Assembly (NCBI GenBank): GCA_039545335.1
Contig: BCIN01000004.1
Coordinates: forward strand, 982,925 to 1,046,924
DNA from: Kondoa subrosea
Taxonomy: Eukaryota
Length of the DNA: 64,000 nucleotides
Direction: 5' to 3'
In this document: positions 1 through 64,000 of the stretch, one piece after another
How positions within the stretch are numbered: position 1 is the stretch's first letter
Layout of the letters: the number at the start of each line of letters is the position of its first letter
Translations under genes and position numbers: made by a program
The notes under the pieces: generated by a model
Told to the model about the DNA's origin: nothing
Database searches by the model: none
Seen by the model: the letters and a program-made list of their open reading frames with translations, nothing else

Positions 1-1964
1 CGCCGCAGCTTTCGAAGTAGGTTTTGGCTCCTCCACGGTAAACTACAGTACTGTTCAGCCTGCTAAGTAATAACACCAGAGAACAGCCTTACATGCAGAA
101 GGAAATGAGCAGCTAAATCTAGAGCACCACCAGAAGCGGCCAGCGCCTTGATGACTTGATCGTGATTGAAGCCCATAGACATGAGCTGATCGATAATTTG
201 CTCTTGCGTTTGTGCTGGAGTTTCCACAGCTTTTGGTTTAGCTTCAGCTTTCTTTTGCTCTGGTACTTTGGATGAAGACACGGCAGTAGGCTTGATACCA
301 GTAGCGGCAGATGGCTTCGCTTCGCCATTGGCTCGTTTTGTAAGACCAGCTTGAGTAACGAGATCAATAGCTTCGCGTTTGCCAGACTGCTCTACTAATT
401 GAATGAAGGAAGTGTTGGCAGAGGGAGGGACTCGAGTTGCTTCGACGTTGTAATCTTCCGAAGGGGAATACTCGGAAAGGAAGTACCGAATCAGCTCAGT
501 ATGACCTTGTTTCAGAGCATGATGGAAAGCCGTGTAACCTTTGGCGTCACGCTCTTCGTGTTGTGCACCTGGAGCCAGCAGTCAGTTTCTGTAAGCGCGG
601 TCGAAGAGTATACTGACCGTGATCCAGCATCCAAACTACTGCTTCCAGGTCGCCCTTTTTAGCAGCCAGATGCAACAAAGTATCCTTATCGGCTCCAGAA
701 GAGTCTTCAGGACCAACAGGATCTACCTCATCTTCCCAAATCGCTTTGCGCACATCTGCAAATTTTCCCGCTCTAGCAGCTTTGAAAGCCGCAGCTCTTT
801 TCTTTAGACGAGCCGCTTTTCGATCTTCTGCTTTCGCTGTAGCAGCTTTAGCAGCTTTCTGCTTATCATTGGCTTCCTTCTTCTTCTTGTCCGCTTTCCT
901 CTTTGCTGCTTCTATCCTAGCTTCAGCTTCTTCTTGAGCTAACAATTCCGCTCGAGCTTTCTTAGCTGCTGCTTCCTTTTGTCGACGAAATTCATCAGCT
1001 TCTCTTTCGGCTTTCAGACGAGCTGCTTTTTCAGATGCGGTTTCTTGCGGTGCTCTTCTGAAAGAATAGGGTTCATCATCCGGTTCTCTACCATACGATG
1101 CTATTTATACTTGTCGTAAGACGCTTCGCTTGTCACTAAAGGAACACAAAGGCTCACAAGAACTTGAAAACATGAATGGCATAGCCATGGAAGGAAGAGA
1201 AAAGATAGATGGGAAACCTCCTCCGCCTCGCATAGCTCTACTTGATCGACTTCTTTGGTATGCGCGCTGGCGAGCTTCCTCTCGAAGTAATTGCTCGACT
1301 GTCGACCCAACAACCCGAGCAATGAGTGTCTCATTGATTATTTACTGTGCTGCGGTACTGACCAAATACATTGAACATGAAGTTCGCTTGATCAGCTACA
1401 CGAGATAACTCTTAGCAGGCATTCTAAACATACAGATCAGCGACAAACATACCTTCATCTTCGAAATCGAAATCAAAATCAGGGTAATCCTCGTCATCGC
1501 TATCAAAGTCTGAATCTTCATCTTCGTCACTGGATTCAGGTTGATACCTATTTGGATGTCTATGGGAGTGGGAAGCGAATGGATTCGTTCCTCTGCTTGT
1601 GCTGGCTTTGCCTTTGCCTTTAGCTGCTGATTCCTTGTTAGCTTTTTGTTTCAAGTAAGCTTCAACAGTGGCTATTGCTGCTCCTAAACGCTGGAATTGA
1701 GCTGTCGCATCTGCGTTTCCAATGTTTCGATCAGGGTGAACTTTGAGATTTCCAAGTGTGAGCACAAGAGTGACAGCGAGTGCACAACGTAAGGACACAC
1801 CTTGTAGAGCACGTTTCTTGTAAGAAGCCTTAGACACCTCAAGCGTAGAACCCTAATCAGCATGGGATTTCAGCTTTCGTGATCTGTTCGAAGTTGAATG
1901 CATGAGCTAGACGGACATGAGGCACTTCGAGCTCAAGGTAGGCTTCTTTCACAGTCAATTTCAT
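1..1964 (-). CDS. Multi-exon J-domain (DnaJ) protein with acidic tract, coiled coil, ankyrin repeats and a UBA domain; 3' end runs off the window
   Basis: Spliced reading MKLTVKEAYLELEVPH-GSTLEVSKASYKKRALQ-VHPDRNIGNADATAQFQRL has the HPD motif. Ankyrin-like DTLLHLAAKKGDLEAVVWML and GYTAFHHALKQGHTELIRYFL lead in frame into UBA-like QIIDQLMSMGFNHDQVIKALAASGGALDLAAHFL. Confidence 0.8.
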
Positions 1965-2103
1965 TCCTCTAGGAGATATCAATGAAGGGGTATCACAGCA
2001 CAGAAATTGGTAGGTCGCAAGTGGAAGAAAGAAAAACTTGTGAATGCCGCGTGTTAGGGCAAGCGCGAACGAATTATGCATTTGCTGCTAAAGACTGCTT
2101 AAG

Positions 2104-4909
2104 CTACAGCTCATCATGACCAGCATCATTTGTTGCTCCTTGCTGCCTGATCTGATCCTTGATCTTGGTCCATTCTGCGAATTGAGTAGGATCGAATTCA
2201 GCATCCTTTGCGTTAAGAGGCGCATCCTCTCCTGATTCTTCTCCAGCTGGTCGGACTGGTCCAGATTCAATAGGAGGAGCAGATTTGATATCGCCTAGAT
2301 TTGCAGTAGCAGATTGCGAGACACCCAAAGATCGCCGCAGCAACGATTCAACTCGAGCAAAGTAGCTGTATGAGACTGAATTAGACACACCCATGTCATG
2401 AAAACACAAATGACGTACCCATTTGTGTCCTTGAGAGCGAATCCACTTCTCACCATGCTTGTGTCCCATAACGTCAAGACGTTCTCTTTGAGATCTTCAT
2501 CATCTTCGCCAACTTCTTCCAGCTTGTCCAATAGACCTTCAATGAGTGGATGTCTTGGATTGATCTCGAGCACTTTCTTTGCGTTTCTGAAATAGTTGGT
2601 CATCATGCTATCTTGCTCCTGCAAGTAAACACATGAGCACTGTCGTGTACTGAGGATATGATACCCACTCGAGCATTGTTCTGTGCCGCCATCATTCTTT
2701 CCATGTTGCCAGTCCAGGCGCTAAAACTCTGTCAAAGATTGTTCGACAGGTAGATAAGATCACTGACTATTGATCTGTGACTACAGCGCAAGGAGAGGTG
2801 GTAAGGCGACCGGAGATCACGACTACGGCCACAGATTAGCTTCGTTCGGCTTGAGAATAATAATCGATCTCACCTTCATTGACGCTATCCGATAACTGTC
2901 TCTTGAAGTATTCAGTCAGCGGCTTGAACTGTTCCTTGAACTTCTCCTCCTCTTCTTTCTCTTTTTCATCTGAGCGAGATAGTAATAATCAGCACAAGAC
3001 TGACTATGCATCTACTATCATCGCACCTTCATCTCCAAAGACCAAGCCTTTCTTAGCCACATCCTGGAATTTGAGACCTTCCCATTCTTTCACACCACCG
3101 ACGAGCAATTCATCCAACGGTTCCAAGAACCACAAAACCTCGTAACCTCTTTGCAAAACTCTTTCGACGAATGGACTTTGTCGCAACTCAGCAGCATTTC
3201 CACCAGCACTAGCAGCGAAATAGATTTGTTTCTGTCCAACTCTTCTTCTCGTTACGTATTCACTCAATGAAGTAGCATTAGCAAAAGAACTTTCGAACCG
3301 TAAGAGCTTCATCAATTTTGGTCGGAGCTTGCTATCTTCATGAGCACCCAATTTCAGTGCTGAGCCAGCATTTCTCCAGAACAGCTTGTATTTCTCCATT
3401 GAAGGTTGTTCAGAGGCAGAAGCGTAAGAATCAAAGAGTGCGATAGCTTTATTGATCAAGTTGCGCTGAATCTGTTTGACTGATCTGTTGGCTTGCAAAG
3501 AGTCTCTTCCGACATTCAGAGGTAAATCATCCGCGTCGACAATGATTTTCATGTATTGCAACCAACGAGGAATATAAGTGGGACCAAGATCAGAAGTGAT
3601 GAAGACTCGTCGGACATAAAGACGAATCGCGTTCAAGTCAATGTAGTTTTTGGCGAAAATGTCATTGGGAATATTGGCTGGCATGTAGAGCAGTGCACGG
3701 AAAGACGTCGAGCCTGCATCTCCTTTGATGTGGGTCCAGAAGAGAGGTGCTTCGGTTTCTTTGTAGTGCGATTGGTAGAAGGAGATATAGTCTTCGTCCG
3801 AAACGGTCTTTGGATCTCTGCACAGCAAAAGGTTGAGTTATGCTACAGCTAAAGATAGGCATAGACTGTACCTCATCCAGATAGGAGGTTGCTCATTAAT
3901 ATGCTGCCATTCAGCAGTCTTGATTTCTCTAGTTTCGGCTGGCTTAGGTTCCGTTTCTTCTGTATCAGAATCCATTTCATCGGCCTTTTCAGTCTCTTCA
4001 GGTTCAATTATTTCGGTTGTAGTCTTCTCAGTCCACAAGTAAATCGGAGCGGTGGTAGAGAACGTAGAGTGCTTGTTAATCAAAGTCTTGAGCGTTTCTT
4101 CTTCGAGGTATTCAAGCGCATCTTCCTTGAGGTGACTAAGTTCTTCGATCAGGAAGCATCATTGAAACAGGATTATCTTACTCACAGAGTGATCTCAGTA
4201 CCACGTACAAGCGTATTACCTCTTGGATCCCTCTTGATCTTGAACTCAGCAGCATCCGCTTTAGATTCGAAGACCCATTGAGTTTCATCATCTTTTGACT
4301 TAGATGCGACTTCAACATGATCAGCTACCAGGAAACTGGAATAAAAACCTATTAAAGAACTCAGCTCGACAACATCCGGATGGATGAGGTCTGCTGACCG
4401 AGACCAAACTGCCCAATCAGATTCGACGACTTATCACCACCGCTCTCCATCTTTTTTAAGAACTCAGAAGTGCCAGATCTAGCTATTGTACCTAAGTTCT
4501 TTTGCAACTCTTCTCGCGTCATGCCAATCCCAGAATCGCTAATGACCAATGTCTTGGAATCTTTGTGCGGTCTGATAGATATGTTGAGAGAAGGAGCAGC
4601 ATCAAGTATTGAAGGATCTGTTAAAGCCAGTATCCTGGTTTTCGAGATAGCATCTCCAGCCTAATTTTATGCATTCTCTGAGCCTCAAGAATACAATACA
4701 GAGGCTGTTGAATGACGAACGTTGGAAGTAAGCTCGCGTAAGAAGACATCCTTGTGGTGATACAGATGCGACACAACCACAGACATTAGACGAGAAATGT
4801 CAGACTGGAAAGGGACGGTGACAGCTTCATCTGCAGTCTCTTGTGCCAGCACAGTAGGAGAGCAAGCAACCAGCGCAGCTAGCAGCAGCTTGGATATAGC
4901 AGGCCTCAT
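2104..4909 (-). CDS. GRP94: ER-resident Hsp90 (GRP94/endoplasmin-like), multi-exon
   Basis: Signal peptide [22 protein letters not shown]. Hsp90 motifs [75 protein letters not shown]-terminal HDEL before the stop at 2104. Confidence 0.93.
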
Positions 4910-5108
4910 GGTATGGGTAAGTCGCGCTCTGTTGGCAAGGTGCGACGTGTCGGTTCTGAGAAAGCTCGCGCTGAGATTCATGCCGCGAAGACAGGTAGCA
5001 TGAAAGTGAGTGCATCTCCCTTGGATCCTTCTATCACGCAACATCCATGCTAGTCTATATCCTCTTCCTTCAATCTTGCAATCGCAAGCGACCTACTGCT
5101 TGACATCT

Positions 5109-6660
5109 TCAAGCATCAAGCATCTCTTCCTTCACGTCCAATCTTCCAGCATAATCAGTAATCATTCTCAACCACCTCTGTTGACCCTTTTCCACAATCA
5201 ATTGAAGCGAGATTTCCTCTGAGCGAAAGTCCATCAACACCTTGAAATAATTCACCAGTTCCGTCTTTTGCAATACTCTTTGCTGCACCTCATCCAATCT
5301 CTCACTTCCACATGGCAGAAGGAATGCTCTAGGCAAAATCTTATCCAATTCCAGCATGACATAAAATCTTGAAAGCTTAGGAAAGAGCTTGCGGTCATGT
5401 ACAAGTAGACTGAATGACGACCAAGAAGGGAAAGACTTCATCTTACGATCTTGAAGAGCGAATTTGATCTCGAAATGAATTAGATGCACGGCGCATTCGC
5501 TCTGACTGAGACCCAGGATGAGTTTCTGTACACCAGAATCGGCTGGCACAATGATTACAAGAGACTTGAGAGCTGGAAAGAGATTGAAGAATTCCTTGTA
5601 TCGGATGATGCGGCATGAGCTGGTGAAGTCAAAGGCAAATGTAAGAAACCTCAATCTAACAAACCGAAAAGCGAGTCTCTGAAAAGGCTGTGTAATTGAT
5701 CGCAAACTTTCTTGCCGTATTTCTTCGTAATCGAGCTTGAGGGAGAGCGATACTAAACCTAGACCGAGAAGACCCAAGAAATGGCAGTTCTCCGTCCAAA
5801 GATGGTCTTTGACATCAAGAGCAAAGACGAGCCATCTCCAATAGTAATGCTGTGTGTCTCTATCGGATTTCTTCTGTTTGATGTGCTGCAGGATTGTTTG
5901 CAGCCAACCCAAGGCCTTAATACTGACTCTGAACAGACTACATGTATCAAGATTTGGCAGCTCCAACAGAGCTCTTCCAAAAGCAACCATACTACCCCCT
6001 CTCATGTTGCTCAGGCTCGAGTTGCCGACCAGAATGGAAGATAAAGTGGAAAAGCATGGTAGGCTCTTTATTTCGTTATAAGTTGGCAAGGGCCGCAGCT
6101 GAAAGTGTGCAGTCGGAGAGAGTTGTTCAAACCGGTTTTCGTCTGCGGAAGTGAGAAGTGTCGTGAATTGGGGAAACAGGATCGTAAGTGTTTCGACTTG
6201 GGCAAGCTGCATCACAAGGTCTTTCGATGTGCACGAATCGAAGATGTAATTGTCAGGGATCATTGAGTTGCCCGGCGGTAGAGTGAAGCCGTCTTTGCGT
6301 TGATAGAGTATCCCTGTTCCGACTTCGCAGTAAACCTCTTTTTGCAATCCGGTGCGCCAGGTGAAGCTTCGAACGAAAGCTTCCAGAGGATCTCCACGCA
6401 GCTTGTGTCCTCCGAGCATCTTGAGCAACCCTTTGAAGTGTGTAGGGTATTCAAGAACTGAGAGGTGCCGGACCATAAAAGGGATTGCAAGACGTTTAAG
6501 TCGATCTGAGAAAACAGATCAACAGCACTCAGAAGACGTACGATGATAACTGACGACAAGTCTTGGCAAGACATGAGAGAGTCTTCAATCTGTTCGCGTT
6601 CAGTGAGATTGCAATTGCACCACAAATTTGCTCAATGAGCTCATCAGCGAGCTGGAGCAT
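5109..6660 (-). CDS. F-box-like hypothetical protein (paralog A), 2 exons
   Basis: N-terminal MLQLADELIEQI...LSCLAKTCRQLSS, one intron, then a 455-aa ORF. Clearly similar to 9189-10743. Confidence 0.65.
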
Positions 6661-7061
6661 ATCGAAAGCAGGTGCTAGTGAGCAAAAGTTGCCCAGAAGA
6701 GTTCTCAATGTGTCAGTGGTCAAGAAGAAGAGTCTCGTTTTGCATGATCGGGCGACGAGTTCTCATGTGTGAGCGCCTAAGCAGTCATATATCCTCAGGT
6801 GTCAAGTGTGGCTCAGCTTCTCCTATCAGAGCGCGTTTGAACCCTGTAATGCGAAATCGCTGATCTGATGTCTTACGTAAGCAAAGTCAAAACTGAGTAA
6901 GGTTCCTTGCATCAAAAGCGAATTGGTGCTATGGGCGTATATCGAGCTTCCAATCTCCTTTAGTGATCTTTGGACACACTAAACTCGTTACTGGGGAAGA
7001 CAGATAGACAAATTGCCCGAAATCTGCCATATCTGTAATGTCATTGTCCGTACTACCCATC

Positions 7062-8702
7062 TCATGCTACTGCTCCAAAGACTGATAGACAACCGCTTCC
7101 GCTTTCATATAAGCTTCCCAAGCCATGGGATCGAAAAGCGGAAAATATTGAGCAACCAGTACGCTGGATATGCCTCTAACAGGGTCGATGTTGAAGTACA
7201 GGTTGGCACCACCAAGCCACTATGCAGTTGTATCAGCAGGAAGAAGCAAAATAAAGCAAAGGCATACCCAAATCGATGATTTGGTGCGACCAGTAGGTAA
7301 ATCCTCCTTGTTGATGATTGTGCCGAATCCCTATCTCTGCTGTAAGCATGATGTTTAACAGATGCTCGTGCTACTTACGAGACCTTTCTTGATACCAGGC
7401 ATCAGCTGACCTTGATTGGTGATTTCTGGCTTTGGATTTGGCATAACTAGTCGGGCAGAAGCGTCAAGCAAGCACGAAGTAGCCAAGAATCAATCACTCA
7501 CTTTGATCGAGCGGATGTTCTTGAGGTATCTTCAATACTTCCAGCTGGTCTGTGTAGAATTCTTGTACGGTAGCTTCTTGAAGAATCCTTGCGCCGTTTG
7601 CACCAAGTCCTTTGTTCACTAGCATGGCATTAGTCAAATCGACTGTCAGATTGACGGCTTTGCGAGACCTCACTCAAAATCGTAACCACTTTGAGGAAAT
7701 CGCCAGCTGTTCCTTTCGAGAATGCTCCGGCTCCGTCGAACTCAGGCTTACTATTGCCTACAGCTGCCGATAATGCATTGTCAAGGTGTTTCGTGACACG
7801 TTAAGCCGAGACATACGCAGCGGGATCATCTTATCGTCCATCTTCAGGTTTAGTCCAGCCATACGGCTGACCATGCTTTCAGTTGGCTAATTACACCCAT
7901 TAGTAGTGATCGTCTAGCATGATTTGGGAACACCTACCTCCCAAGTTATTTCTTCCACGCCTAAAGGCTCAAAGATGTATTTGCGACAATATTCCCCCAA
8001 GCGCATAGAAGTGACTGTCATAGATTGTTTCCTAACAGTTCCGCTGCACTAAACGACTGACGTACCTCGCTCCAGACCCAATCCAGCGATGTCAAGGCCA
8101 ATACCGTATTCGAAACGCTGACCCGGCTCGTGTGCTAGAGGTTGAAGGAGGTAGTTCTTCAACACCGGACTGGACTCCGTCAGACCCGTTTCCAGACTAC
8201 GAGCATGAAGTTCATGATTGAATATTGTATAGCCAAATCCGCTCGTGTTTGAGAGCAGGTTACGCAGAGTGATCTTGCCTTGTGGTTTAGTCCCGTCGAG
8301 AAGCTTGAAGTCATTGATCTCAGGCCAGTAGGTTTCGAAAGGCTCGTCGAGACTCCATCGACCTTGCTCGACCAAATGCATACACGCGATGGCTGCGATG
8401 ATTTTGGTGAGGGACATAAGGTGAACGACAGTATCCACCGTCATCTGTAGTGCTATCAGCTAGGATATGGGCGCATGGACACGTTCACTCACCTTAACAT
8501 CTGGCGCTTCCAATGTACGAACACCGCTGGCAGCAGATGCCAAAGTCTTGCCAAATTTGTCGACAGCCATGAAGATAAGCCCCGGAATCCCTTTCAAGAC
8601 CGCATCATCAAGGATCAGCTGAACCTTGTGCTCTGTATTTCCTTCAGTGGGCAGCGTTTGGATTATTCGAGCAATGTTGTCCTTGGACATCATACTGGCC
8701 AT
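7062..8702 (-). CDS. Beta-lactamase-family (SxxK) serine hydrolase/transesterase, multi-exon
   Basis: DTVVHLMSLTK (SxxK), ITLRNLLSNTSG, HEPGQRFEYGIGLD, and C-terminal WLGGANLYFNIDPVRGI...YQSFGAVA*. Confidence 0.85.
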
Positions 8703-9188
8703 ACTGCGCACTGTTTGGTAGCTTGCGCAAGAGAAATTTGCAAAAGTTCTGCAGCATGTGCGCTATATGTGTGTACAGTCAGATTGGCAGTACAGTCAGA
8801 GAACACATCAGAAACGTCTTCGCTCGAGCGCTTATGGAAAAGCGCCGACACTACGTGCATCCAATACGATCTTGGTATGGCTAAGGTGAACAGGAGGGAG
8901 AGACAGCAAGGAAAACAATACTATACGCAATGCTAGCGTAGTAGACATGCTGGAAGTTTCATGAATATCGCGTGGTATAGTATCTAGACTACGCGGCCAA
9001 ATCGAAGGAACAAGAAGAAATGTGAAACAGGAGGTCACCTGAAAAATGAGCATTGCACAGAGATGTAGCGAGCATTGTAATGTCAGGGCTGGTCCTGTCC
9101 AGTATCTAGACACGCGAGAGGTGAAATCTTCTGATCGGCGATGGTCCCAAATCTTGTCTACATAGCAATATCGAAGCGCTCGAGCTGA

Positions 9189-10743
9189 CTACTCGGCTGA
9201 TACTGGTATATCTTGCTCCGTAACATCCATTCTACCCGCATAGTCCGTCATAAACCTTAACCACCTCTTCTTATGTTTTGTCACTGTCAACTGCAAGCCT
9301 AGCTGATTCGTATTCAGATCCATCAGCTCTTGAAACCATTGAGTCAATTGAGATTTGACTGCTATAGGGTTCTTGGCCCTTCTTTTCGCTTGTTGCAAAA
9401 GACCAGAATGCTTATTGATCTTGTCCATCGAAATGACAATGTACAAGCGAGACATTCGAGAGAACACTTCGCGGTCGGCAAGGAGAGCAGAGAAGGACGA
9501 CCAGTCGGGCAATTGCTTCACCTCTTGATCCCCGAATGTGAAATGGAGTTCCAAATGCTTGAGATGTCGAGCGCATTGACTTTGTTTAAGGCCTTCAATA
9601 AGTTTTCTGATACTACGGTTGTTGAAGTCGGCTGGTACAGCCAAGACAAGATTGAGAAGTTGCGGAAAGAGTTGAAAGAAAGCTTTATAACGAACGATGC
9701 GAAGAGAGTTCGGTATGTTGAATGTAAAGTGAAGCCGAAACAGACGCGTGAAGTAGAGATTAAAGAGATGAAAAGGCTGGATAAAGGAGCGGATGCTGAG
9801 CTGTGGCGACTGCTTACTGTAGGTCAGACTTAAGCGGAGTCCTCCAAGACTTTGCGAAAGAAGTGCCAATATCTGAAAGCCGAATCGAAGCTCGTCTTTC
9901 AGTTCGAGCTCGAAGCGAACCCATTTCCAGTGATAGAAGCGTGTAAAGCACACTATGACATCGTCTTCGATCGCCTCCTCGATCATGGCAGCCCAACCTA
10001 ATGCTGCTGGATCGATGTAGCTGATTGCAATCGAGCGTAAAGCAGGCATAGTCAGGATAGCACGGCCCAAATCCTGAAAGTTGTTGCCGCCGTGAAAATG
10101 GCTGGAGCTTGTGTTATTGATGTACACGGATGAGATGGTGGAGAAGCAAGACAGTGTCTGTAATGACTCGAAAGAAGGTACTTGTAGCCGCGGCATTGGT
10201 TGTAGCTCATGCCAACTATCAAAGCGAGAAAGATCAATGGGCGAATGAAGAAGATGTGTATAATGCTGAAAGAAAAAGCCGATTTGATCCAGTGCTGGAA
10301 GTCTACTTGCAATCTCCAGATACGATGATGACTCAAAGATATGATTGGGAGGAATCAGAGCCAGATCTGAAGGTAAAGTAAACCCATCCCTCCGCTTGTA
10401 AAGAGTTCCCGTTGGTTCGTGCAAGTACACCTCACTTTTAAAGCCTAAATCCCATCTTAGAAGCTTGACGTATTGAACAAGCGGATCGTCTCGCTCTTCA
10501 AAGACGTCTAGCATTGTTTGAAGTCCATTCAGATTGAGAGGTCGCACATGGATGTGTTTGACCAACAGAGGCATAGCTAAACATCGCAGCCGCTCTAGAG
10601 GCATGGCTTAGCAGCTAAGCTGACACTGCGCTCTTTAGACACTCACTACACGTCCTGGATATGTAAGCAAGCGTTCTCCCATGTCCTGGCTCCAAACAAA
10701 GATTGAGCGCAACCTCCAGCACTTCATCAGGTAGGCAGAGCAT
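9189..10743 (-). CDS. F-box-like hypothetical protein (paralog B), 2 exons
   Basis: MLCLPDEVLEVAL...LAYISRTCS (LPxE F-box start), one intron, then a 471-aa ORF similar to 5109-6660. Confidence 0.7.
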
Positions 10744-11234
10744 TTCTGCCTGACGAGCAGGGGTATACAGGAGTCCTCAGGGCGGGATAACGCGGCCAAG
10801 GTCTCGCTAGCGCTGTTTCGAGAAGAGATACTAACTTTGTTTGATCTTTAGATCACGGCGAAGCTGGAGAAGGTCTTCCGTACTGCTTTGCTTTGGTCCA
10901 CGACAGTCTTGCAGACATGTTCATTTTTTTCACTATTTTATACTCCATTTCGTACAGGATCATCCAAAGCTGTACATGTCTTAAATGTCTTTGTCTTCCT
11001 TGCTCTCAATTCTGTTCCTGCACGCGACAGTATCAGATTCATGACGTCTCTTACAGGGATCCATGGGAAAGCTTCTTTGTTGCGTTGGCAACGATGAGCT
11101 GAAACTTGCCAGTTGTCAATCCCCTATAGGGCAATGCGAAAGCAACGCTATTTTTCTCCTGGGTCTCTTCTCTCTTACTAGCAGACTATCTTTATTCCCT
11201 CTTCTGCTCTACTGACCATCCGTAATACTCACCA

Positions 11235-12880
11235 ATGGCCTCCCTAACAACACAAGCTCCGCTTGAAACTGCCTCTTCATCGCAACCCGAAAGCATCGCC
11301 GACTCTCTGGAAGGGCTCCGAGGAAGTATACAATCGCTTCGAGACGCCAGTCGCGACAATGCACTCAGTCCTTACCTCGAAATCAATGGAATCCCTTCAG
11401 CTGACAGGAAAGAGAGCATCTTCTCCGCTTTTATAGCAGTAAGCTGTTTTGTTTTCACGAAAGCTGAATTTGAACCCTTGTGTAGCTGAAGAGCCTTGCT
11501 GAAACATTGACTAAATCGGTCGAGCATGCCAAAACAATGGAGTCTAGTCGCGGCAAGACGGCTCTACATATTCACATGCGGCACGTTGAATTGCTAGATG
11601 AAGAGGTAAGCTGTCCTCAAATTTCGATCCCTTCCACCTTGCTGATTTCCAACCCAAAGTTGAGCTTATGCATGAAGAATGCATCTAGTGCAAGTGTCTT
11701 ATAGTCTTTGTCCTCTATATCGTACTTATTCTACTTGCAGTGTCGCCTGTACCTCAATTTGGCTATCCAAGCGGAAAGCGGAAGACTCAAGGCCGATCTC
11801 AACAAGACAGAAGCTATGTTGAAGCAAGTGTGTATGCAGATCATCTAGTTGGAGGAGTCGCTAATATCGTGCTCTAGCTGCAAAGCAATATTCAAGCTTA
11901 TAAGACGCCCATACACAGTCATGTTATAGTAGGTCTTCTTTCAATTGATGCATAGAACTTGTTGACTGGGAGATAGTCTATGCTAGCGCATCATCGTGCT
12001 CTATCTCCGATATCTGGATCAACAACTCGAGGTCCTTTCTCCGGCTTTGCGGATCTACAAACTCGACTGGAAGGCTTACACGACAACCTCGAGCAGTTTT
12101 CGTTACAGTATCAAGTAGACAGCAATATTTCAGCAAAGATCAGTCCTGATAATCAAGTAAGACAATTGTTCGAAGCGAGATAGACAATAGACTGACTGGT
12201 CATCATCAGCTTGCAAAGGCTTCAAAACAGTTTCTGACTGGTATTGATGCGGTGTACCGGGTACATCGATGCAAAGGAAGACTTCAAGAGCACCTGAAAG
12301 CAATGCAAGAAGCAAACGAAAAGGTGAGACAATACACCAAACTCGTGGAGTCAGGCTAAATGCATTGGTCTAGCTTTTTGCTTGCTTGACTCAAATGGAG
12401 CAGGTCAGTATCATCAATTTTCTAGTAAAGTCTTCAACTAACGATGCTAGACATGCGGCGATATTGGAGCACATATTAACAAGTCACAAGATGGATCCAG
12501 TCAGGTTATTCTGGCTAATGCCCAAACGAAGCTGCTTGAAGTGAGCATTGAAATGTCGTTGATCCCTCTATCTGATACGTCAGTTTAGCTTTACGAAGAG
12601 ATATGGTCTTGTGCTGGACCAATTCAAGAACGTTACGAAGGTTAGGCAAGACTTGATTTGCTATTTCTCACTATCTCATAATCTTTCTGTCTAGGCTATG
12701 AGGCAGTTAGCTCAACGGCAGACAAGCAAATGCAGAATCTGTCTGCTGTAGGCGCTCCTCTGGAAGGTTATAACCTTCAACTTCCAGGTCAAGTCCAGAT
12801 TCTCTTTAACGCTACTTCTGGTTTGAAAAAATGGGTATCTGCGTGGCAGCAATAGATGTGTGGACATGTCGAATTGATGT
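11235..12880 (+). CDS. Hypothetical multi-exon helical/coiled-coil protein (3' end approximate)
   Basis: ATG in good context (ACCAATGG) after a pyrimidine-rich leader, followed by short open segments separated by GT..AG introns. No recognisable domain. Confidence 0.5.
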
Positions 12881-13123
12881 CAAGGACATTGAGAGTATTG
12901 ATTATGTAATAACATTGTTTTCCGCGGACGAGCATTTCTGCACTCAAATATCCGTGCGCGTCTCACAGCAGCACAGCTTATCTCTCGTGTACTGCCTGCG
13001 TCCAGCGTCCAGCACGCAGGCTTTCCACCTCCAAAATAATTCCATTGGTAAACTAAAGTCTAAGCCATATTTCGAACTTCCTTTGCTCTGTCCAGTGACT
13101 TCCAATTTCTTGCCGCACACGTA

Positions 13124-14491
13124 ATGGACTTTTCAAAAATTGCTAGCTGCGCTGAAAGGCTACGGCGAACCATCTGCCAGTGAATCGTCAGCTTCGCACA
13201 GAAAGCCTGCTTTTGTCAAGTTGGCGGCCGGAGACACTGGCGATGGTCTACCAGCCGCTTTCTTCGAAGGTACCTTTTCCTCAACTATCTGTGGCAGATG
13301 CTGTGGCAGATGCAGACCAAAAACATCAAGGACAGATCCGCATACTTTCAAACCAAAGAAGACTAAACAAGGCAGCGTTCTATCGTGGGGCCTGTATCCT
13401 CACTCTTGTGGGTCTTTTCTTACTCAGGTTCTGACCTTGGGTCTTAAAATTCTGGTCAGCGAACAGTTCTGAGGGAGAGGAGTACGCTGAGTTCGATGGC
13501 ATGCAAAGCATGATGAGACGGATGAACACGCAGATGTTGTACGGTTCCTTTGGTGGTTCAAATAACCCCGAAACGCCAGAAGATCAATTTATGGAAGTAC
13601 TGATAAAACGCAGAGAAGACCAGCTGAAGCAGACGAATGTCTTGGATCTGCGGTCAAGGGATGTAACATTTATGATATACATGCCGTAAGAATCATCTCT
13701 CATGCCTCCACGATCGCAAATGGATGTTTACTTACAGGTACTTGCCCAGGCGGTCAGTACACGAGGTCAAACACACTTATTTCGCTGATCCCAGATGAGC
13801 AGAAAACATGCAAGGCAATGAGCAATATGCCGCTGATATGAAAGAAGCATCTGTTACTGAGCAGCAGAAGTGAGTCTTCTATCTTGGAGTTGCCTTAGCT
13901 TTTCTGATCTGCTTACGCAGACGCAAATTTGTAGCGAAAGTTTTGGAATCACCAAATTATGACAACTACCATTCAGCGGTCTGGCCTCTCGATTTATCAT
14001 ACTTTGACGCAAAAGTAGCGGATGAACGCTTGAAGAACGCTTTGGGATCAAGTGCTTCAGTTCGCTCAGGCGCAAAGCTGTTTCACACGCCTATACACTC
14101 GTCTGCATCTGAAATACGGGAGACAGCTAGGCTTAAGAAAGGCCAACAGGTATCGCAGACATGGAACAACACCGATGGGCATGGCGGCTTTTGGCAAGAG
14201 ACCACTTCAAGTAGACCAGACAAGAGATCTCAAGGAGCTACTTGTGCGCAGTGCGGAAAGCCAGGCGGAAAGAGCTTGAAGGCCTGTTCAAGTTGTAAAG
14301 GTCGCTGGTACGTTCCCAAGGGCATTCCGCTTCACTTAGTGCTAGCCCAGATTTCGTCTCGTCCGTTACAGGTATTGCTCAAAAGAGCACCAAGCTGAGC
14401 ATTGGAAGTCTGCACATAAGAAAGAGTGTTCGCGAGAGTTCCTGTGGTACCAACTAGAAGACAAACCCAGTACAAATTGGCGCGTCAAGTA
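13124..14491 (+). CDS. MYND-type zinc finger protein, multi-exon (5' structure uncertain)
   Basis: Spliced C-terminus CAQCGKPGGKSLKACSSCKGRW|YCSKEHQAEHWKSAHKKEC is a zf-MYND pattern. Confidence 0.75.
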
Positions 14492-14685
14492 ACCTGCAAA
14501 TAGCGATGGATTTTGCTGGTGAAGCGTAATGTAACGGTATTGCATCCGATACAATGCGACCACTGGCAGTATCTTCACTTTATAACCTTTGTATCATTTG
14601 TGTAGAGCGAGAAATAAGTTGGACTGTTTCTTTTGACCTCAGCAGCCAAGGTCGAAAGGCCGCGTTGGCGCAATAACTCTAGGCT

Positions 14686-17600
14686 ATGAGTGATACCAAT
14701 GGTCTCTTCGCCTACACGACAGCTACGGCGTACAACGATCAGTTCACGCCGAAAGATGCTACAGTCGTGATTATACCGAGCGATTCAGCGAATGACTCCT
14801 TCACTAGTCGATCTGAAGACAGCTCAGCAGCTGCTTTGGAACCTACACACGCTTCTGAAGTCGAGACTCTGTTCTTTCCAGCTCCAACTCGAGGTTTCGT
14901 TATTGCCAGAGTGATTGACAATGCTCGTAAATTGTCACTGCAATGGTCATCTATATCTGTCGCTGGACCCAGTGACTCTGAAGAGGATCAAGAAGATCGA
15001 GCAAATCCTTATGCTCTACTGGATTCAAAAACAGAGCATCCAGCTGTACACTTTCTCTTCCCAGATTCCATTGTGCCCAACATAATGCTCGCTCAAGATC
15101 AACACACATCATCGCTCTTCGTCGTTGTCCTTACGGAATCGGGAAACCTATATCGCTTAACATTTACCGCTCCAGAACTGTTTTATGCGGATCCTATACC
15201 TCAAGACTTCTTGCAGCAATACGGGGTTATAAATTTGGGCGGACGAGTACCGATTATGCTGCACGCTCTGGACAGCGATAGTGTCTTGATTGCAACAGCG
15301 GATGGGATGTTGATCAAATGTGTTCAGGATAGGACGGAGTCATCACAAGATTCGGTGCAGCTGCATGCAGGTCGGCAAATTAGGTTCATATCTGTGACAT
15401 TTACTTAGCAAATTCTTAGACAACTGGGAGGAAACCATACTGTCAACTGCGTCAAAATGGTCACTTACCTCTTGGGCATCTGGTCGAACTCAACAAACCA
15501 TCTCGACACCAAGCACATCTTCTTTCTCCTCATCTTCACCTACTCAAGTCATTTCGTTGGCATCCCTTACCAATCGCCGAGGTCTACTCGATACTGCCTT
15601 TTCCATTTCCCGAGATAAGAAGCTTCGTTTATGGTCGCTCACAGACAATCGACTACTCTCAACCTTCGAGCTAGATCGACTCAGTCCTTTTTCAAAAGCT
15701 CTCGATATCATTGATTCAGCCGAACCCGCTCAAAGCTCCCTCTTCGAAGCTATTCCTCGGCCCTTAATGCGAGTAGTACAGTCTACGGATCTTGAAGACG
15801 ATCACGCCGCTTTCTTGATTATCTTCAATCCATCTACTTTCGCTCGTCGATTCCTCTTATTTGGTCTTGATCTGGACGATGCAGGTCATATTAAAGCGCT
15901 CAACCCACTTGGAGAGAAATCTGCACCATTAGAACTACAAGGAGCCGATCTTCGTGATTTCCAATTAGCCAAGGTCAATCCTCGATCACCAAGTTGCGAT
16001 TTACCATTGGAAGAAAGGTGTTGGACTTTATGGGCCTTATGGGATGTAGGAGGAGTGGACCAAGTAACATTTGTGGATCTATTGGAGTTGTTACCTGGAG
16101 ACGGAACAAAAGAACAGCAAAATTGGAGTCCTGTTTCTAAACCAAATTTGGATGGACCTGCTCAATGGACCACAGAATACTTTGACTCCCAATTGGCTGC
16201 AGTACAGGATGGGAAAGATCTTTCGGAAGTCTTTATGGAACATATCTTCTACCCTGGACGGTATTCGACCGGAACTTTGGAACATGCGCTAAGAAGCTAT
16301 ACATCGGTTTTGTTGAGGGAAGTCAATGGTCAACCAATTGCTCTGCTCCAGGAGTATGTATCAGTACAAGAGAAGATTAGCGCTGTGGTAGGCTGCTCTG
16401 TGCGACTGGAACATAGTCAAGAAACTGGAGCTGTCCTTTATGACGAGTTTCACAAGGCTATGCGCAGCGAATGGCTACGCTTTACAGCAATGTGCAATAC
16501 TTCGGCTCAAGCTGCTCTTCTTCCTCTCAGTCTTTTCGCAGACGAACAACAGCAACTCGTTTTGATTCACTCTAGGGATTCTATTACTGTTCCTCTTGTT
16601 CAAGATGCTGCACCGAATCTTCGACGGCTCCTCGACTCCTCTGATCATTCCTTCTTGCAATTACCTGAATCCTACTTTGAACATTCCTATCCTGCGCTCG
16701 CTCCTCTGGCAGCACGAAGTGGTAGCTTCCAGATCGCAAGCTTAGCCAATTCTATCATCAATACACTAGAGGATGAAGCCACGTCTTACTTTGAACAAGA
16801 AGTCTTGGCCTTGCTACACAAGCCTATTAAGGCCTCGACGGAAGATTTAGCTGTTGATCTCTATGAACGCTTACTTACACCACATTTGCAAGATGTGCAA
16901 GCGCCCATTCTGGAACAATGTCAAGCTATTTCTAATCTTCCGGAGGCGCTTCAAGCGTATGTCAACTTACTCAGCGAACCGTCTAATGTTTTCCCGTACA
17001 CCGAAGGTGGTGCTGGCTCACCAACTGGTTTGACAACGGCACTACTGGCGAATACCGCTTCTCAGATCGTGGAAGAACGCATGGCTCTAGCATTCGAACT
17101 CCTGGCTTGTGTGTCTGTCATTTACAGCTTGCAGATATGGTCAACTTCCGAACTCTTGAAGCTGTTCAGCCAAATTTCAAGTTCTCTCCACTCCCTATCG
17201 ATACTACAATGGACGGCTCGTAATACAGCTCAATCATCTTCTTCATCGGCGCCTGATCCGAACACAAGCAGCGATCTTCTTCTCCAGCAATTCAATCATA
17301 TGCAAATGGCAAATTGTCATTCTAACACCCTTGTCTCCTCTTTCTCTCTGCTTCATCTGTTGCTACGGGCGCTACAATATGCGCCTGTCGTCAGATCGCA
17401 AGTATCGCCCTCGCGTGCTCTGACAGACAGCCTTGGTGAATTCTATTCAGCTACAGGTTTGCTGTATCCAAAACGAATGATTAGCACCCAGCAATCGGAC
17501 GTGCTGTTTCTACATCAGCTACAGCAAGCAGGTTTATCCTCGGCTACTTTGTCTTTGGCAGGACTATATCCAGCAACTCCAGCACTTCAATATGTGTCAG

Positions 17601-19531
17601 GGTTAGCAATGATCGAAGTGGGTCGCATGAAGGATGCAAAAGATGCCTTCGATGCCGTAGCTGCAGCTGTTGGTGAGTGCTTGTCATATCGCATCAATGT
17701 TTGAGATTGACATCTATGCGCAGATACAACAAGTGAAGAACTCAACAATCTGATGCCTCCGCACGCTTCTTCTGGCCTTGAGCACTATTACTATCACGTT
17801 GCGGAACTCTTTCACCAGCATTCAGCGGATTCAGAAACCCTTCATTTCTCATCATTAAGTATCAGCGAATCCACTTCGGATACAGACGAAGGCTTACGAC
17901 GCGAGGTGTCTCATCGTGCTTTTCAAAGCGCGGTCAATCTAGCTTTGTACGAAAGAGCGTACGCAGTTATGACGCTCATGCCAGCGTCGGAATCGTTAGC
18001 ATCCGTTCTGTCATTATGTGCTTATTGCTGATTCTTCATTGCAGGCAAAACGACTCTCTTCGCTCTCTCATTTCGCATACGGTAGAAGCTAGTCAAATAG
18101 ATCTGCTGCTTGGCTTCCCCTACGTTGGGTTGCGCACAGAATTCGAAAACCAGCTTGAATTCAGAAGTCGGAACGAAGACCCTAGATCCAATATCAGTTT
18201 CGCCAGAATCTTGTATTCGTACTATCTATCTCGGAGTGATTACCGCAAAGGTGTGTTTTCGTCACGGCTGCAAATGTGCTGGTTTTAACGAGCTGTTAGC
18301 GGCTGGCGCAATGTATCTACACGCACGCAGGCTGGCCGAAGTGGCTTCGCGTTTTGAAGATTCTTCCGATCTCATACGGCAGCAATGTCAAAGTTATCTG
18401 GCAGCAATCAATTCTCTCTCGCTGGTCGAAAATCAACATGCATGGATAAGCTCTTCTGCTGTTTCCTCAAAAGTAAGTCACAACAGCCCAGAACACAGCC
18501 AGTCCCTTTGGTTGATTGAGCAACAGCGGAAGCGCCGGAAAATTGCTTCCTATATTCCAGCAGAAGAATTTGCCGCTGAAAGTCCGGATTCCATCATCAT
18601 CGATTTAGCAGACATACGGCAAGAGTATCACCTTGCTCTCGCGAAGCTGGTCTTGGCTTCCGATTTTCCTCAGCTGCGGCAAAGTAGTACGTGATGCTTC
18701 GTGCGAATTGTTGGGGTCTGACGAAGAATTCAGCAATGGATCTCGATCGCGAATCTGCTGTTTCTCTGTACTCTCAAACAGGTCGAATCGATAAAGCGTT
18801 GGCCGCAGCGGAAGTTCTCGATGTTTCAATGGATTCGATTTTCGAAAATCTTACTTCAAAATGCATTCAATTGAGCAAACCAGGCCACACTACTTCGTAC
18901 GTCTTGTCTCTATCCACTTCTGATGCCACTTGAAACTTACGAACAGCTGGAATAGTGACGCTGCAGTCGGTATGCTGTTTGTTGAAACAGATGCAACCTC
19001 GTGGGAAGGATCTCCTGCAATGAACGCGTGGTATCTGCTTCGGACGTACTTGGAGCGCTACGACAAGCAGGAGAGATATCGAGAGCGAGTGCTGGATCGT
19101 TGTCTTCTGGCGAATTCCAAAGTGCCGAGCTGGCTGCTCGCCACATTCATCGTATGCTTATATTCTCTCTCTTGACAATCTGTGTTAATTATTTGTCACA
19201 GGACAAGCGTCCAAGTTTGCTAATACGAAAATGCCTTCGAGTTGGCTTAGTCGAAGACTCCTTGCGTCAAGCTATTGCTTTAGTTGAGAAGGTATGCAAA
19301 TATGTTTCTCGACCAGCCTATTGGCTGATATCTGTCGTATAGATGCCCAAAGCCACGGCAATAGCAAAAACAGCCAGCTGTCTGGATTGGTCCCTATTCG
19401 ACGAGCTGCTCGCACTAGAAGGCGATGATGGCGTCAAAGAATTGCAAAAGCTGCTACGAAAAGGACTGGAAGATCGGCTTGCACGGCTTCAAGCGACTTC
19501 GACTCGAATGATGGCACGAGTATCTCGATGA
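14686..19531 (+). CDS. NUP120: Nucleoporin Nup120/Nup160
   Basis: Large multi-exon protein with an N-terminal beta-propeller (VVLTESGNLYRLTF, SISRDKKLRLWSL), a helical C-terminal part (ILYSYYLSRSDYRKAAGAMYLHARRL, QCQSYLAAINSLSLV) and a KRRK motif, typical of the Nup160 family. Confidence 0.85.
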
Positions 19532-20205
19532 GATCACAGTCTGCCGCTGCGATTGGCTGGCTAGCACTAACACGGAGTATTATTCACTCTGACACTTGAG
19601 GGGCACAAGTCTTGATACTTTTCGGAGCAACCGACACAGAACATGTTCTGCCATTTTTCCTATGTTTTCCTGCACATGTGTTTTCTGTTTGTCTGGTACT
19701 TACTCGCTGTACTTTTATGCCATGCCAAACCGGGTAAGAAAATGCTGTTTCAGCTTCAGATAAATTTCACTCTTCTATTTTGATGTCGATTGTGAGTGTT
19801 TGGACGAGTTGCAACTGGAATCAGCTATTCAGTTATTCTCTCTTCTTGTCTGACAAGAGCTCTACTCTTACAACAAGTCATCCTTGTACCTCCGAGTCAA
19901 GTCCGAGGTATCTGTCTTTTTACCGCAAGGTTTCGCCTCTTTCTTCTTCTGAATGTGCTCGCTCGTACAGCGTCGATCGTCATATTGACGATAGATTCAG
20001 GACACCCTTTTACTCCAGTCTTTCGAGTCTCGGGCAATTTTTGGGTACACTCAGATTAGAACTTCCTCATCTGATATGAATGCCGAATTTACCTCATTGT
20101 GCCACTGAGTCGAACCACTAGCTGGAGTCCTCTCTATCTTGCGACGCACTGATCTTGGTCTTCTGTTATCTCATTTCCAGAACTCAACGCCAACCCATTT
20201 ACAAT

Positions 20206-21391
20206 ATGAAAGCCGGCTTCGTCGCTCTAACTCTCGCAGCAGCCTCTGTCATTAATGCTGCTCCAGCTATCTCACCTTTGCGCAAGAGGAATATGACCGA
20301 CATAGATGTCGATATTCTTCAATATGCGCTTACATTGGAACATCTTGAGGTACGGAAGCTTGTGCAGAAGCACTTTCCTGCTTACTGATCTTTATGTCTC
20401 TTGACAGAACACATTCTACAATCAGGCTTTGAACCAGTACAGTGAATCAGACTTCACCAATGCAGGTTATGCATCCGATGTTCGAAGCAAAATCCAGCAA
20501 ATTTCATCTGATGAAGCCTCTCATGTGGAGTTTTGTTAGCACACTTCCCACAAGTCTATGCATGCGCTCATACAACTTTCTGATCAGTGTCAACTGCGCT
20601 CAAAGCTGCTGGGGTCACACCGACCTCTGCTTGCACCTATGACTTCGGTTACAACTCAGTCTCAAGCTTCTTGGCTGTCGACTCCGTGATCGAGGGTGTT
20701 GGTGTATCAGCTTACCTTGGCGCTGCTCACCTTATCACAAACCCAGAGTGAGTTTGTACGTCATTCATGTGTCAATGACTAAGGTGTTGAGCAGCTATGT
20801 GACTGCTGCCGGTGCCATCCTCACTGTAGAAGGACGCCATTCTGCATACATTCGGAACACCATTGGCGAATCTCCCTTCCCTTTGCCTTACGATATCCCT
20901 CTGGACTTCGATCAAGTGTACTCCTTGGCGGCTGAATTCGTTAGTCAATTTGATTCATTCATTTACCTTGTCTTGGATGCTGAATCTTCATCTGACAGAT
21001 CAAGAGCTGCCCATCAAGCAACCCAACTCTCCCAGTCAAGGCATTCCCTGGATTGACTGCTACTACGTCTGGCAAAGCGAAGGCCGGAGGGCAAGTTACC
21101 CTCACTCCTTCGAACAGCTCTAGCATTCAAGGCATGGGTCAACTTTACGCTGCATTCATTGGCTACCCGACCACATCCTTCGGCGAGTACAACACCGAAT
21201 CTGTGAGTGTCCTTTCGCAGTCATTTTGACCTCTTTCTCATTGCTGCTTTTAGATGATGGTTACTATTCCCTCAGACGCTAATGGTCAGACTTACATCGT
21301 CCTTACGACAAGCAACAGTACGGTGACTGATGACAACACTGTTTGCGGCGTTGCTGTTCTCGAAGTATGCAATTCCGGTGATGATTATTGA
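20206..21391 (+). CDS. Secreted Rds1-like ferritin-like domain protein, multi-exon
   Basis: Signal peptide MKAGFVALTLAAASVINA. Ferritin_2/Rds1 motifs DILQYALTLEHLENTFY, DEASHV, EGVGVSAYLGAA, AAGAILTVEGRHSAYIR. Confidence 0.85.
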
Positions 21392-21757
21392 AAGTATAAA
21401 TGAAGGGAGACATGGACTCAATTTGTAAATAGCGATTTGACCAAAAGATCAATGTCAGTACTATGTATAGCTTGCCATATCGAATCTCTGCTTTTCGATT
21501 GTCTGTCCAATGTTCGTCAACATTTCGTTCGGGGACTTGTCATATTCGATACGTCCTTGTAGCCTGAGTGCGGACTCCACAGATCTAGCACAGACTAGCG
21601 AGCTGTGGCCTTCAATACTACCTGGCGTGACAGAGCTGTCGAGCAGAAGCGAGATTTCAATCTCTTTGGGGGTAGGAGCTTATAATACATTTCGCGGTCA
21701 AGTTTTGTTATTTTAAACGTGTTACTGAGATAAATATTTGATAAGCTAAGTCCTCCC

Positions 21758-23930
21758 TTAGTATAACGGAAAGCCTACATCAAAATGAAGCTCAGCATCC
21801 ACTTCTTCATAATGCTCAAACAGTCCTTCCATCAATTTGATGAGATAGCCAATATCCTGACTGCCTGCAGTTTCTCGAATAGAATGCACTGGGTAGATCT
21901 TCAGTCTCGGTGCACAAGCGCACAACCGAAGATAGCTTACTACTCAATTGCGCACAACCGATATCACAAGTTCTCAACCCAATCTTGCTGATCAATGGTC
22001 CGATAGTACTGCCTGCGAAGAAGAGTATCAAAGAGTTGTTTTACTTGCTTAGATCCTTGCGCCTTACCGCATGGCATATCATTGCGAACCTGTGGTCTCT
22101 AGATTAGCAACTTCCTATATCACTCGAAAGATGAAACTCACCTCGTACTCTTGTAGTGGCACATTGACTTTCTTCGCGATCCGCTTGAGCAGGAAATGAG
22201 ATTCAGCTGATGTAGCATAGCGCTGCTTCGCATTGGCTATGTAGTAGAGTCAGCAGTTAAGACACAGAGATTCAATATGAAACACGTACTCTTCACTGCT
22301 GGACCTTTGTTCATCATTGGTCTAGCATACGTCAGGTACATAAGGCGAACAATACAGAGCAAGCTGAATAGAGCGAGTTGAAAGACACTCACCGATGATT
22401 GACTTCATGCTTGTCAGTGAACGAAGGATGTAGAGCATGACCCTACAGTAAGAAAATTAATATAACTTTAGTAATGCTTACGATATTAAGTGCTTACCAT
22501 ATCGCAGGAGAGCAAGTAGGAATTAGCAATCGCGCGCTACCCAGCAATAAGCTCCCAGCATCGTCATAACAGACAACAGATCACCTACATGAACGACCTC
22601 TTCTTCCGCTACGCTAGAATGGAAACCAGTCGTTACTCTTCCAATAACGCTTTCCAAGAAATTGCTTTCCGCTCCATGAGCAGAAACGCTTCCAATTTCT
22701 TCATGATCAAACAAACAAATCAACTTCCCAGTCTTGCAATTAGCTAGATTATCAATGTTTGACATTGCTTTGGCAGCGCAATAGGTTGAGAACAGGTTAT
22801 CCAGTCTACCGGAAAAGATGAATTCATTCTTGGCTCCTCCTAAGGTACTAGGTTGCACGTCGATGAAAGATAGATCAAAGCTCTGAATTTGATCGACTGA
22901 GTCAAGTTGAAGTTGATCTTTTAGAATAGATAGGAGCACAGGACTGTGATATTCTTTCTCTGGTGTTGTTTCACTGCTGCTGTCATTTGAAGTCGGTTCA
23001 TTCAAGGTAGAGGATAAGAGTGATAGTATAGGAACCATTTGAGTTTCTTGATTGTAGAATGTTTTCCTACTCAAAGGGTCAGTCCTTGATTTCGGCTGCC
23101 TGAAATCACTTATCGACTAACTCATTCTGTGTACGATCAAGATGGATAGCCACAGTAGGTATACGAGCCTAGAGATGATGAGCATCCATGCTGATAAGCA
23201 AGCCAGCAGGTAACATACTAGAGGCTTGGCGATATGCACCAAATGAGACGTGTAAGGCGTTGTGCTTCCTTCTTTGTTGGCAACTACTACACGACCTGCG
23301 ATTCCAAGATCTCGATCAAGCCAGCTATGCCACAGTCCACCTGATCACGATGTTGGTATTCGTAGAGGCAGCAAGATCGGGCTACGGACCTCCATACGTC
23401 TCTACGCCCACTCGAACATAGCCAGAGTCATTACGCTAAAGCACAGATGAGAGAGAATAGTTGATCGACACTGACAAATACCTTTGAGATAGGCCTGATC
23501 TTGAAACAGCATCTATATAACCAAGGTCAGCGCTAACTCTGAGCGCTCAGAATAGAGACATACGAATCAGTGTGAGTGCCGACGATACTGAAACCGTTTC
23601 CAGGTTGGTATGCGTCTCCCAAAGCGAATGCAATCAAGCTGTATCATGATGAATTGAGAATGTATCCAGGCATAATGCAGCAGGAGAAGCCAACCTTGAC
23701 TGATTTCTTGTCACATAATACTTCCCTTTAGCTTCCAATTGACCTTTCCACGTCTCTCTTTCATGTAAACGCTTGAAACCAGATGCTTCGAGCATGTCTA
23801 CAGTCTGAGCAACAGCATGATAATTCGTAGGCGCTTTGTTGATGAATTCTATAAAGCCCTGCGCTGGTTGCAAGTTCTCAGACAACCCAGCATCGACCCA
23901 AGTAGGTGAGATTTCCTTTGACGATGACAT
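21758..23930 (-). CDS. APE4: Aspartyl aminopeptidase (peptidase M18), multi-exon; both ends approximate
   Basis: FIEFINKAPTNYHAV, VGTHTDS, VETYGG, TWFDRDLG, GRLDNL, LFDHEEIGS, GSTIGP, HSIRE. Confidence 0.9.
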
Positions 23931-24503
23931 TTGAGCAGTGTGAGGAATCAGGTTCAGCGATAGCCGAGGCAATCTGGATCTTAGGAGCGCGTGAATCTTT
24001 GAATGACACTGCCAAACAGACTACTAGAGCTGGCTGGCTGAAGCAAGACGACTCGGAAATATTTATAAGTCACTGGCAGGGTTGACCCAAGGCAAGCACC
24101 TGGCCACTATGCTATCTTCCGCTATTGTAGCGTGTTTCTGATCTATCTCTTCTTGTGCCCAAATCTGTGCATGTATTCATTGGCTTCTTGTGCCAACCAA
24201 AAGCTTTACCATCGATTCTGTCTTTTTCTTGTCTGCGCGCGCCTGAAGACTGCACAGGCTGGAATCTCTATGTGGCATGACCTCTGCGCGAATGAACAGC
24301 CTTAGTGGGTCCAGTGCATCATGTTCGTGTTCTGGTAGTGCTCTGAAAATGATACTTCGGAACTGCTTTTCTTCTGCCTTCACGCTCTTCTCAAACGTCA
24401 AGTAAGGAACAGGAATCACCGCTTTATATTTCCAGTGGCTTTCGGGATCTAATTAACCGTACAGTTATTTCGTCTTTCTTGCTCTCCAACCACCGCTTGA
24501 ACC

Positions 24504-25478
24504 ATGTCTGAACGATCTATACGTCTTCGTATGTCATTAAAAAGCTTCAATACAGTACATTCTCATCTATAAGCAGTCCTTACCGGTTTCGGGCCATATA
24601 GAGATTGCCCAGATATCAACCCCTCTGCAGCTGTAGCTCAACGATTAGCTGGTCACGTACTGGAACGAGCGTCTCATCCCGGCGTGAAAGTACATATGTG
24701 GCTTGTCATTGCTCTTTGTGTCTCGATCGAAGATACTGATTGAATGAGCTTTAGCGTTATGACCAAAATCCTTACTTCTTATCAAGATGTCGCTCATCAG
24801 ATCCCAGCATATCATAAATCAGGTCTATTCAATGCTGTCGTTCATGTTGGCACAGACTGTTCAGCTACTGAAGTGAAGCTCGAGCAGGGCGCAAACACTC
24901 TAGTGAGTTTTCTGAGATCTCGCAAATTCATCCTTGGTTGACAAGATACAGGGTTACAAAGATAAAGATTTCTATGAAACTAGAGCACCGCAGGTAATTT
25001 CGGGCTCTGAGTCTCGTTCCCAAGATTTCAATGCTTTTGGATCAGGTTGAAGGAGGTCGAGGCATTGCTTCTCCTGCAAACCGTTTAATTACAAGTGTAA
25101 AGATCGATCAATTAGTCGGAGATCTCGACTTGGCCGGACATAAGGTAAAGCTTTCTAACAACAAGTCATTCAGATTGAATCTGATCATGTTTGCAGCATG
25201 TCCAGGCTCACGATCACGCTGGATCGTATCTCGTATGCTACAGCTCCTCTTCTGTGCCTTTGTGCTCATCCGACTCGTGTGGTTAGTGTGGATTCTTGTA
25301 CGCGACAAGTTTGACAGCGGCAGCGGAACAAGCAAAGGGCGGACGACCTCTAGTCCCAGTACTCTTCGTCCATATTCCCGATCCTTCGAAGGACAAGTCA
25401 AGCTACAGTGAAAAGCAGCTTTGCGAGGTATTAAGTGAAGTTTGCTGGTCGATCGGGTTGTCTACTATTGACTATTGA
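24504..25478 (+). CDS. Pyroglutamyl-peptidase I (peptidase C15)-like, multi-exon
   Basis: LLTGFGPY...INPS, VVHVG, KLEQGA, spliced HDHAGSYL|CGFLYATSL (catalytic Cys), VLFVHIP (catalytic His). Confidence 0.8.
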
Positions 25479-25596
25479 AGGTCCTGCTGCACGCTGAAGA
25501 TGCGCACTATATCATACTTGAAGTCTAGGTATTGCATTGCATGATCGCGCTTTCTTGTAATAGAAGTGTATCTGTTTTATTTCGTCTATACCATTT

Positions 25597-28500
25597 CTAC
25601 GCTTCCTTTTGCTCCTTCTTCGCTAGTTCCCTAAAGATGCCCGAAGATCGACTTAATAGTTCCTTTGGAGTTCCTTGTTCAGCAATCTTGCCTTGATCTA
25701 GAACGAGAATATAGTCCAAAGGCATTACTGTTGCGATTCGATGAGCGACAACTAGTATGGTACAATTACTGAAAGCATTGGCCAAGGTCTCCTGCATTGC
25801 TGCGTCGGTTGCCATGTCGAGAGAAGACGAAGCCTGTAGGGTAACAAATCAGGGTTACAATTTCGATTGAATGAAGTTCACCTACTTCGTCCAAACAGAG
25901 GATTTTGCGGTTCCGAACTGCAATGGACAGTCAGAGGCGTATTTCAGGCTTTTTAGGTCGCGTACGCGAAGCTCGGCACAATGCCAATAATTGCCTCTGA
26001 CCATGAGACAACGTTCCGCTGGCTGCACTGACCATGTGATCGAGCTTGCCATCCAGTTTGTCAATGAAGCTTCGACAATTGGTCTTGTCGATAGCTTCCC
26101 ATATTTCTGCGTCAGTGTGGAGATTCTCTGGATCTAAATTTGCCCTCGCTGTCAATTCGAGCAGTAAAGGATCTTGAGAGTCATGTCAGAAAATGTGCGA
26201 TCAGCTCGAGGATACAGGCATACCCTGAGGAATGATTGTCATCTGCTTCCGAACTTCGCTTCGTAAAGTTTGCGAGATATCAAAGCCATCAACTTCGGTA
26301 ATACATTAGTTTCATCCCGGCTCTGGCATACCGCAAGGCCTACTCGTGATTTGGCCGCGTTCTCTATCCTGTAAACGGAAGAGTGCGCTCAGAAGAGTAC
26401 TTTTGCCAGAGCCGGTCTATCTTCGCCTTGAGTATGAATATAAGCAATAGTGCGTGAACTTACCCTGCCGACGATGCCCACACGACTGCCTGAAGGCACA
26501 GAGAAGCTTATGCCATTGAGAGCAGGTTCGAGAGTAGGTTTATAGCGTAAGACGACATCCTTGAATTGTATAATCCCCTTCTCGATTCGTGGCATGTTTG
26601 CATTTGGGACGATAAGAGCTTCTTCGACTGGAAGATCAATCACGCGTTTGATTCTAGCACAGTCTTAGTATAGAGAACTGCATATAGACTGCTGTGTTTA
26701 CCTCTCAAGTGCGACTGAGCCGAATTGTACGACAGTCAATTTGTCGAAGAAGTTGACGAGCCAAGTAGGGAGTGTCAACGCAGTCAGAAGGCCGATGGCA
26801 AGTAGACCGCTGGCTTCACGCTGGGACACCGCAGTGGCGACCAGCACGAAGCAGAATGCTGCTATACAGTAGCTGAAGAATAGTAGAAGCGCCTGTCTAT
26901 CCCAATTCAACTGTCCTGAAGATAAGCATCAATCTGCACTAGCGCAAGAAGTATGCCCGCTCACCAGAAAGTAAGCTCGATTGACCAAGTCTATATGGTC
27001 GGACATCTGCTCGATCACAAGATTTTGCTTCTTGAAGATTCGCAGGGTTTTTAAACCATCGACTGATGTGATATCCTGATGAGCCATCATTTTGAGCATT
27101 TTCATTCAGAAACCATGCTCTATCGTAGACTAACGTTGATACTCTGATAGATTGGCGTTTTCGCAGCTGTGTCCGAAGACCTGGATAAGCCAAGTAGTGT
27201 GTGCAATACGTATCGGCGTACCTGGTTCGATTTTGCGTAGCTGTCGGGTTGTTTTGGCAAGGCTCCTTCTTGCCAATTCGCCCAAGATTCCAGCCTGACG
27301 CGTCTCAATACATACATGTAGGGGACAGGAGATCACTCACAACTAGGAAGACAATGACGGTGTACCACGAAGCTATAGCCGAAACCATTGCAACTGATAT
27401 CATATTGAAAGCCTGAACACTGAGGCCCTGAACTGCATCGGGAAACTCTCGCTCTATACAAGTGGACTCTCAGCGTTGGCTCACAGATACAAAGGAATGA
27501 TCGACCTGAGATATATGTGTCACTTGAGAAACGATGCAGGACGAATCCATGAGAATTGCGTTCAACGAAATCCAAATCTGTTGATAGCAAGGCATTGATC
27601 TGCTTGCTATGTAGACTTCGAGTCACAGATATCGGCAAGGCGATGTCCATACATCTCCACCATCTGTTGCTGGTTTAAGCTCTCTTTATACCACAAAGGA
27701 TCGAATAACTCACGACAGCAAAGTCACAGCCATGATGACTGTGAGACCAATCAAGCCACCAATCCAGTACCAAGCGTTCCTATCTGCTTCTGAAGATTGC
27801 GACCAATACTTCGGGTGATTTAGCCTCGCATATGTAGATTACGAAGAATAGCTACCTTAGAGTATAGACTGGTACCCACGGCGTGTATCGGCCAGCTAAT
27901 GAGACCTGAGATCGAAGCCCAAGCATACAACCTGAAACCGGCAGCAGCAAAGTAGTATCTTAATGCGACGAGAGTTGACATGTGCTTAGCCTGCTCGGCT
28001 TCATCATTTACAAGATGCTTTTCGCTCTTGTTATTCTGATCGACATCATATCTCGCTGCAGGTAGAGTGACTGATCTTTGCACCGGAGAGACCAGCTCCG
28101 AAGAAACATTCGGATCTTGCATAATGAGAACAAAGTCTGAATCTGAACGAGCAAGACTTGCAGCTGAACCTTGCCTCAGTCCTTTTGTCGATAGGAACAG
28201 GATATGGCGAGCCATTTGGAATCGAGAAGGATCATTGGAGGTCATAATGACTGTTTTGTTCTGCAGAAGACCTGATTGACCAAAGAGTGCCTTCACCACA
28301 GCACGTTCTGTTCTTCGATCCAGAGCGCTGAGGACATCGTCAAGAAGATAGACGTCCGAGCGACTGTATAATGCTCTACAAAGCGCTATTCTCTGCTTCT
28401 GACCTCCGCTAAGGCCTTGACAGAGCTGACTGTCTCCATCTTGCAATAAAGAAAAGTCCAAATCTAGAGCGCACGCTTCGACGCATGATCGATACCAGAG

Positions 28501-31031
28501 CTCATCGAAGGCTTTCATGAAGCAAATGTTGTCGCGAATCGAGAGGCTGCTTTGCAAAAAGGCATCTTGCGCGCAATAGGCAACTTGACTGCCGTGCATA
28601 TTGTTGACAAGTCTTCCGCTTGTGACATGCATTTCATCAGCTAAGGAAAGAAGTAATGTTGATTTTCCGACACCGACTCGACCAGTGATGATGGTTAGCT
28701 GATTGCGTGGTATAGAAGCAGTCATATCGTGTAGTAGAGGAAGGCCTTGGACGCCAATAATGGCTTTGTCAAGCTGGAAAGCATCTGAGGTCACACTAAT
28801 CTTCTCTTTGTCTTCTGAAACAGTTGAACAGGAAGAGGTGCGCGATGAAGTATAGTGTGCAGGATCAATGTTCTCTGACTCATTGAGGAATGCTTGAAGA
28901 CGCTGCAAGGACGACCAGGCAGAAATGCATTTCGGTATATTCCAAGAAATCTGTTTGGTTCATTTAAGCTTGAACATTTCAGACCTAGTCAAGGAATGTC
29001 TTCACCTCGAAGAAATTGCTTTGAAACACCTGTAAAGTAGCCAGGACAACAAAGACATTGCTATAGGTGAAGCTCTGTGTATCTGAGTAGCGGCAGTATA
29101 TGGCATATGTTGCCAAGGTAAGTGTTCGGATGGAAGCGAACATGACATTCGCAGTCCATCCAGTCCAGACAAAACGAGATTGGTACAATCTGGTTTCCTT
29201 CAGCTCATCTTCTCTTAGCTGCAAGTATTTGGCGCCAAGACACTTCTCTAGGGCTGAAAGCTTGATTGCTCACATGCAAGTCAACATGGACGACAGGAGC
29301 CGAACTCTTTTGTCGGTAGCTGCAGAAAGCCGACTTTGATCAACGAGGAAATGACCGGCCGTGAGGACAAGAAGGGACAAATTGAGGATCAAGAGGATCA
29401 GAGTCGAGAGGAAAGAAAGACCCAATTCATGTTGAATAATTATGAACCCAAGGGCGAAGATTAGCATAACTGCCGAAAGAATAGTTGAGCAAACATAAGA
29501 GCTCGACGAAGACTCCTCACTGACTGTGAACTACCAGATACGGAATTTTAGCGACCAGTAAAAATCTCTCGCAGTCAATGGTGCAGTGAGAGGTAATTGC
29601 TCCAGATCCTTGCTTCTGAACAACTGAAATATCTAGGCGGAGCTAGGAAGGTTTGATCAGCTCTTTTGCTGCATGCAAATCCTGCACAGACTCACGACCT
29701 TGCGATAGACCGCCTGTACCAAAGCAGCTCTGACTTTCGTTCCCAGTCTCGTCACGGATACCATAGTATTGCTATCAATAACTCCTAGCCTGTCAAAGTC
29801 TTAGGTCCGATGATGTACATATGGGACTTTGGCCTACAAGAGGAACACTATAGCATAAGATGCTGCCAAAGCCCAGCCATACGAGACAGGTTGAGGAGAT
29901 TCAGACTGATACGAGTGAAAGAACGCCAAAGTAGCTTTCAGAAGCAAAGGCGAAGCCAGCTTCAGTAAAGCGGTCAACGTGACTGTATTATACCTCACAT
30001 CAGAGGCAAACCCGTTGTCTCTCTGACGAACGAACCTTTGATAAGAGGGGTAAGGAAGTCAAGGGGAAACGCAGCCAGTAAAGCACAAGCTAGACCGTTC
30101 CGCCTTCTTGAATGTCGGTTCCATGATTGTTCAAAGACGGTATACACCTCTCTAGAACCTTCGGTCGATTCGCCCAAGTCACTTGCCAGTAAATTGCCAG
30201 CACGAGCTACCTTGATATGCGCCGCTAGCCATAAGAACATGTCTAGGGAAGGAATAGTAAGCTCTAGCTCAACAAATAGAATGATGCGTTACATCGTGGC
30301 AGGAAACCAGCAACTATTTCACCACCGATTGTCTTCCAAATATCATTAGCTGAAATCAGATTATGGATTAGATGTCCGCACCAACTTCAATCGCTCATCA
30401 GCTAAGACTTTTCGCTTTGATATTTGTTCTAGCCAAAAGAGGACCACTTTGGCGGCATAGGCGATAATGAACGAGGTAGTGAGGAACGAGGCATCCGAAT
30501 AGAATCCGACCAGCTTGAATGAACGTAGCAGAATAATTTCTACAATCAGTGTGATTATGAGGTACAGCGGCACCAAGGCAGAACCTCTGAAGGTCCGTAG
30601 GTGCTCCAAATAAGTTAGTATGGAGAGTTGTACCTATCAAAATGTAATCAGCTATTGCTGCCGAGGTTTGAACAGCCTTTACTTACTGATGCTACCAGCT
30701 GAATTATGACTAGTCCAGCAGCCACCGCGCTTCGGTAGGTGTATCTTTCGGAGGCAGTGAACCAAGCGATGACAGCCAAAAGATCGCAGACGACAGCCAG
30801 AATGACTGTACCCATTTTGGCTGGAAACAACAGGAACCATTTGCCTTTGCCGCGAGAGACTACCAAGTTGCTCCGATTGCGAAGTTGATACATTCGTGCC
30901 CATGCCAAAAGTATGAAACAAGCAGAAGGGAGAAGACAAAGCAGGGCAGAAAAAGCAAGTCGGAAATCGAACTCGCGACAAGTGCTCCCTACTTCGCTGG
31001 ATAGTGTCCAGTCATCAGCACAGAGTGACAT
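25597..31031 (-). CDS. ABC transporter, ABCC/MRP subfamily, multi-exon
   Basis: N-terminal TMD0 (CREFDFRLAFS). NBD1 has GRVGVGKS, LSGGQKQRIALCRA and YLLDD. NBD2 has GIVGR..GKS, LSHGQRQLLALCRA and VAHRIATV. Confidence 0.92.
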
Positions 31032-31574
31032 GATTGTTGTGAGGTATGGAGGAGAAGAGAATATATGAGAAGCTCTGACACACAACAAAGGGCGATGATA
31101 TAGCGATACGTCTGCTCTTACGCATAGCCGATATCAAAAGCTTCAACGTAGCATTCAGACACGTGTGGCATAGCGTGGCATAGCATGGACTGCAATCTTC
31201 TTCCCGAAAATGCAATGAAATTCTGGAATCAATGGATCCAAATCCAATGGGAGATTGGCGAAGTAGAGTCAAAGCAATGGATCGGTAGACGTCAATGACT
31301 GGTCTCAATCACGGCGCTGGTATGACAATCCTGTATGGCTGGACAATAGAGTGAAGCAAGAGCCGATGTTGCAATTGGCGTTGAGCTGCTCACTCAGTGC
31401 GAATATGGCGGAGCTCGGTAGAGCTAAGCGGAATGGTTTACTCCTCCCAGTGCAGTTATTAAGACAGGAGACGTATCGGCAAGTCAACAGCAGGTGGAAC
31501 CCAGATTATAACATTTCAAATCTCCCAAATCAATAATACTTAAGCTACCGCAGACCGACTTGGTGTATGTATGT

Positions 31575-33564
31575 TTATAGGAGCAGAGTCTGATTGCCAA
31601 GGTATCAGTTTTAGCTGCATGCTGAAAAGGAGGGATAACTCACTGTTTCAACCATGATACCAGTGACCTAAAGCAACAAGACACATCAGCTTGTGTCTAT
31701 TTGATCAAAAGAGGAATATATACTTGATAGCAGTCGATGTTGGATGCTCTGTTTTGATTAATGGAAGATCAGTCAAAACATCTTTAAGCGGATAAGATGC
31801 AAACACTCACGGTCGTCTGTCTTCAAAGTATCCGTAACCTTTGGCGGAGACGGATCTGTGGCACCTCATTAGCCCAGCACAAATCGTATGCATGCCCATC
31901 TACCTTGGGATACGAACTAAGGGCATATACTTAGCATACGCTGCTGTAATGACATGGAGAAGAACTTACTGGAAGCACCTCTGTTAGCTACACCAGAGCT
32001 GAATTGAGAGATGTGGCCAGTCTCGTGGGCTCCAGTGAGACGGAGATCATTGTCAGTTCCGTAAACAGCAATGTGTTCCTAACCTCAAAGTCAGCTAGAT
32101 TCTTAGTAGTCTGGCGACCGACATACGTTATGTCTCTTTTCGAGCTTCTCAATCATGGACTTGATGACAGCCATACCATTCTTTTCATCACGAGTTCCGA
32201 CAGTTGAGTAGTTCTATACGTCTGGTCAGAAAGCCCGAACGTGACTTTTAGTGATCATGACCATACAGTGTGAGCTCCAGCGCCGTTCCAGTCACCCTTG
32301 AGTGGTTTAGGGTGGAAAGAAACTTTGATGCCCCATCTAATTTTGAATAATGAACTCAAGTTGACATCACGCCATAAACTTGTACTCACTCTTCAGCACA
32401 ACGAATGAGAAGGAATCTTGCCATGGTCATGTGATCACCAGATTCGATGCCGACGCAAGGACCGACTTGGAATTCCCATTGAGCGGGCATGACTTCAGCG
32501 TTGATACCAGAGATCTTGATACCAGAGTAAAGGCAGGCTCGGTAGTGAGCTTCGATAAGATCTCTAGCGAAAACACGTCCAGTTCCTGCTCATGAGCTCG
32601 AGCATTCAGCACCTTGTCGACAAAGGTGAATTGAATAAAGACGAACCGACACCGCAGTAGTATGGACCTTGAGGACCTGGGAAACCGCCCTTTGGCCATC
32701 CGTATGGTGCGCCGTCATTGTTGAAAAGAGTGTACTCTTGTTCAATACCAAACCAAGGTTCTTCGGCTTTAGCTTGTTCCATTACTTTATTGCAGTGATA
32801 TCTGGACCATACAAATGAGTCTCTTGCCTCTGAGCCATGAGCAAAGCAAGCTTACCTGTGGTTGGTCTTGTTGGGGGTTCCATCAGGGTTGAAAGTTTCG
32901 CACAGAACAAGGATGTTGCTGTTATAACCACTTAGTGGACGGTATAGGCGAAGTAATGCGCGAAGATGACATACTCTCCAAGACGGAAAGGATCCTTGAA
33001 GATAGCGGCAGGGCGAAGGAAGACATCAGAGTCATGACCTGCTGCTTGGTTGGTAGAAGAACCATCAAAGTTCCATTCTGGTAGATCATCAACGCTCTTG
33101 ATTGGTCCCTCGAGTGTCTGTTAATAGATTGGCTTATCAGAATCGAATCTTTGAAGAGAGACATTTGGGGGATTCAAGGACAGATTTATCCGCCCATTAC
33201 TCCATTAACAAAGGCAACTTACTTGAGTCTTGCAACGGAATCCAAGCTCGCCATCTGATGCGTGTACAGTCATTCAGCACTTCTATGACTAAGCAGTAGA
33301 CTTGTTTCAAGAAGACCCACCTCTGTTCAAGGAAGCAAACAGCACAGATCAGCTAGTGATGGGTATCAAGTAGCTACAGGAGACACTCACAACCAAACAT
33401 ATTCAGCTTGGATCTTTCCTCCCTGGTCCAAAGCGAGGTAAGGAGCGAGAATGTCCCTATCAAACACCAAAACATTTTGGATCAGCCCCGCTCTCTCCTT
33501 CGAGTCTCCCCTCGCTGTTAGACAGAGCAGCGTACTTGTGGATAGAGTAAGGATCACGAGCCAT
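31575..33564 (-). CDS. GLN1: Glutamine synthetase, multi-exon with a 2-nt microexon
   Basis: [74 protein letters not shown]. Confidence 0.97.
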
Positions 33565-33816
33565 TGTAATATATGAAGGTGGAAGATTGAAGTGTAGAAA
33601 GGAAACTTCCTTATCACTCGAAGGACCGAAATCACCGGTTGTCTCCGATGGCTATGTAAGTCAAAGGGAGGCAGAGGAGCACAGCTATCATAGCTACGCC
33701 TGACTGCAGTGCTATCAGCATGTAGATCCGAAAAGATTTGACCTTCCCGCTTGTCAAAAGTAGAGTTCCCGATCGAGATGAACTTGAATGCATATTGTAC
33801 AGCTTCTTACATCCTT

Positions 33817-36800
33817 TCAAGCTACATCCATATCGGATACAGACTCATTGTCCTCTGCAAACAACCTTTCGCTGATAAAGTCTTCATCTTCTCCATCAGC
33901 GAAACCTCTTCCTCCAGAATAAGCCAAAGCCACAGGCAGGAAGACCAACCCATGCAGTGCGCCAGAGATGATCAGTGCGAGCCACATGCGGAAGTAGTAG
34001 GTCTGTCATGACCAGTCAGTGACGCGTCAATAACACAGAAAGCGAGAACTCACTCTCAGCAGCTTCGATCTCGTCAATGCCAATACAGAGATTCCAATGA
34101 GCTTAGTCATAGTAATACCAGAGAAGACCTTGTTCCTAAACTCAGCCCTCTGAATTTCTAAAAGAGTATAATAGGACTCACAGAAGATCCCACATCAGCT
34201 AAAGCGACCCAAGCTCTTTCATTCCTCTCTTTTGGTCCAGAAGGATGATCAAAAGGTAGACCACCTCCCAGAGCACCGGAGAAAGCTCTAGCGATATGAG
34301 AACAAAACTCCACCGATATCCCCACAGCAATGACCAAATTAACCAAAGAAACTGCGTTGAGACTTATAGACCATAGTCCCATGATACCCATGACCATCAT
34401 GACGGACATGAATGTCGTTCCTGCTACCACCGCGCCAGTTCGGAATGACCCAAGCATGAAAGAAGTCATGAAAAATACAGCTAGTAAAGCTAAGAAGAGG
34501 ACTTGACGCGTAGTTGCTGTTATCGTAGAATATTGATCAAAGAAAACGTAGAAGATAGAATAAGGATAAACGTGACCACCACTTTTGGTTGAAAGATCGT
34601 TGGCTATTCGATCAGCAGCTGCCATGGCGTCGATGAAGTCCTCTTGTGATTTTAGTGGGGTGTGATATGTTCTGAAATGGGATGCTGCTACATTATGGGC
34701 TGATTCGATAGAGATAGCAGACGAGTAAGGCGCTTGACCGCCCAAGGGACATGATTCGTCAGTCGGTGTCTTGAGCCATTGTTCCAGATAGCGCATGAAT
34801 TGATCGCCTTCAGGTAATCCTTCCATCGACACGTTCCAACTTTGACTTTCAGCTTCGTAACAAGGCATACATCGTGATTCCGATTCCGTCGAAGCGCAGA
34901 AAGTAGAGTGATCGTTGCGTCTGACTCGACAGCATGTATCAAGGACGGGATTAAGCCATTGGAAGTAATCGTCAAGCCAAACAGCAGGCGGTTCTGCTAA
35001 GAAAGAAGAGTCGGACTGTTTGCGTTGAGCTTCAAGAATATTAGCAACAGATTGATCTTCGCAAGTTGAGAAGCGACCACATAGAGCTTGCTGGCCAGCT
35101 CGAGCAGTAACATTGACCTTTTCCGTGACAAAATAGACTGGCGGTCCAACATCAAGGAAATTATCGATCGCGTCAAAGTAGGAGACCAGATAGGACCGAG
35201 ACGGAAGAGCTAGTCGCTGATCTATATAAAGATGAGACTTGGTCTTGGCAAACGCTAAGAACCATACCGAGTCCAAGATCGACTGTTCTCGCAGATACCC
35301 AGGACAACACAAACATAAGCGAGAAGATAGCAAGCACTGCTTGCTTAGTGTACTTCCGCAACAAGAAAGGCGCATAGTGGTTGGAGATGAAGCGGGTGAT
35401 ACTACTCGACGCAACAGCGTATAAGCTTGTCTTGGAGGCGGGCATCTTTATGCAAGGTAGACAATCAACGCGGTTGGCCTGACAGAAAATCAGCGGGTCC
35501 ACAAGTTCGTATTTTCTTGGCTCACCTCCGTCCTTCGCAAGTCAATAGTGATAGCCGCTACAAATACCGTAACTTGGAGTATCGCATTAATAGCGACTGC
35601 TCCGGCAGCATAGATTGCAAAATTGCGGACAGCTGGCATTCCAACGAGCGCACCAAGCGAGAAAGCCATTGTTTCGCAGACCGCGCTGAGAGTGATCGAA
35701 GGACCCATTCTTGATAGAGCTCGAGCTACTCTTTCCTCTGGTGCTGGCAGACCATCCAAATCTTCATCATATTCTGCTCTGCGTTGCTCATCGTCCATCA
35801 GAGCTTGTCCAGCTCCGCCATGCCGAGGCATTGTTGCGTAGGCTCGGGAATTCTGTCGTTCAAGTTCATGAGCGAGGATGAAGACATTATCCACACCGAT
35901 AGCGAGAACAAGGAAAGGTATGACTTCGGCGATGATGAGAGTGATCTTGATGCCTAGCATGGAGAAGAGTCCAACCGCGGTCGATACCGAAAGCAGGACG
36001 ACTGGATGATTCCGTTAGATGAATCTCAATTGATCACGATGATCTTACTAGCAATTCCCCAAAGACCTAGGAGGAACTTTGACTCCACTAAGACTCTTCG
36101 CATCAGCATTCCTGGCTTCTCCTCTTCATCATCGTCTTCTAGGTAAATAGCTCCGCCGCTCTTGCTTATCCGCCGCAGAACTAGACGGTACGTCCTCCTC
36201 AAGAAGCTTCTAACTACGCCAAATAATCCACCTAGAGTTCCGCCCAGGGCCAGCGAAACATACACAAACATGACTAAGTAAGAAAGAACGACGATCGGTA
36301 CATCAGTGTTTGTGGATTTGTTGAGTTCTTGTTCGAGAGAAACACCAGTAGAATAAGCGATTTGAAGACCCATTTCCGTTCGTGCTCTAGATCCCAGGGC
36401 TTCAAAATAGGCTTGCAAAGTGTTCTCCCATTCTTCAGCCTTAGCTATTACTTGTTTGTCCAGGGAATTGTTGACAACGTAGGTAATAACCAAAGCTCGC
36501 GCTTCTGTTGCCGAGACTACGCTATCTGAGCCATCATCAGGATTGGCGAGCGAGGCAGAATGATTGCCACTGTAGCCAGGAATACCTCCAAAGAGCAGTC
36601 GAGGTGAAAGAGGTTGACCACTAGGTGACAAACAGAGACTTGGACTTGAAGCACATTCATTCAATGAATCTGCCCAAGTTGCTTTCCGAATATTACTGAA
36701 GTCATTGCCAAAGTAGCCCATAAAGCTTTGAGTGACACAATCATCTGCTGATGTAGCTCTTCCAGAAGGAGCGAAGCAGACATCTTTCAATGTATAACCA

Positions 36801-38487
36801 TTTTTAGGTGAAGCCAATTGTCGAATCTCCTCTTCTATTCCGGCCCACCACTTGATTCGTTCATATGAAAGGACAGGTGCATTCGGGTCAAGATTGTCGC
36901 TAAGGAAGATTTGTTCTGTTCGATAGAAAGGCCCAAAATCCGCTTCGAACGCTTCTTTGTTACGAGCCGAATCACTGCCTTTCGCTACCCAAAGCTTGAC
37001 CGGATCTCTTTCTACTTTGAATCTTGCCCAACCAGAATTGAGCAGACCACAAAGTAGTAGACCAAGAACCAGCGTTATATAGGGTTTCGAAGCGCAGAAG
37101 TAGCCTAAGCTGTAAAACCATTTGGAAAGATGTGTATTGACAAAGTATGCTCTAGGTTGGGAAGCTTCTAGAGGACCTCCTTCCAATAGCGATGCACCTC
37201 GACCAAGCCGATTTCTTGACAGCGAGTGTGCCGGTGAGCTGTCCATCATCGACGACCCGCTCGGTGGACCGTTATAGGATCGTGGCAGAGGAGCAGAATT
37301 AGAAGAATGAGAAGATTGACGATCATGGGAGTCTGTTTGATCTTCGTCAAGAGAGATACCGCTGAGGTTCGAATGCCTGTTGCGCAGTTTGGGCAGCAAA
37401 GTGGAGCGACGCAGCCAGATCTTTTGAATTCCCATTCCAAACATGAAGCAGAAAAGAGCTATGCTGTATAGTAGAATCAGAGCGAAGTCGAAGCAGCGTA
37501 CGCGGCCGACTCGGCATTCAGAAGCCTTGATTTCCTGAGGCGAAGGGGTATGTGGTAGTGCCAGGCAATTGTCTGGACAATCCGGACACGCGCATCTAAT
37601 GGTTGGGTCCGACGAATTGCACGCGTTGACCTTGCGATCGAAAGGCTCAATATGCGTATCGGAAATAGGATCAGATCCAGGTATTGGCAGATCTGTAGCA
37701 GGTTGAGGGAAGTCTATCTGGAAGGGAGAACCAAGTCCAGGTCTCTACATACACCTTAAGCTAATGGCAATCTGATTGAGGACTGGACAAACCTCTTGAC
37801 CCATATATCTCAAGAAAGCTAACCAATTCTTTGCTCCTCCGCCTAGGAATTCCATCGCATATCCATTGGTAGCACCAAATTTGACATTTTTACAGCTATC
37901 GAAGAAGCCAGAACCGAAATGCGTTGACACATGGAAAGCCAAACTCTTCACTGCAGGACCAAAAGTAGCAAACGAATCGGCATCTGTTGGCGAGAAAGCT
38001 GAAGTGAAGGAAGATAGATTCTGTGTAGCCGTGACGGAAACAAAAAGAGACTGATCAGGCGAACAAGTAAGGCCACAATAGAAATCGCGGAAGTTCAGAC
38101 GACAAGCAGGACACAAGGCTAAGAGTGGTTCTGCTTGAGCTAGAGATTGCTGGAAAGTGTCAAGCTGATCAGGAGTACAGCAGGCGTGTGTCCATTCGGA
38201 TTCTGGGCCACAGACTTCGCGCAATGATGCTTGAAACGCTGGATCCACCTGTTGATACGTTTGAATACATGACAGCTGCACCGATGTATACAGCTACACA
38301 CAGATCTTGCTTTCTGATTGTCTGCACAAGGAAGCGCCTGTCCAAAGATTCCGCCTTTACGACCGCATTCACCATACATTGAGCATCTTCCAGCTTCCCT
38401 GATTGTTCCCTGTCCCCATCTAGGGTTATCCGCTTGAGCTAATGCAAAGGTATCAAGCAGCACCAAAGCTGCGATGGGTATCCGCAT
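33817..38487 (-). CDS. NCR1: Niemann-Pick type C1 sterol transporter, multi-exon
   Basis: Signal peptide, Cys-rich NPC1 N-terminal domain ([24 protein letters not shown]), [11 protein letters not shown], sterol-sensing domain ([18 protein letters not shown]), [25 protein letters not shown]. Confidence 0.95.
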
Positions 38488-38745
38488 GAACTCGCTGTTC
38501 AAGTCCAAGCTGCAGTCCAAGCTATTGAATGCACGAACGCCCAAAATGCAACGTATTGCTACATTGCAGCTTTTTTTTTGTGTTTTTGTTATTGATTACC
38601 CTATATTACTTGTCCTTCTTTCCTGCACCGATATGCGAAATAATATTACAAGGGAGACGAGAAGAGAGATTATGCAATGTAGATGGTGAACTTCCTTTGC
38701 GTATGGAGCGTTCCGGTATCTTGCATGCTTTGGTGATATGCAGAA

Positions 38746-41700
38746 TTACATGTAGTAGCCACTGCCTTTGAGGTTTCCATGAACTGGTCTGAGTTCAGTG
38801 CGAGCATTTGTCTGGTTGAATCAGGTTTAGATAGACCGACCGGTATATACACTATGCACTCACCAAAGCAGTGTTGCGAGCTCTATCGCGCTGCTCGCTA
38901 GTGACGCTGCCCGTACTGTTTGATAATTGATTCAGCTCAACACAAAATGAGGGGCAGAAGGTTCTTACATGGTCGTAGCCGCATCGTCCTCAGAGAGGTA
39001 AGCACGAGCACGAGTAGCGACCAGGTCAGCCTAAGCTGTTATAAGCGCATGTCTGAACGTGTTAAAACACAACTCACAAAATATGCCGGACTGCACAGAG
39101 ACACGGAGCGAGTCGAGCGGGCTAATATACTCATTATTAGTTGCACCATCGAACGGATGAATGCAGAGACATACGGAAGAGGAAGCACAAGCTGAAGACC
39201 AATTGCTGAAGATCATCAGGCTTGAAGTTGTTCTCATCTAAGAGACTATTCGAAACAGTGAGCGCAAGCTTAATAAACGACGATATGACGTACGCAGTGT
39301 AGTGACAAGGTTTTGAAGTGCTGCAGCAGAAGTCAGACGGAACTGCAACAAGCAGTGTAAGACTTACCCAAGGAGACCAGCATGAGATAGCAAGTAGAAA
39401 TCGTTGTTGACAGGATGGGCTGGACAGTCTCAATTAGTCACATTGCTAACTAGGGTTATTGTAACTTACTAATATCATTATCCACGACGGTACCGGCAGG
39501 TGCATTGCCGCTTTGATCACCACCTTGACCTTCTGGGAACAAGCGGATATGATGACGCTTGGCGCAAATGATATATGTAACGGGAGGGTTGTAGCTGTAT
39601 GCGACCGTCAGCTAAGTCTACTGCTTTAGGGCAATAAAACATACGCAGAATCAATAGTTTGGCAAGCTCTTTTGAGAGCAGCGATTTCTCGAACAGCGAC
39701 TTCACCAAATTGACCTTCCTGTGCCCAAGAAGCTTGTCTCAGTAACCCAAAAGGTACGAAGCGGCTCCAAGACGCACGGAGACACCATCACGCTATCCGA
39801 AGACGATCAGCGCGGTATAGAACATCAGCAACGGTAACTCACGAAGAACAGGATACGAGCAGGCTTCTGCTTTGTGCTCTTGTAGTAATCTTTGATCAAT
39901 GTGACAGCCATTTCTGCAAGATCGACAATAATTTCTTCTCGAGAGTTTTGAGCTCTGACTTCGGTGTTGAAGCCAGTAGCGGTGCGATCATGGGAACCAA
40001 CGCATGAAGCGATGGAAGGAGCCGTGCTGCCAGGACTGCGACAAATGTCAGCAAGCACCAATTACATCAAAACATCTCACTGACCCAGGATGAGCAACAT
40101 CAGCTGACGAACGATCAATGATCAAATCAGACCGCAAGGATGCTATCATGTAAGAAAACTGACCTCCGAAGACGATGGTAGGAACAGAGTTGATATCCAA
40201 GCCTTTCATTTGAGGAGGTGCAAGAATTGCGTTGATTCCACGGAGCTTGACGTTGATCTTGAGCGCGACATTGCTGCAGTAAGCTGGTTTGGCTCCACGA
40301 GCTTTACCGATTCGCAAGCATTGAGTAGCGACACCACGATGGCAGTCACCAAATGCTATAAAGCGATGTCAGACGGTCTCGTCTGAGCGAACACACGTGC
40401 TTACCTTTGATAGCACCATACTTGCTTGGACCAGATTCAGGAAGCAGGCAAACGACGAGACCAGGAGGTTTGTTACCGAGAGCAGCATAGACTTGTTTGA
40501 ACCAAGGTTCTATTTCTTGAGAATTGCCAGCATAGATGATAGGAGGCCTAGAATGACAGAATGAGTATCATTCTAGATCGATCATACTGTAGAAACTTAC
40601 TTGATGTTGCTGAAGTTGATACCGTATTCTTGGCAAGATCGAACCAATTGACCAATCAAGTTTTCGCAATCCATTCTAGGCATACCAGAACCACGACGTC
40701 CATCACCTTTTTCAGAATCGAAGACAATGACACCCCTTTGAACAGATGTGAGCAGCAGCACATAGAAGGTCCGAGCCTAAGACTAACCAATCTGGCATCT
40801 TGGCAGCACCAAAGAGTTTCTTGCCTCGATAATCCTGGAAGTCGAAAATCTTTCAATGTTTAGAAGACACAAGCAAAGGAGTCAACCTACAATTGTTCCG
40901 TTACCAGGTCTCAAGTTCATGGACTTGTTGCTCTTGTCCTTCACAATCAATTGAGGAGGATCAAGAACACGACCGTTGACAAGCATGGGCTCAGTGTTAA
41001 CACCGAATCGCCAAGCAGAAGTGACATCGTTCGCATTGTAGCCGAGAAGTTTAACGCCCTCTCTTATAAGGGCTTGCTTTTCGCTTGGTTTCTTTGTGGT
41101 GAATCTGCATTCGATCGTTAGACAATGTTGCTGAACGACTTCATGAGACCTACTTGAGCGTTTCAGCAACTTGGTCAGGACTGAGCTTCTTTGTGAAGCG
41201 ATCACCCTGTACATTCTTTAGCACGATAGCAAAACACTGCTGAGAAGTATCTAAAACGCACAGATTGTACAGTCACCAATTCCAAAGGATACCAAGCCCT
41301 CTTAGTCAATCTTACGCAAGGCAAGTTAGGGTTCTGCAACCTCATGCCATTGGAAGCAAAGTATTGAGCAACAGAGACTTTTCGTCCATCATCGGTAGTC
41401 ATTTGTTTCTGAGCAGCAGTTTCACGGGACATTTCTTTGATCTTGAACTTGCTTCTGGGAGAAGAACCGCCAATCAAAGGAGCTTCGACTGGGATACCTC
41501 GAAGGAAACGACCGAGTTCAATCCGTTGACGATCAGGTAGACGAGCAAGTTGTCCGACATCTCGAACGTTTGAGAAGGCGGCAGCTACTTGAGGCAGATC
41601 GCCAGGTATGATGAAAGCCTGTGAAAAATCTATTCAGCCAAGGCTTTGAAGCCCAAATTGAGAAAACCTCACACCAGCGGTAGTATCGAAGTTCATGATG

Positions 41701-42806
41701 AGCTTGCCTGATGCAGGTCGAAGCGAGGAGAAGAAGCCACGCCAAAGCTCGATCGCACCACCGATGTACATTTTCTGATCAGCTGAGGTAGGACGAGGGA
41801 AGATCGAGGCGTTCTATCAATCAATGTCAGTGATCATGAGGCAGCAGACTATCAATTACTCACCTTATTGGCATACATCAATGAAGGCTGATGACGGATC
41901 ATGACATTGAGAGCGGTAATGCACATGAGGACGCTTGGAAATGGTTAACTTTCATCTTGGAACACTGTTCTCTTGTATAGCTTACTTTGCGCTGACAGGA
42001 GTTTTTCTGTTCAAGAAGAGACCCATTTCATGCAAGTTAAGAGTATTGGCTGAAAAAGGGAAGAAAGAAGCGAAGAGCCAAAGTTGAAGCTTTGCATCTA
42101 ATGATTTTGAAGATGCAAAACTAACCTATGGTGAAAGTGATCTTGAAAGCTCTGCCTCCACGGTCGTTGGAACCTTCATCAGGGACATTGACATCGTACT
42201 GCGAACATATCAGCTTTCTGAAGTCTGGCTTGTCCAAAGGCATTCTCACCTCCTTGCGTTCGGCACCAAAAGGATGACCGTTGGCGAAAGCAATCTTCTC
42301 ACCGTCGTAAACGACTTTAATACCTTGCAAAGAAGCACCGTGCTGAGCTTCAAAATGACGCCAAACTTGACGTTTGACAGTCTTTGGTACATCAGGAACC
42401 ATGATAACATCATCTAGCATCCAATATAAGCGGACAGTAGGGCACAGAGCTGAAAAAACATACATTGAGTGATCACAAAGTCGGGTAAGGATTTGACTTC
42501 GAAGCAGTTGACCTGGAGATTGTTGAGCTAAGACCATCTTTCAGCGAACATTGCACCTACTCGTAGCTTGATAGGCCGGCCTGCACAGAAAAGTTTAGCT
42601 GAGCTCAGTCTAAGCCAAATTTCAACAAACCTCGAGTTCCATAACCCTGCGCGAGCTGTTAGTCTATGAATGTAGAGAGAATGCAGTACATACGTTTCGA
42701 TGAGCCAGTCTATGCATCAATGAAAGTCAGTATTTGTGGGGCTGATGGCATGAAAGCAAACTCACTGGGCGTCTGCAACGTTGCCCTTGAATGAAGTGAC
42801 AGACAT
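38746..42806 (-). CDS. Argonaute (PAZ-MID-PIWI), multi-exon
   Basis: VYDGEK, PAZ-like SVAQYF...LQNPNLPCV...YPLEL, GRVLDPP, NVALKINVKLRGIN, FGADVAHP, RDGVS, GTVVD, SKPCHY, ARSTRSVSV..PAYF|ADLVATRAR, C-terminal GYYM*. Confidence 0.95.
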
Positions 42807-43125
42807 TTTCGCAGTCTACGTCGTTCAAGAAGAAGCCATTTAGAAGCGAGACTTTTTCTTGAAGGACGCAGCAAAGAATGGAAGGCTGGAAGTTGATCTA
42901 AAGTGAAACGAGGATAACAGGAATAGATGGAAGATGAGATCTGCTAGCAGCTGTAGCAAGATCTTGTGCTTATATGATAGCTGGAACCGAGGTGGTCACA
43001 GTTCCAGGTCAATAGATCACAGCCAATGTTGTCTTTGGAAATTCCACGAAAGCGGAACAATTACAGATTACAAGTCTGAGCTGAACTAATACACAATACG
43101 AAGTCCAGACAGTGACCGAGAAGCA

Positions 43126-45032
43126 TCACGCTTGACCAGCTTTCTTGTTGAGCCAACTCGTGACGCTTACATAAGATCAAAGATGAGCTGCGGTCATGCC
43201 AGGACGGTCTGAGGCTCTCACCTATCCTCGACAATAGGCCTGACTACTTTCCTTCCTCCTTTAGGGTCAAGATTCCACCAACTAAACGTACTTTAGCCGA
43301 AATCAGGTCAATAGAGCGAGACTGACACTTTGCGCTTATGACCAGATTCGCCAAGGTCAATCTTGCTTGGTTTAGTAGGCAGATCGCTGCTTTCTATATC
43401 GTTGACAACGTGTTCGAAGAGGTCGACAGCTTCTTCGTGAGTTAATCTTCCACCTCTGAACAACAAATCAGTTCAGTATCATTGATGACCAGCAATGCGC
43501 ACGCTTTGACTACTAAGACGATCTCTCTTCGTTTCTCTTTGTTGCCTTCTTTGTCATACTGCTTGTAGCTTGTCAAAGCGAGACTGATATCGGCCCCCAA
43601 TTCTTCTACAGTCCACTTGCTCTCGATTCTGTAGAGATGTAAGGCGAGTTTCAGAGCAATCAGACGAGATCTCACGCGAACCACTCCGTTATGGAACCGG
43701 TAACAGTTCCTGTAAGTACAAAAAAAGCGTCAACAAGCTATGGTCCAGCTCATCTCTTAAAGCTCACGATTGATCTGATCTTTCAAGGAGATAGCTATAT
43801 ACGCATTGTTTTAGTAAGCAGCATTGATTTCTGGACAGCAACTTACGCATAGAAGCCACACCTAGGTGTAAAGACAGTTTGCGGTCATGCGAGAAGACTC
43901 TGTGGATGTGCGACGAAACTGATTAGGATCTGTTTGATCACAGCTGCCACAGATACTCACACATCGCCTTTGTAATCCCTTCTGAGCAAGTCTCGAATGG
44001 ACAAAGCATCCAAATCTTTCTTAGCTGCACTGAGTTCATGATCTGAATCAAAGCCAATCAGCTGCAAGTCACTGGTGAGCAATCTTTGCATACCTAGCTT
44101 CTTCGCTACCTTTTGAAGCTTCTTGCCTTTCCATGTAGAATATTCCAGCAGCTTTTGCGAGACTTCTCTATCTAGATCGCTATCCGCAGGACCTAGGACG
44201 CGCCTCAGAAAAAGCTACTAGGAACAGTCAAATCACCTCACCCTTTGAAAATGCATCCGAGTCAAGAGCGATAACGCTGAGAAGCAGATCAACCAGTTCG
44301 GTAGGCATGGTTTTTTGTGTTCCATGTTGTAGCAAGAGTTGAGCGGTCAAGGTAGAGCACGAAGCAGTCATTTGCACAACTCTTGGATCCGCTTTGGGAT
44401 AGGTGCCGCGATCTTTGTGATGATCGATCATGCCAGTGACTTTACTTGAGCCTATTTCGCCCCAGGCGGAGTGTAGCTGCGAACTATATCAGGCAGAGAA
44501 TAGGCATAGTATAAACAGACAAACCTGAGGATGGTCAACTAATACGATTTCGCCAACGAGATTAGCGACTTGATATCTGTGCAGTGGCAGATCGTCGATT
44601 GTCAAGAGATCTTTATGTCCGCCAAGCATATTGGCTATCAAGTATTTAGATGCATGCCTCGATAATAATTCTGGCCTTACCATGCTTCAATGCGAGCGTG
44701 TTCTCTGGCCTGAGGTCCAAAGCATCTTCTTCGGTTTGTAAGAGCGCGACAGCTCGTTTCGGCGGGTCCAAATGCGACAAGTGATAGGAATAGCTTAGAG
44801 CTGCTGTCAAGCTGTCCAAATCTCCGCCTTCGTTTCCCAGCACCAGTGTCCAATCGGAAGCAGAAGCATTCAACAGAGCAGATACAAACTCTTCTTTCGT
44901 TCGCTTGCTCCATTGAGATAAAGTTTCGCTGGATTCGGAATGTGTCATGAAAGGCATTTGTTGCAGCAAAGGGACAGCTGCAACGCGTAGGCTTAAAGCG
45001 AGGGCCACAAAGGATGACTTGCTGAGCAGCAT
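43126..45032 (-). CDS. DHH-family exopolyphosphatase (PPX1/Prune-like) with an N-terminal signal peptide, multi-exon
   Basis: GNEGGDLDS, LRPEN, LVDH, IDHH, ASCSTL, IALDS, LLRRDYK motifs. Hydrophobic leader MLLSKSSFVALALSLRVAA. Confidence 0.85.
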
Positions 45033-46074
45033 CGCACAAGATCAAGATGGATGCACGAGGGTAAGAGAGAAACGTCCAAGAATCAAAATTCTAATGTGCT
45101 GCTAGTCGAGTCGGATCTGTCTATGCTGCTCTGCTTTCTGTGCTTCTCGCCAATGCGCTGCGATTTAGGGCGATTGGTTCGCGATTCGTCATACTGTGTG
45201 CTTCTCGGGTTTTGAACGACTTGTATCTTTTCTTCGCGTTCCTCTGGTGTGCGATGCCTTCCTCATTTCTGGCAACTCATACGTAACTTCCAACGAAAAA
45301 GACACGCGGGTCTTGTCGAAAACATGCTGTCAAATGTCGAACAGCTCAATTTCTGCGAGACGACTTATGCTTTTGAATGAATCAGGATGACGGATTTCGA
45401 GAAGGATGTACGGAAATGTCGCTCACACGTCTTCAGTCAGCATAAACGGCAAGAGATTTTAACTTGGCTCGATTTGCAGCATGCTGTCGAACCTCAAGCG
45501 AATAACACAATATGATCGACAAGACTTGCCTATATCCGGCATCGACTCATGCAGCTGATAGCGTCTAGCTCGCTTACCTGCTAAAAACTGATGTGTCGGA
45601 GTGCTGCTCTAATTCGATGACTCTCTCTCACGGCTTTGTTCTTCTGGTAGCAACTCTGCCTCTCCCTTCATGATCGACTAGTATTGCCTGGGCGCTCGGT
45701 GCTTCTCGTGAGCAGTGGTCGTGTCCATCGTTAAGCCAAATGGCTTTCACTCGATCAGATATTTCAGCCAACTCCAGAAATCCATTTGGCAGTCTCTCTA
45801 CTCTACCCTACGCGGCTGTCACATCGTGTTCAAGCAATCATGCTGTGTTCTCATGCTTAGAAGACAAACAGGTCGAAGACGTTCGCAAGTTGCGATGAGT
45901 GATATTCTCGGCTGTCATCACCAGGTCTTGGGGGGCATTTAGACATTCAAGCTCATGCTGTAACATTCGATAGCAAGCACAATGGTTTGGAAGCTACAGG
46001 GATTTATTGTATTGCAAATAATGGATAGATTATCACAAAAGAATTCTCGCATTTTGTCAATCGTTCCTCCCAAA

Positions 46075-47112
46075 TCATCCCTTGCAGTGTTGGCGGTGGT
46101 TGTGCATGCAGGTAGAGCGATGCTGACCCGACCCATAATAGACAGTTCCACATGTCTCGAAGTTCTTGCACTTGGTTTCGCCTTGAACACAACTTCCAAG
46201 ATCGAGATGACGCATCAGAGGTGCTCTGTCATTGGAAACTCTTCCACATCCTGAGCACCTATAACGACCTGGACGCATGTGAGCTTGGTTCTCGAAGTGT
46301 CGTTCTGTGGCCTTTCGAAGAACTGAGCGGAAAGCATGTTCTGGTGAGGAGCATCGTCAGTCGTGTCTAATGACACGAAAAACATAAAGGGAAAGCTACC
46401 TGCGCAAACATATCCCTTTCCGACGTTATGAACGGTCCACTGATGGTTTTGAAGATTCTGTTTGGTCTATTTGAAAAGTTCAGCAAGCCAATAGGTCATG
46501 ACACAACGATACATACCGTAAATTCTTTTGGATCTTGTTCTTCTCCTTCCTCGTTACTCTTCGTGCATGCTTCCACTAGACAAACCCAGGTTTTCTTCTA
46601 CTGTCGTCAGCATGTGCCTAGTTGATGAGTCAGATCATTACCTTGCCGTCAGAATCATCCTCTTTCCAGACTGTGGACCGCGTTATTATATGGTGCGATT
46701 TGAGAGAATGCGACTTACGACCAGCAGCGCTTGAACCAACTTGGACGGCAGGCAAAGTAGGCTTGAGACCAGCATCAACAACCTCGACCACAGGCTGCGG
46801 CAAAAGGGTGTGTGAGAGTGCCAAATGTTCCACTAAAGATGATTTCATCTGTTGATAGGAATTGTGAGCCAACTTGTATCGAGTATTCGAATCTACAGTC
46901 CACTGACCTTGAAGCTTTGTTGGCAGTCTTGATTTTCGCATAATAAGACATCATCGTTATCGAAATCTGGAAAACACATGAGACTAGAGGCGGAGAAACG
47001 TCGAGTTATATTCCGTACTCATAACAGGATCCTTCGCATCATCTTCTACAGTAGATTTCAATTTTGATGATCCTGTTTCTGAAAGCTTTTGAGGCGGGTC
47101 TTTCTTGCCCAT
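46075..47112 (-). CDS. Multi-zinc-finger protein (C2H2 and variant fingers), multi-exon
   Basis: Spliced fingers: CENQDCQQSFK|MKSSLVEHLALSH (C-x4-C-x12-H-x4-H), CLVEAC...FT|TKQNLQNHQWTVH, CAEH-x12-H-x5-H, CSGC-x12-H-x5-C, CKNFETC...HRQHC. Confidence 0.7.
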
Positions 47113-47192
47113 CTGCAGAAGTCAATTAGCATTCAGAGTACTTTCAAGGCAATCAGATAGATGAACGGAAGCTGAACGAATCACAAGGCCAC

Positions 47193-47237
<45 letters not shown>

Positions 47238-47247
47238 AACAAACAAA
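47193..47247. repeat. Compound tetranucleotide microsatellite (AGAT)/(AGAC)n/(AAAC)n
   Basis: Directly visible. Lies in a probable 5' intron (minus strand, GTAGGC..CAG) of the zinc-finger gene. Confidence 0.9.
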
Positions 47248-47732
47248 TGAACAGAGCGAAAGAAGCAATGAAAAGGTGAAAGCAAGCCTACCTTGAGAAA
47301 AGTCTATGTGGATCTAGAACACCGCTCAGCTTATGAGATGGGACAGAAAGCATCCTGCACTCACTTTAAGCTTCTACTTCTAGCAATTAGGCTGTTGCTC
47401 CAGCAATCAGACTGTTGCACAAGTGAAACCTGTAAATCGTGCCAAAGGCACCATTAGGCGTTCAACACAATCACGAAAGAAGCGGACCAGATGGAGCTCT
47501 CGTATGCGACCACTGAAGCTCCGACTTAGTCAACAGTACCGTCTAAGGAAAAGAGAGAGAGAGAGGAAGGAGAGGCCATCGATTTCCGGCTAAAAACCGG
47601 AAGTCTCGCTGATGAAGCCTTTGATAACCAAGACAGTCGCATTGCTCCTACATGAAACACGCAGCAGCAGAAGAGCCAGAGGGCAGCCAGAAAGAGCGGA
47701 AGATTGCGCGTCAAGGTGAATGAAGAAGTTCG

Positions 47733-50700
47733 ATGAAAGTGACTTCTGAAGCTAATGTCCGCAATCTCACAGAAGAAAGCAGTGCTTCTTCTTTCATTTC
47801 GAGCGACGATACCCGTGATAAGAGCTCAGATACCCAGGCTGCAGAAGGAGACAAGCATAAGGATCCTTGTTGTGAGCATGAAGCAGTGAAATCGCATGCA
47901 GAGCGCTGACTTGCTCCAATAGTCTCCTACAATGCACTCATCAATGGTGATGAGGATAAAGAAGCTGTCAAGACTTTCTATCAGCGGTGTAAGCCTTTAC
48001 TCTCCGCCTCCGCGGGCTAAAACTGACCGACGCAAAGTACCGACGCCAACCTCAACGAAGGCCGCATTCAACATAGCTTTAGCAGCAACTCCAATCGATG
48101 CACACCAGTTCTGGACTTCAGTAGAACAGCAAATTACCGTGCCAAATTCCCTACATCAAGAACAGCTGGCTCGAACAGATGCAACAGTAGATCAAATGAA
48201 TGAAGTCAGGAAACGAAATGGTATAGAGTCTCTTCAGTCTCACGATATCTCTCGGTAAGTTCGTCCTTTGGCCTTCTTTTCCTCCTCTCCAATAAATTTC
48301 TCAGTTGTGGCCCTCCTGAGATGAGCTTGGGCTTGGTTGGAGTTTACGACAAATCTAAGAGCGGAAGCAATCACTCGCTGCTGTCGATTGATTCGCTGGC
48401 CTGGACAACAACAAAGTTGAGAGAAAAAGGAGCCTCCAATTCGAAAGTCAGCTTGTTTCTTGTTTACCTCCCGCTTAAACCACTGACACCATGCCCAGTT
48501 TTCGATGGTTGATGTGGAACTGGTGCGAACCGATATCGTAGCCGCTCCTAAGTTGTTCACCCAAAGCGGCTACGGGCTGCCACCTCAAGCTCAAGATGTC
48601 CGCTTATCACTCGATCATGCTGCAGATTGGCTGGAAAGACATGCCTTTCTGCCATCAGTCCATGTAGCAATTGGACACGCTGCCGATATCGTGATGTCAA
48701 ATCTGGAGAGGATCTATAGGCGAGAGAAGAGTCATCGACCAGAATTGAAATTACTGAAATCTGGTATCAAGCAAGTCTTTCCATCTTTACCTACAAGAGA
48801 AGTACCGGAAGATGAAGAGATGCATATCAGATTCGTGAGTAGAGCTTGCTGATTCTCAATTCCTTCAATACTCATCCAGCTATGCACTTAGTGGATGTTG
48901 CACGAAGGCAGCAAGGGTTACTCTGCATGCTTCCTTGGCTTTCATCTAAGTGCAGCCAAATATCCGCATTTCAGAACAGTTCTCTTTGCGAAGGAAATGT
49001 TTAGTGTGGTATGTTTTTCGTGTAAAATTCAATGCCGTCCAGCATTCTGATAGCTCAAGCAGGAATCAATCGTCAATATGATTATACACGAAGGCGATCC
49101 TGAATCTTATGTACCTAGTATGCGCAAATCGCTAAGTATGCGACGATAATTCTGATCGGAGTTTCTTTTGCCTTTTCTAGAGTACGCGTGGGACTATTCT
49201 CTATCAGCGCTCCCAGCTCAACCTGGTCATACTCAACACGTGGAGAAAGGTGGACTACATCGCAAACTCAATTGTCTCCTCGCTGGTATTCGTCGAGCTC
49301 AGCAAGTCGATCCCAATATTCCCGACCCCAGCTACGACATGATGCCATACGATATAGCTACCGACCTTGAGGCACTAGGTTACGATCCTTCTACTCGTCC
49401 TCAAGGCATGACCGCGTTTGGTCACGCGTCCTCTTTCTACATTCGTAAATTTGCTCCCCAATGCTCAGGTGAGGACGTTGCTCTATTTATATTCGTTGAC
49501 TCAGTGCATATACAGACGACCCAGAAGTCAAGCAAGCTTGGTTGGATAGCCTTCCTCAGCTTTCGGATGACCCAGAAGTCAAGCAAGCTTGGCTGGATAG
49601 CCTTCCTCAGCTTTCGAAAGATCCAGAAGTGAAGCAAGCTTGGTTGGATAAACTGTTGGCAAAACTTCCGCAACTTTCNNNNNAAACTGTTGGCAAAACT
49701 TCCGCAACTTTCGGATGACCCAGAAGTCAAACAAGCTTGGCTGGATAGCCTTCCTCAGCTTTCGAAAGATCCAGAAGTCAAGCAAGCTTGGTTGGCTCTG
49801 CTACCACAGTGCTCAAAAGATCCAGAAGTCAAGCAAGCTTGGTTGGCTCTGCTACCACAGTGCTCCGAAGATCCAGAAGTCAAGCAAGCTTGGTTGGACA
49901 GTCTGCCTCAGCTTTCAGAGGACCCAGAAGTCAAACAAGCTTGGATGGATAGCCTTCCTCAGCTTTCGAAAGATCCAGAAGTCAAACAAGACTGGCATAT
50001 AAAAAATTTGGATCGCTTCAATGTTGAAGCTGCTTTGCAGTCGTTTCTAGACAGATTACCACTAAATGCTGCAAACCTAGTCTCTGAACATTTACAGCTG
50101 GAAAATTTGTCGCAGCTCAGCGATGAAGCATCTTTTCGTCTTTCTTGGCTTTCCAAAGTGCCAAAAACCTTCACTGAAGCTCAAGCTCGGCAACATTGGC
50201 TCGACCTGCTTCCTGAAAAGGTCTTGACTCCACAAGTACAGCAAAAGTGGCTCGAATTTATCCCTCTATGCTCCAAATATCCTGTAGTCAAGAAGAATTG
50301 GCTGAATCATCTTCCTGCACTCTCTTCTCATCCAGCCGTGCAGCAATCCTTGCTTTCCTCTTTACCCGATTGCAAGACTGGAGCTGAAGTGAAGGAGACT
50401 TGGTTGAGAATGCTACCTGGATGTTGCGATGACGCTGAGATGAAGCGAGCATGGCACACTCACTTACCTCAAACTCTTTTGCACCCTTCCATGATCGAAA
50501 GCTGGCTCAACTTACTACCGCAATTAGCTGCCAACCCGCTTATCCAACAAGCTTTCAGCTCCTTGTCTGATCGATCAGCGGATGTGATGCAGCAGAACTG
50601 GATGAATCTTCTACCTCAGGGTACTGGTGATGATCGTGTGGAAGAAGTTTGGCTGGAACTCATGCCCATGCCCGAAAAACCAAGTTTGCAGCATGTTCTT

Positions 50701-51085
50701 TCAACTGCCTACTTGAGCTCATCCTATTCTGCAGGTGTTTCCGATCATTACGTCAAAAAAGGTGTAACCTCTCCTCGCAAGAGTAGGCAGTATTGATATC
50801 TTAGACAGCTATGACGACTGACCAATGCGTGCAGACAGCTCAAAGGCAAAGCAGCAATCATCTCAACAGTCGAAAGTCACTCGCACGCACAAACGAAAGA
50901 ACGATGTTCAAAGTGATGTGGATCAAGCAGTTTTCCGAGCGATGAAGCAGAATCCGTCAGCAGACGTAGAAGACATCAAAGCCTGGCTGAAAAAGCATGA
51001 ACCTGAGCTTCGCGAAAAGATGGACAAACGCTTAGCAGCGAGGATAAAACCTGCGATGAAGAAATTCAATGCAGGCAAAAGATGA
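47733..51085 (+). CDS. Orphan multi-exon protein: possible UDG-superfamily-like domain, 17-aa tandem repeats and a basic C-terminal domain
   Basis: Frame can be kept from MKVTSEANV through GT-AG introns to KFAPQCS|DDPEVKQAWLDSLPQLS repeats and a last exon ending MKKFNAGKR*. Contains a 5-N assembly gap. Confidence 0.65.
49518..49995 (+). repeat. Coding 51-bp tandem repeat (DPEVKQAWLDSLPQLSK-type unit), at least 9 unit starts, spanning an N gap
   Basis: GAYCCAGAAGTSAARCAAG starts at 49518, 49569, 49620, 49717, 49768, 49819, 49870, 49921 and 49972. Ns at 49679-49683. Confidence 0.95.
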
Positions 51086-51928
51086 AACTGATTAGATGAA
51101 GTGTAAAAGGGCAGTGTCAATTGTTCTTTATACATAGAATCTATGATGTACCAATGCATAATAGTGAGAAAATGCATTTTCATACTGTTAGTCATTGAAT
51201 TTATTGCCTGAACTCGATATCTGCAAACCCTACTATACAAATTATCCGAATGACGATCGCGATTCAGTCCGAGGCAGAGCGACGAAAGACATGTTTCCAG
51301 ATCTAGAATGTCCAGCGCGAAGGGAGAATGAAGATTGAGGTTGTTTAAGCACAGAGTCGAGGTTGTGATAGCCATAAAGAGGAAACTCAGATGCTGTGGT
51401 GGCTGGACTAAAGAAGGTTTCCAGGACAGATTCGTTTGGATGATGATAAAGCTCGTTGTCTGAGTAGCGGTTCAAAGGTGTTCTCGGTGAATTAGATACG
51501 GTAAGTCTTGGAATCGAGCTGACCGAAGAACTCAATCTTGCTCTTCAGACCCGGCGAACGAGCAATGGAGCTAGGGGCAGTGCAAGAAAGCGGTTCTTCT
51601 GTACCAGAACGTGAAGATCTTTGCGCCTAGGACGGCAAGGGGTATTCTGATGTACGACTCTGATATATTGGACCATTGCCTTGAAGCCGACTTGAGCGTA
51701 GTTCGTCTGAAATGATAGCCTGCGAACTGAAGTCAACCGAAGCGTAGACATCTATCCGTCTGCTCATTTGACTAGATCTTCCATGTGATCTTCCAAGATT
51801 GGCATTGATCTATCTCTGCCGAGCGGCCCTTTCTCCTCCGAGATCAAAGATGTTCTGGAAGCCTTGGTCATGAGGAGAGCATCATTATATACATGTTGTG
51901 TTTGCATCTCGATAGCAGACATTCAAAG

Positions 51929-51951
51929 AGCAGCAGCAGCAGCAGCAGCAG
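51929..51951. repeat. (GCA)n trinucleotide microsatellite
   Basis: Run of gca units directly visible. Confidence 0.85.
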
Positions 51952-54112
51952 AACATAGAGGTAGGAAAGTGCTAAGTCCAGCTTGAAGTATAAACGCCCA
52001 ATACACTTGCAGCAAGCAGGGCCTGGTATCTTATAGCGCCAGCGCAAATCTCTATCAGATGCTCAGGTATCTTTGCTTGGCGCTGAAGCAGGCGAGCTGC
52101 CTTCCCCTTCGCTACTTTCGATGAAAGCTTTGTTCGAGGTCAACCGTGATCCTTGAATATCTCGAGGCCAGACACTGTCTAGCCACTATTCTGTCTGCTT
52201 CTCATCCACCTTGCTCTTTCTGCTGTAGAAATCTGTCATGTCTGGCGCTTCTTTGCGATTTGTTCCACGAGTGATTTCATTTGTTTTGCCTTGGCTTTGA
52301 AGTGCTCTCTCAATCTGTTATTGCTGCAGTCCTTTCGTGATTTAATCAACAAGGCTGGTTACGATGCAGTCGGATAAGGCATCTCGTCATTACAAAGGAT
52401 AGGCCAGGCAAGGTGATTGCAAGTATGGAGACTAAAAAGCGCAATGGTAACATCAAGCGTTTCTTCTAGACTCAATCAGGCATTTGGAGTGATTAATGAA
52501 TCTTCTGAATGGATTGCATGGAATTCTCATTTCAAGTCTGGTCGATACAATGGCTTTGTGGTCGATACAATGGCTTCGTTAGCTCTAACGAGCTCAGGTC
52601 TACGGATGACAGAAGCGTTCGTTCTCTCCGGCTTGAATCTCTGCTTTCTTCGACTGATAGGAATCGCAGAAGCACTGATCCATCAATCGCGTGGATGCAG
52701 TGGGATTCAGTGCGCAGTAAGGCTCTCTCCAGATCAGCTTCCTTTGTGCTGCTCATAGTCCCGGAGATCAATCAGCGTAAAACTTCTCTCACTACCTATA
52801 TATGCATTTTGAATTTGAAACAATGTAAAGGTCATCCATCCAAACAATCACTTATATCATCATCTTGATCAGAAAGACTGACGATTTGGTCGCTGCTGGC
52901 ACGCATACGCAATACATCGCCAATCCGCCGATGCACCGGCATAGCAAAATATCAAATTCGATGTAAGTATACGTGTAATCGCAGCTCAAGTGATGAGACT
53001 CATGATATTGCACAGGATGGGGTAGAACGTGATTGGAAGTCAACTGCAAGATCTTCCGGGCTATGCTGTAGATGAATCAAAGTGAATGTCTTCCACCACT
53101 CAAGGTGCAGCGCCTACAGAAGCAGAAGACTTGAATATGTAGCTGAGCTTTGGTTTTTTTTGGTCAGAAGATGTAGACCTGCAGTCAAGATTGCCATGGA
53201 GAATGATGCTTCGAGAAGGTGCATTACTTCTTTTGCTTCAATTCTGAACGTCCGATATGGTTTGAATTCGTAAGCGACGCACTGACAAGAGTCTGTCTTC
53301 AAGAGACTCTTACAAATATGGGCAGTGAGTAGTCTCTACTGCACATCTGTGACGCGCGGTGATGTTCAAAGGTCACAGGTTTGCTTGTAACTCCGCCGAT
53401 GCGAAAAGCCCCAAGAGAAGTTTTTGCATGCGTGGAGTAAACACCTTAAGATGGACAATAAAAGAACCGGTCAAAGGCCCTCGTTAATCGCTCAAGCATG
53501 AGGAAGTCAAGGCCTCGGCAGCTACCTTGGACCATATCCTGCACGCTTTCTTCGCGAGAAAGTCATCAATGAAGCTCTGCGCATCTTCGAGCTAGATCAT
53601 CTTGAAGCCCATTGGGGGCCTAAGTGTTTCTTTGCATGCTATGTGTGATAAACGTTTCGAGACCTTTTCCATCCTCCTTCTCAGTCATCTTCCAGACCAG
53701 GTAGTTCACTTTTCCTCGTCTCTGCTGCCTTCTCTAGTGTATGCCACAGCTTGAGCGTGATTCGTCCAATTTCGTCCCATCTCTTGCTGTCAAGACCTAG
53801 CAGGTAGTCCATCACTTTTACTTCCTTGACATCCCTGTTGAGCTTCTGTGTCTCTTGCTCTTGCACCATTCGCAAATTTCTTCCTCTTCGCTGTCCCTGA
53901 TCTTCCCTCTCGAGCCAATGAGCCAATCAGTCGATCATGCGATGAAACGATGAAACGATATTCTCGATGAAAACGAGATTCTCGATTGGCTTCGAAGTCA
54001 GCTACAGCCGACCACTACGTTAGTTTTCCGGGGCTGTCCTACAGAACTATGGTCAAGTATTCAGAGAGCGCACAAGATGTTAGTGGTCTCCAATATGTCA
54101 TGGACGGTTAGC

Positions 54113-54181
54113 GTGAGTTTCTCTCTGGAAGAGAAAAGAAAAGGAAATAATTTCTCCTCCTTCCTTCTTAAAAAAAAACAG
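54113..54181 (+). other. 69-nt GT-AG (spliceosomal-type) intron in the tRNA-Ile D-stem, between nt 11 and 12
   Basis: Starts GTGAGT and ends CAG. Precise removal restores the D-stem and A-box. Only a weak branch-site candidate (CTTAA, 54167-54171). Confidence 0.75.
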
Positions 54182-54208
54182 TCAGTTGGTTAGAGCGTCG
54201 TACTAATA

Positions 54209-54224
54209 GATCATCCTATTCGTA
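54209..54224 (+). other. Canonical 16-nt tRNA intron at position 37/38
   Basis: GATCATCCTATTCGTA lies one base 3' of the AAT anticodon and contains TATT, complementary to AATA. Confidence 0.88.
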
Positions 54225-54260
54225 ATGCGAAGGTCACCAGTTCAACCCTGGTACTGTTCA

Positions 54261-54269
54261 TTTCTTTTT
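54261..54269 (+). terminator. RNA polymerase III terminator (T tract)
   Basis: TTTCTTTTT immediately follows the tRNA discriminator base. Confidence 0.75.
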
Positions 54270-54899
54270 GCCTGCGTTTTGGGGAAAAACACCGCGTCAT
54301 TGTCAGTTTCCGAGATATCCGTTTCTTTTTGATCTTTTTTCCTGACAATCTCTGTGTGACTTAAGAAAACAAAACCGCTGCATATTGCTTGTCTATTGAT
54401 TAGACGCCAGCCGCATTTCGGCACGAAAAAGCGAACTGTAATCTGATCTGTGCAGGCCACTGCAGCCAGACGTGAAAGCAGCTTTCAAAGTTCGCGGCGC
54501 GTTTGTCATTACATAATCCGCGAGGAAGGTCCAAGCGCTCTGACATTCCGACACAGTCGAGCTCTGGCACAAGATTTAAACCTGACAATAGGATTAAGAG
54601 GAAGTCACTCCAGTTAGCATTCTACGAGTGAAGGCATATAGATGCACAGCCCAATGAGCATTTAGATGGTACTTTCGGAACGCATACGAGCAATTTCACG
54701 ATTACGTAACCAATTTCCGATCATGTTAGGGATCGGCCATCGTTTCATCAGAACAGTCTCTCTCACAGTCACTGCACGTCGAATCTGTCTGCCTGCTCAT
54801 CCTATTGCAACCAGTGGGTTTCCTTGGAATACGCACCAATACACCCTCATTTGGCTAGCAGAATCATCTCAGATCTCCTACCTTCGCTACTACTCCAAG

Positions 54900-55507
54900 A
54901 TGAAGCCTGAATCAGAAGGTATATCAAGCTCTATATCCCGTTGCCTTGCACTCATTGAACGCAGTCATCTCCGAATTCAATGAATACGTCAACATGTCCG
55001 CAGACGAGCTTCAAGAATGGTTAGGCTCTGAGGAATCCGAAGGTGCTGGTTGGAAGTCATCTAATGGTGACGGAGAGACTGTTGGTCATGAAAGGTCCGT
55101 TCATCCAACAAAAGTAGACGAAGCTTATAATGACAGAACAGCGGTCGAAAAATCGTTGATATTCTTGAGCGAAACCCGGACAAGGACGAAGATAAATACA
55201 CTGAAGAAGGTAAGGCATATGCACACCAGCGAACACAGACCGATTTGCACCGATAGATATCGCTCACATGCGCAAAGTTGTTGCTTATTGCAAGCGTCAT
55301 CTAGCCCAGGAAGACAAGATGAAGGTGAGTAACAGTCTCATATATGTCTGAGCATACTAATGTTGATACAGGAAACTAAGAGTCCAGAGGAGTTGGAGCA
55401 AACCAAATCTACTAAATCGCTCAAGGTGAGCTCTCCGCGTTGTGAATCGTGCTTGTGCTGAGCAAACATTCTAGAACTGGGGACATGATCCATTGAAGAA
55501 TATGTAA
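54900..55507 (+). CDS. DUF3140-family small protein, multi-exon
   Basis: FNEYVNMSADELQEWL, ETVGHESGRKIVDIL, HMRKVVAYCKRHLAQ, SLKNWGHDP. Confidence 0.85.
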
Positions 55508-56470
55508 TTTCGAGGAATCAATAAACTGAAATTGAAAGATGCAGTTGTTCTGTTAGTTTGCCGAGTTATGCCTTGCTTGTTTCCGTTTCCCGTTTCATTC
55601 TAACCATGTTCCAAACTATGCGCTGAGAGAAGCCGGCGCTTAGAAGATGAGAGAGGCTGATGCCGAACGAAAGTCGACCAAACTTATTTCGGTTAGACAA
55701 CAAGAACAGGCTGCCAGTTGTACACTGGCAGGCAGCATAAGAATTCATGAATCATGATAAGTAAAGAACAAGATGATTTAGCACAGAAGCCCTTCGATCA
55801 GCTTTGAGCCTTATCGACACTTGGTATTGCTGAACATCAAAACCTCATGCGGACGCCATTGCGATGAAAGGGACGGTAGCAGTGAAATAGCACTGGCTTG
55901 AAAAATATATCATTTTAACAAAAGTACGCAAACTCATTTTGTTGTCGGATGACTTCCGCTTTGGCAAGGCAGCGAGTATCAGGCTTGGGCCGCTTCACTT
56001 TGGGCAAGAGGCAGCATGCCGCCTGAGGACTCTGTCTTTTTCTAGCACAGTGCCTTGTCAGGCATACAAGAACAGCCGAAAGAGGTACTTGCGAACAGCT
56101 GGAGCAATTCCAGCCGTAGAATCTGGAATGTATGCATCCATGCAAGAACAGAGAGCAAAGAAGAAGAGAAATATAAGAGGCAGAAGACAGAATGTACTCA
56201 AACGGATGTGCCAGACTCAACGTTCACACAAGGATGAAGAAACAGGAAAACGGCTTGCAACAAGCGAAAGGAATGATAACATGAATAGACAGTGCTTCTA
56301 GACTTCAAACAACGCAGCCGAGGTCTCGAATGTCGACCCAATACACATCCGCACTTTGAGTTGAGCACTCCTTGTTCCGAACCAAGTTCCTATCTTGTGC
56401 GAAAAAAAGAACAGTACTGGCTGCCACTGATCGTTTATCTTCTATCTCTGCACATTTGAACAACTCTACC

Positions 56471-59162
56471 ATGTCTGAAGCAAGGTGAATACACAAAGCA
56501 TGACGGAATACACTTCTGTCCTATGCTTGCAAAAGACCTCTGGCTGATCTGGTCCTGTGTCACAGCTGTGATATCGGTCTTATTGGCCTGGCCGTACGTC
56601 CAAAGAGCTCGGAATAGGAGATGTAGCAAGGCTTATATGAGAGAATCCGCAAAACAGGTCATGGGCTGCAATTTGGTGCTCAAGTAAGTTCTCTAGCTGG
56701 TCTGAGTCCCTTACATGCTCATTTTGCTTCTGTAGCATGAACGACAAGGTCCGGCATCATTCAGAGTCTCTAAAATGCTGAATACTTACTCGATTCTATA
56801 CTTAGGGCTTCAAAGTCGGTGTCTTCAACAGAACAGTGGTACGTCTGCTTCTGAAAGCTCTCTAATGCAATCTCACCTTGTGCTTTCAGTCCAAAGTCGA
56901 TGCTTTCCTTGAAGAGGGCGCAAAAGGTTTGAACAGGTCCAACTCGAATGCACATTCATCTCAAGTATTTTGCACGCAGGCACCAACGTCGTTGGCACTC
57001 ACTCTTTGGAAGAACTTATCAAAGTACTCAAGAAACCAAGAAAGATTATTCTTCTCGTCAAAGCAGGCAAAGCGGTAGACGATTTCATTGAAGCTATGAT
57101 TAAAGCTGGTTTGGAAAAGGGTGACATCATTATTGATGGTGGAAACTCTCACTACCCTGATTCTATGCGTCGCACAAAAGAATTGGAAACCAAAGGTTTC
57201 CTTTTCGTCGGTTCAGGCGTTTCCGGTGGTGAAGAGGGAGCTCGTCATGGACCTTCTATCAGTGAGTAACAACCAAAGCTAGGAGAGGATTGTACTCAGA
57301 TTGCTTGTGTGTTGTCTCACAGTGCCCGGTGGATCAGATGCTGCTTGGCCTGAAATCAAGGAAATCTTCCAAAAGACCGCTGCGCAGTCTGACGGAGAGG
57401 TGAGGATGCTGTTCTACTTGTCTGGCAATAATTGATCCTCGCCATAGCCATGCTGCGACTGGGTGTATGTGTCCATTGCCTTGAAGTAGAATATTCACTG
57501 ACCCTTCCTCCATAGCGGTCCCGAAGGAGCAGGACACGTAGGTCGATCTCCTACTTCAGCTCGTCTGTAGCTGAGTTGGTTGTTCGCGCTACAGTACGTC
57601 AAGATGGTTCATAATGGCATCGAATATGGTGATATGCAATTGATCTGCGAAGCCTACGATATTATGAAGCGCGGTCTTCAACTACCTGATAAAGAGATTG
57701 CTCAAGTCTTCACAAAGTGGAACAAGGGCGTTCTTGATTCTTTCCTCATTGAGATTGTTCGTCATCCTTTACCTATCGCAATATGTATATGCTTATCGGG
57801 TATTATGGGTGATGTTCAGACTTGCGATATCCTCAATTACGATGATGAAGATGGTACACCTATGGTCAACAAGATTTTAGATGTTGCTGGCCAAAAAGGA
57901 ACAGGAAAATGGACCGCCATCAACGCTCTCGATCTAGGTATGCAACGTATTTACGACATCTGTACATCAGCTCATGGTCCACTGTAGGCATGCCCGTTAC
58001 TCTGATCGGAGAAGCCGTCTTTGCTCGATGCTTGTCATCCATCAAGTCCGAGCGTATCGCTGCATCCAAGAAGCTCAATGGTCCAGATGCTGAACCTTTC
58101 AAGGGCGACAAGCAACAATTTATTGATGATCTCGAACAAGCTCTTTACGCCTCAAAGATCATCTCGTTGGTTTATTTTACTGTCAGGTTGCAGTGTGATG
58201 CTTAGACTGTAGCCATTGCGAACAGATACACCCAAGGTTTCATCCTCATGCGTGAAGCTGCTAAAGAATATGGCTGGAAGTTGAACAACGCTGGCATTGC
58301 CCTCATGTGGCGCGGAGGTTCGTCGACCGTCGACTATGCTCGAAGAGCTGGTGTCTTGACAATCTGATGTACAGGCTGCATCATTCGCTCTGTCTTCCTT
58401 AAGGATATCACCAAAGCTTTCAGGGACGAACCCGAATTGGAATCCCTCCTCTTCAACCAATTCTTCATGAATGCTATTCACAAAGCTCAACCTGGCTGGC
58501 GCCGAATTTGCGCTCAAGCGTCATTATGGGGAATTGTGAGTGCCCATGCTATGAGCTTCAGACAATTCTGATGCTATACATTGATGTCGCCTGACAGCCT
58601 ATTCCTGCTTTCTCGACCGCTTTGTCCTTCTATGACGGTTACCGTACTGAGAACCTACCTGCTTCTTTATTGCAAGCTCAGTGAGTGAGATGCTGCGTGC
58701 ACTGGCGTCATGCTGATGCACGTCTTTTCTCTCCTTTCACAGGAGAGATTACTTTGGTGCTCGTAAGCTTCTCATCATCTGACATATCGGAACTGAGACT
58801 GATTACTTTGTATGTCCCAGATGTCAGTCGAAGGCTATGCAGATCTTTGTATTTGACTAATCTTTGCATCATCTTCTAATTGACAGAGTAAGTACCGTAC
58901 ATGATAGACCTATACGTTTTGGGCTAACGATTTGTTTTGCAGCTTTCCGCATCAAGCCAGAGCACGCCAACGAGAAGTACAAGGAAGGCGAAGACATTCA
59001 CGTCAACTGGACTGGCCGAGGTCAGACCTCATTGCGTTCCGATGTTCGATGACTATTGCTAATAAAGTGATGCAGGTGGAAACATCAGCTCATCTACGTA
59101 TGTTCTACTTTATCAAAACCATTGGTCATACTCATGTTTCTACAACTAGTTACAACGCTTAA
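56471..59162 (+). CDS. GND1: 6-phosphogluconate dehydrogenase (decarboxylating), about 21 introns including microexons
   Basis: [80 protein letters not shown]. Confidence 0.97.
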
Positions 59163-59410
59163 GCGCAAACAAAGGGGTGCTGTTGTCCAAAGGGAGAGTG
59201 TAATGCAAAATATACTTAGACTTGCTATGCTGCAAAGAGATTCGAATCGTACAGCGACTGTGACTTGCTGCATTTCTGCTAGGATATTATTAGGACGACA
59301 ACAAAACGAAATCTAGGGAAACGAATGCATTAGATGCGACAACAAACAAGTGTAAATTTACAATATGCAAAAGTCCATGACAAAAAGTCCGTTACTCGTT
59401 CTGAGCCAAT

Positions 59411-60699
59411 CTATAGCGTGACTTTCAAAGTACCAAAGATCAAACCGCTCAAAGTGATGATTCCAGCAAAGAGAAGATGATCCAATGCTAGCTTGTTTGG
59501 CGCTCCGGAAGTGGATCCAGCAGTTGCAGTTGTTGATCCTGCTGATGAACTAGCTGCTCCGTTAGCTTCTACCACACTTGAAGGAATATTGTCGTTGTTG
59601 AATGAATCTGGATTCGTTAAAATTCAGCACGGACGATTTTAGCTTTAGGAAAATTAGTGAACATACCACCGCATTTGGATACTGCTTGACTGCGAATAGT
59701 AGAAGCAGCAGTTGATGAAGGGGAAACTGCTTGAGCCAAGGCTTCCCCTTTGACGACCCTATTAAGTATAGATCAGCTTCATTCCTTGTACGATTAAATG
59801 CTGACGAACAAGGCTTTTCCGCAATCAGTACATACATCTGCTGGGGTAGCAGAAGAAACCAAGGAAGAAAGACCGTTGCCGGCCAAAATTTTGACGAGGG
59901 AAGTCAATGTGATTTGCTGGTTGGTAGAATTCTGTTCGGTCCGAAAGCTAAGCATCCGACTAAATATTAAAGGCGAGATGGAGATTCACCTGAACGCCTC
60001 CAAGAATGGTCGGAACGCAATAAGTGTTGTTGGAAGAATATTGCTGGCAAAGCATAGATCGAACGAGCTGTCAGGAATCACACAGCTCCAAATAAGCAAG
60101 ATATTTTGCGAGCATGCGTCAACACTGACTGGGTATTGCTGAATGACGGTATTAGCGCCCGTTACTAGATCGTTGTTGTTTTTAATCTCGGTGGAACATC
60201 CTTGAGTGAGTGTACTGGAAGCTGAGTTGAGCGTGTCAGATCTGTCCAGAGTAGCGTGCTTCCTTGAGCACAAGATAGAGCTAAGGAGAATACAGCAGAC
60301 GGACGAGCAGGGATCAGCTGAACATAGCCCCCTTGTACCATTCATTACATCAGCTTCCGAGCAAGATCAATAAGACAGTACTTACGAGATCCAGGAATCT
60401 ACTGCAGGTACCAAATCTCCAGAGTTGGTAGCTAAAGAAACTAATCCCTATTCATTCCAAGAAGGTCAGGATGGAATGCGCAGTCTAACAATGAGAAAGC
60501 GAAACGAACGACTAGATTCGCGCTGAAGGGTACGTGGATCAGCTCTACAGTCATCGTGCGGACAATGCTGAGCGTACCATGATGCGAATTGAGAAGAAAC
60601 GAGACTTGCTGCTGAGCTTTGACAACCAGAGGAAAGACCAGAGAGTCCTTGAGCTGTAGCTGTGCTCGCCAGAGCTAGAGAGACTAATAGGTAGAGCAT
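59411..60699 (-). CDS. Secreted, probably GPI-anchored Cys/Ser/Thr-rich protein, multi-exon
   Basis: Signal peptide MLYLLVSLALASTATA, Cys-spaced domain (LSSGCQSSAASL...CSADPCSSDTL), Ser/Thr stalk and hydrophobic C-terminus (LLFAGIITLSGLIFGTLKVTL*). Confidence 0.75.
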
Positions 60700-60900
60700 G
60701 CTTTCGATGAGAGATATGTCAGGGGAATCGTTCAAGATGAGATGCGATTTTGGATTTTGGAAAAGCGCGATGTGAATGCTTGGGGAAAGTATTCGGTAAA
60801 GTATACAATATTTGGTACATTGATCTATTGCTACAATCTGTATGCTGCGAATAGTAAAGATCGCGTTGATCTCGCTCGAGATGGCCGCAGCGCTTGCTGA

Positions 60901-61871
60901 CTAATGATCATGAGCCACAACTTCACCTCTTCCACCAGCAGTAGCAAGACAATTCTGTGCACATAACGCTTAATAAGCTATCGAAACAGCATATCTTCGG
61001 CTCGCACGCACCTGAACCACTTCCAGCAGATGAGTATTCTCCAAAGCAGCTGTCGACACATTGACCATCAGCTGATAACAGCAGAAGTACAAAGGATACT
61101 AACCAGCAACTCTTTCCTTGTCGTTCAACTGCCGATTAACTTGATGTTCGCTTTGATGAGAACCAGCTTTGACTCGGATGTCGACTTTGAACCTTTCTGG
61201 GAGTGCTCGAAGCATTCTGACTCGGATTGAAAGACCTATGAGGGTTGCCATACTGCAGTGAGGAATTCTGTGCACAGAAGCAGAACCTTAGCATGGCAAG
61301 ATGCTTAGAAAACTGCCTCCACGCACGTAGGTGTGAATCTGTGAAGGACAAAGTATCAGTATTCGCATGAGATATGTATGGACCAAGAAGAAGACTAAGA
61401 GAGAGAGAGAGACAGCAAGCAGTGGAAGGCAAGCAGTGGAATGACAGAGGGGAAAAGGGCAAAAACTAAACAGACAGATCTGCTTACTCTATCAACACTC
61501 GAGGTTTTCTGCCATGCTGAATATGTATTTGAGAAGCAGAGACTACAGCCAGTTGTTCGAGCGTGAGGGGATCTGTTTCCTTCCGTTAGCCAGAAAGCTT
61601 CATCAGCACTGCATACGTACGTTCAGGATCAGTGATGCCTCTGATCAAGTCTTATCATATACACAGTCAGACTGATTGATAGCATTGACAGGGATTGCTC
61701 ACCGAAGATCTCATCAGAGTCCAGCAGTTCTTCCTCTGCCTCGCTAGAATCCGATGGTGACTCGTTCCAGTAAAGGGATCTATCAGTTGAGAAGAGATCG
61801 TGTGAAGCTGGAATGGATTTCTGTTTGCCTGTGCTGTGTACTGTCGGATTGGCGTTATCTAGCGAGGACAT
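60901..61871 (-). CDS. CIA2: Cytosolic Fe-S assembly component CIA2 (MIP18/FAM96 family), multi-exon
   Basis: [63 protein letters not shown]. Confidence 0.92.
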
Positions 61872-62112
61872 GGTTGATTCGACAAGAGCATGGGTTTTCT
61901 CAATGCAGCGATGATACCCTGAGCTATGAGAATTTGCCGCAGTGCTTCCAATGGACTGTAGAAGAATGTCAGCTAGGCGACAGAAGTCAGGGCTGCTGCT
62001 GTGCTTCAATATTTAGCGGTTTCGAAGTTTGGAGTGATCTTCCCCCTTTGCGAACTCTCTCTGCTCAGCGCATCACTGCGTCTATACTGCGAGCGGATCC
62101 ACTTTTTGGCTC

Positions 62113-63333
62113 ATGCGGTTCCCTTTCTCGTTCCGATGCTATGTTCGAACAGTTCGACGTCTTGTCTTCTCAGTTGTAATTCGCTATGTCTGCTCTCTCT
62201 TGATCCTTCATGCTGAATTCCTTCTGTTGAACGAGGCTATTGTCCTTGAGACCTCACTCACAAATAGCTTTCAGAGAGGCTATAGCTCTCCCTTCACTCG
62301 CTCACTCCATTTTCTGGTTTGCGTGCAATACTCAACGCTGCTGAATACCATTGGAGTACTGTCTCGTGAAGATCATGTCTGGCTGGCTCAATAAAGTGTT
62401 GATCTGTATAATATGGTTAGCATTTGGGAAGGCGGCTTCCATTGATTTCTACTCGCAAGTCATCCGACTGCTCTCAGCACGATAATGCTGAGATTCAATC
62501 ACAGACTAAACGCTGGTGGTTGCGAACAAACACCTGCCATGACTATATCCAATATAGTCTCTTACACATGCTATTCAATCTCGCAAGAACTCTTCTACAG
62601 CAACACCAAACTCACAATCACAGCAGAAGAAGCGCTGAAATACTCCAAAGGGGTAAAGATCTTCTTTCTCCTTTGTTGAGATGTGTCTTACTGTTTGTAT
62701 TCAAAGATGGTCCTTGATGCCTATGAGGGCCCGAATTGTTCAGGTGCTTTTGAATACTATGGTGTGGATTTGGACAGTGAGTAGCTCTTCATATCCTTGT
62801 GCGCTTAAAGACTCAAACGACTCTATTCAGCCTGCATGACATCCAACTCGACCAAAAGTCGTTCGTCTTTCAGTCTAAGATGGATAGATGTGGATTCTCC
62901 AGCTCCTTATTCGCCTACAATAGCTCTTCGCGTTGAAGCACAGCAAATCCCTTCACCTCCTGCTTTCCTTTCGTCTGCATCACCTTTCTCTCCGTCTGTA
63001 CGGCCAGACGTCAAGTCCAGCACTACCTCCAATAATCCTACTACCACCAAGCAAGCTATACCAATTAACAGCACTCGAACGTCTGTCCAAGTCTCTTCCG
63101 CAATTGCTTCTCCAGCAAATAAGAGCATCAATTCAGCGCCTGAAAGTATCAAGCAATCTTCTTCTCCTTCTTCTCAATCTAGATCTTCAAACATCGCTAT
63201 CTTTGCTGTAGTGGGAGTCAGCTTTGCGATCTGTTTCCTAGGTCTACTCATATTCTGCCGCTTCCGACGTGAGCGAAGGAAAGAAGAACGCTTCCTAGAG
63301 CAACAGACTTATAAAGGCGATTTCGAAGGTTGA
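62113..63333 (+). CDS. Hypothetical single-pass membrane protein with Ser/Thr/Pro-rich stalk (5' structure uncertain)
   Basis: Last exon has an S/T/P-rich region, a TM helix IAIFAVVGVSFAICFLGLLIF and a basic stop-transfer RFRRERRK. Confidence 0.55.
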
Positions 63334-63749
63334 ATCCGCAAACTCGGATTACAGGAGAGGAAGGAAGCTATTTGTTATATTTGTGCGATCTCGAGTGGTC
63401 GGTTTCGCAGGTCTTCTGGCCCGTTTCTCTTCTGCCAGCTCATTCTAGTTGGCGGCATCTACCAGCTGTGACAATTACGCCATCGTCAGACTCTTCGTCA
63501 AGTATCGACAATTGTGCAGGGAACGGAAAGTGCGTTGACGAATTATCACCTTACTCTCGACATCTGCCCGGCATCGTGGTACGAATTTCGGAGCCTGTAT
63601 ATGTGCAGGGCAGTAGATACAGAAGGACATTAAACGAATGAATGCAGACCAAATGATAAATGCAATGTGCAGTTGATAAAAAAAATGTGTGCTATGTGGT
63701 GTTCCCCTTTTATGCAAGAGTCCATGTCAACCTAACCTAACCCAAAACC

Positions 63750-64000
63750 CTAGTTGATGAAATCACATCGTATCGTCCCATCGCATTCCGGATATATAGG
63801 CTTCAGAATAGTTGGGAAGTAATACTTCAGCGGAACAATCAGCTCGAAAATACACTGAGCAGTTAGGACGGAAGAACTCACAATATCGACCGATCTAAAA
63901 GCTCCTTTCGCCACCCGTTGAGCACCACCTCTGATGATCACATTCCTTGCCAAATTGCTATTGAAAGAGCCAACGAAAGTATCGACGTATTTAGCCATCA
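63750..64000 (-). CDS. 3' end of a gene entering from beyond the window; possible fucosyltransferase-like (GT23/O-FucT) C-terminal motif
   Basis: Open frame to a stop at 63750. VDTFVGSFNSNLAR resembles the DxxVxTFSSxxxR nucleotide-sugar-binding motif. Confidence 0.4.
   Translation of the reverse strand, partial: MAKYVDTFVGSFNSNLARNVIIRGGAQRVAKGAFRSVDIVSSSVLTAQCIFELIVPLKYYFPTILKPIYPECDGTIRCDFIN

What the first reader, a model, noticed from the sequence alone, without database searches (positions are those of the whole stretch)
54102..54269. tRNA-Ile(AAU) gene apparently interrupted by a spliceosomal (GT-AG) intron in the D-stem, plus a normal tRNA intron
Seen in sequence: 54182-54260 is an obvious tRNA-Ile body missing its first 11 nt. 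Those nucleotides (GGACGGTTAGC, 54102-54112) sit just upstream of a 69-nt insertion and complete both the 7-bp acceptor stem and the GCTC/GAGC D-stem. The insertion boundaries cannot slide and fall exactly on GTGAGT (a donor used by several mRNA introns in this window) and CAG. Its length matches local mRNA introns. It has no run of 4 or more T, so Pol III could read through to the T tract after the gene. A separate 16-nt intron sits at the canonical 37/38 site. Established knowledge: nuclear tRNA introns are cut by the TSEN/SEN endonuclease, not the spliceosome. Spliceosomal introns are known in fungal snRNA genes (e.g. Pol III-transcribed U6 of S. pombe and snRNAs of some red yeasts) and in some fungal rRNA genes. 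I know of no established case in a tRNA. Inference: one pre-tRNA may need both splicing machineries, and such genes would be missed or called pseudogenes by standard tRNA finders. Caveat: the branch site is weak (CTTAA).
Basis: partly seen in the sequence, partly recalled or inferred. Interest (0 to 1): 0.95.

Follow-up and report, generated by a model that had tools for sequence, protein, structure and literature searches.

The report
Isoleucine tRNA gene with mRNA-type intron
A fungal gene for an essential isoleucine tRNA is split by an intron that looks like those of messenger RNAs, in addition to a normal tRNA intron, and the same arrangement turns up in two unrelated environmental DNA pieces, so this tRNA probably needs two different splicing machines to mature.

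Summary
At 54102-54260 (+) lies a tRNA-Ile(AAU) gene whose first 11 nt are separated from the body by a 69-nt GTGAGT...CAG insert between C11 and U12, and a 16-nt intron sits at 37/38. Standard finders see nothing. Of 186,434 GT..AG deletions tried in the window, only two restore a tRNA call, both at this locus.

Three new results argue against a dead gene:
- A pattern scan of metagenomes found two independent loci with the same architecture. Their exons are identical and their flanks and intron interiors are randomised, but GTACGTTC and CACTAACACCACsGCAG are conserved.
- Exon 1 covaries with the 3' acceptor strand between lineages (3:70 and 6:67).
- The source organism's assembly graph shows exactly two copies of the body. 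Both are preceded by AG rather than the GC of an intact D-stem, and no uninterrupted look-alike was seen.

No bulge-helix-bulge motif exists at the junctions. All four known 3' flanks carry T-runs, which favours Pol III.

No RNA data could be obtained, so excision by the spliceosome is inferred, not shown. Ten literature searches found no described case. Closest known: mRNA-type introns in fungal U6, U1, U2, U5 and U3 genes.

The parts
54102..54112 (+). Exon 1: tRNA nt 1-11. It holds the acceptor 5' strand GGACGGT, then U8, A9, G10 and C11, that is, the first half of the D-stem 5' strand and of the A box.
   Evidence: It forms 7 of 7 pairs with 54253-54259. It covaries with the 3' strand against L001 at 3:70 and 6:67.
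54113..54181 (+). 69-nt spliceosomal-type (GT-AG) intron between C11 and U12.
   Evidence: Deleting it restores the tRNA. It is not repeated elsewhere in the window. It has no significant structure, z = 0.03.
54113..54118 (+). 5' splice site GTGAGT.
   Evidence: This is the commonest donor among mapped local mRNA introns, 5 of 20.
54167..54171 (+). Putative branch site CTTAA. The branch A would be 54170, 11 nt before the intron's end.
   Evidence: It is the only YTNAN match in range. The NPC1-like intron at 37745-37792 carries the same CTTAA. This part is inferred.
54179..54181 (+). 3' splice site CAG, the first AG after the putative branch.
   Evidence: CAG in 13 of 20 local introns. The shared Logan unitig starts at 54180, so the paralog also has AG here.
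54182..54208 (+). Exon 2: tRNA nt 12-37. It holds the rest of the D-arm, the anticodon stem 5' strand and anticodon AAT at 54205-54207.
54209..54224 (+). Canonical 16-nt tRNA intron at 37/38. It can pair with the anticodon region (CTATT with AATAG).
   Evidence: ARAGORN confirms a 16-nt intron but offsets it.
54225..54260 (+). Exon 3: tRNA nt 38-73. The T-arm is 54236-54252, the B-box region about 54239-54249, the acceptor 3' strand 54253-54259 and A73 is 54260.
54261..54269 (+). T-run TTTCTTTTT, a Pol III terminator-like tract.
   Evidence: T4 or longer lies within 17 nt of nt 73 in all 4 known 3' flanks. The background rate in the window is 4.4% per site.

Best explanation
This is a functional nuclear tRNA-Ile(AAU) gene carrying two introns of different kinds.

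Proposed pathway:
1. It is most likely transcribed by RNA polymerase III, using the intact B box and the T-run terminator. The precursor would be about 170 nt.
2. The spliceosome removes the 69-nt GU...AG intron between C11 and U12, using GUGAGU as donor, a weak CUUAA branch and CAG as acceptor. This joins the 11-nt exon 1 to the body and creates the D-stem.
3. The RNA can then adopt the tRNA fold. The tRNA splicing endonuclease and ligase remove the 16-nt intron at 37/38, and RNase P, RNase Z and CCA addition finish the ends.

The intron is old and is maintained. The same site is occupied in a second lineage, represented by two metagenome loci, and apparently in both copies of the gene in this genome.

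What is shown: the gene anatomy, conservation of the splice signals, covariation, absence of a bulge-helix-bulge motif, and the copy situation in the assembly graph. What is inferred: excision by the spliceosome, the order of events, and Pol III transcription.
For: 1. Anatomy and chance controls.

2. Recurrence. The pattern AGC-GTNNGT-N38-68-AG-TCAGTTGGTTAGAGC gave 2 loci in metagenome contigs, 0 in 596 Gb of prokaryote genomes and 0 in viral contigs. Both loci complete a tRNA-Ile(aat) once the GT-AG insert is removed (54 and 50 nt). Both also have a canonical intron, of 13 and 31 nt.

3. Selection on the splice signals, L001 against L002:
- Exons are identical.
- 5' flank: 31/54 identical, against a shuffled mean of 0.56.
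- 3' flank: 29/60 identical, against 0.54.
- Intron interior: 18/29 identical, against 0.58.
- First 8 nt of the intron: 8/8 identical (GTACGTTC).
- Last 17 nt: 16/17 identical. This stretch includes ACTAAC, with its branch A 11 nt before the intron's end, followed by the 3' CAG.

4. The gene is under tRNA constraint across the intron. Comparing the window with L001, 21 of 21 stem pairs are standard in both. There are 5 double compensatory changes, and two of them (3:70 and 6:67) link exon 1 to the 3' end.

5. Copy situation in the source sample. An 81-nt unitig at 54180-54260 has depth 301.6, against 144-154 for the flanks in X1 (99.8 against 54-55 in X2). It has two different 3' continuations, one of them at the end of a 70.5-kb contig. 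So there are two copies. Both have AG, not GC, directly before T12, and both have the same 16-nt intron. Only these 4 contigs of 6171 (X1) and 4 of 9166 (X2) were laid at 80% likeness or more.

6. Fit to 20 local mRNA introns: length 47-81 nt, GTGAGT in 5 of 20, CAG in 13 of 20, strict CTRAY in only 8 of 20.

7. No bulge-helix-bulge motif. The central helix reaches at most 2-3 of 4 bp, and only with shifted registers. The outer helix is 0-1 bp. The L001 intron folds at 0.0 kcal/mol.

8. Pol III. T4 or longer occurs within 17 nt after nt 73 in 4 of 4 flanks, against 4.4% background. None of the three introns contains TTTT.
Against: - There is no RNA evidence of any kind. No RNA run holds the locus.
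- The branch site in the window copy is weak (CTTAA).
- The intron splits the A box (nt 8-19), so it is unclear how Pol III initiation upstream of an 11-nt exon 1 would be set.
- An uncapped Pol III transcript with a very short first exon is an unusual spliceosome substrate. From recalled knowledge, Pol III transcripts are generally not spliced, with S. pombe U6 as the exception.
- The paralog's exon 1 and intron were not seen, because its upstream contig was not listed.
- The tool warns that contig depth is not a copy number and that some records are filtered out.
- Uninterrupted Ile(AAU) genes with a diverged sequence cannot be excluded without the whole genome.
- Only three loci are known, and the organisms of L001 and L002 are unknown.
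- The absence of TTTT in the introns is not significant (joint chance about 0.6).
Confidence: 0.68

Rival explanations
1. The intron is spliceosomal, but the gene is read by RNA polymerase II, either as its own unit or as part of a longer non-coding transcript. The tRNA would then be released from the spliced Pol II RNA by RNase P and RNase Z.
For: - Spliceosome recruitment is normally coupled to Pol II and the cap (recalled knowledge).
- The A box is split by the intron.
- Two CCAAT boxes lie at 53912-53930, about 180 nt upstream on the same strand.
- The locus sits in a roughly 3.8-kb stretch with no recognised coding gene. Only 1 of 14 ORFs matched Pfam: a DUF3140 gene starting near 54973.
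Against: - T4-T5 runs follow nt 73 within 17 nt in 4 of 4 known flanks, against 4.4% background. A Pol II unit would have no reason to keep them.
- The B box is intact.
- The upstream regions of the three loci share nothing.
- S. pombe U6 shows that Pol III transcripts can be spliced (passages of PMC5855946).
Confidence: 0.12
2. These are dead genes. An insertion in the D-stem inactivated this copy, its relatives are likewise pseudogenes, and intact Ile(AAU) genes elsewhere supply the tRNA.
For: - This is the default view for non-canonical insertions in eukaryotic tRNA genes (Yoshihisa 2014, PMC4090602, passage read).
- There is no RNA evidence.
- The whole genome was not available.
Against: - All 21 stem pairs are intact in two lineages, with 5 compensatory double changes, 2 of which span the intron.
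- L001 and L002 have identical exons and conserved splice signals while their flanks are randomised.
- Both copies in the source assembly have AG before T12, and no intact look-alike was laid at 80% likeness or more.
- Terminator T-runs are kept in 4 of 4 flanks.
Confidence: 0.08
3. The insert is a non-canonical tRNA intron removed by the tRNA splicing endonuclease, as in Cyanidioschyzon merolae or nucleomorphs, or by another protein enzyme. The GT-AG ends would be coincidental.
For: - Non-canonical D-arm introns that are really excised are known in nucleomorphs and red algae (PMC4090602 passages; PMC3728597 abstract).
- For some of them the mechanism is unknown.
Against: - No bulge-helix-bulge motif is present at any of the three loci.
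- What is conserved between L001 and L002 is exactly the set of spliceosomal signals: GTACGT, ACTAAC and CAG. No exon-intron pairing is conserved.
- The length and signals match local mRNA introns.
- The eukaryotic endonuclease measures from the folded mature domain (recalled knowledge), and that domain cannot form with the D-stem split.
Confidence: 0.07

Closest known systems
mRNA-type (spliceosomal) introns in Pol III-transcribed U6 snRNA genes of Schizosaccharomyces pombe and many other fungi. The sources are Tani & Ohshima 1989 and 1991 and Canzler et al. 2016, as cited in PMC5855946 (passages read).
   Same: - The host is a short, structured, Pol III-type non-coding RNA gene.
- The introns have canonical 5' splice site, branch and 3' splice site but are otherwise unconserved.
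- The size is typical of fungal mRNA introns.
- The host here is also a fungus.
   Different: - The host here is a tRNA, which is not part of the spliceosome. The usual origin story, reverse splicing into an RNA that sits at the catalytic centre, therefore does not apply directly.
- The intron splits the A box.
- The same precursor also needs the protein-only tRNA splicing pathway.
Spliceosomal introns in U1, U2 and U5 snRNA genes of the red yeast Rhodotorula hasegawae (Takahashi et al. 1993 and 1996, cited in PMC5855946), and in fungal U3 snoRNA genes (PMC5832005, passages read).
   Same: - These are GT-AG introns in small non-coding RNA genes.
- R. hasegawae belongs to Pucciniomycotina (PMC4777782 title and listing). 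That is the group the window's NPC1-like protein is closest to (Mixia osmundae 48%).
   Different: The host genes are snRNA or snoRNA genes, not tRNA genes. No second, protein-dependent intron is involved.
Non-canonical (ectopic) and multiple tRNA introns of Cyanidioschyzon merolae and of cryptophyte and chlorarachniophyte nucleomorphs (PMC3728597 abstract; PMC4090602 passages).
   Same: A nuclear tRNA gene has an extra intron in the D-arm in addition to one at 37/38. Standard tRNA finders miss such genes.
   Different: Those introns are defined by bulge-helix-bulge-like junctions or are 3-24 nt long, and they are attributed to the tRNA endonuclease. Here no BHB exists, and the conserved elements are spliceosomal signals.
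Canonical eukaryotic tRNA intron at 37/38, removed by SEN/TSEN and tRNA ligase.
   Same: The 16-nt intron at 54209-54224, and the 13- and 31-nt introns of L001 and L002, fit this class. They sit at the right position and are variable in length and sequence.
   Different: The 69-nt intron does not fit. Its position is 11/12, it has GT-AG ends and it has a branch-site motif.
This is an unchecked AI note.
   Same: It makes the same claim, a spliceosomal-looking intron in a nuclear tRNA gene.
   Different: It concerns a different kingdom and a different tRNA.

Membership tests
Spliceosomal (U2-type GT-AG) intron | 5' splice site GT, matching the local consensus GTRNGT. | tested here: met
   The window has GTGAGT, the modal donor (5 of 20 local introns). 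L001 and L002 have GTACGT. GTACGT is also used by 2 of 20 local introns.
Spliceosomal (U2-type GT-AG) intron | A branch-site motif 6-40 nt upstream of the 3' splice site. | tested here: inconclusive
   L001 and L002 have a perfect ACTAAC, with its branch A 11 nt before the intron's end. The window has only CTTAA, with its branch A likewise 11 nt before the end. Strict CTRAY is present in only 8 of 20 local introns, and the same CTTAA lies in one NPC1-like intron.
Spliceosomal (U2-type GT-AG) intron | 3' splice site YAG, the first AG after the branch. | tested here: met
   CAG in all three loci. The paralog also has AG at this place.
Spliceosomal (U2-type GT-AG) intron | Length within the host genome's intron distribution. 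| tested here: met
   69 nt against 47-81 nt (median 55) for 20 mapped introns. It is longer than 19 of the 20.
Spliceosomal (U2-type GT-AG) intron | Between homologues, the signals are conserved and the interior is free to vary. | tested here: met
   L001 against L002: 8/8 and 16/17 identical at the ends. The interior is 18/29, at the shuffled level.
Spliceosomal (U2-type GT-AG) intron | Excision as a 2'-5' branched lariat that depends on snRNPs. | not testable with these tools
   No RNA run holds the locus. This needs wet-lab work or tRNA or lariat sequencing.
Bulge-helix-bulge (endonuclease-type) tRNA intron | Two 3-nt bulges flanking a 4-bp helix at the two junctions, strict or relaxed. 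| tested here: not met
   The best case is 2-3 of 4 central pairs, only with shifted registers, and 0-1 outer pairs, at all 3 loci.
Functional nuclear tRNA-Ile(AAU) gene | A complete cloverleaf with conserved U8, A14, G18G19, the T-loop and A73, and anticodon AAU with A37. | tested here: met
   Both introns were removed by coordinates in a script. The result has 21 of 21 standard pairs, a 9-nt D-loop, T-loop TTCAACC and anticodon loop CTAATAA. ARAGORN calls Ile(aat) for L001 and L002.
Functional nuclear tRNA-Ile(AAU) gene | Purifying selection on the pairing (covariation). | tested here: met
   5 double and 2 single pair-preserving changes between the window and L001. Only 2 distinct sequences were compared, so the sample is small.
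Functional nuclear tRNA-Ile(AAU) gene | A mature, aminoacylated product exists. | not testable with these tools
   No RNA data are available.
Pol III type-2 (tRNA) gene | Internal A and B boxes and an oligo-T terminator. | tested here: inconclusive
   The B-box region is intact (54239-54249). T-runs follow nt 73 in 4 of 4 flanks. The A box is split at 11/12 by the intron.

The most novel reading that the evidence does not exclude
In a whole clade of basidiomycete-like fungi, every gene for the essential tRNA-Ile(AAU) carries an ancient spliceosomal intron at 11/12.
- Decoding of the main isoleucine codons would then depend on the spliceosome acting on a Pol III transcript, followed by the tRNA endonuclease.
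- Such two-machine tRNA genes would form a hidden class that all current tRNA finders and databases miss.
- The class may extend to other tRNAs and kingdoms. One lead is the unchecked Ostreococcus-like tRNA-Ala note.
Probability: 0.5. Interest if true: 0.92.

Novelty: new variant of a known kind. Interest (0 to 1): 0.86.

Why it matters
Textbook tRNA biology keeps two splicing systems apart. The spliceosome handles Pol II transcripts, and a protein endonuclease plus ligase handles tRNAs. The two tRNA reviews whose passages I searched reflect this: Yoshihisa 2014 has no occurrence of 'spliceosom', and Phizicky & Hopper 2023 mention the spliceosome once, only as a contrast.

If confirmed, a tRNA that must pass through both systems would do the following:
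- It would add tRNA to the short list of non-coding RNAs with mRNA-type introns. tRNA would be the first on that list that is neither part of the spliceosome nor a Pol II product.
- It would give a second natural test case, after S. pombe U6, for how the spliceosome engages uncapped Pol III transcripts with a very short first exon.
- It would tie the supply of an essential tRNA to splicing capacity.
- It would raise the question of how a Pol III promoter tolerates a split A box.
- It would show that tRNA gene catalogues of some fungi are incomplete, because tRNAscan-type tools cannot see such genes. An apparently missing Ile(AAU) gene may be a signature of this.
- It bears on intron gain. The same site is occupied in two lineages, which means either long retention or site-specific insertion.

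Tried and rejected
- **Whole genome:** not held. No genome-wide census of Ile(AAU) genes was therefore possible.
- **RNA evidence:** no RNA holder is listed for 50100-59000. The only runs are two DNA runs from what may be the source sample.
- **Records behind L001 and L002:** not held, so no more flank could be fetched and the organisms could not be named. Their flanks hold no obvious coding ORFs. ARAGORN and Rfam find nothing in them.
- **Repeat or introner origin:** the 69-nt insert has no other copy in the window. The best other match is 13-14 nt. This was rejected within the 64 kb only.
- **Special intron structure:** MFE -11.4 kcal/mol, z = 0.03 against shuffles. Rejected.
- **Bulge-helix-bulge motif:** rejected.
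- **Absence of TTTT in the intron as evidence for Pol III read-through:** not significant. Dropped as an argument.
- **ARAGORN as arbiter of the exact boundaries:** too tolerant, since it accepts 24 of 1296 arbitrary deletions.
- **Same pattern in other collections:** 0 hits in prokaryote genome contigs and 0 in viral contigs.
- **Earlier notes of this scan:**
  - Nothing for this genome.
  - Nothing by sequence.
  - Nothing for the first word search.
  - Two other word searches gave one related but unchecked note, e1-4091646.
- **Literature:** ten full-text searches found no paper describing a spliceosomal intron in a tRNA gene. The library lacks most subscription journals, so this is not proof that none exists.
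- **6PGDH intron mapping:** the strict exact-match mapper failed. A version that tolerates substitutions mapped 454 of 492 residues. The last exons were not mapped.
Full report
**1. The observation**

- 54102-54112: GGACGGTTAGC.
- 54113-54181: a 69-nt insert that begins GTGAGT and ends CAG.
- 54182-54260: the rest of a tRNA.
- 54261-54269: TTTCTTTTT.

The bases on either side of each junction differ, so the boundaries cannot slide. I removed the insert by coordinates in a script. That gives a 7-bp acceptor stem, the GCTC/GAGC D-stem and a 9-nt D-loop. Removing the 16 nt at 54209-54224 as well gives a 74-nt cloverleaf in which all 21 stem pairs are standard. Its anticodon loop is CTAATAA, so the anticodon is AAT at 54205-54207.

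Standard tools do not see the native gene:
- ARAGORN, with or without its intron mode, finds no tRNA in the window.
- Rfam finds none at the gathering score, nor at E<=10 around the locus.
- After the 69 nt are deleted, ARAGORN calls a tRNA with a 16-nt intron.
- It offsets that intron and names the gene Thr(cgt), because TCGTA occurs twice.
- The canonical 37/38 placement gives Ile(AAU). ARAGORN itself calls Ile(aat) for the two relatives described below.

**2. Is it more than chance?**

I deleted every GT..AG segment on both strands and ran ARAGORN on each product. For lengths of 40-100 nt there were 29,894 deletions. For 20-400 nt there were 186,434. Only two restore a tRNA call, and both are here: 54113-54181, and 54113-54185, which uses the next AG and damages the D-arm.

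ARAGORN is tolerant. It accepts 24 of 1296 arbitrary deletions around the site. The exact boundaries therefore rest on the canonical D-arm and the GT-AG ends, not on the program.

**3. Host and local introns**

An NPC1-like ORF is closest to Mixia osmundae (48% identity), followed by Microbotryum and other Pucciniomycotina. The host is therefore an unannotated, deep-branching basidiomycete of that kind. Logan contigs of the probable source sample total 18.8 Mb.

I mapped 20 mRNA introns:
- 16 in the 6PGDH gene, using a protein that is 100% identical on the query exon (P0121, from a transcript-sized JGI contig).
- 4 in the NPC1-like gene.

Their properties:
- Length 47-81 nt, median 55.
- GTGAGT is the commonest donor (5 of 20).
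- CAG is the commonest acceptor (13 of 20).
- Only 8 of 20 have a strict CTRAY branch motif.
- 5 of 20 contain TTTT.

The tRNA insert fits on donor and acceptor. It is long for this genome (longer than 19 of 20). Its weak CTTAA branch, with the branch A 11 nt from the 3' end, has a direct counterpart in the NPC1-like intron at 37745-37792. The absence of TTTT is not informative, because 81.5% of random 69-mers in the window lack it.

The insert is not repeated in the window. It has no unusual structure (z = 0.03).

**4. The same architecture elsewhere**

I searched with a pattern that asks only for AGC, GTNNGT, 38-68 free bases, AG and the 15-nt D-arm stretch.
- It matched once in the window and in 0 of 100 shuffles.
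- It matched 0 times in 596 Gb of prokaryote genomes and 0 times in viral contigs.
- It matched twice in metagenome contigs: L001, on a 9.1-kb marine scaffold, and L002, on a 1.1-kb contig from another project.

Both hits extend into complete tRNA-Ile(AAU) genes. Neither the acceptor strand nor the 3' half was part of the pattern. Each locus has:
- An 11-nt exon 1 that pairs 7 of 7 with the 3' end.
- A GT-AG intron of 54 or 50 nt at exactly 11/12.
- A canonical intron of 13 or 31 nt at 37/38.
- A T-run after nt 73.

**5. Signs of selection**

L001 and L002 have identical exons. Their other regions compare as follows:

| Region | Identical | Shuffled mean |
|---|---|---|
| 5' flank | 31/54 | 0.56 |
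| 3' flank | 29/60 | 0.54 |
| GT-AG intron interior | 18/29 | 0.58 |
| First 8 nt of intron (GTACGTTC) | 8/8 | – |
| Last 17 nt of intron (CACTAACACCACsGCAG) | 16/17 | – |

The canonical introns of the two loci cannot be aligned. Within the GT-AG intron, the conserved parts are the donor, a perfect ACTAAC branch motif and the acceptor.

Between the window gene and L001, all 21 stem pairs stay standard. There are five double compensatory changes. Two of them (3:70 A-T to T-A, and 6:67 G-C to C-G) couple exon 1 to the 3' acceptor strand across the intron. Dead genes would not behave this way.

**6. Copies in the source genome**

I laid the Logan contigs of two DNA runs, which may be the source sample, on 54000-54400 at 80% likeness or more. 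Four pieces per run were laid.
- An 81-nt unitig covers 54180-54260. Its depth is 301.6, against 144-154 for the flanking contigs in X1. In X2 the figures are 99.8 against 54-55.
- After 54260 it continues in two ways: into this locus, and into the end of a 70.5-kb contig. That contig has a related but diverging trailer with its own TTTT.

So the genome holds two copies of the body, both with the same 16-nt intron. The shared unitig starts at 54180, so both copies have AG directly before T12. An intact D-stem would have GC there. The copies differ from 54179 upstream, as expected for a diverged intron.

The unitig is unbranched through the 36-nt 3' exon. This argues against a further copy with the same 3' exon but a different or absent 37/38 intron. 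No other contig was laid.

Caveats:
- The tool warns that depth is not a copy number and that records can be filtered out.
- The paralog's upstream contig was not listed, so its exon 1 is unseen.
- A diverged intact Ile(AAU) gene cannot be excluded without the genome, which is not held.

**7. Which machinery?**

A bulge-helix-bulge test at the two junctions fails at all three loci. It allowed shifted registers. The central helix reaches at most 2-3 of 4 pairs, and the outer helix 0-1 pair. The L001 intron alone folds at 0.0 kcal/mol.

The conserved elements are spliceosomal signals. The eukaryotic endonuclease measures from the folded mature domain (recalled knowledge). That domain cannot form while the D-stem is split, so the GT-AG intron would have to be removed first. 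In all three precursors the predicted fold keeps the acceptor stem (7 of 7 pairs) with the intron looped out.

**8. Which polymerase?**

All four known 3' flanks (window, its paralog, L001, L002) have T4 or T5 within 17 nt of nt 73. The background is 4.4% of sites in the window, which gives roughly 4e-6 for four of four. The window's composition was used as background for all four, which is an approximation.

The B-box region is intact. This favours Pol III, as for S. pombe U6.

Against that, the intron splits the A box (nt 8-19). The first exon would be only 11 nt plus a short leader. Two CCAAT boxes lie at 53912-53930. A Pol II route is therefore kept as a rival.

The nearest recognised coding gene is a DUF3140 gene starting near 54973. 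It was the only Pfam match among 14 neighbouring ORFs.

**9. What is known**

Ten full-text searches found no paper describing a spliceosomal intron in a tRNA gene. What I read:
- The U6 review (PMC5855946, passages). It describes fungal U6 introns with canonical signals and otherwise unconserved sequence, and cites introns in U1, U2 and U5 of Rhodotorula hasegawae.
- A survey of fungal U3 introns (PMC5832005, passages).
- The tRNA-intron review of Yoshihisa (PMC4090602, passages). It never uses the word spliceosome and regards non-canonical insertions in eukaryotic tRNA genes as mostly pseudogenes, apart from nucleomorph and red-algal cases.
- Phizicky & Hopper 2023 (PMC10275265, passages). 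It mentions the spliceosome only as a contrast.
- Passages of PMC11146597, PMC13578239, PMC3978253 and the preprint 10.1101/2025.06.17.660180. These added nothing on this point.

The library lacks most subscription journals, and I saw no supplements, so prior description cannot be excluded. I could not test it.

**10. Verdict**

The most likely account is a live tRNA-Ile(AAU) gene whose precursor is spliced first by the spliceosome at 11/12 and then by the tRNA endonuclease and ligase at 37/38. It is probably transcribed by Pol III (confidence 0.68).

It works like the mRNA-type introns of fungal U6 and other small RNA genes. It is a new host class for such introns and a new combination of two splicing systems on one RNA. 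The missing piece is RNA evidence: the spliced junction, the lariat and the polymerase.

Noticed in passing
window 56471-59100 (+): This is a 6-phosphogluconate dehydrogenase gene with at least 16 introns of 48-81 nt. Protein P0121, from a 1679-nt transcript-sized JGI contig, is 100% identical on the query exon. Environmental transcript data of this organism or a very close one therefore seem to exist. The last 38 residues were not mapped.
   Followed up: partly
window 49119-50796 (+), N run at 49679-49683: This ORF encodes many tandem units of the form PEVKQAWLD(S/A)LPQ(L/C)S. It is interrupted by a 5-N assembly gap. No family was tested.
   Followed up: no
window 5109-6518 (-) and 9189-10607 (-): These are two paralogous, apparently intron-free ORFs of about 470 aa, lying 2.7 kb apart. 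No family was assigned and they were not searched.
   Followed up: no
window 53912-53990 (+): Two adjacent CCAAT boxes (GAGCCAAT, GAGCCAATCAG) are followed by short direct and inverted repeats (GATGAAACGATGAAACGAT; ATTCTCGAT twice). They lie about 110-190 nt upstream of the tRNA. The Logan unitig that carries the locus ends near 53980.
   Followed up: no
window 33800-38500 (-): This is an NPC1-like sterol-sensing-domain gene with at least 4 short introns. Its best relative is Mixia osmundae at only 48% identity, so the host is a poorly sampled lineage. No protein from the window's own genome appeared among the listed hits.
   Followed up: partly
L001 593-733 and L002 55-209: The canonical 37/38 introns of two otherwise identical tRNA-Ile genes differ completely (13 nt against 31 nt), apart from a shared GCT start.
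   Followed up: partly
window 54176-54182: The 3' end of the GT-AG intron plus T12 reads AAACAGT. This is complementary at 6 of 7 positions to the acceptor 3' strand ACTGTTC. It could compete with exon 1 in the precursor, or it may be coincidence.
   Followed up: no

Follow-up and report, generated by a model that had tools for sequence, protein, structure and literature searches.

Single exons of one or two nucleotides are already documented in plants, in Fusarium and in Coprinopsis, and the case described here is an extreme example. In Arabidopsis, APC11 contains a constitutive 1-nt exon within a 422-nt interval, which was established with reporter constructs and cDNA (Guo & Liu 2015, PMC4674806). 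The authors of that study argue for intron definition, in which the two flanking introns are removed successively, and recursive splicing is named in their discussion (PMC4674806). A constitutive 1-nt exon is also described in plant VPS55 (PMC8831610), and a plant peptidase M1 gene carries adjacent microexons of 5 nt and 12 nt (PMC8831610, PMC11096116). Plant RNA data indicate that introns flanking microexons are removed consecutively, with the downstream intron going first more often (PMC8831610). In fungi, a 1-nt exon was found in the CYP621A P450 genes of Fusarium from SRA reads and 24 aligned genomic orthologs (PMC12940212). The paper terms this the first fungal case (PMC12940212), and others are listed in a long-read annotation of Coprinopsis cinerea, where the exons of 1, 2 and 3 nt number 13, 57 (in 50 genes) and 27, respectively (PMC12230235). 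Such counts imply that the splicing machinery of basidiomycetes handles exons of this size routinely (PMC12230235). Adjacent microexons of 3, 18 and 22 bp are described in human RPS24. The ratchet points of Drosophila are zero-length exons, at which very long introns are removed stepwise and no base is kept.

In this study, we analyzed a GND1-type 6-phosphogluconate dehydrogenase (6PGD) gene of Kondoa subrosea that lies within a window of 64,000 nt, the whole stretch of DNA under analysis, whose numbering is used throughout (Table 1). The sequence comparisons indicate that, very probably, three short spliceosomal introns interrupt the codons for a conserved His and the Thr after it, leaving a constitutive 2-nt exon (AT) and a constitutive 1-nt exon (A). 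The anatomy can be read directly. The exonic sequence GAGAGATTACTTTGGTGCTC runs up to 58762, where exon 17 closes with the bases GGTGCTC, and the coding sequence resumes at the first base of exon 20 with CTTTCCGC; 180 bases lie between them. With the three introns removed, exons 17 to 20 join to give RDYFGAHTFRIK. An earlier sequence-only reading of positions 58743-58950 had proposed two consecutive microexons at this site, and every coordinate and sequence that it gave is correct, base for base. Joining the pieces confirmed that AT and A restore His-Thr between GCTC and CTTTC, and that a single canonical parse does so. Inclusion of these three bases in the mRNA of K. subrosea itself is predicted from the relatives' sequences and from the logic of the sequence.

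Table 1. Features of the 6PGD locus, in window coordinates
Feature	Position	Strand	Description
GND1-type 6-phosphogluconate dehydrogenase gene	56471..59162	+	22 exons, 21 introns, 1479-nt CDS, 492 aa
Exon 17, 20 nt	58743..58762	+	(Q)RDYFGA and first base (C) of the His codon; aligns to L001 1485-1504
Intron 17, 58 nt, phase 1	58763..58820	+	GTAAGC...CTGAT...CCCAG; donor 5.3 bits, acceptor 1.5 bits
Imperfect copy, interrupted by a 2-nt insertion, of exon 17 nt 1-14	58795..58810	+	Inside intron 17; local alignment score 22
Exon 18, 2 nt (AT)	58821..58822	+	Bases 2 and 3 of the His codon
Intron 18, 64 nt, phase 0	58823..58886	+	GTCAGT...CTAAT...GACAG; donor 6.5 bits, acceptor 2.0 bits
Exon 19, 1 nt (A)	58887..58887	+	Base 1 of the Thr codon
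Intron 19, 55 nt, phase 1	58888..58942	+	GTAAGT...GCTAAC...TGCAG; donor 7.9 bits, acceptor 6.7 bits
Exon 20, 78 nt	58943..59020	+	Opens with CTTTCC, of which CT completes the Thr codon; aligns to L001 1508-1587

The gene model was obtained by aligning the coding sequence of L001 to the window with introns limited to GT/GC-AG, and one boundary was corrected by hand. L001 is a metagenome contig of 1735 nt with an uninterrupted coding sequence that is 89.2% identical to that of the window. The model translates without a stop into 492 residues, 490 of which are identical in the metagenome protein P0002. The longest contig of P0002 measures 1679 nt, which leaves no space for introns and marks it as transcript-like. 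L001 and P0002 are sequences of related organisms, and they stand for the transcripts of relatives rather than for K. subrosea mRNA. P0002 contains the domains PF03446 and PF00393, and an N-terminal NAD(P)-binding domain, a C-terminal 6PGD domain and a size in the range of about 470-500 aa assign the gene to the decarboxylating 6PGDs. The translation of exon 7 matches solved 6PGD structures from sheep (1pgn_A, E 2.8e-35) and yeast (Gnd1, 2p4q_A, E 1.6e-32). Among named organisms, the closest 6PGD proteins come from Rhodotorula (79%), Austropuccinia (78%) and smut-type yeasts. A GRP94-like gene adjoins the 6PGD gene, and its protein is 57-59% identical to those of Microbotryomycetes. By these comparisons the source is an intron-rich basidiomycete whose nearest named relatives are Pucciniomycotina yeasts. 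It is not close to the rusts, since the GRP94-like proteins of Puccinia are about 50% identical, and it belongs to a poorly sampled lineage, probably in or near Pucciniomycotina.

The 6PGD gene is unusually fragmented, with 14.2 introns per kb of CDS and 13 of its 22 exons no longer than 37 nt. Other genes of the window have unbroken reading frames of up to 768 codons, and the adjoining GRP94-like gene has far fewer introns. When that neighbor was searched by tblastn with the guide protein P0233, its pieces abutted with no residues missing and no further microexons. In a decaying or redundant gene copy, or a misassembled locus, the parse would be without biological meaning. A run of five N does occur in the window, but it is distant from the gene (49679-49683). 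Against decay, all 22 exons are open and encode a full-length protein that departs from that of an expressed relative at two positions. Between the window and L001, 342 codons are identical, 144 differ synonymously and 7 nonsynonymously, a ratio that reveals strong purifying selection on the gene. An assembly error, for its part, would not generate three introns that are well formed and match the local size class. We therefore regard decay or misassembly as extremely unlikely.

Arg446 and His452 (sheep and yeast numbering) are residues of the C-terminal tail that bind 6-phosphogluconate and are contributed by the partner subunit (PMC1919378). Both lie within the motif QRDYFGAHT, and in the window the substrate-binding Arg and His are both encoded only when the 2-nt and 1-nt exons are included. 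The junction in L001 reads GGTGCTCATACTTTCCGCATC, which is the sequence predicted from removal of the three introns, and so the cDNA junction that had been proposed for this gene is found contiguously in the transcript contig of a close relative. A blastn alignment of L001 to the window covers 58743-58765 with one mismatch, G to A at 58763, and then jumps to 58943, the pattern expected for a microexon structure of this kind and the one that short-read mappers would be expected to give. A metagenome scan with P0002 as the query returned 80 loci. The motif is contiguous under a strict pattern in 54 of them; of the remaining 26, 20 reach the site and all read G-A-H, and 6 stop short of it. All 74 loci that extend to the site thus carry G-A-H, and 211 of the 232 proteins that we fetched have the His-bearing motif. 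The His is never replaced among these 211 proteins or 74 loci.

These observations bear on the simplest competing explanation, in which the 180 nt are removed as one intron, the main mRNA encodes Gly-Ala-Pro-Phe and the internal splice-like sites are coincidental. Such an intron would have a good donor (5.3 bits) and a good acceptor (6.7 bits), and its product stays in frame. The sequence-only reading had foreseen that skipping both microexons would preserve the frame and put Pro in place of His-Thr, and the translation, RDYFGAPFRIK, bears this out. The product, however, loses the substrate-binding His (PMC1919378) in a gene under strong purifying selection, and a G-A-P-F reading occurs in none of the 232 fetched proteins and in none of the 74 loci that reach the site. 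The transcripts of close relatives encode His-Thr. Together with its length and the chance controls described below, this makes removal of the interval as one intron very improbable as the main route.

A different arrangement was found in L026, which is 70% identical and is the only informative intron-bearing fungal genomic relative that we found. In L026 the Gly codon is interrupted by one intron of 75 nt, located 5 nt upstream of the position of intron 17, and His-Thr is encoded contiguously without a microexon, which indicates that the microexons are not common to that lineage. The motif is also encoded contiguously in L031 and L065. Among the loci found, which include no close genomic relative, no genomic ortholog shares the positions of introns 17-19. 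As a side observation, the site around Gly-Ala-His-Thr appears to be intron-prone, with the L026 intron lying 5 nt upstream.

We scored the splice sites with position weight matrices built from the other 18 introns of the gene, for which the comparison range was obtained by leave-one-out. The donors of introns 17, 18 and 19 (5.3, 6.5 and 7.9 bits) compare with a range of 2.0-7.6 bits in the 18 others, and the strongest donor of the whole gene, GTAAGT at 7.9 bits, directly follows the 1-nt exon. The acceptors (1.5, 2.0 and 6.7 bits) compare with 0.5-8.3 bits; introns 17 and 18 have weak ones, close to the bottom of the range for the gene. All three introns contain a YTRAY branch motif, compared with 9 of the 18 others; the branch-like motifs lie 18 nt from the 3' end in intron 17, 26-30 and 7 nt in intron 18, and 15 nt in intron 19. 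Intron 17 also contains a strong decoy donor, GTATGT (6.8 bits), at 58810. The lengths of the three introns (58, 64 and 55 nt) fall within the 48-81 nt of the 18 others (median, 57 nt), whereas a hypothetical single intron of 180 nt would be 2.2 times as long as the longest of them, which argues against removal of the interval in one piece. Intron 18 is peculiar in its surroundings, as the exon on either side of it is shorter than one codon.

The parse that restores the motif is unique. Within the interval we listed every way of removing up to four canonical introns, each 20 nt or longer, and exactly one of these gives RDYFGAHTF. With introns of at least 40 nt, 34 GT-AG parses are possible, and only the proposed one yields His-Thr; the rest of those that stay in frame either bring in unrelated residues or drop the His, and they need donors of at most 4.0 bits (mostly at most 1.2 bits) or an acceptor of -3.2 bits. 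We also carried out a nested and sequential search with up to four introns in which new sites were permitted to form at junctions. This search returned 18 ordered pathways, and the retained positions are always 58821, 58822 and 58887. Six of the pathways are the orders in which the three introns can be removed, and the other 12 add a 31-nt excision within intron 17 that is a meaningless addition. For both ultra-short exons, then, canonical AG and GT flank the exon, the neighboring introns are of normal size with a branch motif in each, and the bases are needed for the frame and for conserved residues that no alternative canonical route supplies.

Non-canonical sites, a different microexon or a nested twin-intron could conceivably supply the three bases instead. 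The number of possible GT-AG parses leaves some room for this, and the enumeration covered canonical sites. Nevertheless, the other parses use poor sites and fail to give His-Thr, and the nested search always keeps the same three positions and calls for no new sites, so that a source of this kind is exceedingly unlikely. One candidate, a 3-nt exon TAA at 58889-58891 that the aligner chose at a higher intron penalty, was rejected because it replaces His with Leu (GALTF) and uses a donor of 0.6 bits. A stwintron was rejected because the signals of all three introns are complete in the unspliced RNA and no newly formed site is needed. A ratchet point or recursive splice site was rejected because two bases and one base are retained.

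The three-intron parse also exceeds chance. As a control, we took 180-mers with the same outer sites and scored those in which at least two introns of 40-100 nt leave the bases for His-Thr. In Markov-1 intron-like sequences, any GT-AG parse of this type was found in 1949 of 200,000, a parse with sites no worse than those of the weakest reference intron in 217, one with sites matching the observed quality in 25, and one with sites of the observed quality and a branch-like motif in each intron in 2. Dinucleotide shuffles of the interval gave any GT-AG parse in 1735 of 200,000, and in 254 of 200,000 the sites at least equaled those of the weakest reference intron. For removal of the interval as one intron this means that an internal parse as good as the observed one would have to arise by chance, at a frequency of about 1e-4 to 1e-5. 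Taken by itself, AG-N(1-3)-GT shows no enrichment across the window, with 43 occurrences against a shuffle mean of 53.5, and the signal thus resides in the context of the gene and not in the motif. Overall, the reading with two microexons and three introns, as the sequence-only reading had put it, is well supported by the unique parse, the match of 490 of 492 residues to P0002, the junction in L001, the intron sizes, the chance controls and the invariant His.

How could three introns be removed from around three coding bases? Recognition is probably by intron definition, with each intron serving as its own unit of 55-64 nt, the size class of the gene's other introns. Exon sequence would contribute little to recognition, and exon length should matter little, because the exon side of the donors in the 6PGD gene lacks a consensus. 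It would be implausible for two spliceosomes to occupy signals 1-2 nt apart at once, which suggests that neighboring introns leave successively and that splicing takes two rounds or more. Stepwise removal of this kind agrees with the view of the authors of the Arabidopsis case (PMC4674806) and with plant RNA data (PMC8831610). The sequence-only reading held that the arrangement implies strict, ordered splicing. The sequence carries no such implication: the signals of each intron stay intact before splicing and after removal of any neighboring intron, so that all six removal orders keep every signal and a strict order does not follow. Any order would be chemically possible; the two outer introns might leave first and the middle one later, or removal might run from 5' to 3' during transcription.

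The arrangement is also exposed to errors. Pairing of splice sites across 120-180 nt would skip one or both exons. Skipping of one microexon shifts the frame, and skipping of both gives the protein with Pro for His-Thr, an enzyme that would presumably be inactive. A preference for short introns, with sites about 50-65 nt apart, would disfavor such pairing and so guard against skipping. Some skipping of the microexons may nevertheless occur, because the outer donor and acceptor both score well and their direct joining preserves the reading frame.

A common origin of the three introns was considered and rejected, since the similarity of the intron cores is no better than that of shuffled sequences (fractions with at least the observed score, 0.074, 0.906 and 0.394). 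Within the window, a search for a second copy of the interval returned only chance matches of 10-15 nt. Intron 17 contains an imperfect copy of the beginning of exon 17 (Table 1). In this post hoc observation, 0.74% of 5000 shuffles reach or exceed the alignment score of the copy, and among the 21 comparisons of an exon with its downstream sequence this one ranks first. The copy hints weakly that a local duplication might have created intron 17, cutting AT off the end of an older exon. We tentatively extend this to a fuller scenario, which we offer as a possibility that we would not favor over its alternatives: both sub-codon exons are real and constitutive, with intron 18 between them; splicing in multiple rounds is forced, with fidelity provided by intron length alone; and the arrangement is young, with one intron derived from a local duplication that left the copy of exon 17 in intron 17.

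If the mRNA is as predicted, this gene would show about the tightest packing of spliceosomal introns that is possible, with three introns in three coding bases, and the packing would sit at the substrate-binding His of a central metabolic enzyme. The locus would then be a natural test of splice-site pairing in a short-intron fungus, asking whether an intron can be removed when no flanking exon exceeds two bases and in which order its neighbors leave. It would also be an annotation trap, where standard gene callers and RNA-seq aligners would report an enzyme with His-Thr changed to Pro, or a broken model. The signature, an intron of about three times the local size within a conserved motif, can be screened for. 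The significance of the case is limited by the earlier single exons of 1-2 nt in plants, Fusarium and Coprinopsis.

The known systems each share part of this arrangement. As at the ratchet points of Drosophila, a 3' splice site stands almost against a 5' splice site and removal would be stepwise; in contrast to them, two bases and one base are kept here, and each segment is a normal short intron. As with the 1-nt exon here, the single base of APC11 lies between a canonical AG and GT and is needed for the frame (PMC4674806). APC11 is a plant gene with one microexon (PMC4674806), whereas the present gene would have two in a row, predicted from its sequence and from the transcripts of relatives. 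The plant microexons described as neighbors also lie within one conserved coding stretch, and the plant 1-nt exons carry strong GTRAGT donors, which compares with GTAAGT after the 1-nt exon here (PMC8831610, PMC11096116). In contrast to the plant pair of 5 nt and 12 nt, neither microexon of the 6PGD gene reaches the length of a codon, which leaves the middle intron without a normal exon on either side.

Among fungi, Coprinopsis cinerea provides another basidiomycete with ultra-short exons (PMC12230235). The statement in the sequence-only reading that 1-nt exons are very rare is too strong for basidiomycetes, given the numbers of 1-nt (13) and 2-nt (57) exons counted in that species (PMC12230235). 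The Coprinopsis annotation is a genome-wide count whose text does not state adjacency, and a tandem pair may exist there unreported (PMC12230235). A word-matched search of the full-text literature, which yielded no gene-by-gene list for Coprinopsis, returned no published case of two adjacent exons below codon length, although one may have gone unreported. A further fungal parallel is CYP621A of Fusarium, where an over-long intron (more than twice the median) within a conserved motif, with one base missing from the coding sequence, likewise contains AG-N-GT (PMC12940212). That case concerns an ascomycete, a gene of secondary metabolism and a single 1-nt exon (PMC12940212), whereas in K. subrosea the same signature points to two consecutive sub-codon exons in a gene of central metabolism.

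GND1, the 6-phosphogluconate dehydrogenase (6PGD) gene at 56471-59162, carries 21 introns in a 1479-nt coding sequence, or 14.2 per kb. Of the 22 exons, 13 measure no more than 37 nt, with sizes of 13, 14, 17, 20 and 22 nt among them. The gene is much more fragmented than the neighbouring genes of the window, where open frames run uninterrupted for up to 768 codons. Five of these genes were identified as predictions from Pfam matches on open frames (see the table). A further gene encodes an ER-type, GRP94/endoplasmin-like HSP90, whose closest named relatives are from Microbotryomycetes (57-59% identity) and which is 90% identical to the transcript-like JGI protein P0233 that served as its guide. 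These matches aid the taxonomic placement of the source organism. The only ambiguous bases of the window, a run of five Ns at 49679-49683, lie far from the GND1 microexons.

Within intron 17, positions 58795-58810 repeat the initial 14 nt of exon 17 (58743-58756) with a 2-nt insertion, at an offset of about 52-54 nt downstream of the original. The repeat, observed post hoc, had a shuffle fraction of 0.0074, and none of the other exons among the 21 compared scored as high. A local duplication that gave rise to both intron 17 and the 2-nt exon that follows it may have left this trace. The same intron contains a strong donor-like GTATGT (58810-58815; 6.8 bits), with the 3' splice site of intron 17 just 11 nt further on. 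This site is a decoy; its pairing with the intron 17 acceptor is impossible, and joining it to later acceptors would lose the conserved protein.

The transcript contig of a relative, L001, has one additional Asp codon at about 870-885, reading DDEDDG where the window and the transcript-like 6PGD protein P0002 have DDEDG. The extra codon falls around exons 11 and 12.

Predicted and homology-based genes of the window, and introns of the 6PGD gene on metagenome contig L026
Feature	Sequence	Position	Strand	Remark
GRP94-like HSP90	window	about 2107-4909	-	
Predicted Nup120/160 nucleoporin	window	14683-18691	+	Pfam match on open frame
Predicted M18 aminopeptidase	window	22526-24020	-	Pfam match on open frame
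Predicted ABC transporter ATPase	window	27823-28959	-	Pfam match on open frame
Predicted NPC1-type sterol transporter	window	34161-38293	-	Pfam match on open frame
Predicted Argonaute (PAZ/Piwi)	window	40051-42540	-	Pfam match on open frame
Intron	L026	1779-1853		5 nt upstream of window intron 17 position
Intron	L026	about 1930-1998		11 nt upstream of window intron 20 position

L026, a fungal genomic metagenome contig with 70% identity, has only two visible introns, and both lie near intron positions of the window gene, neither coinciding with one. The region encoding the C-terminal tail of 6PGD seems to be intron-prone in more than one lineage.
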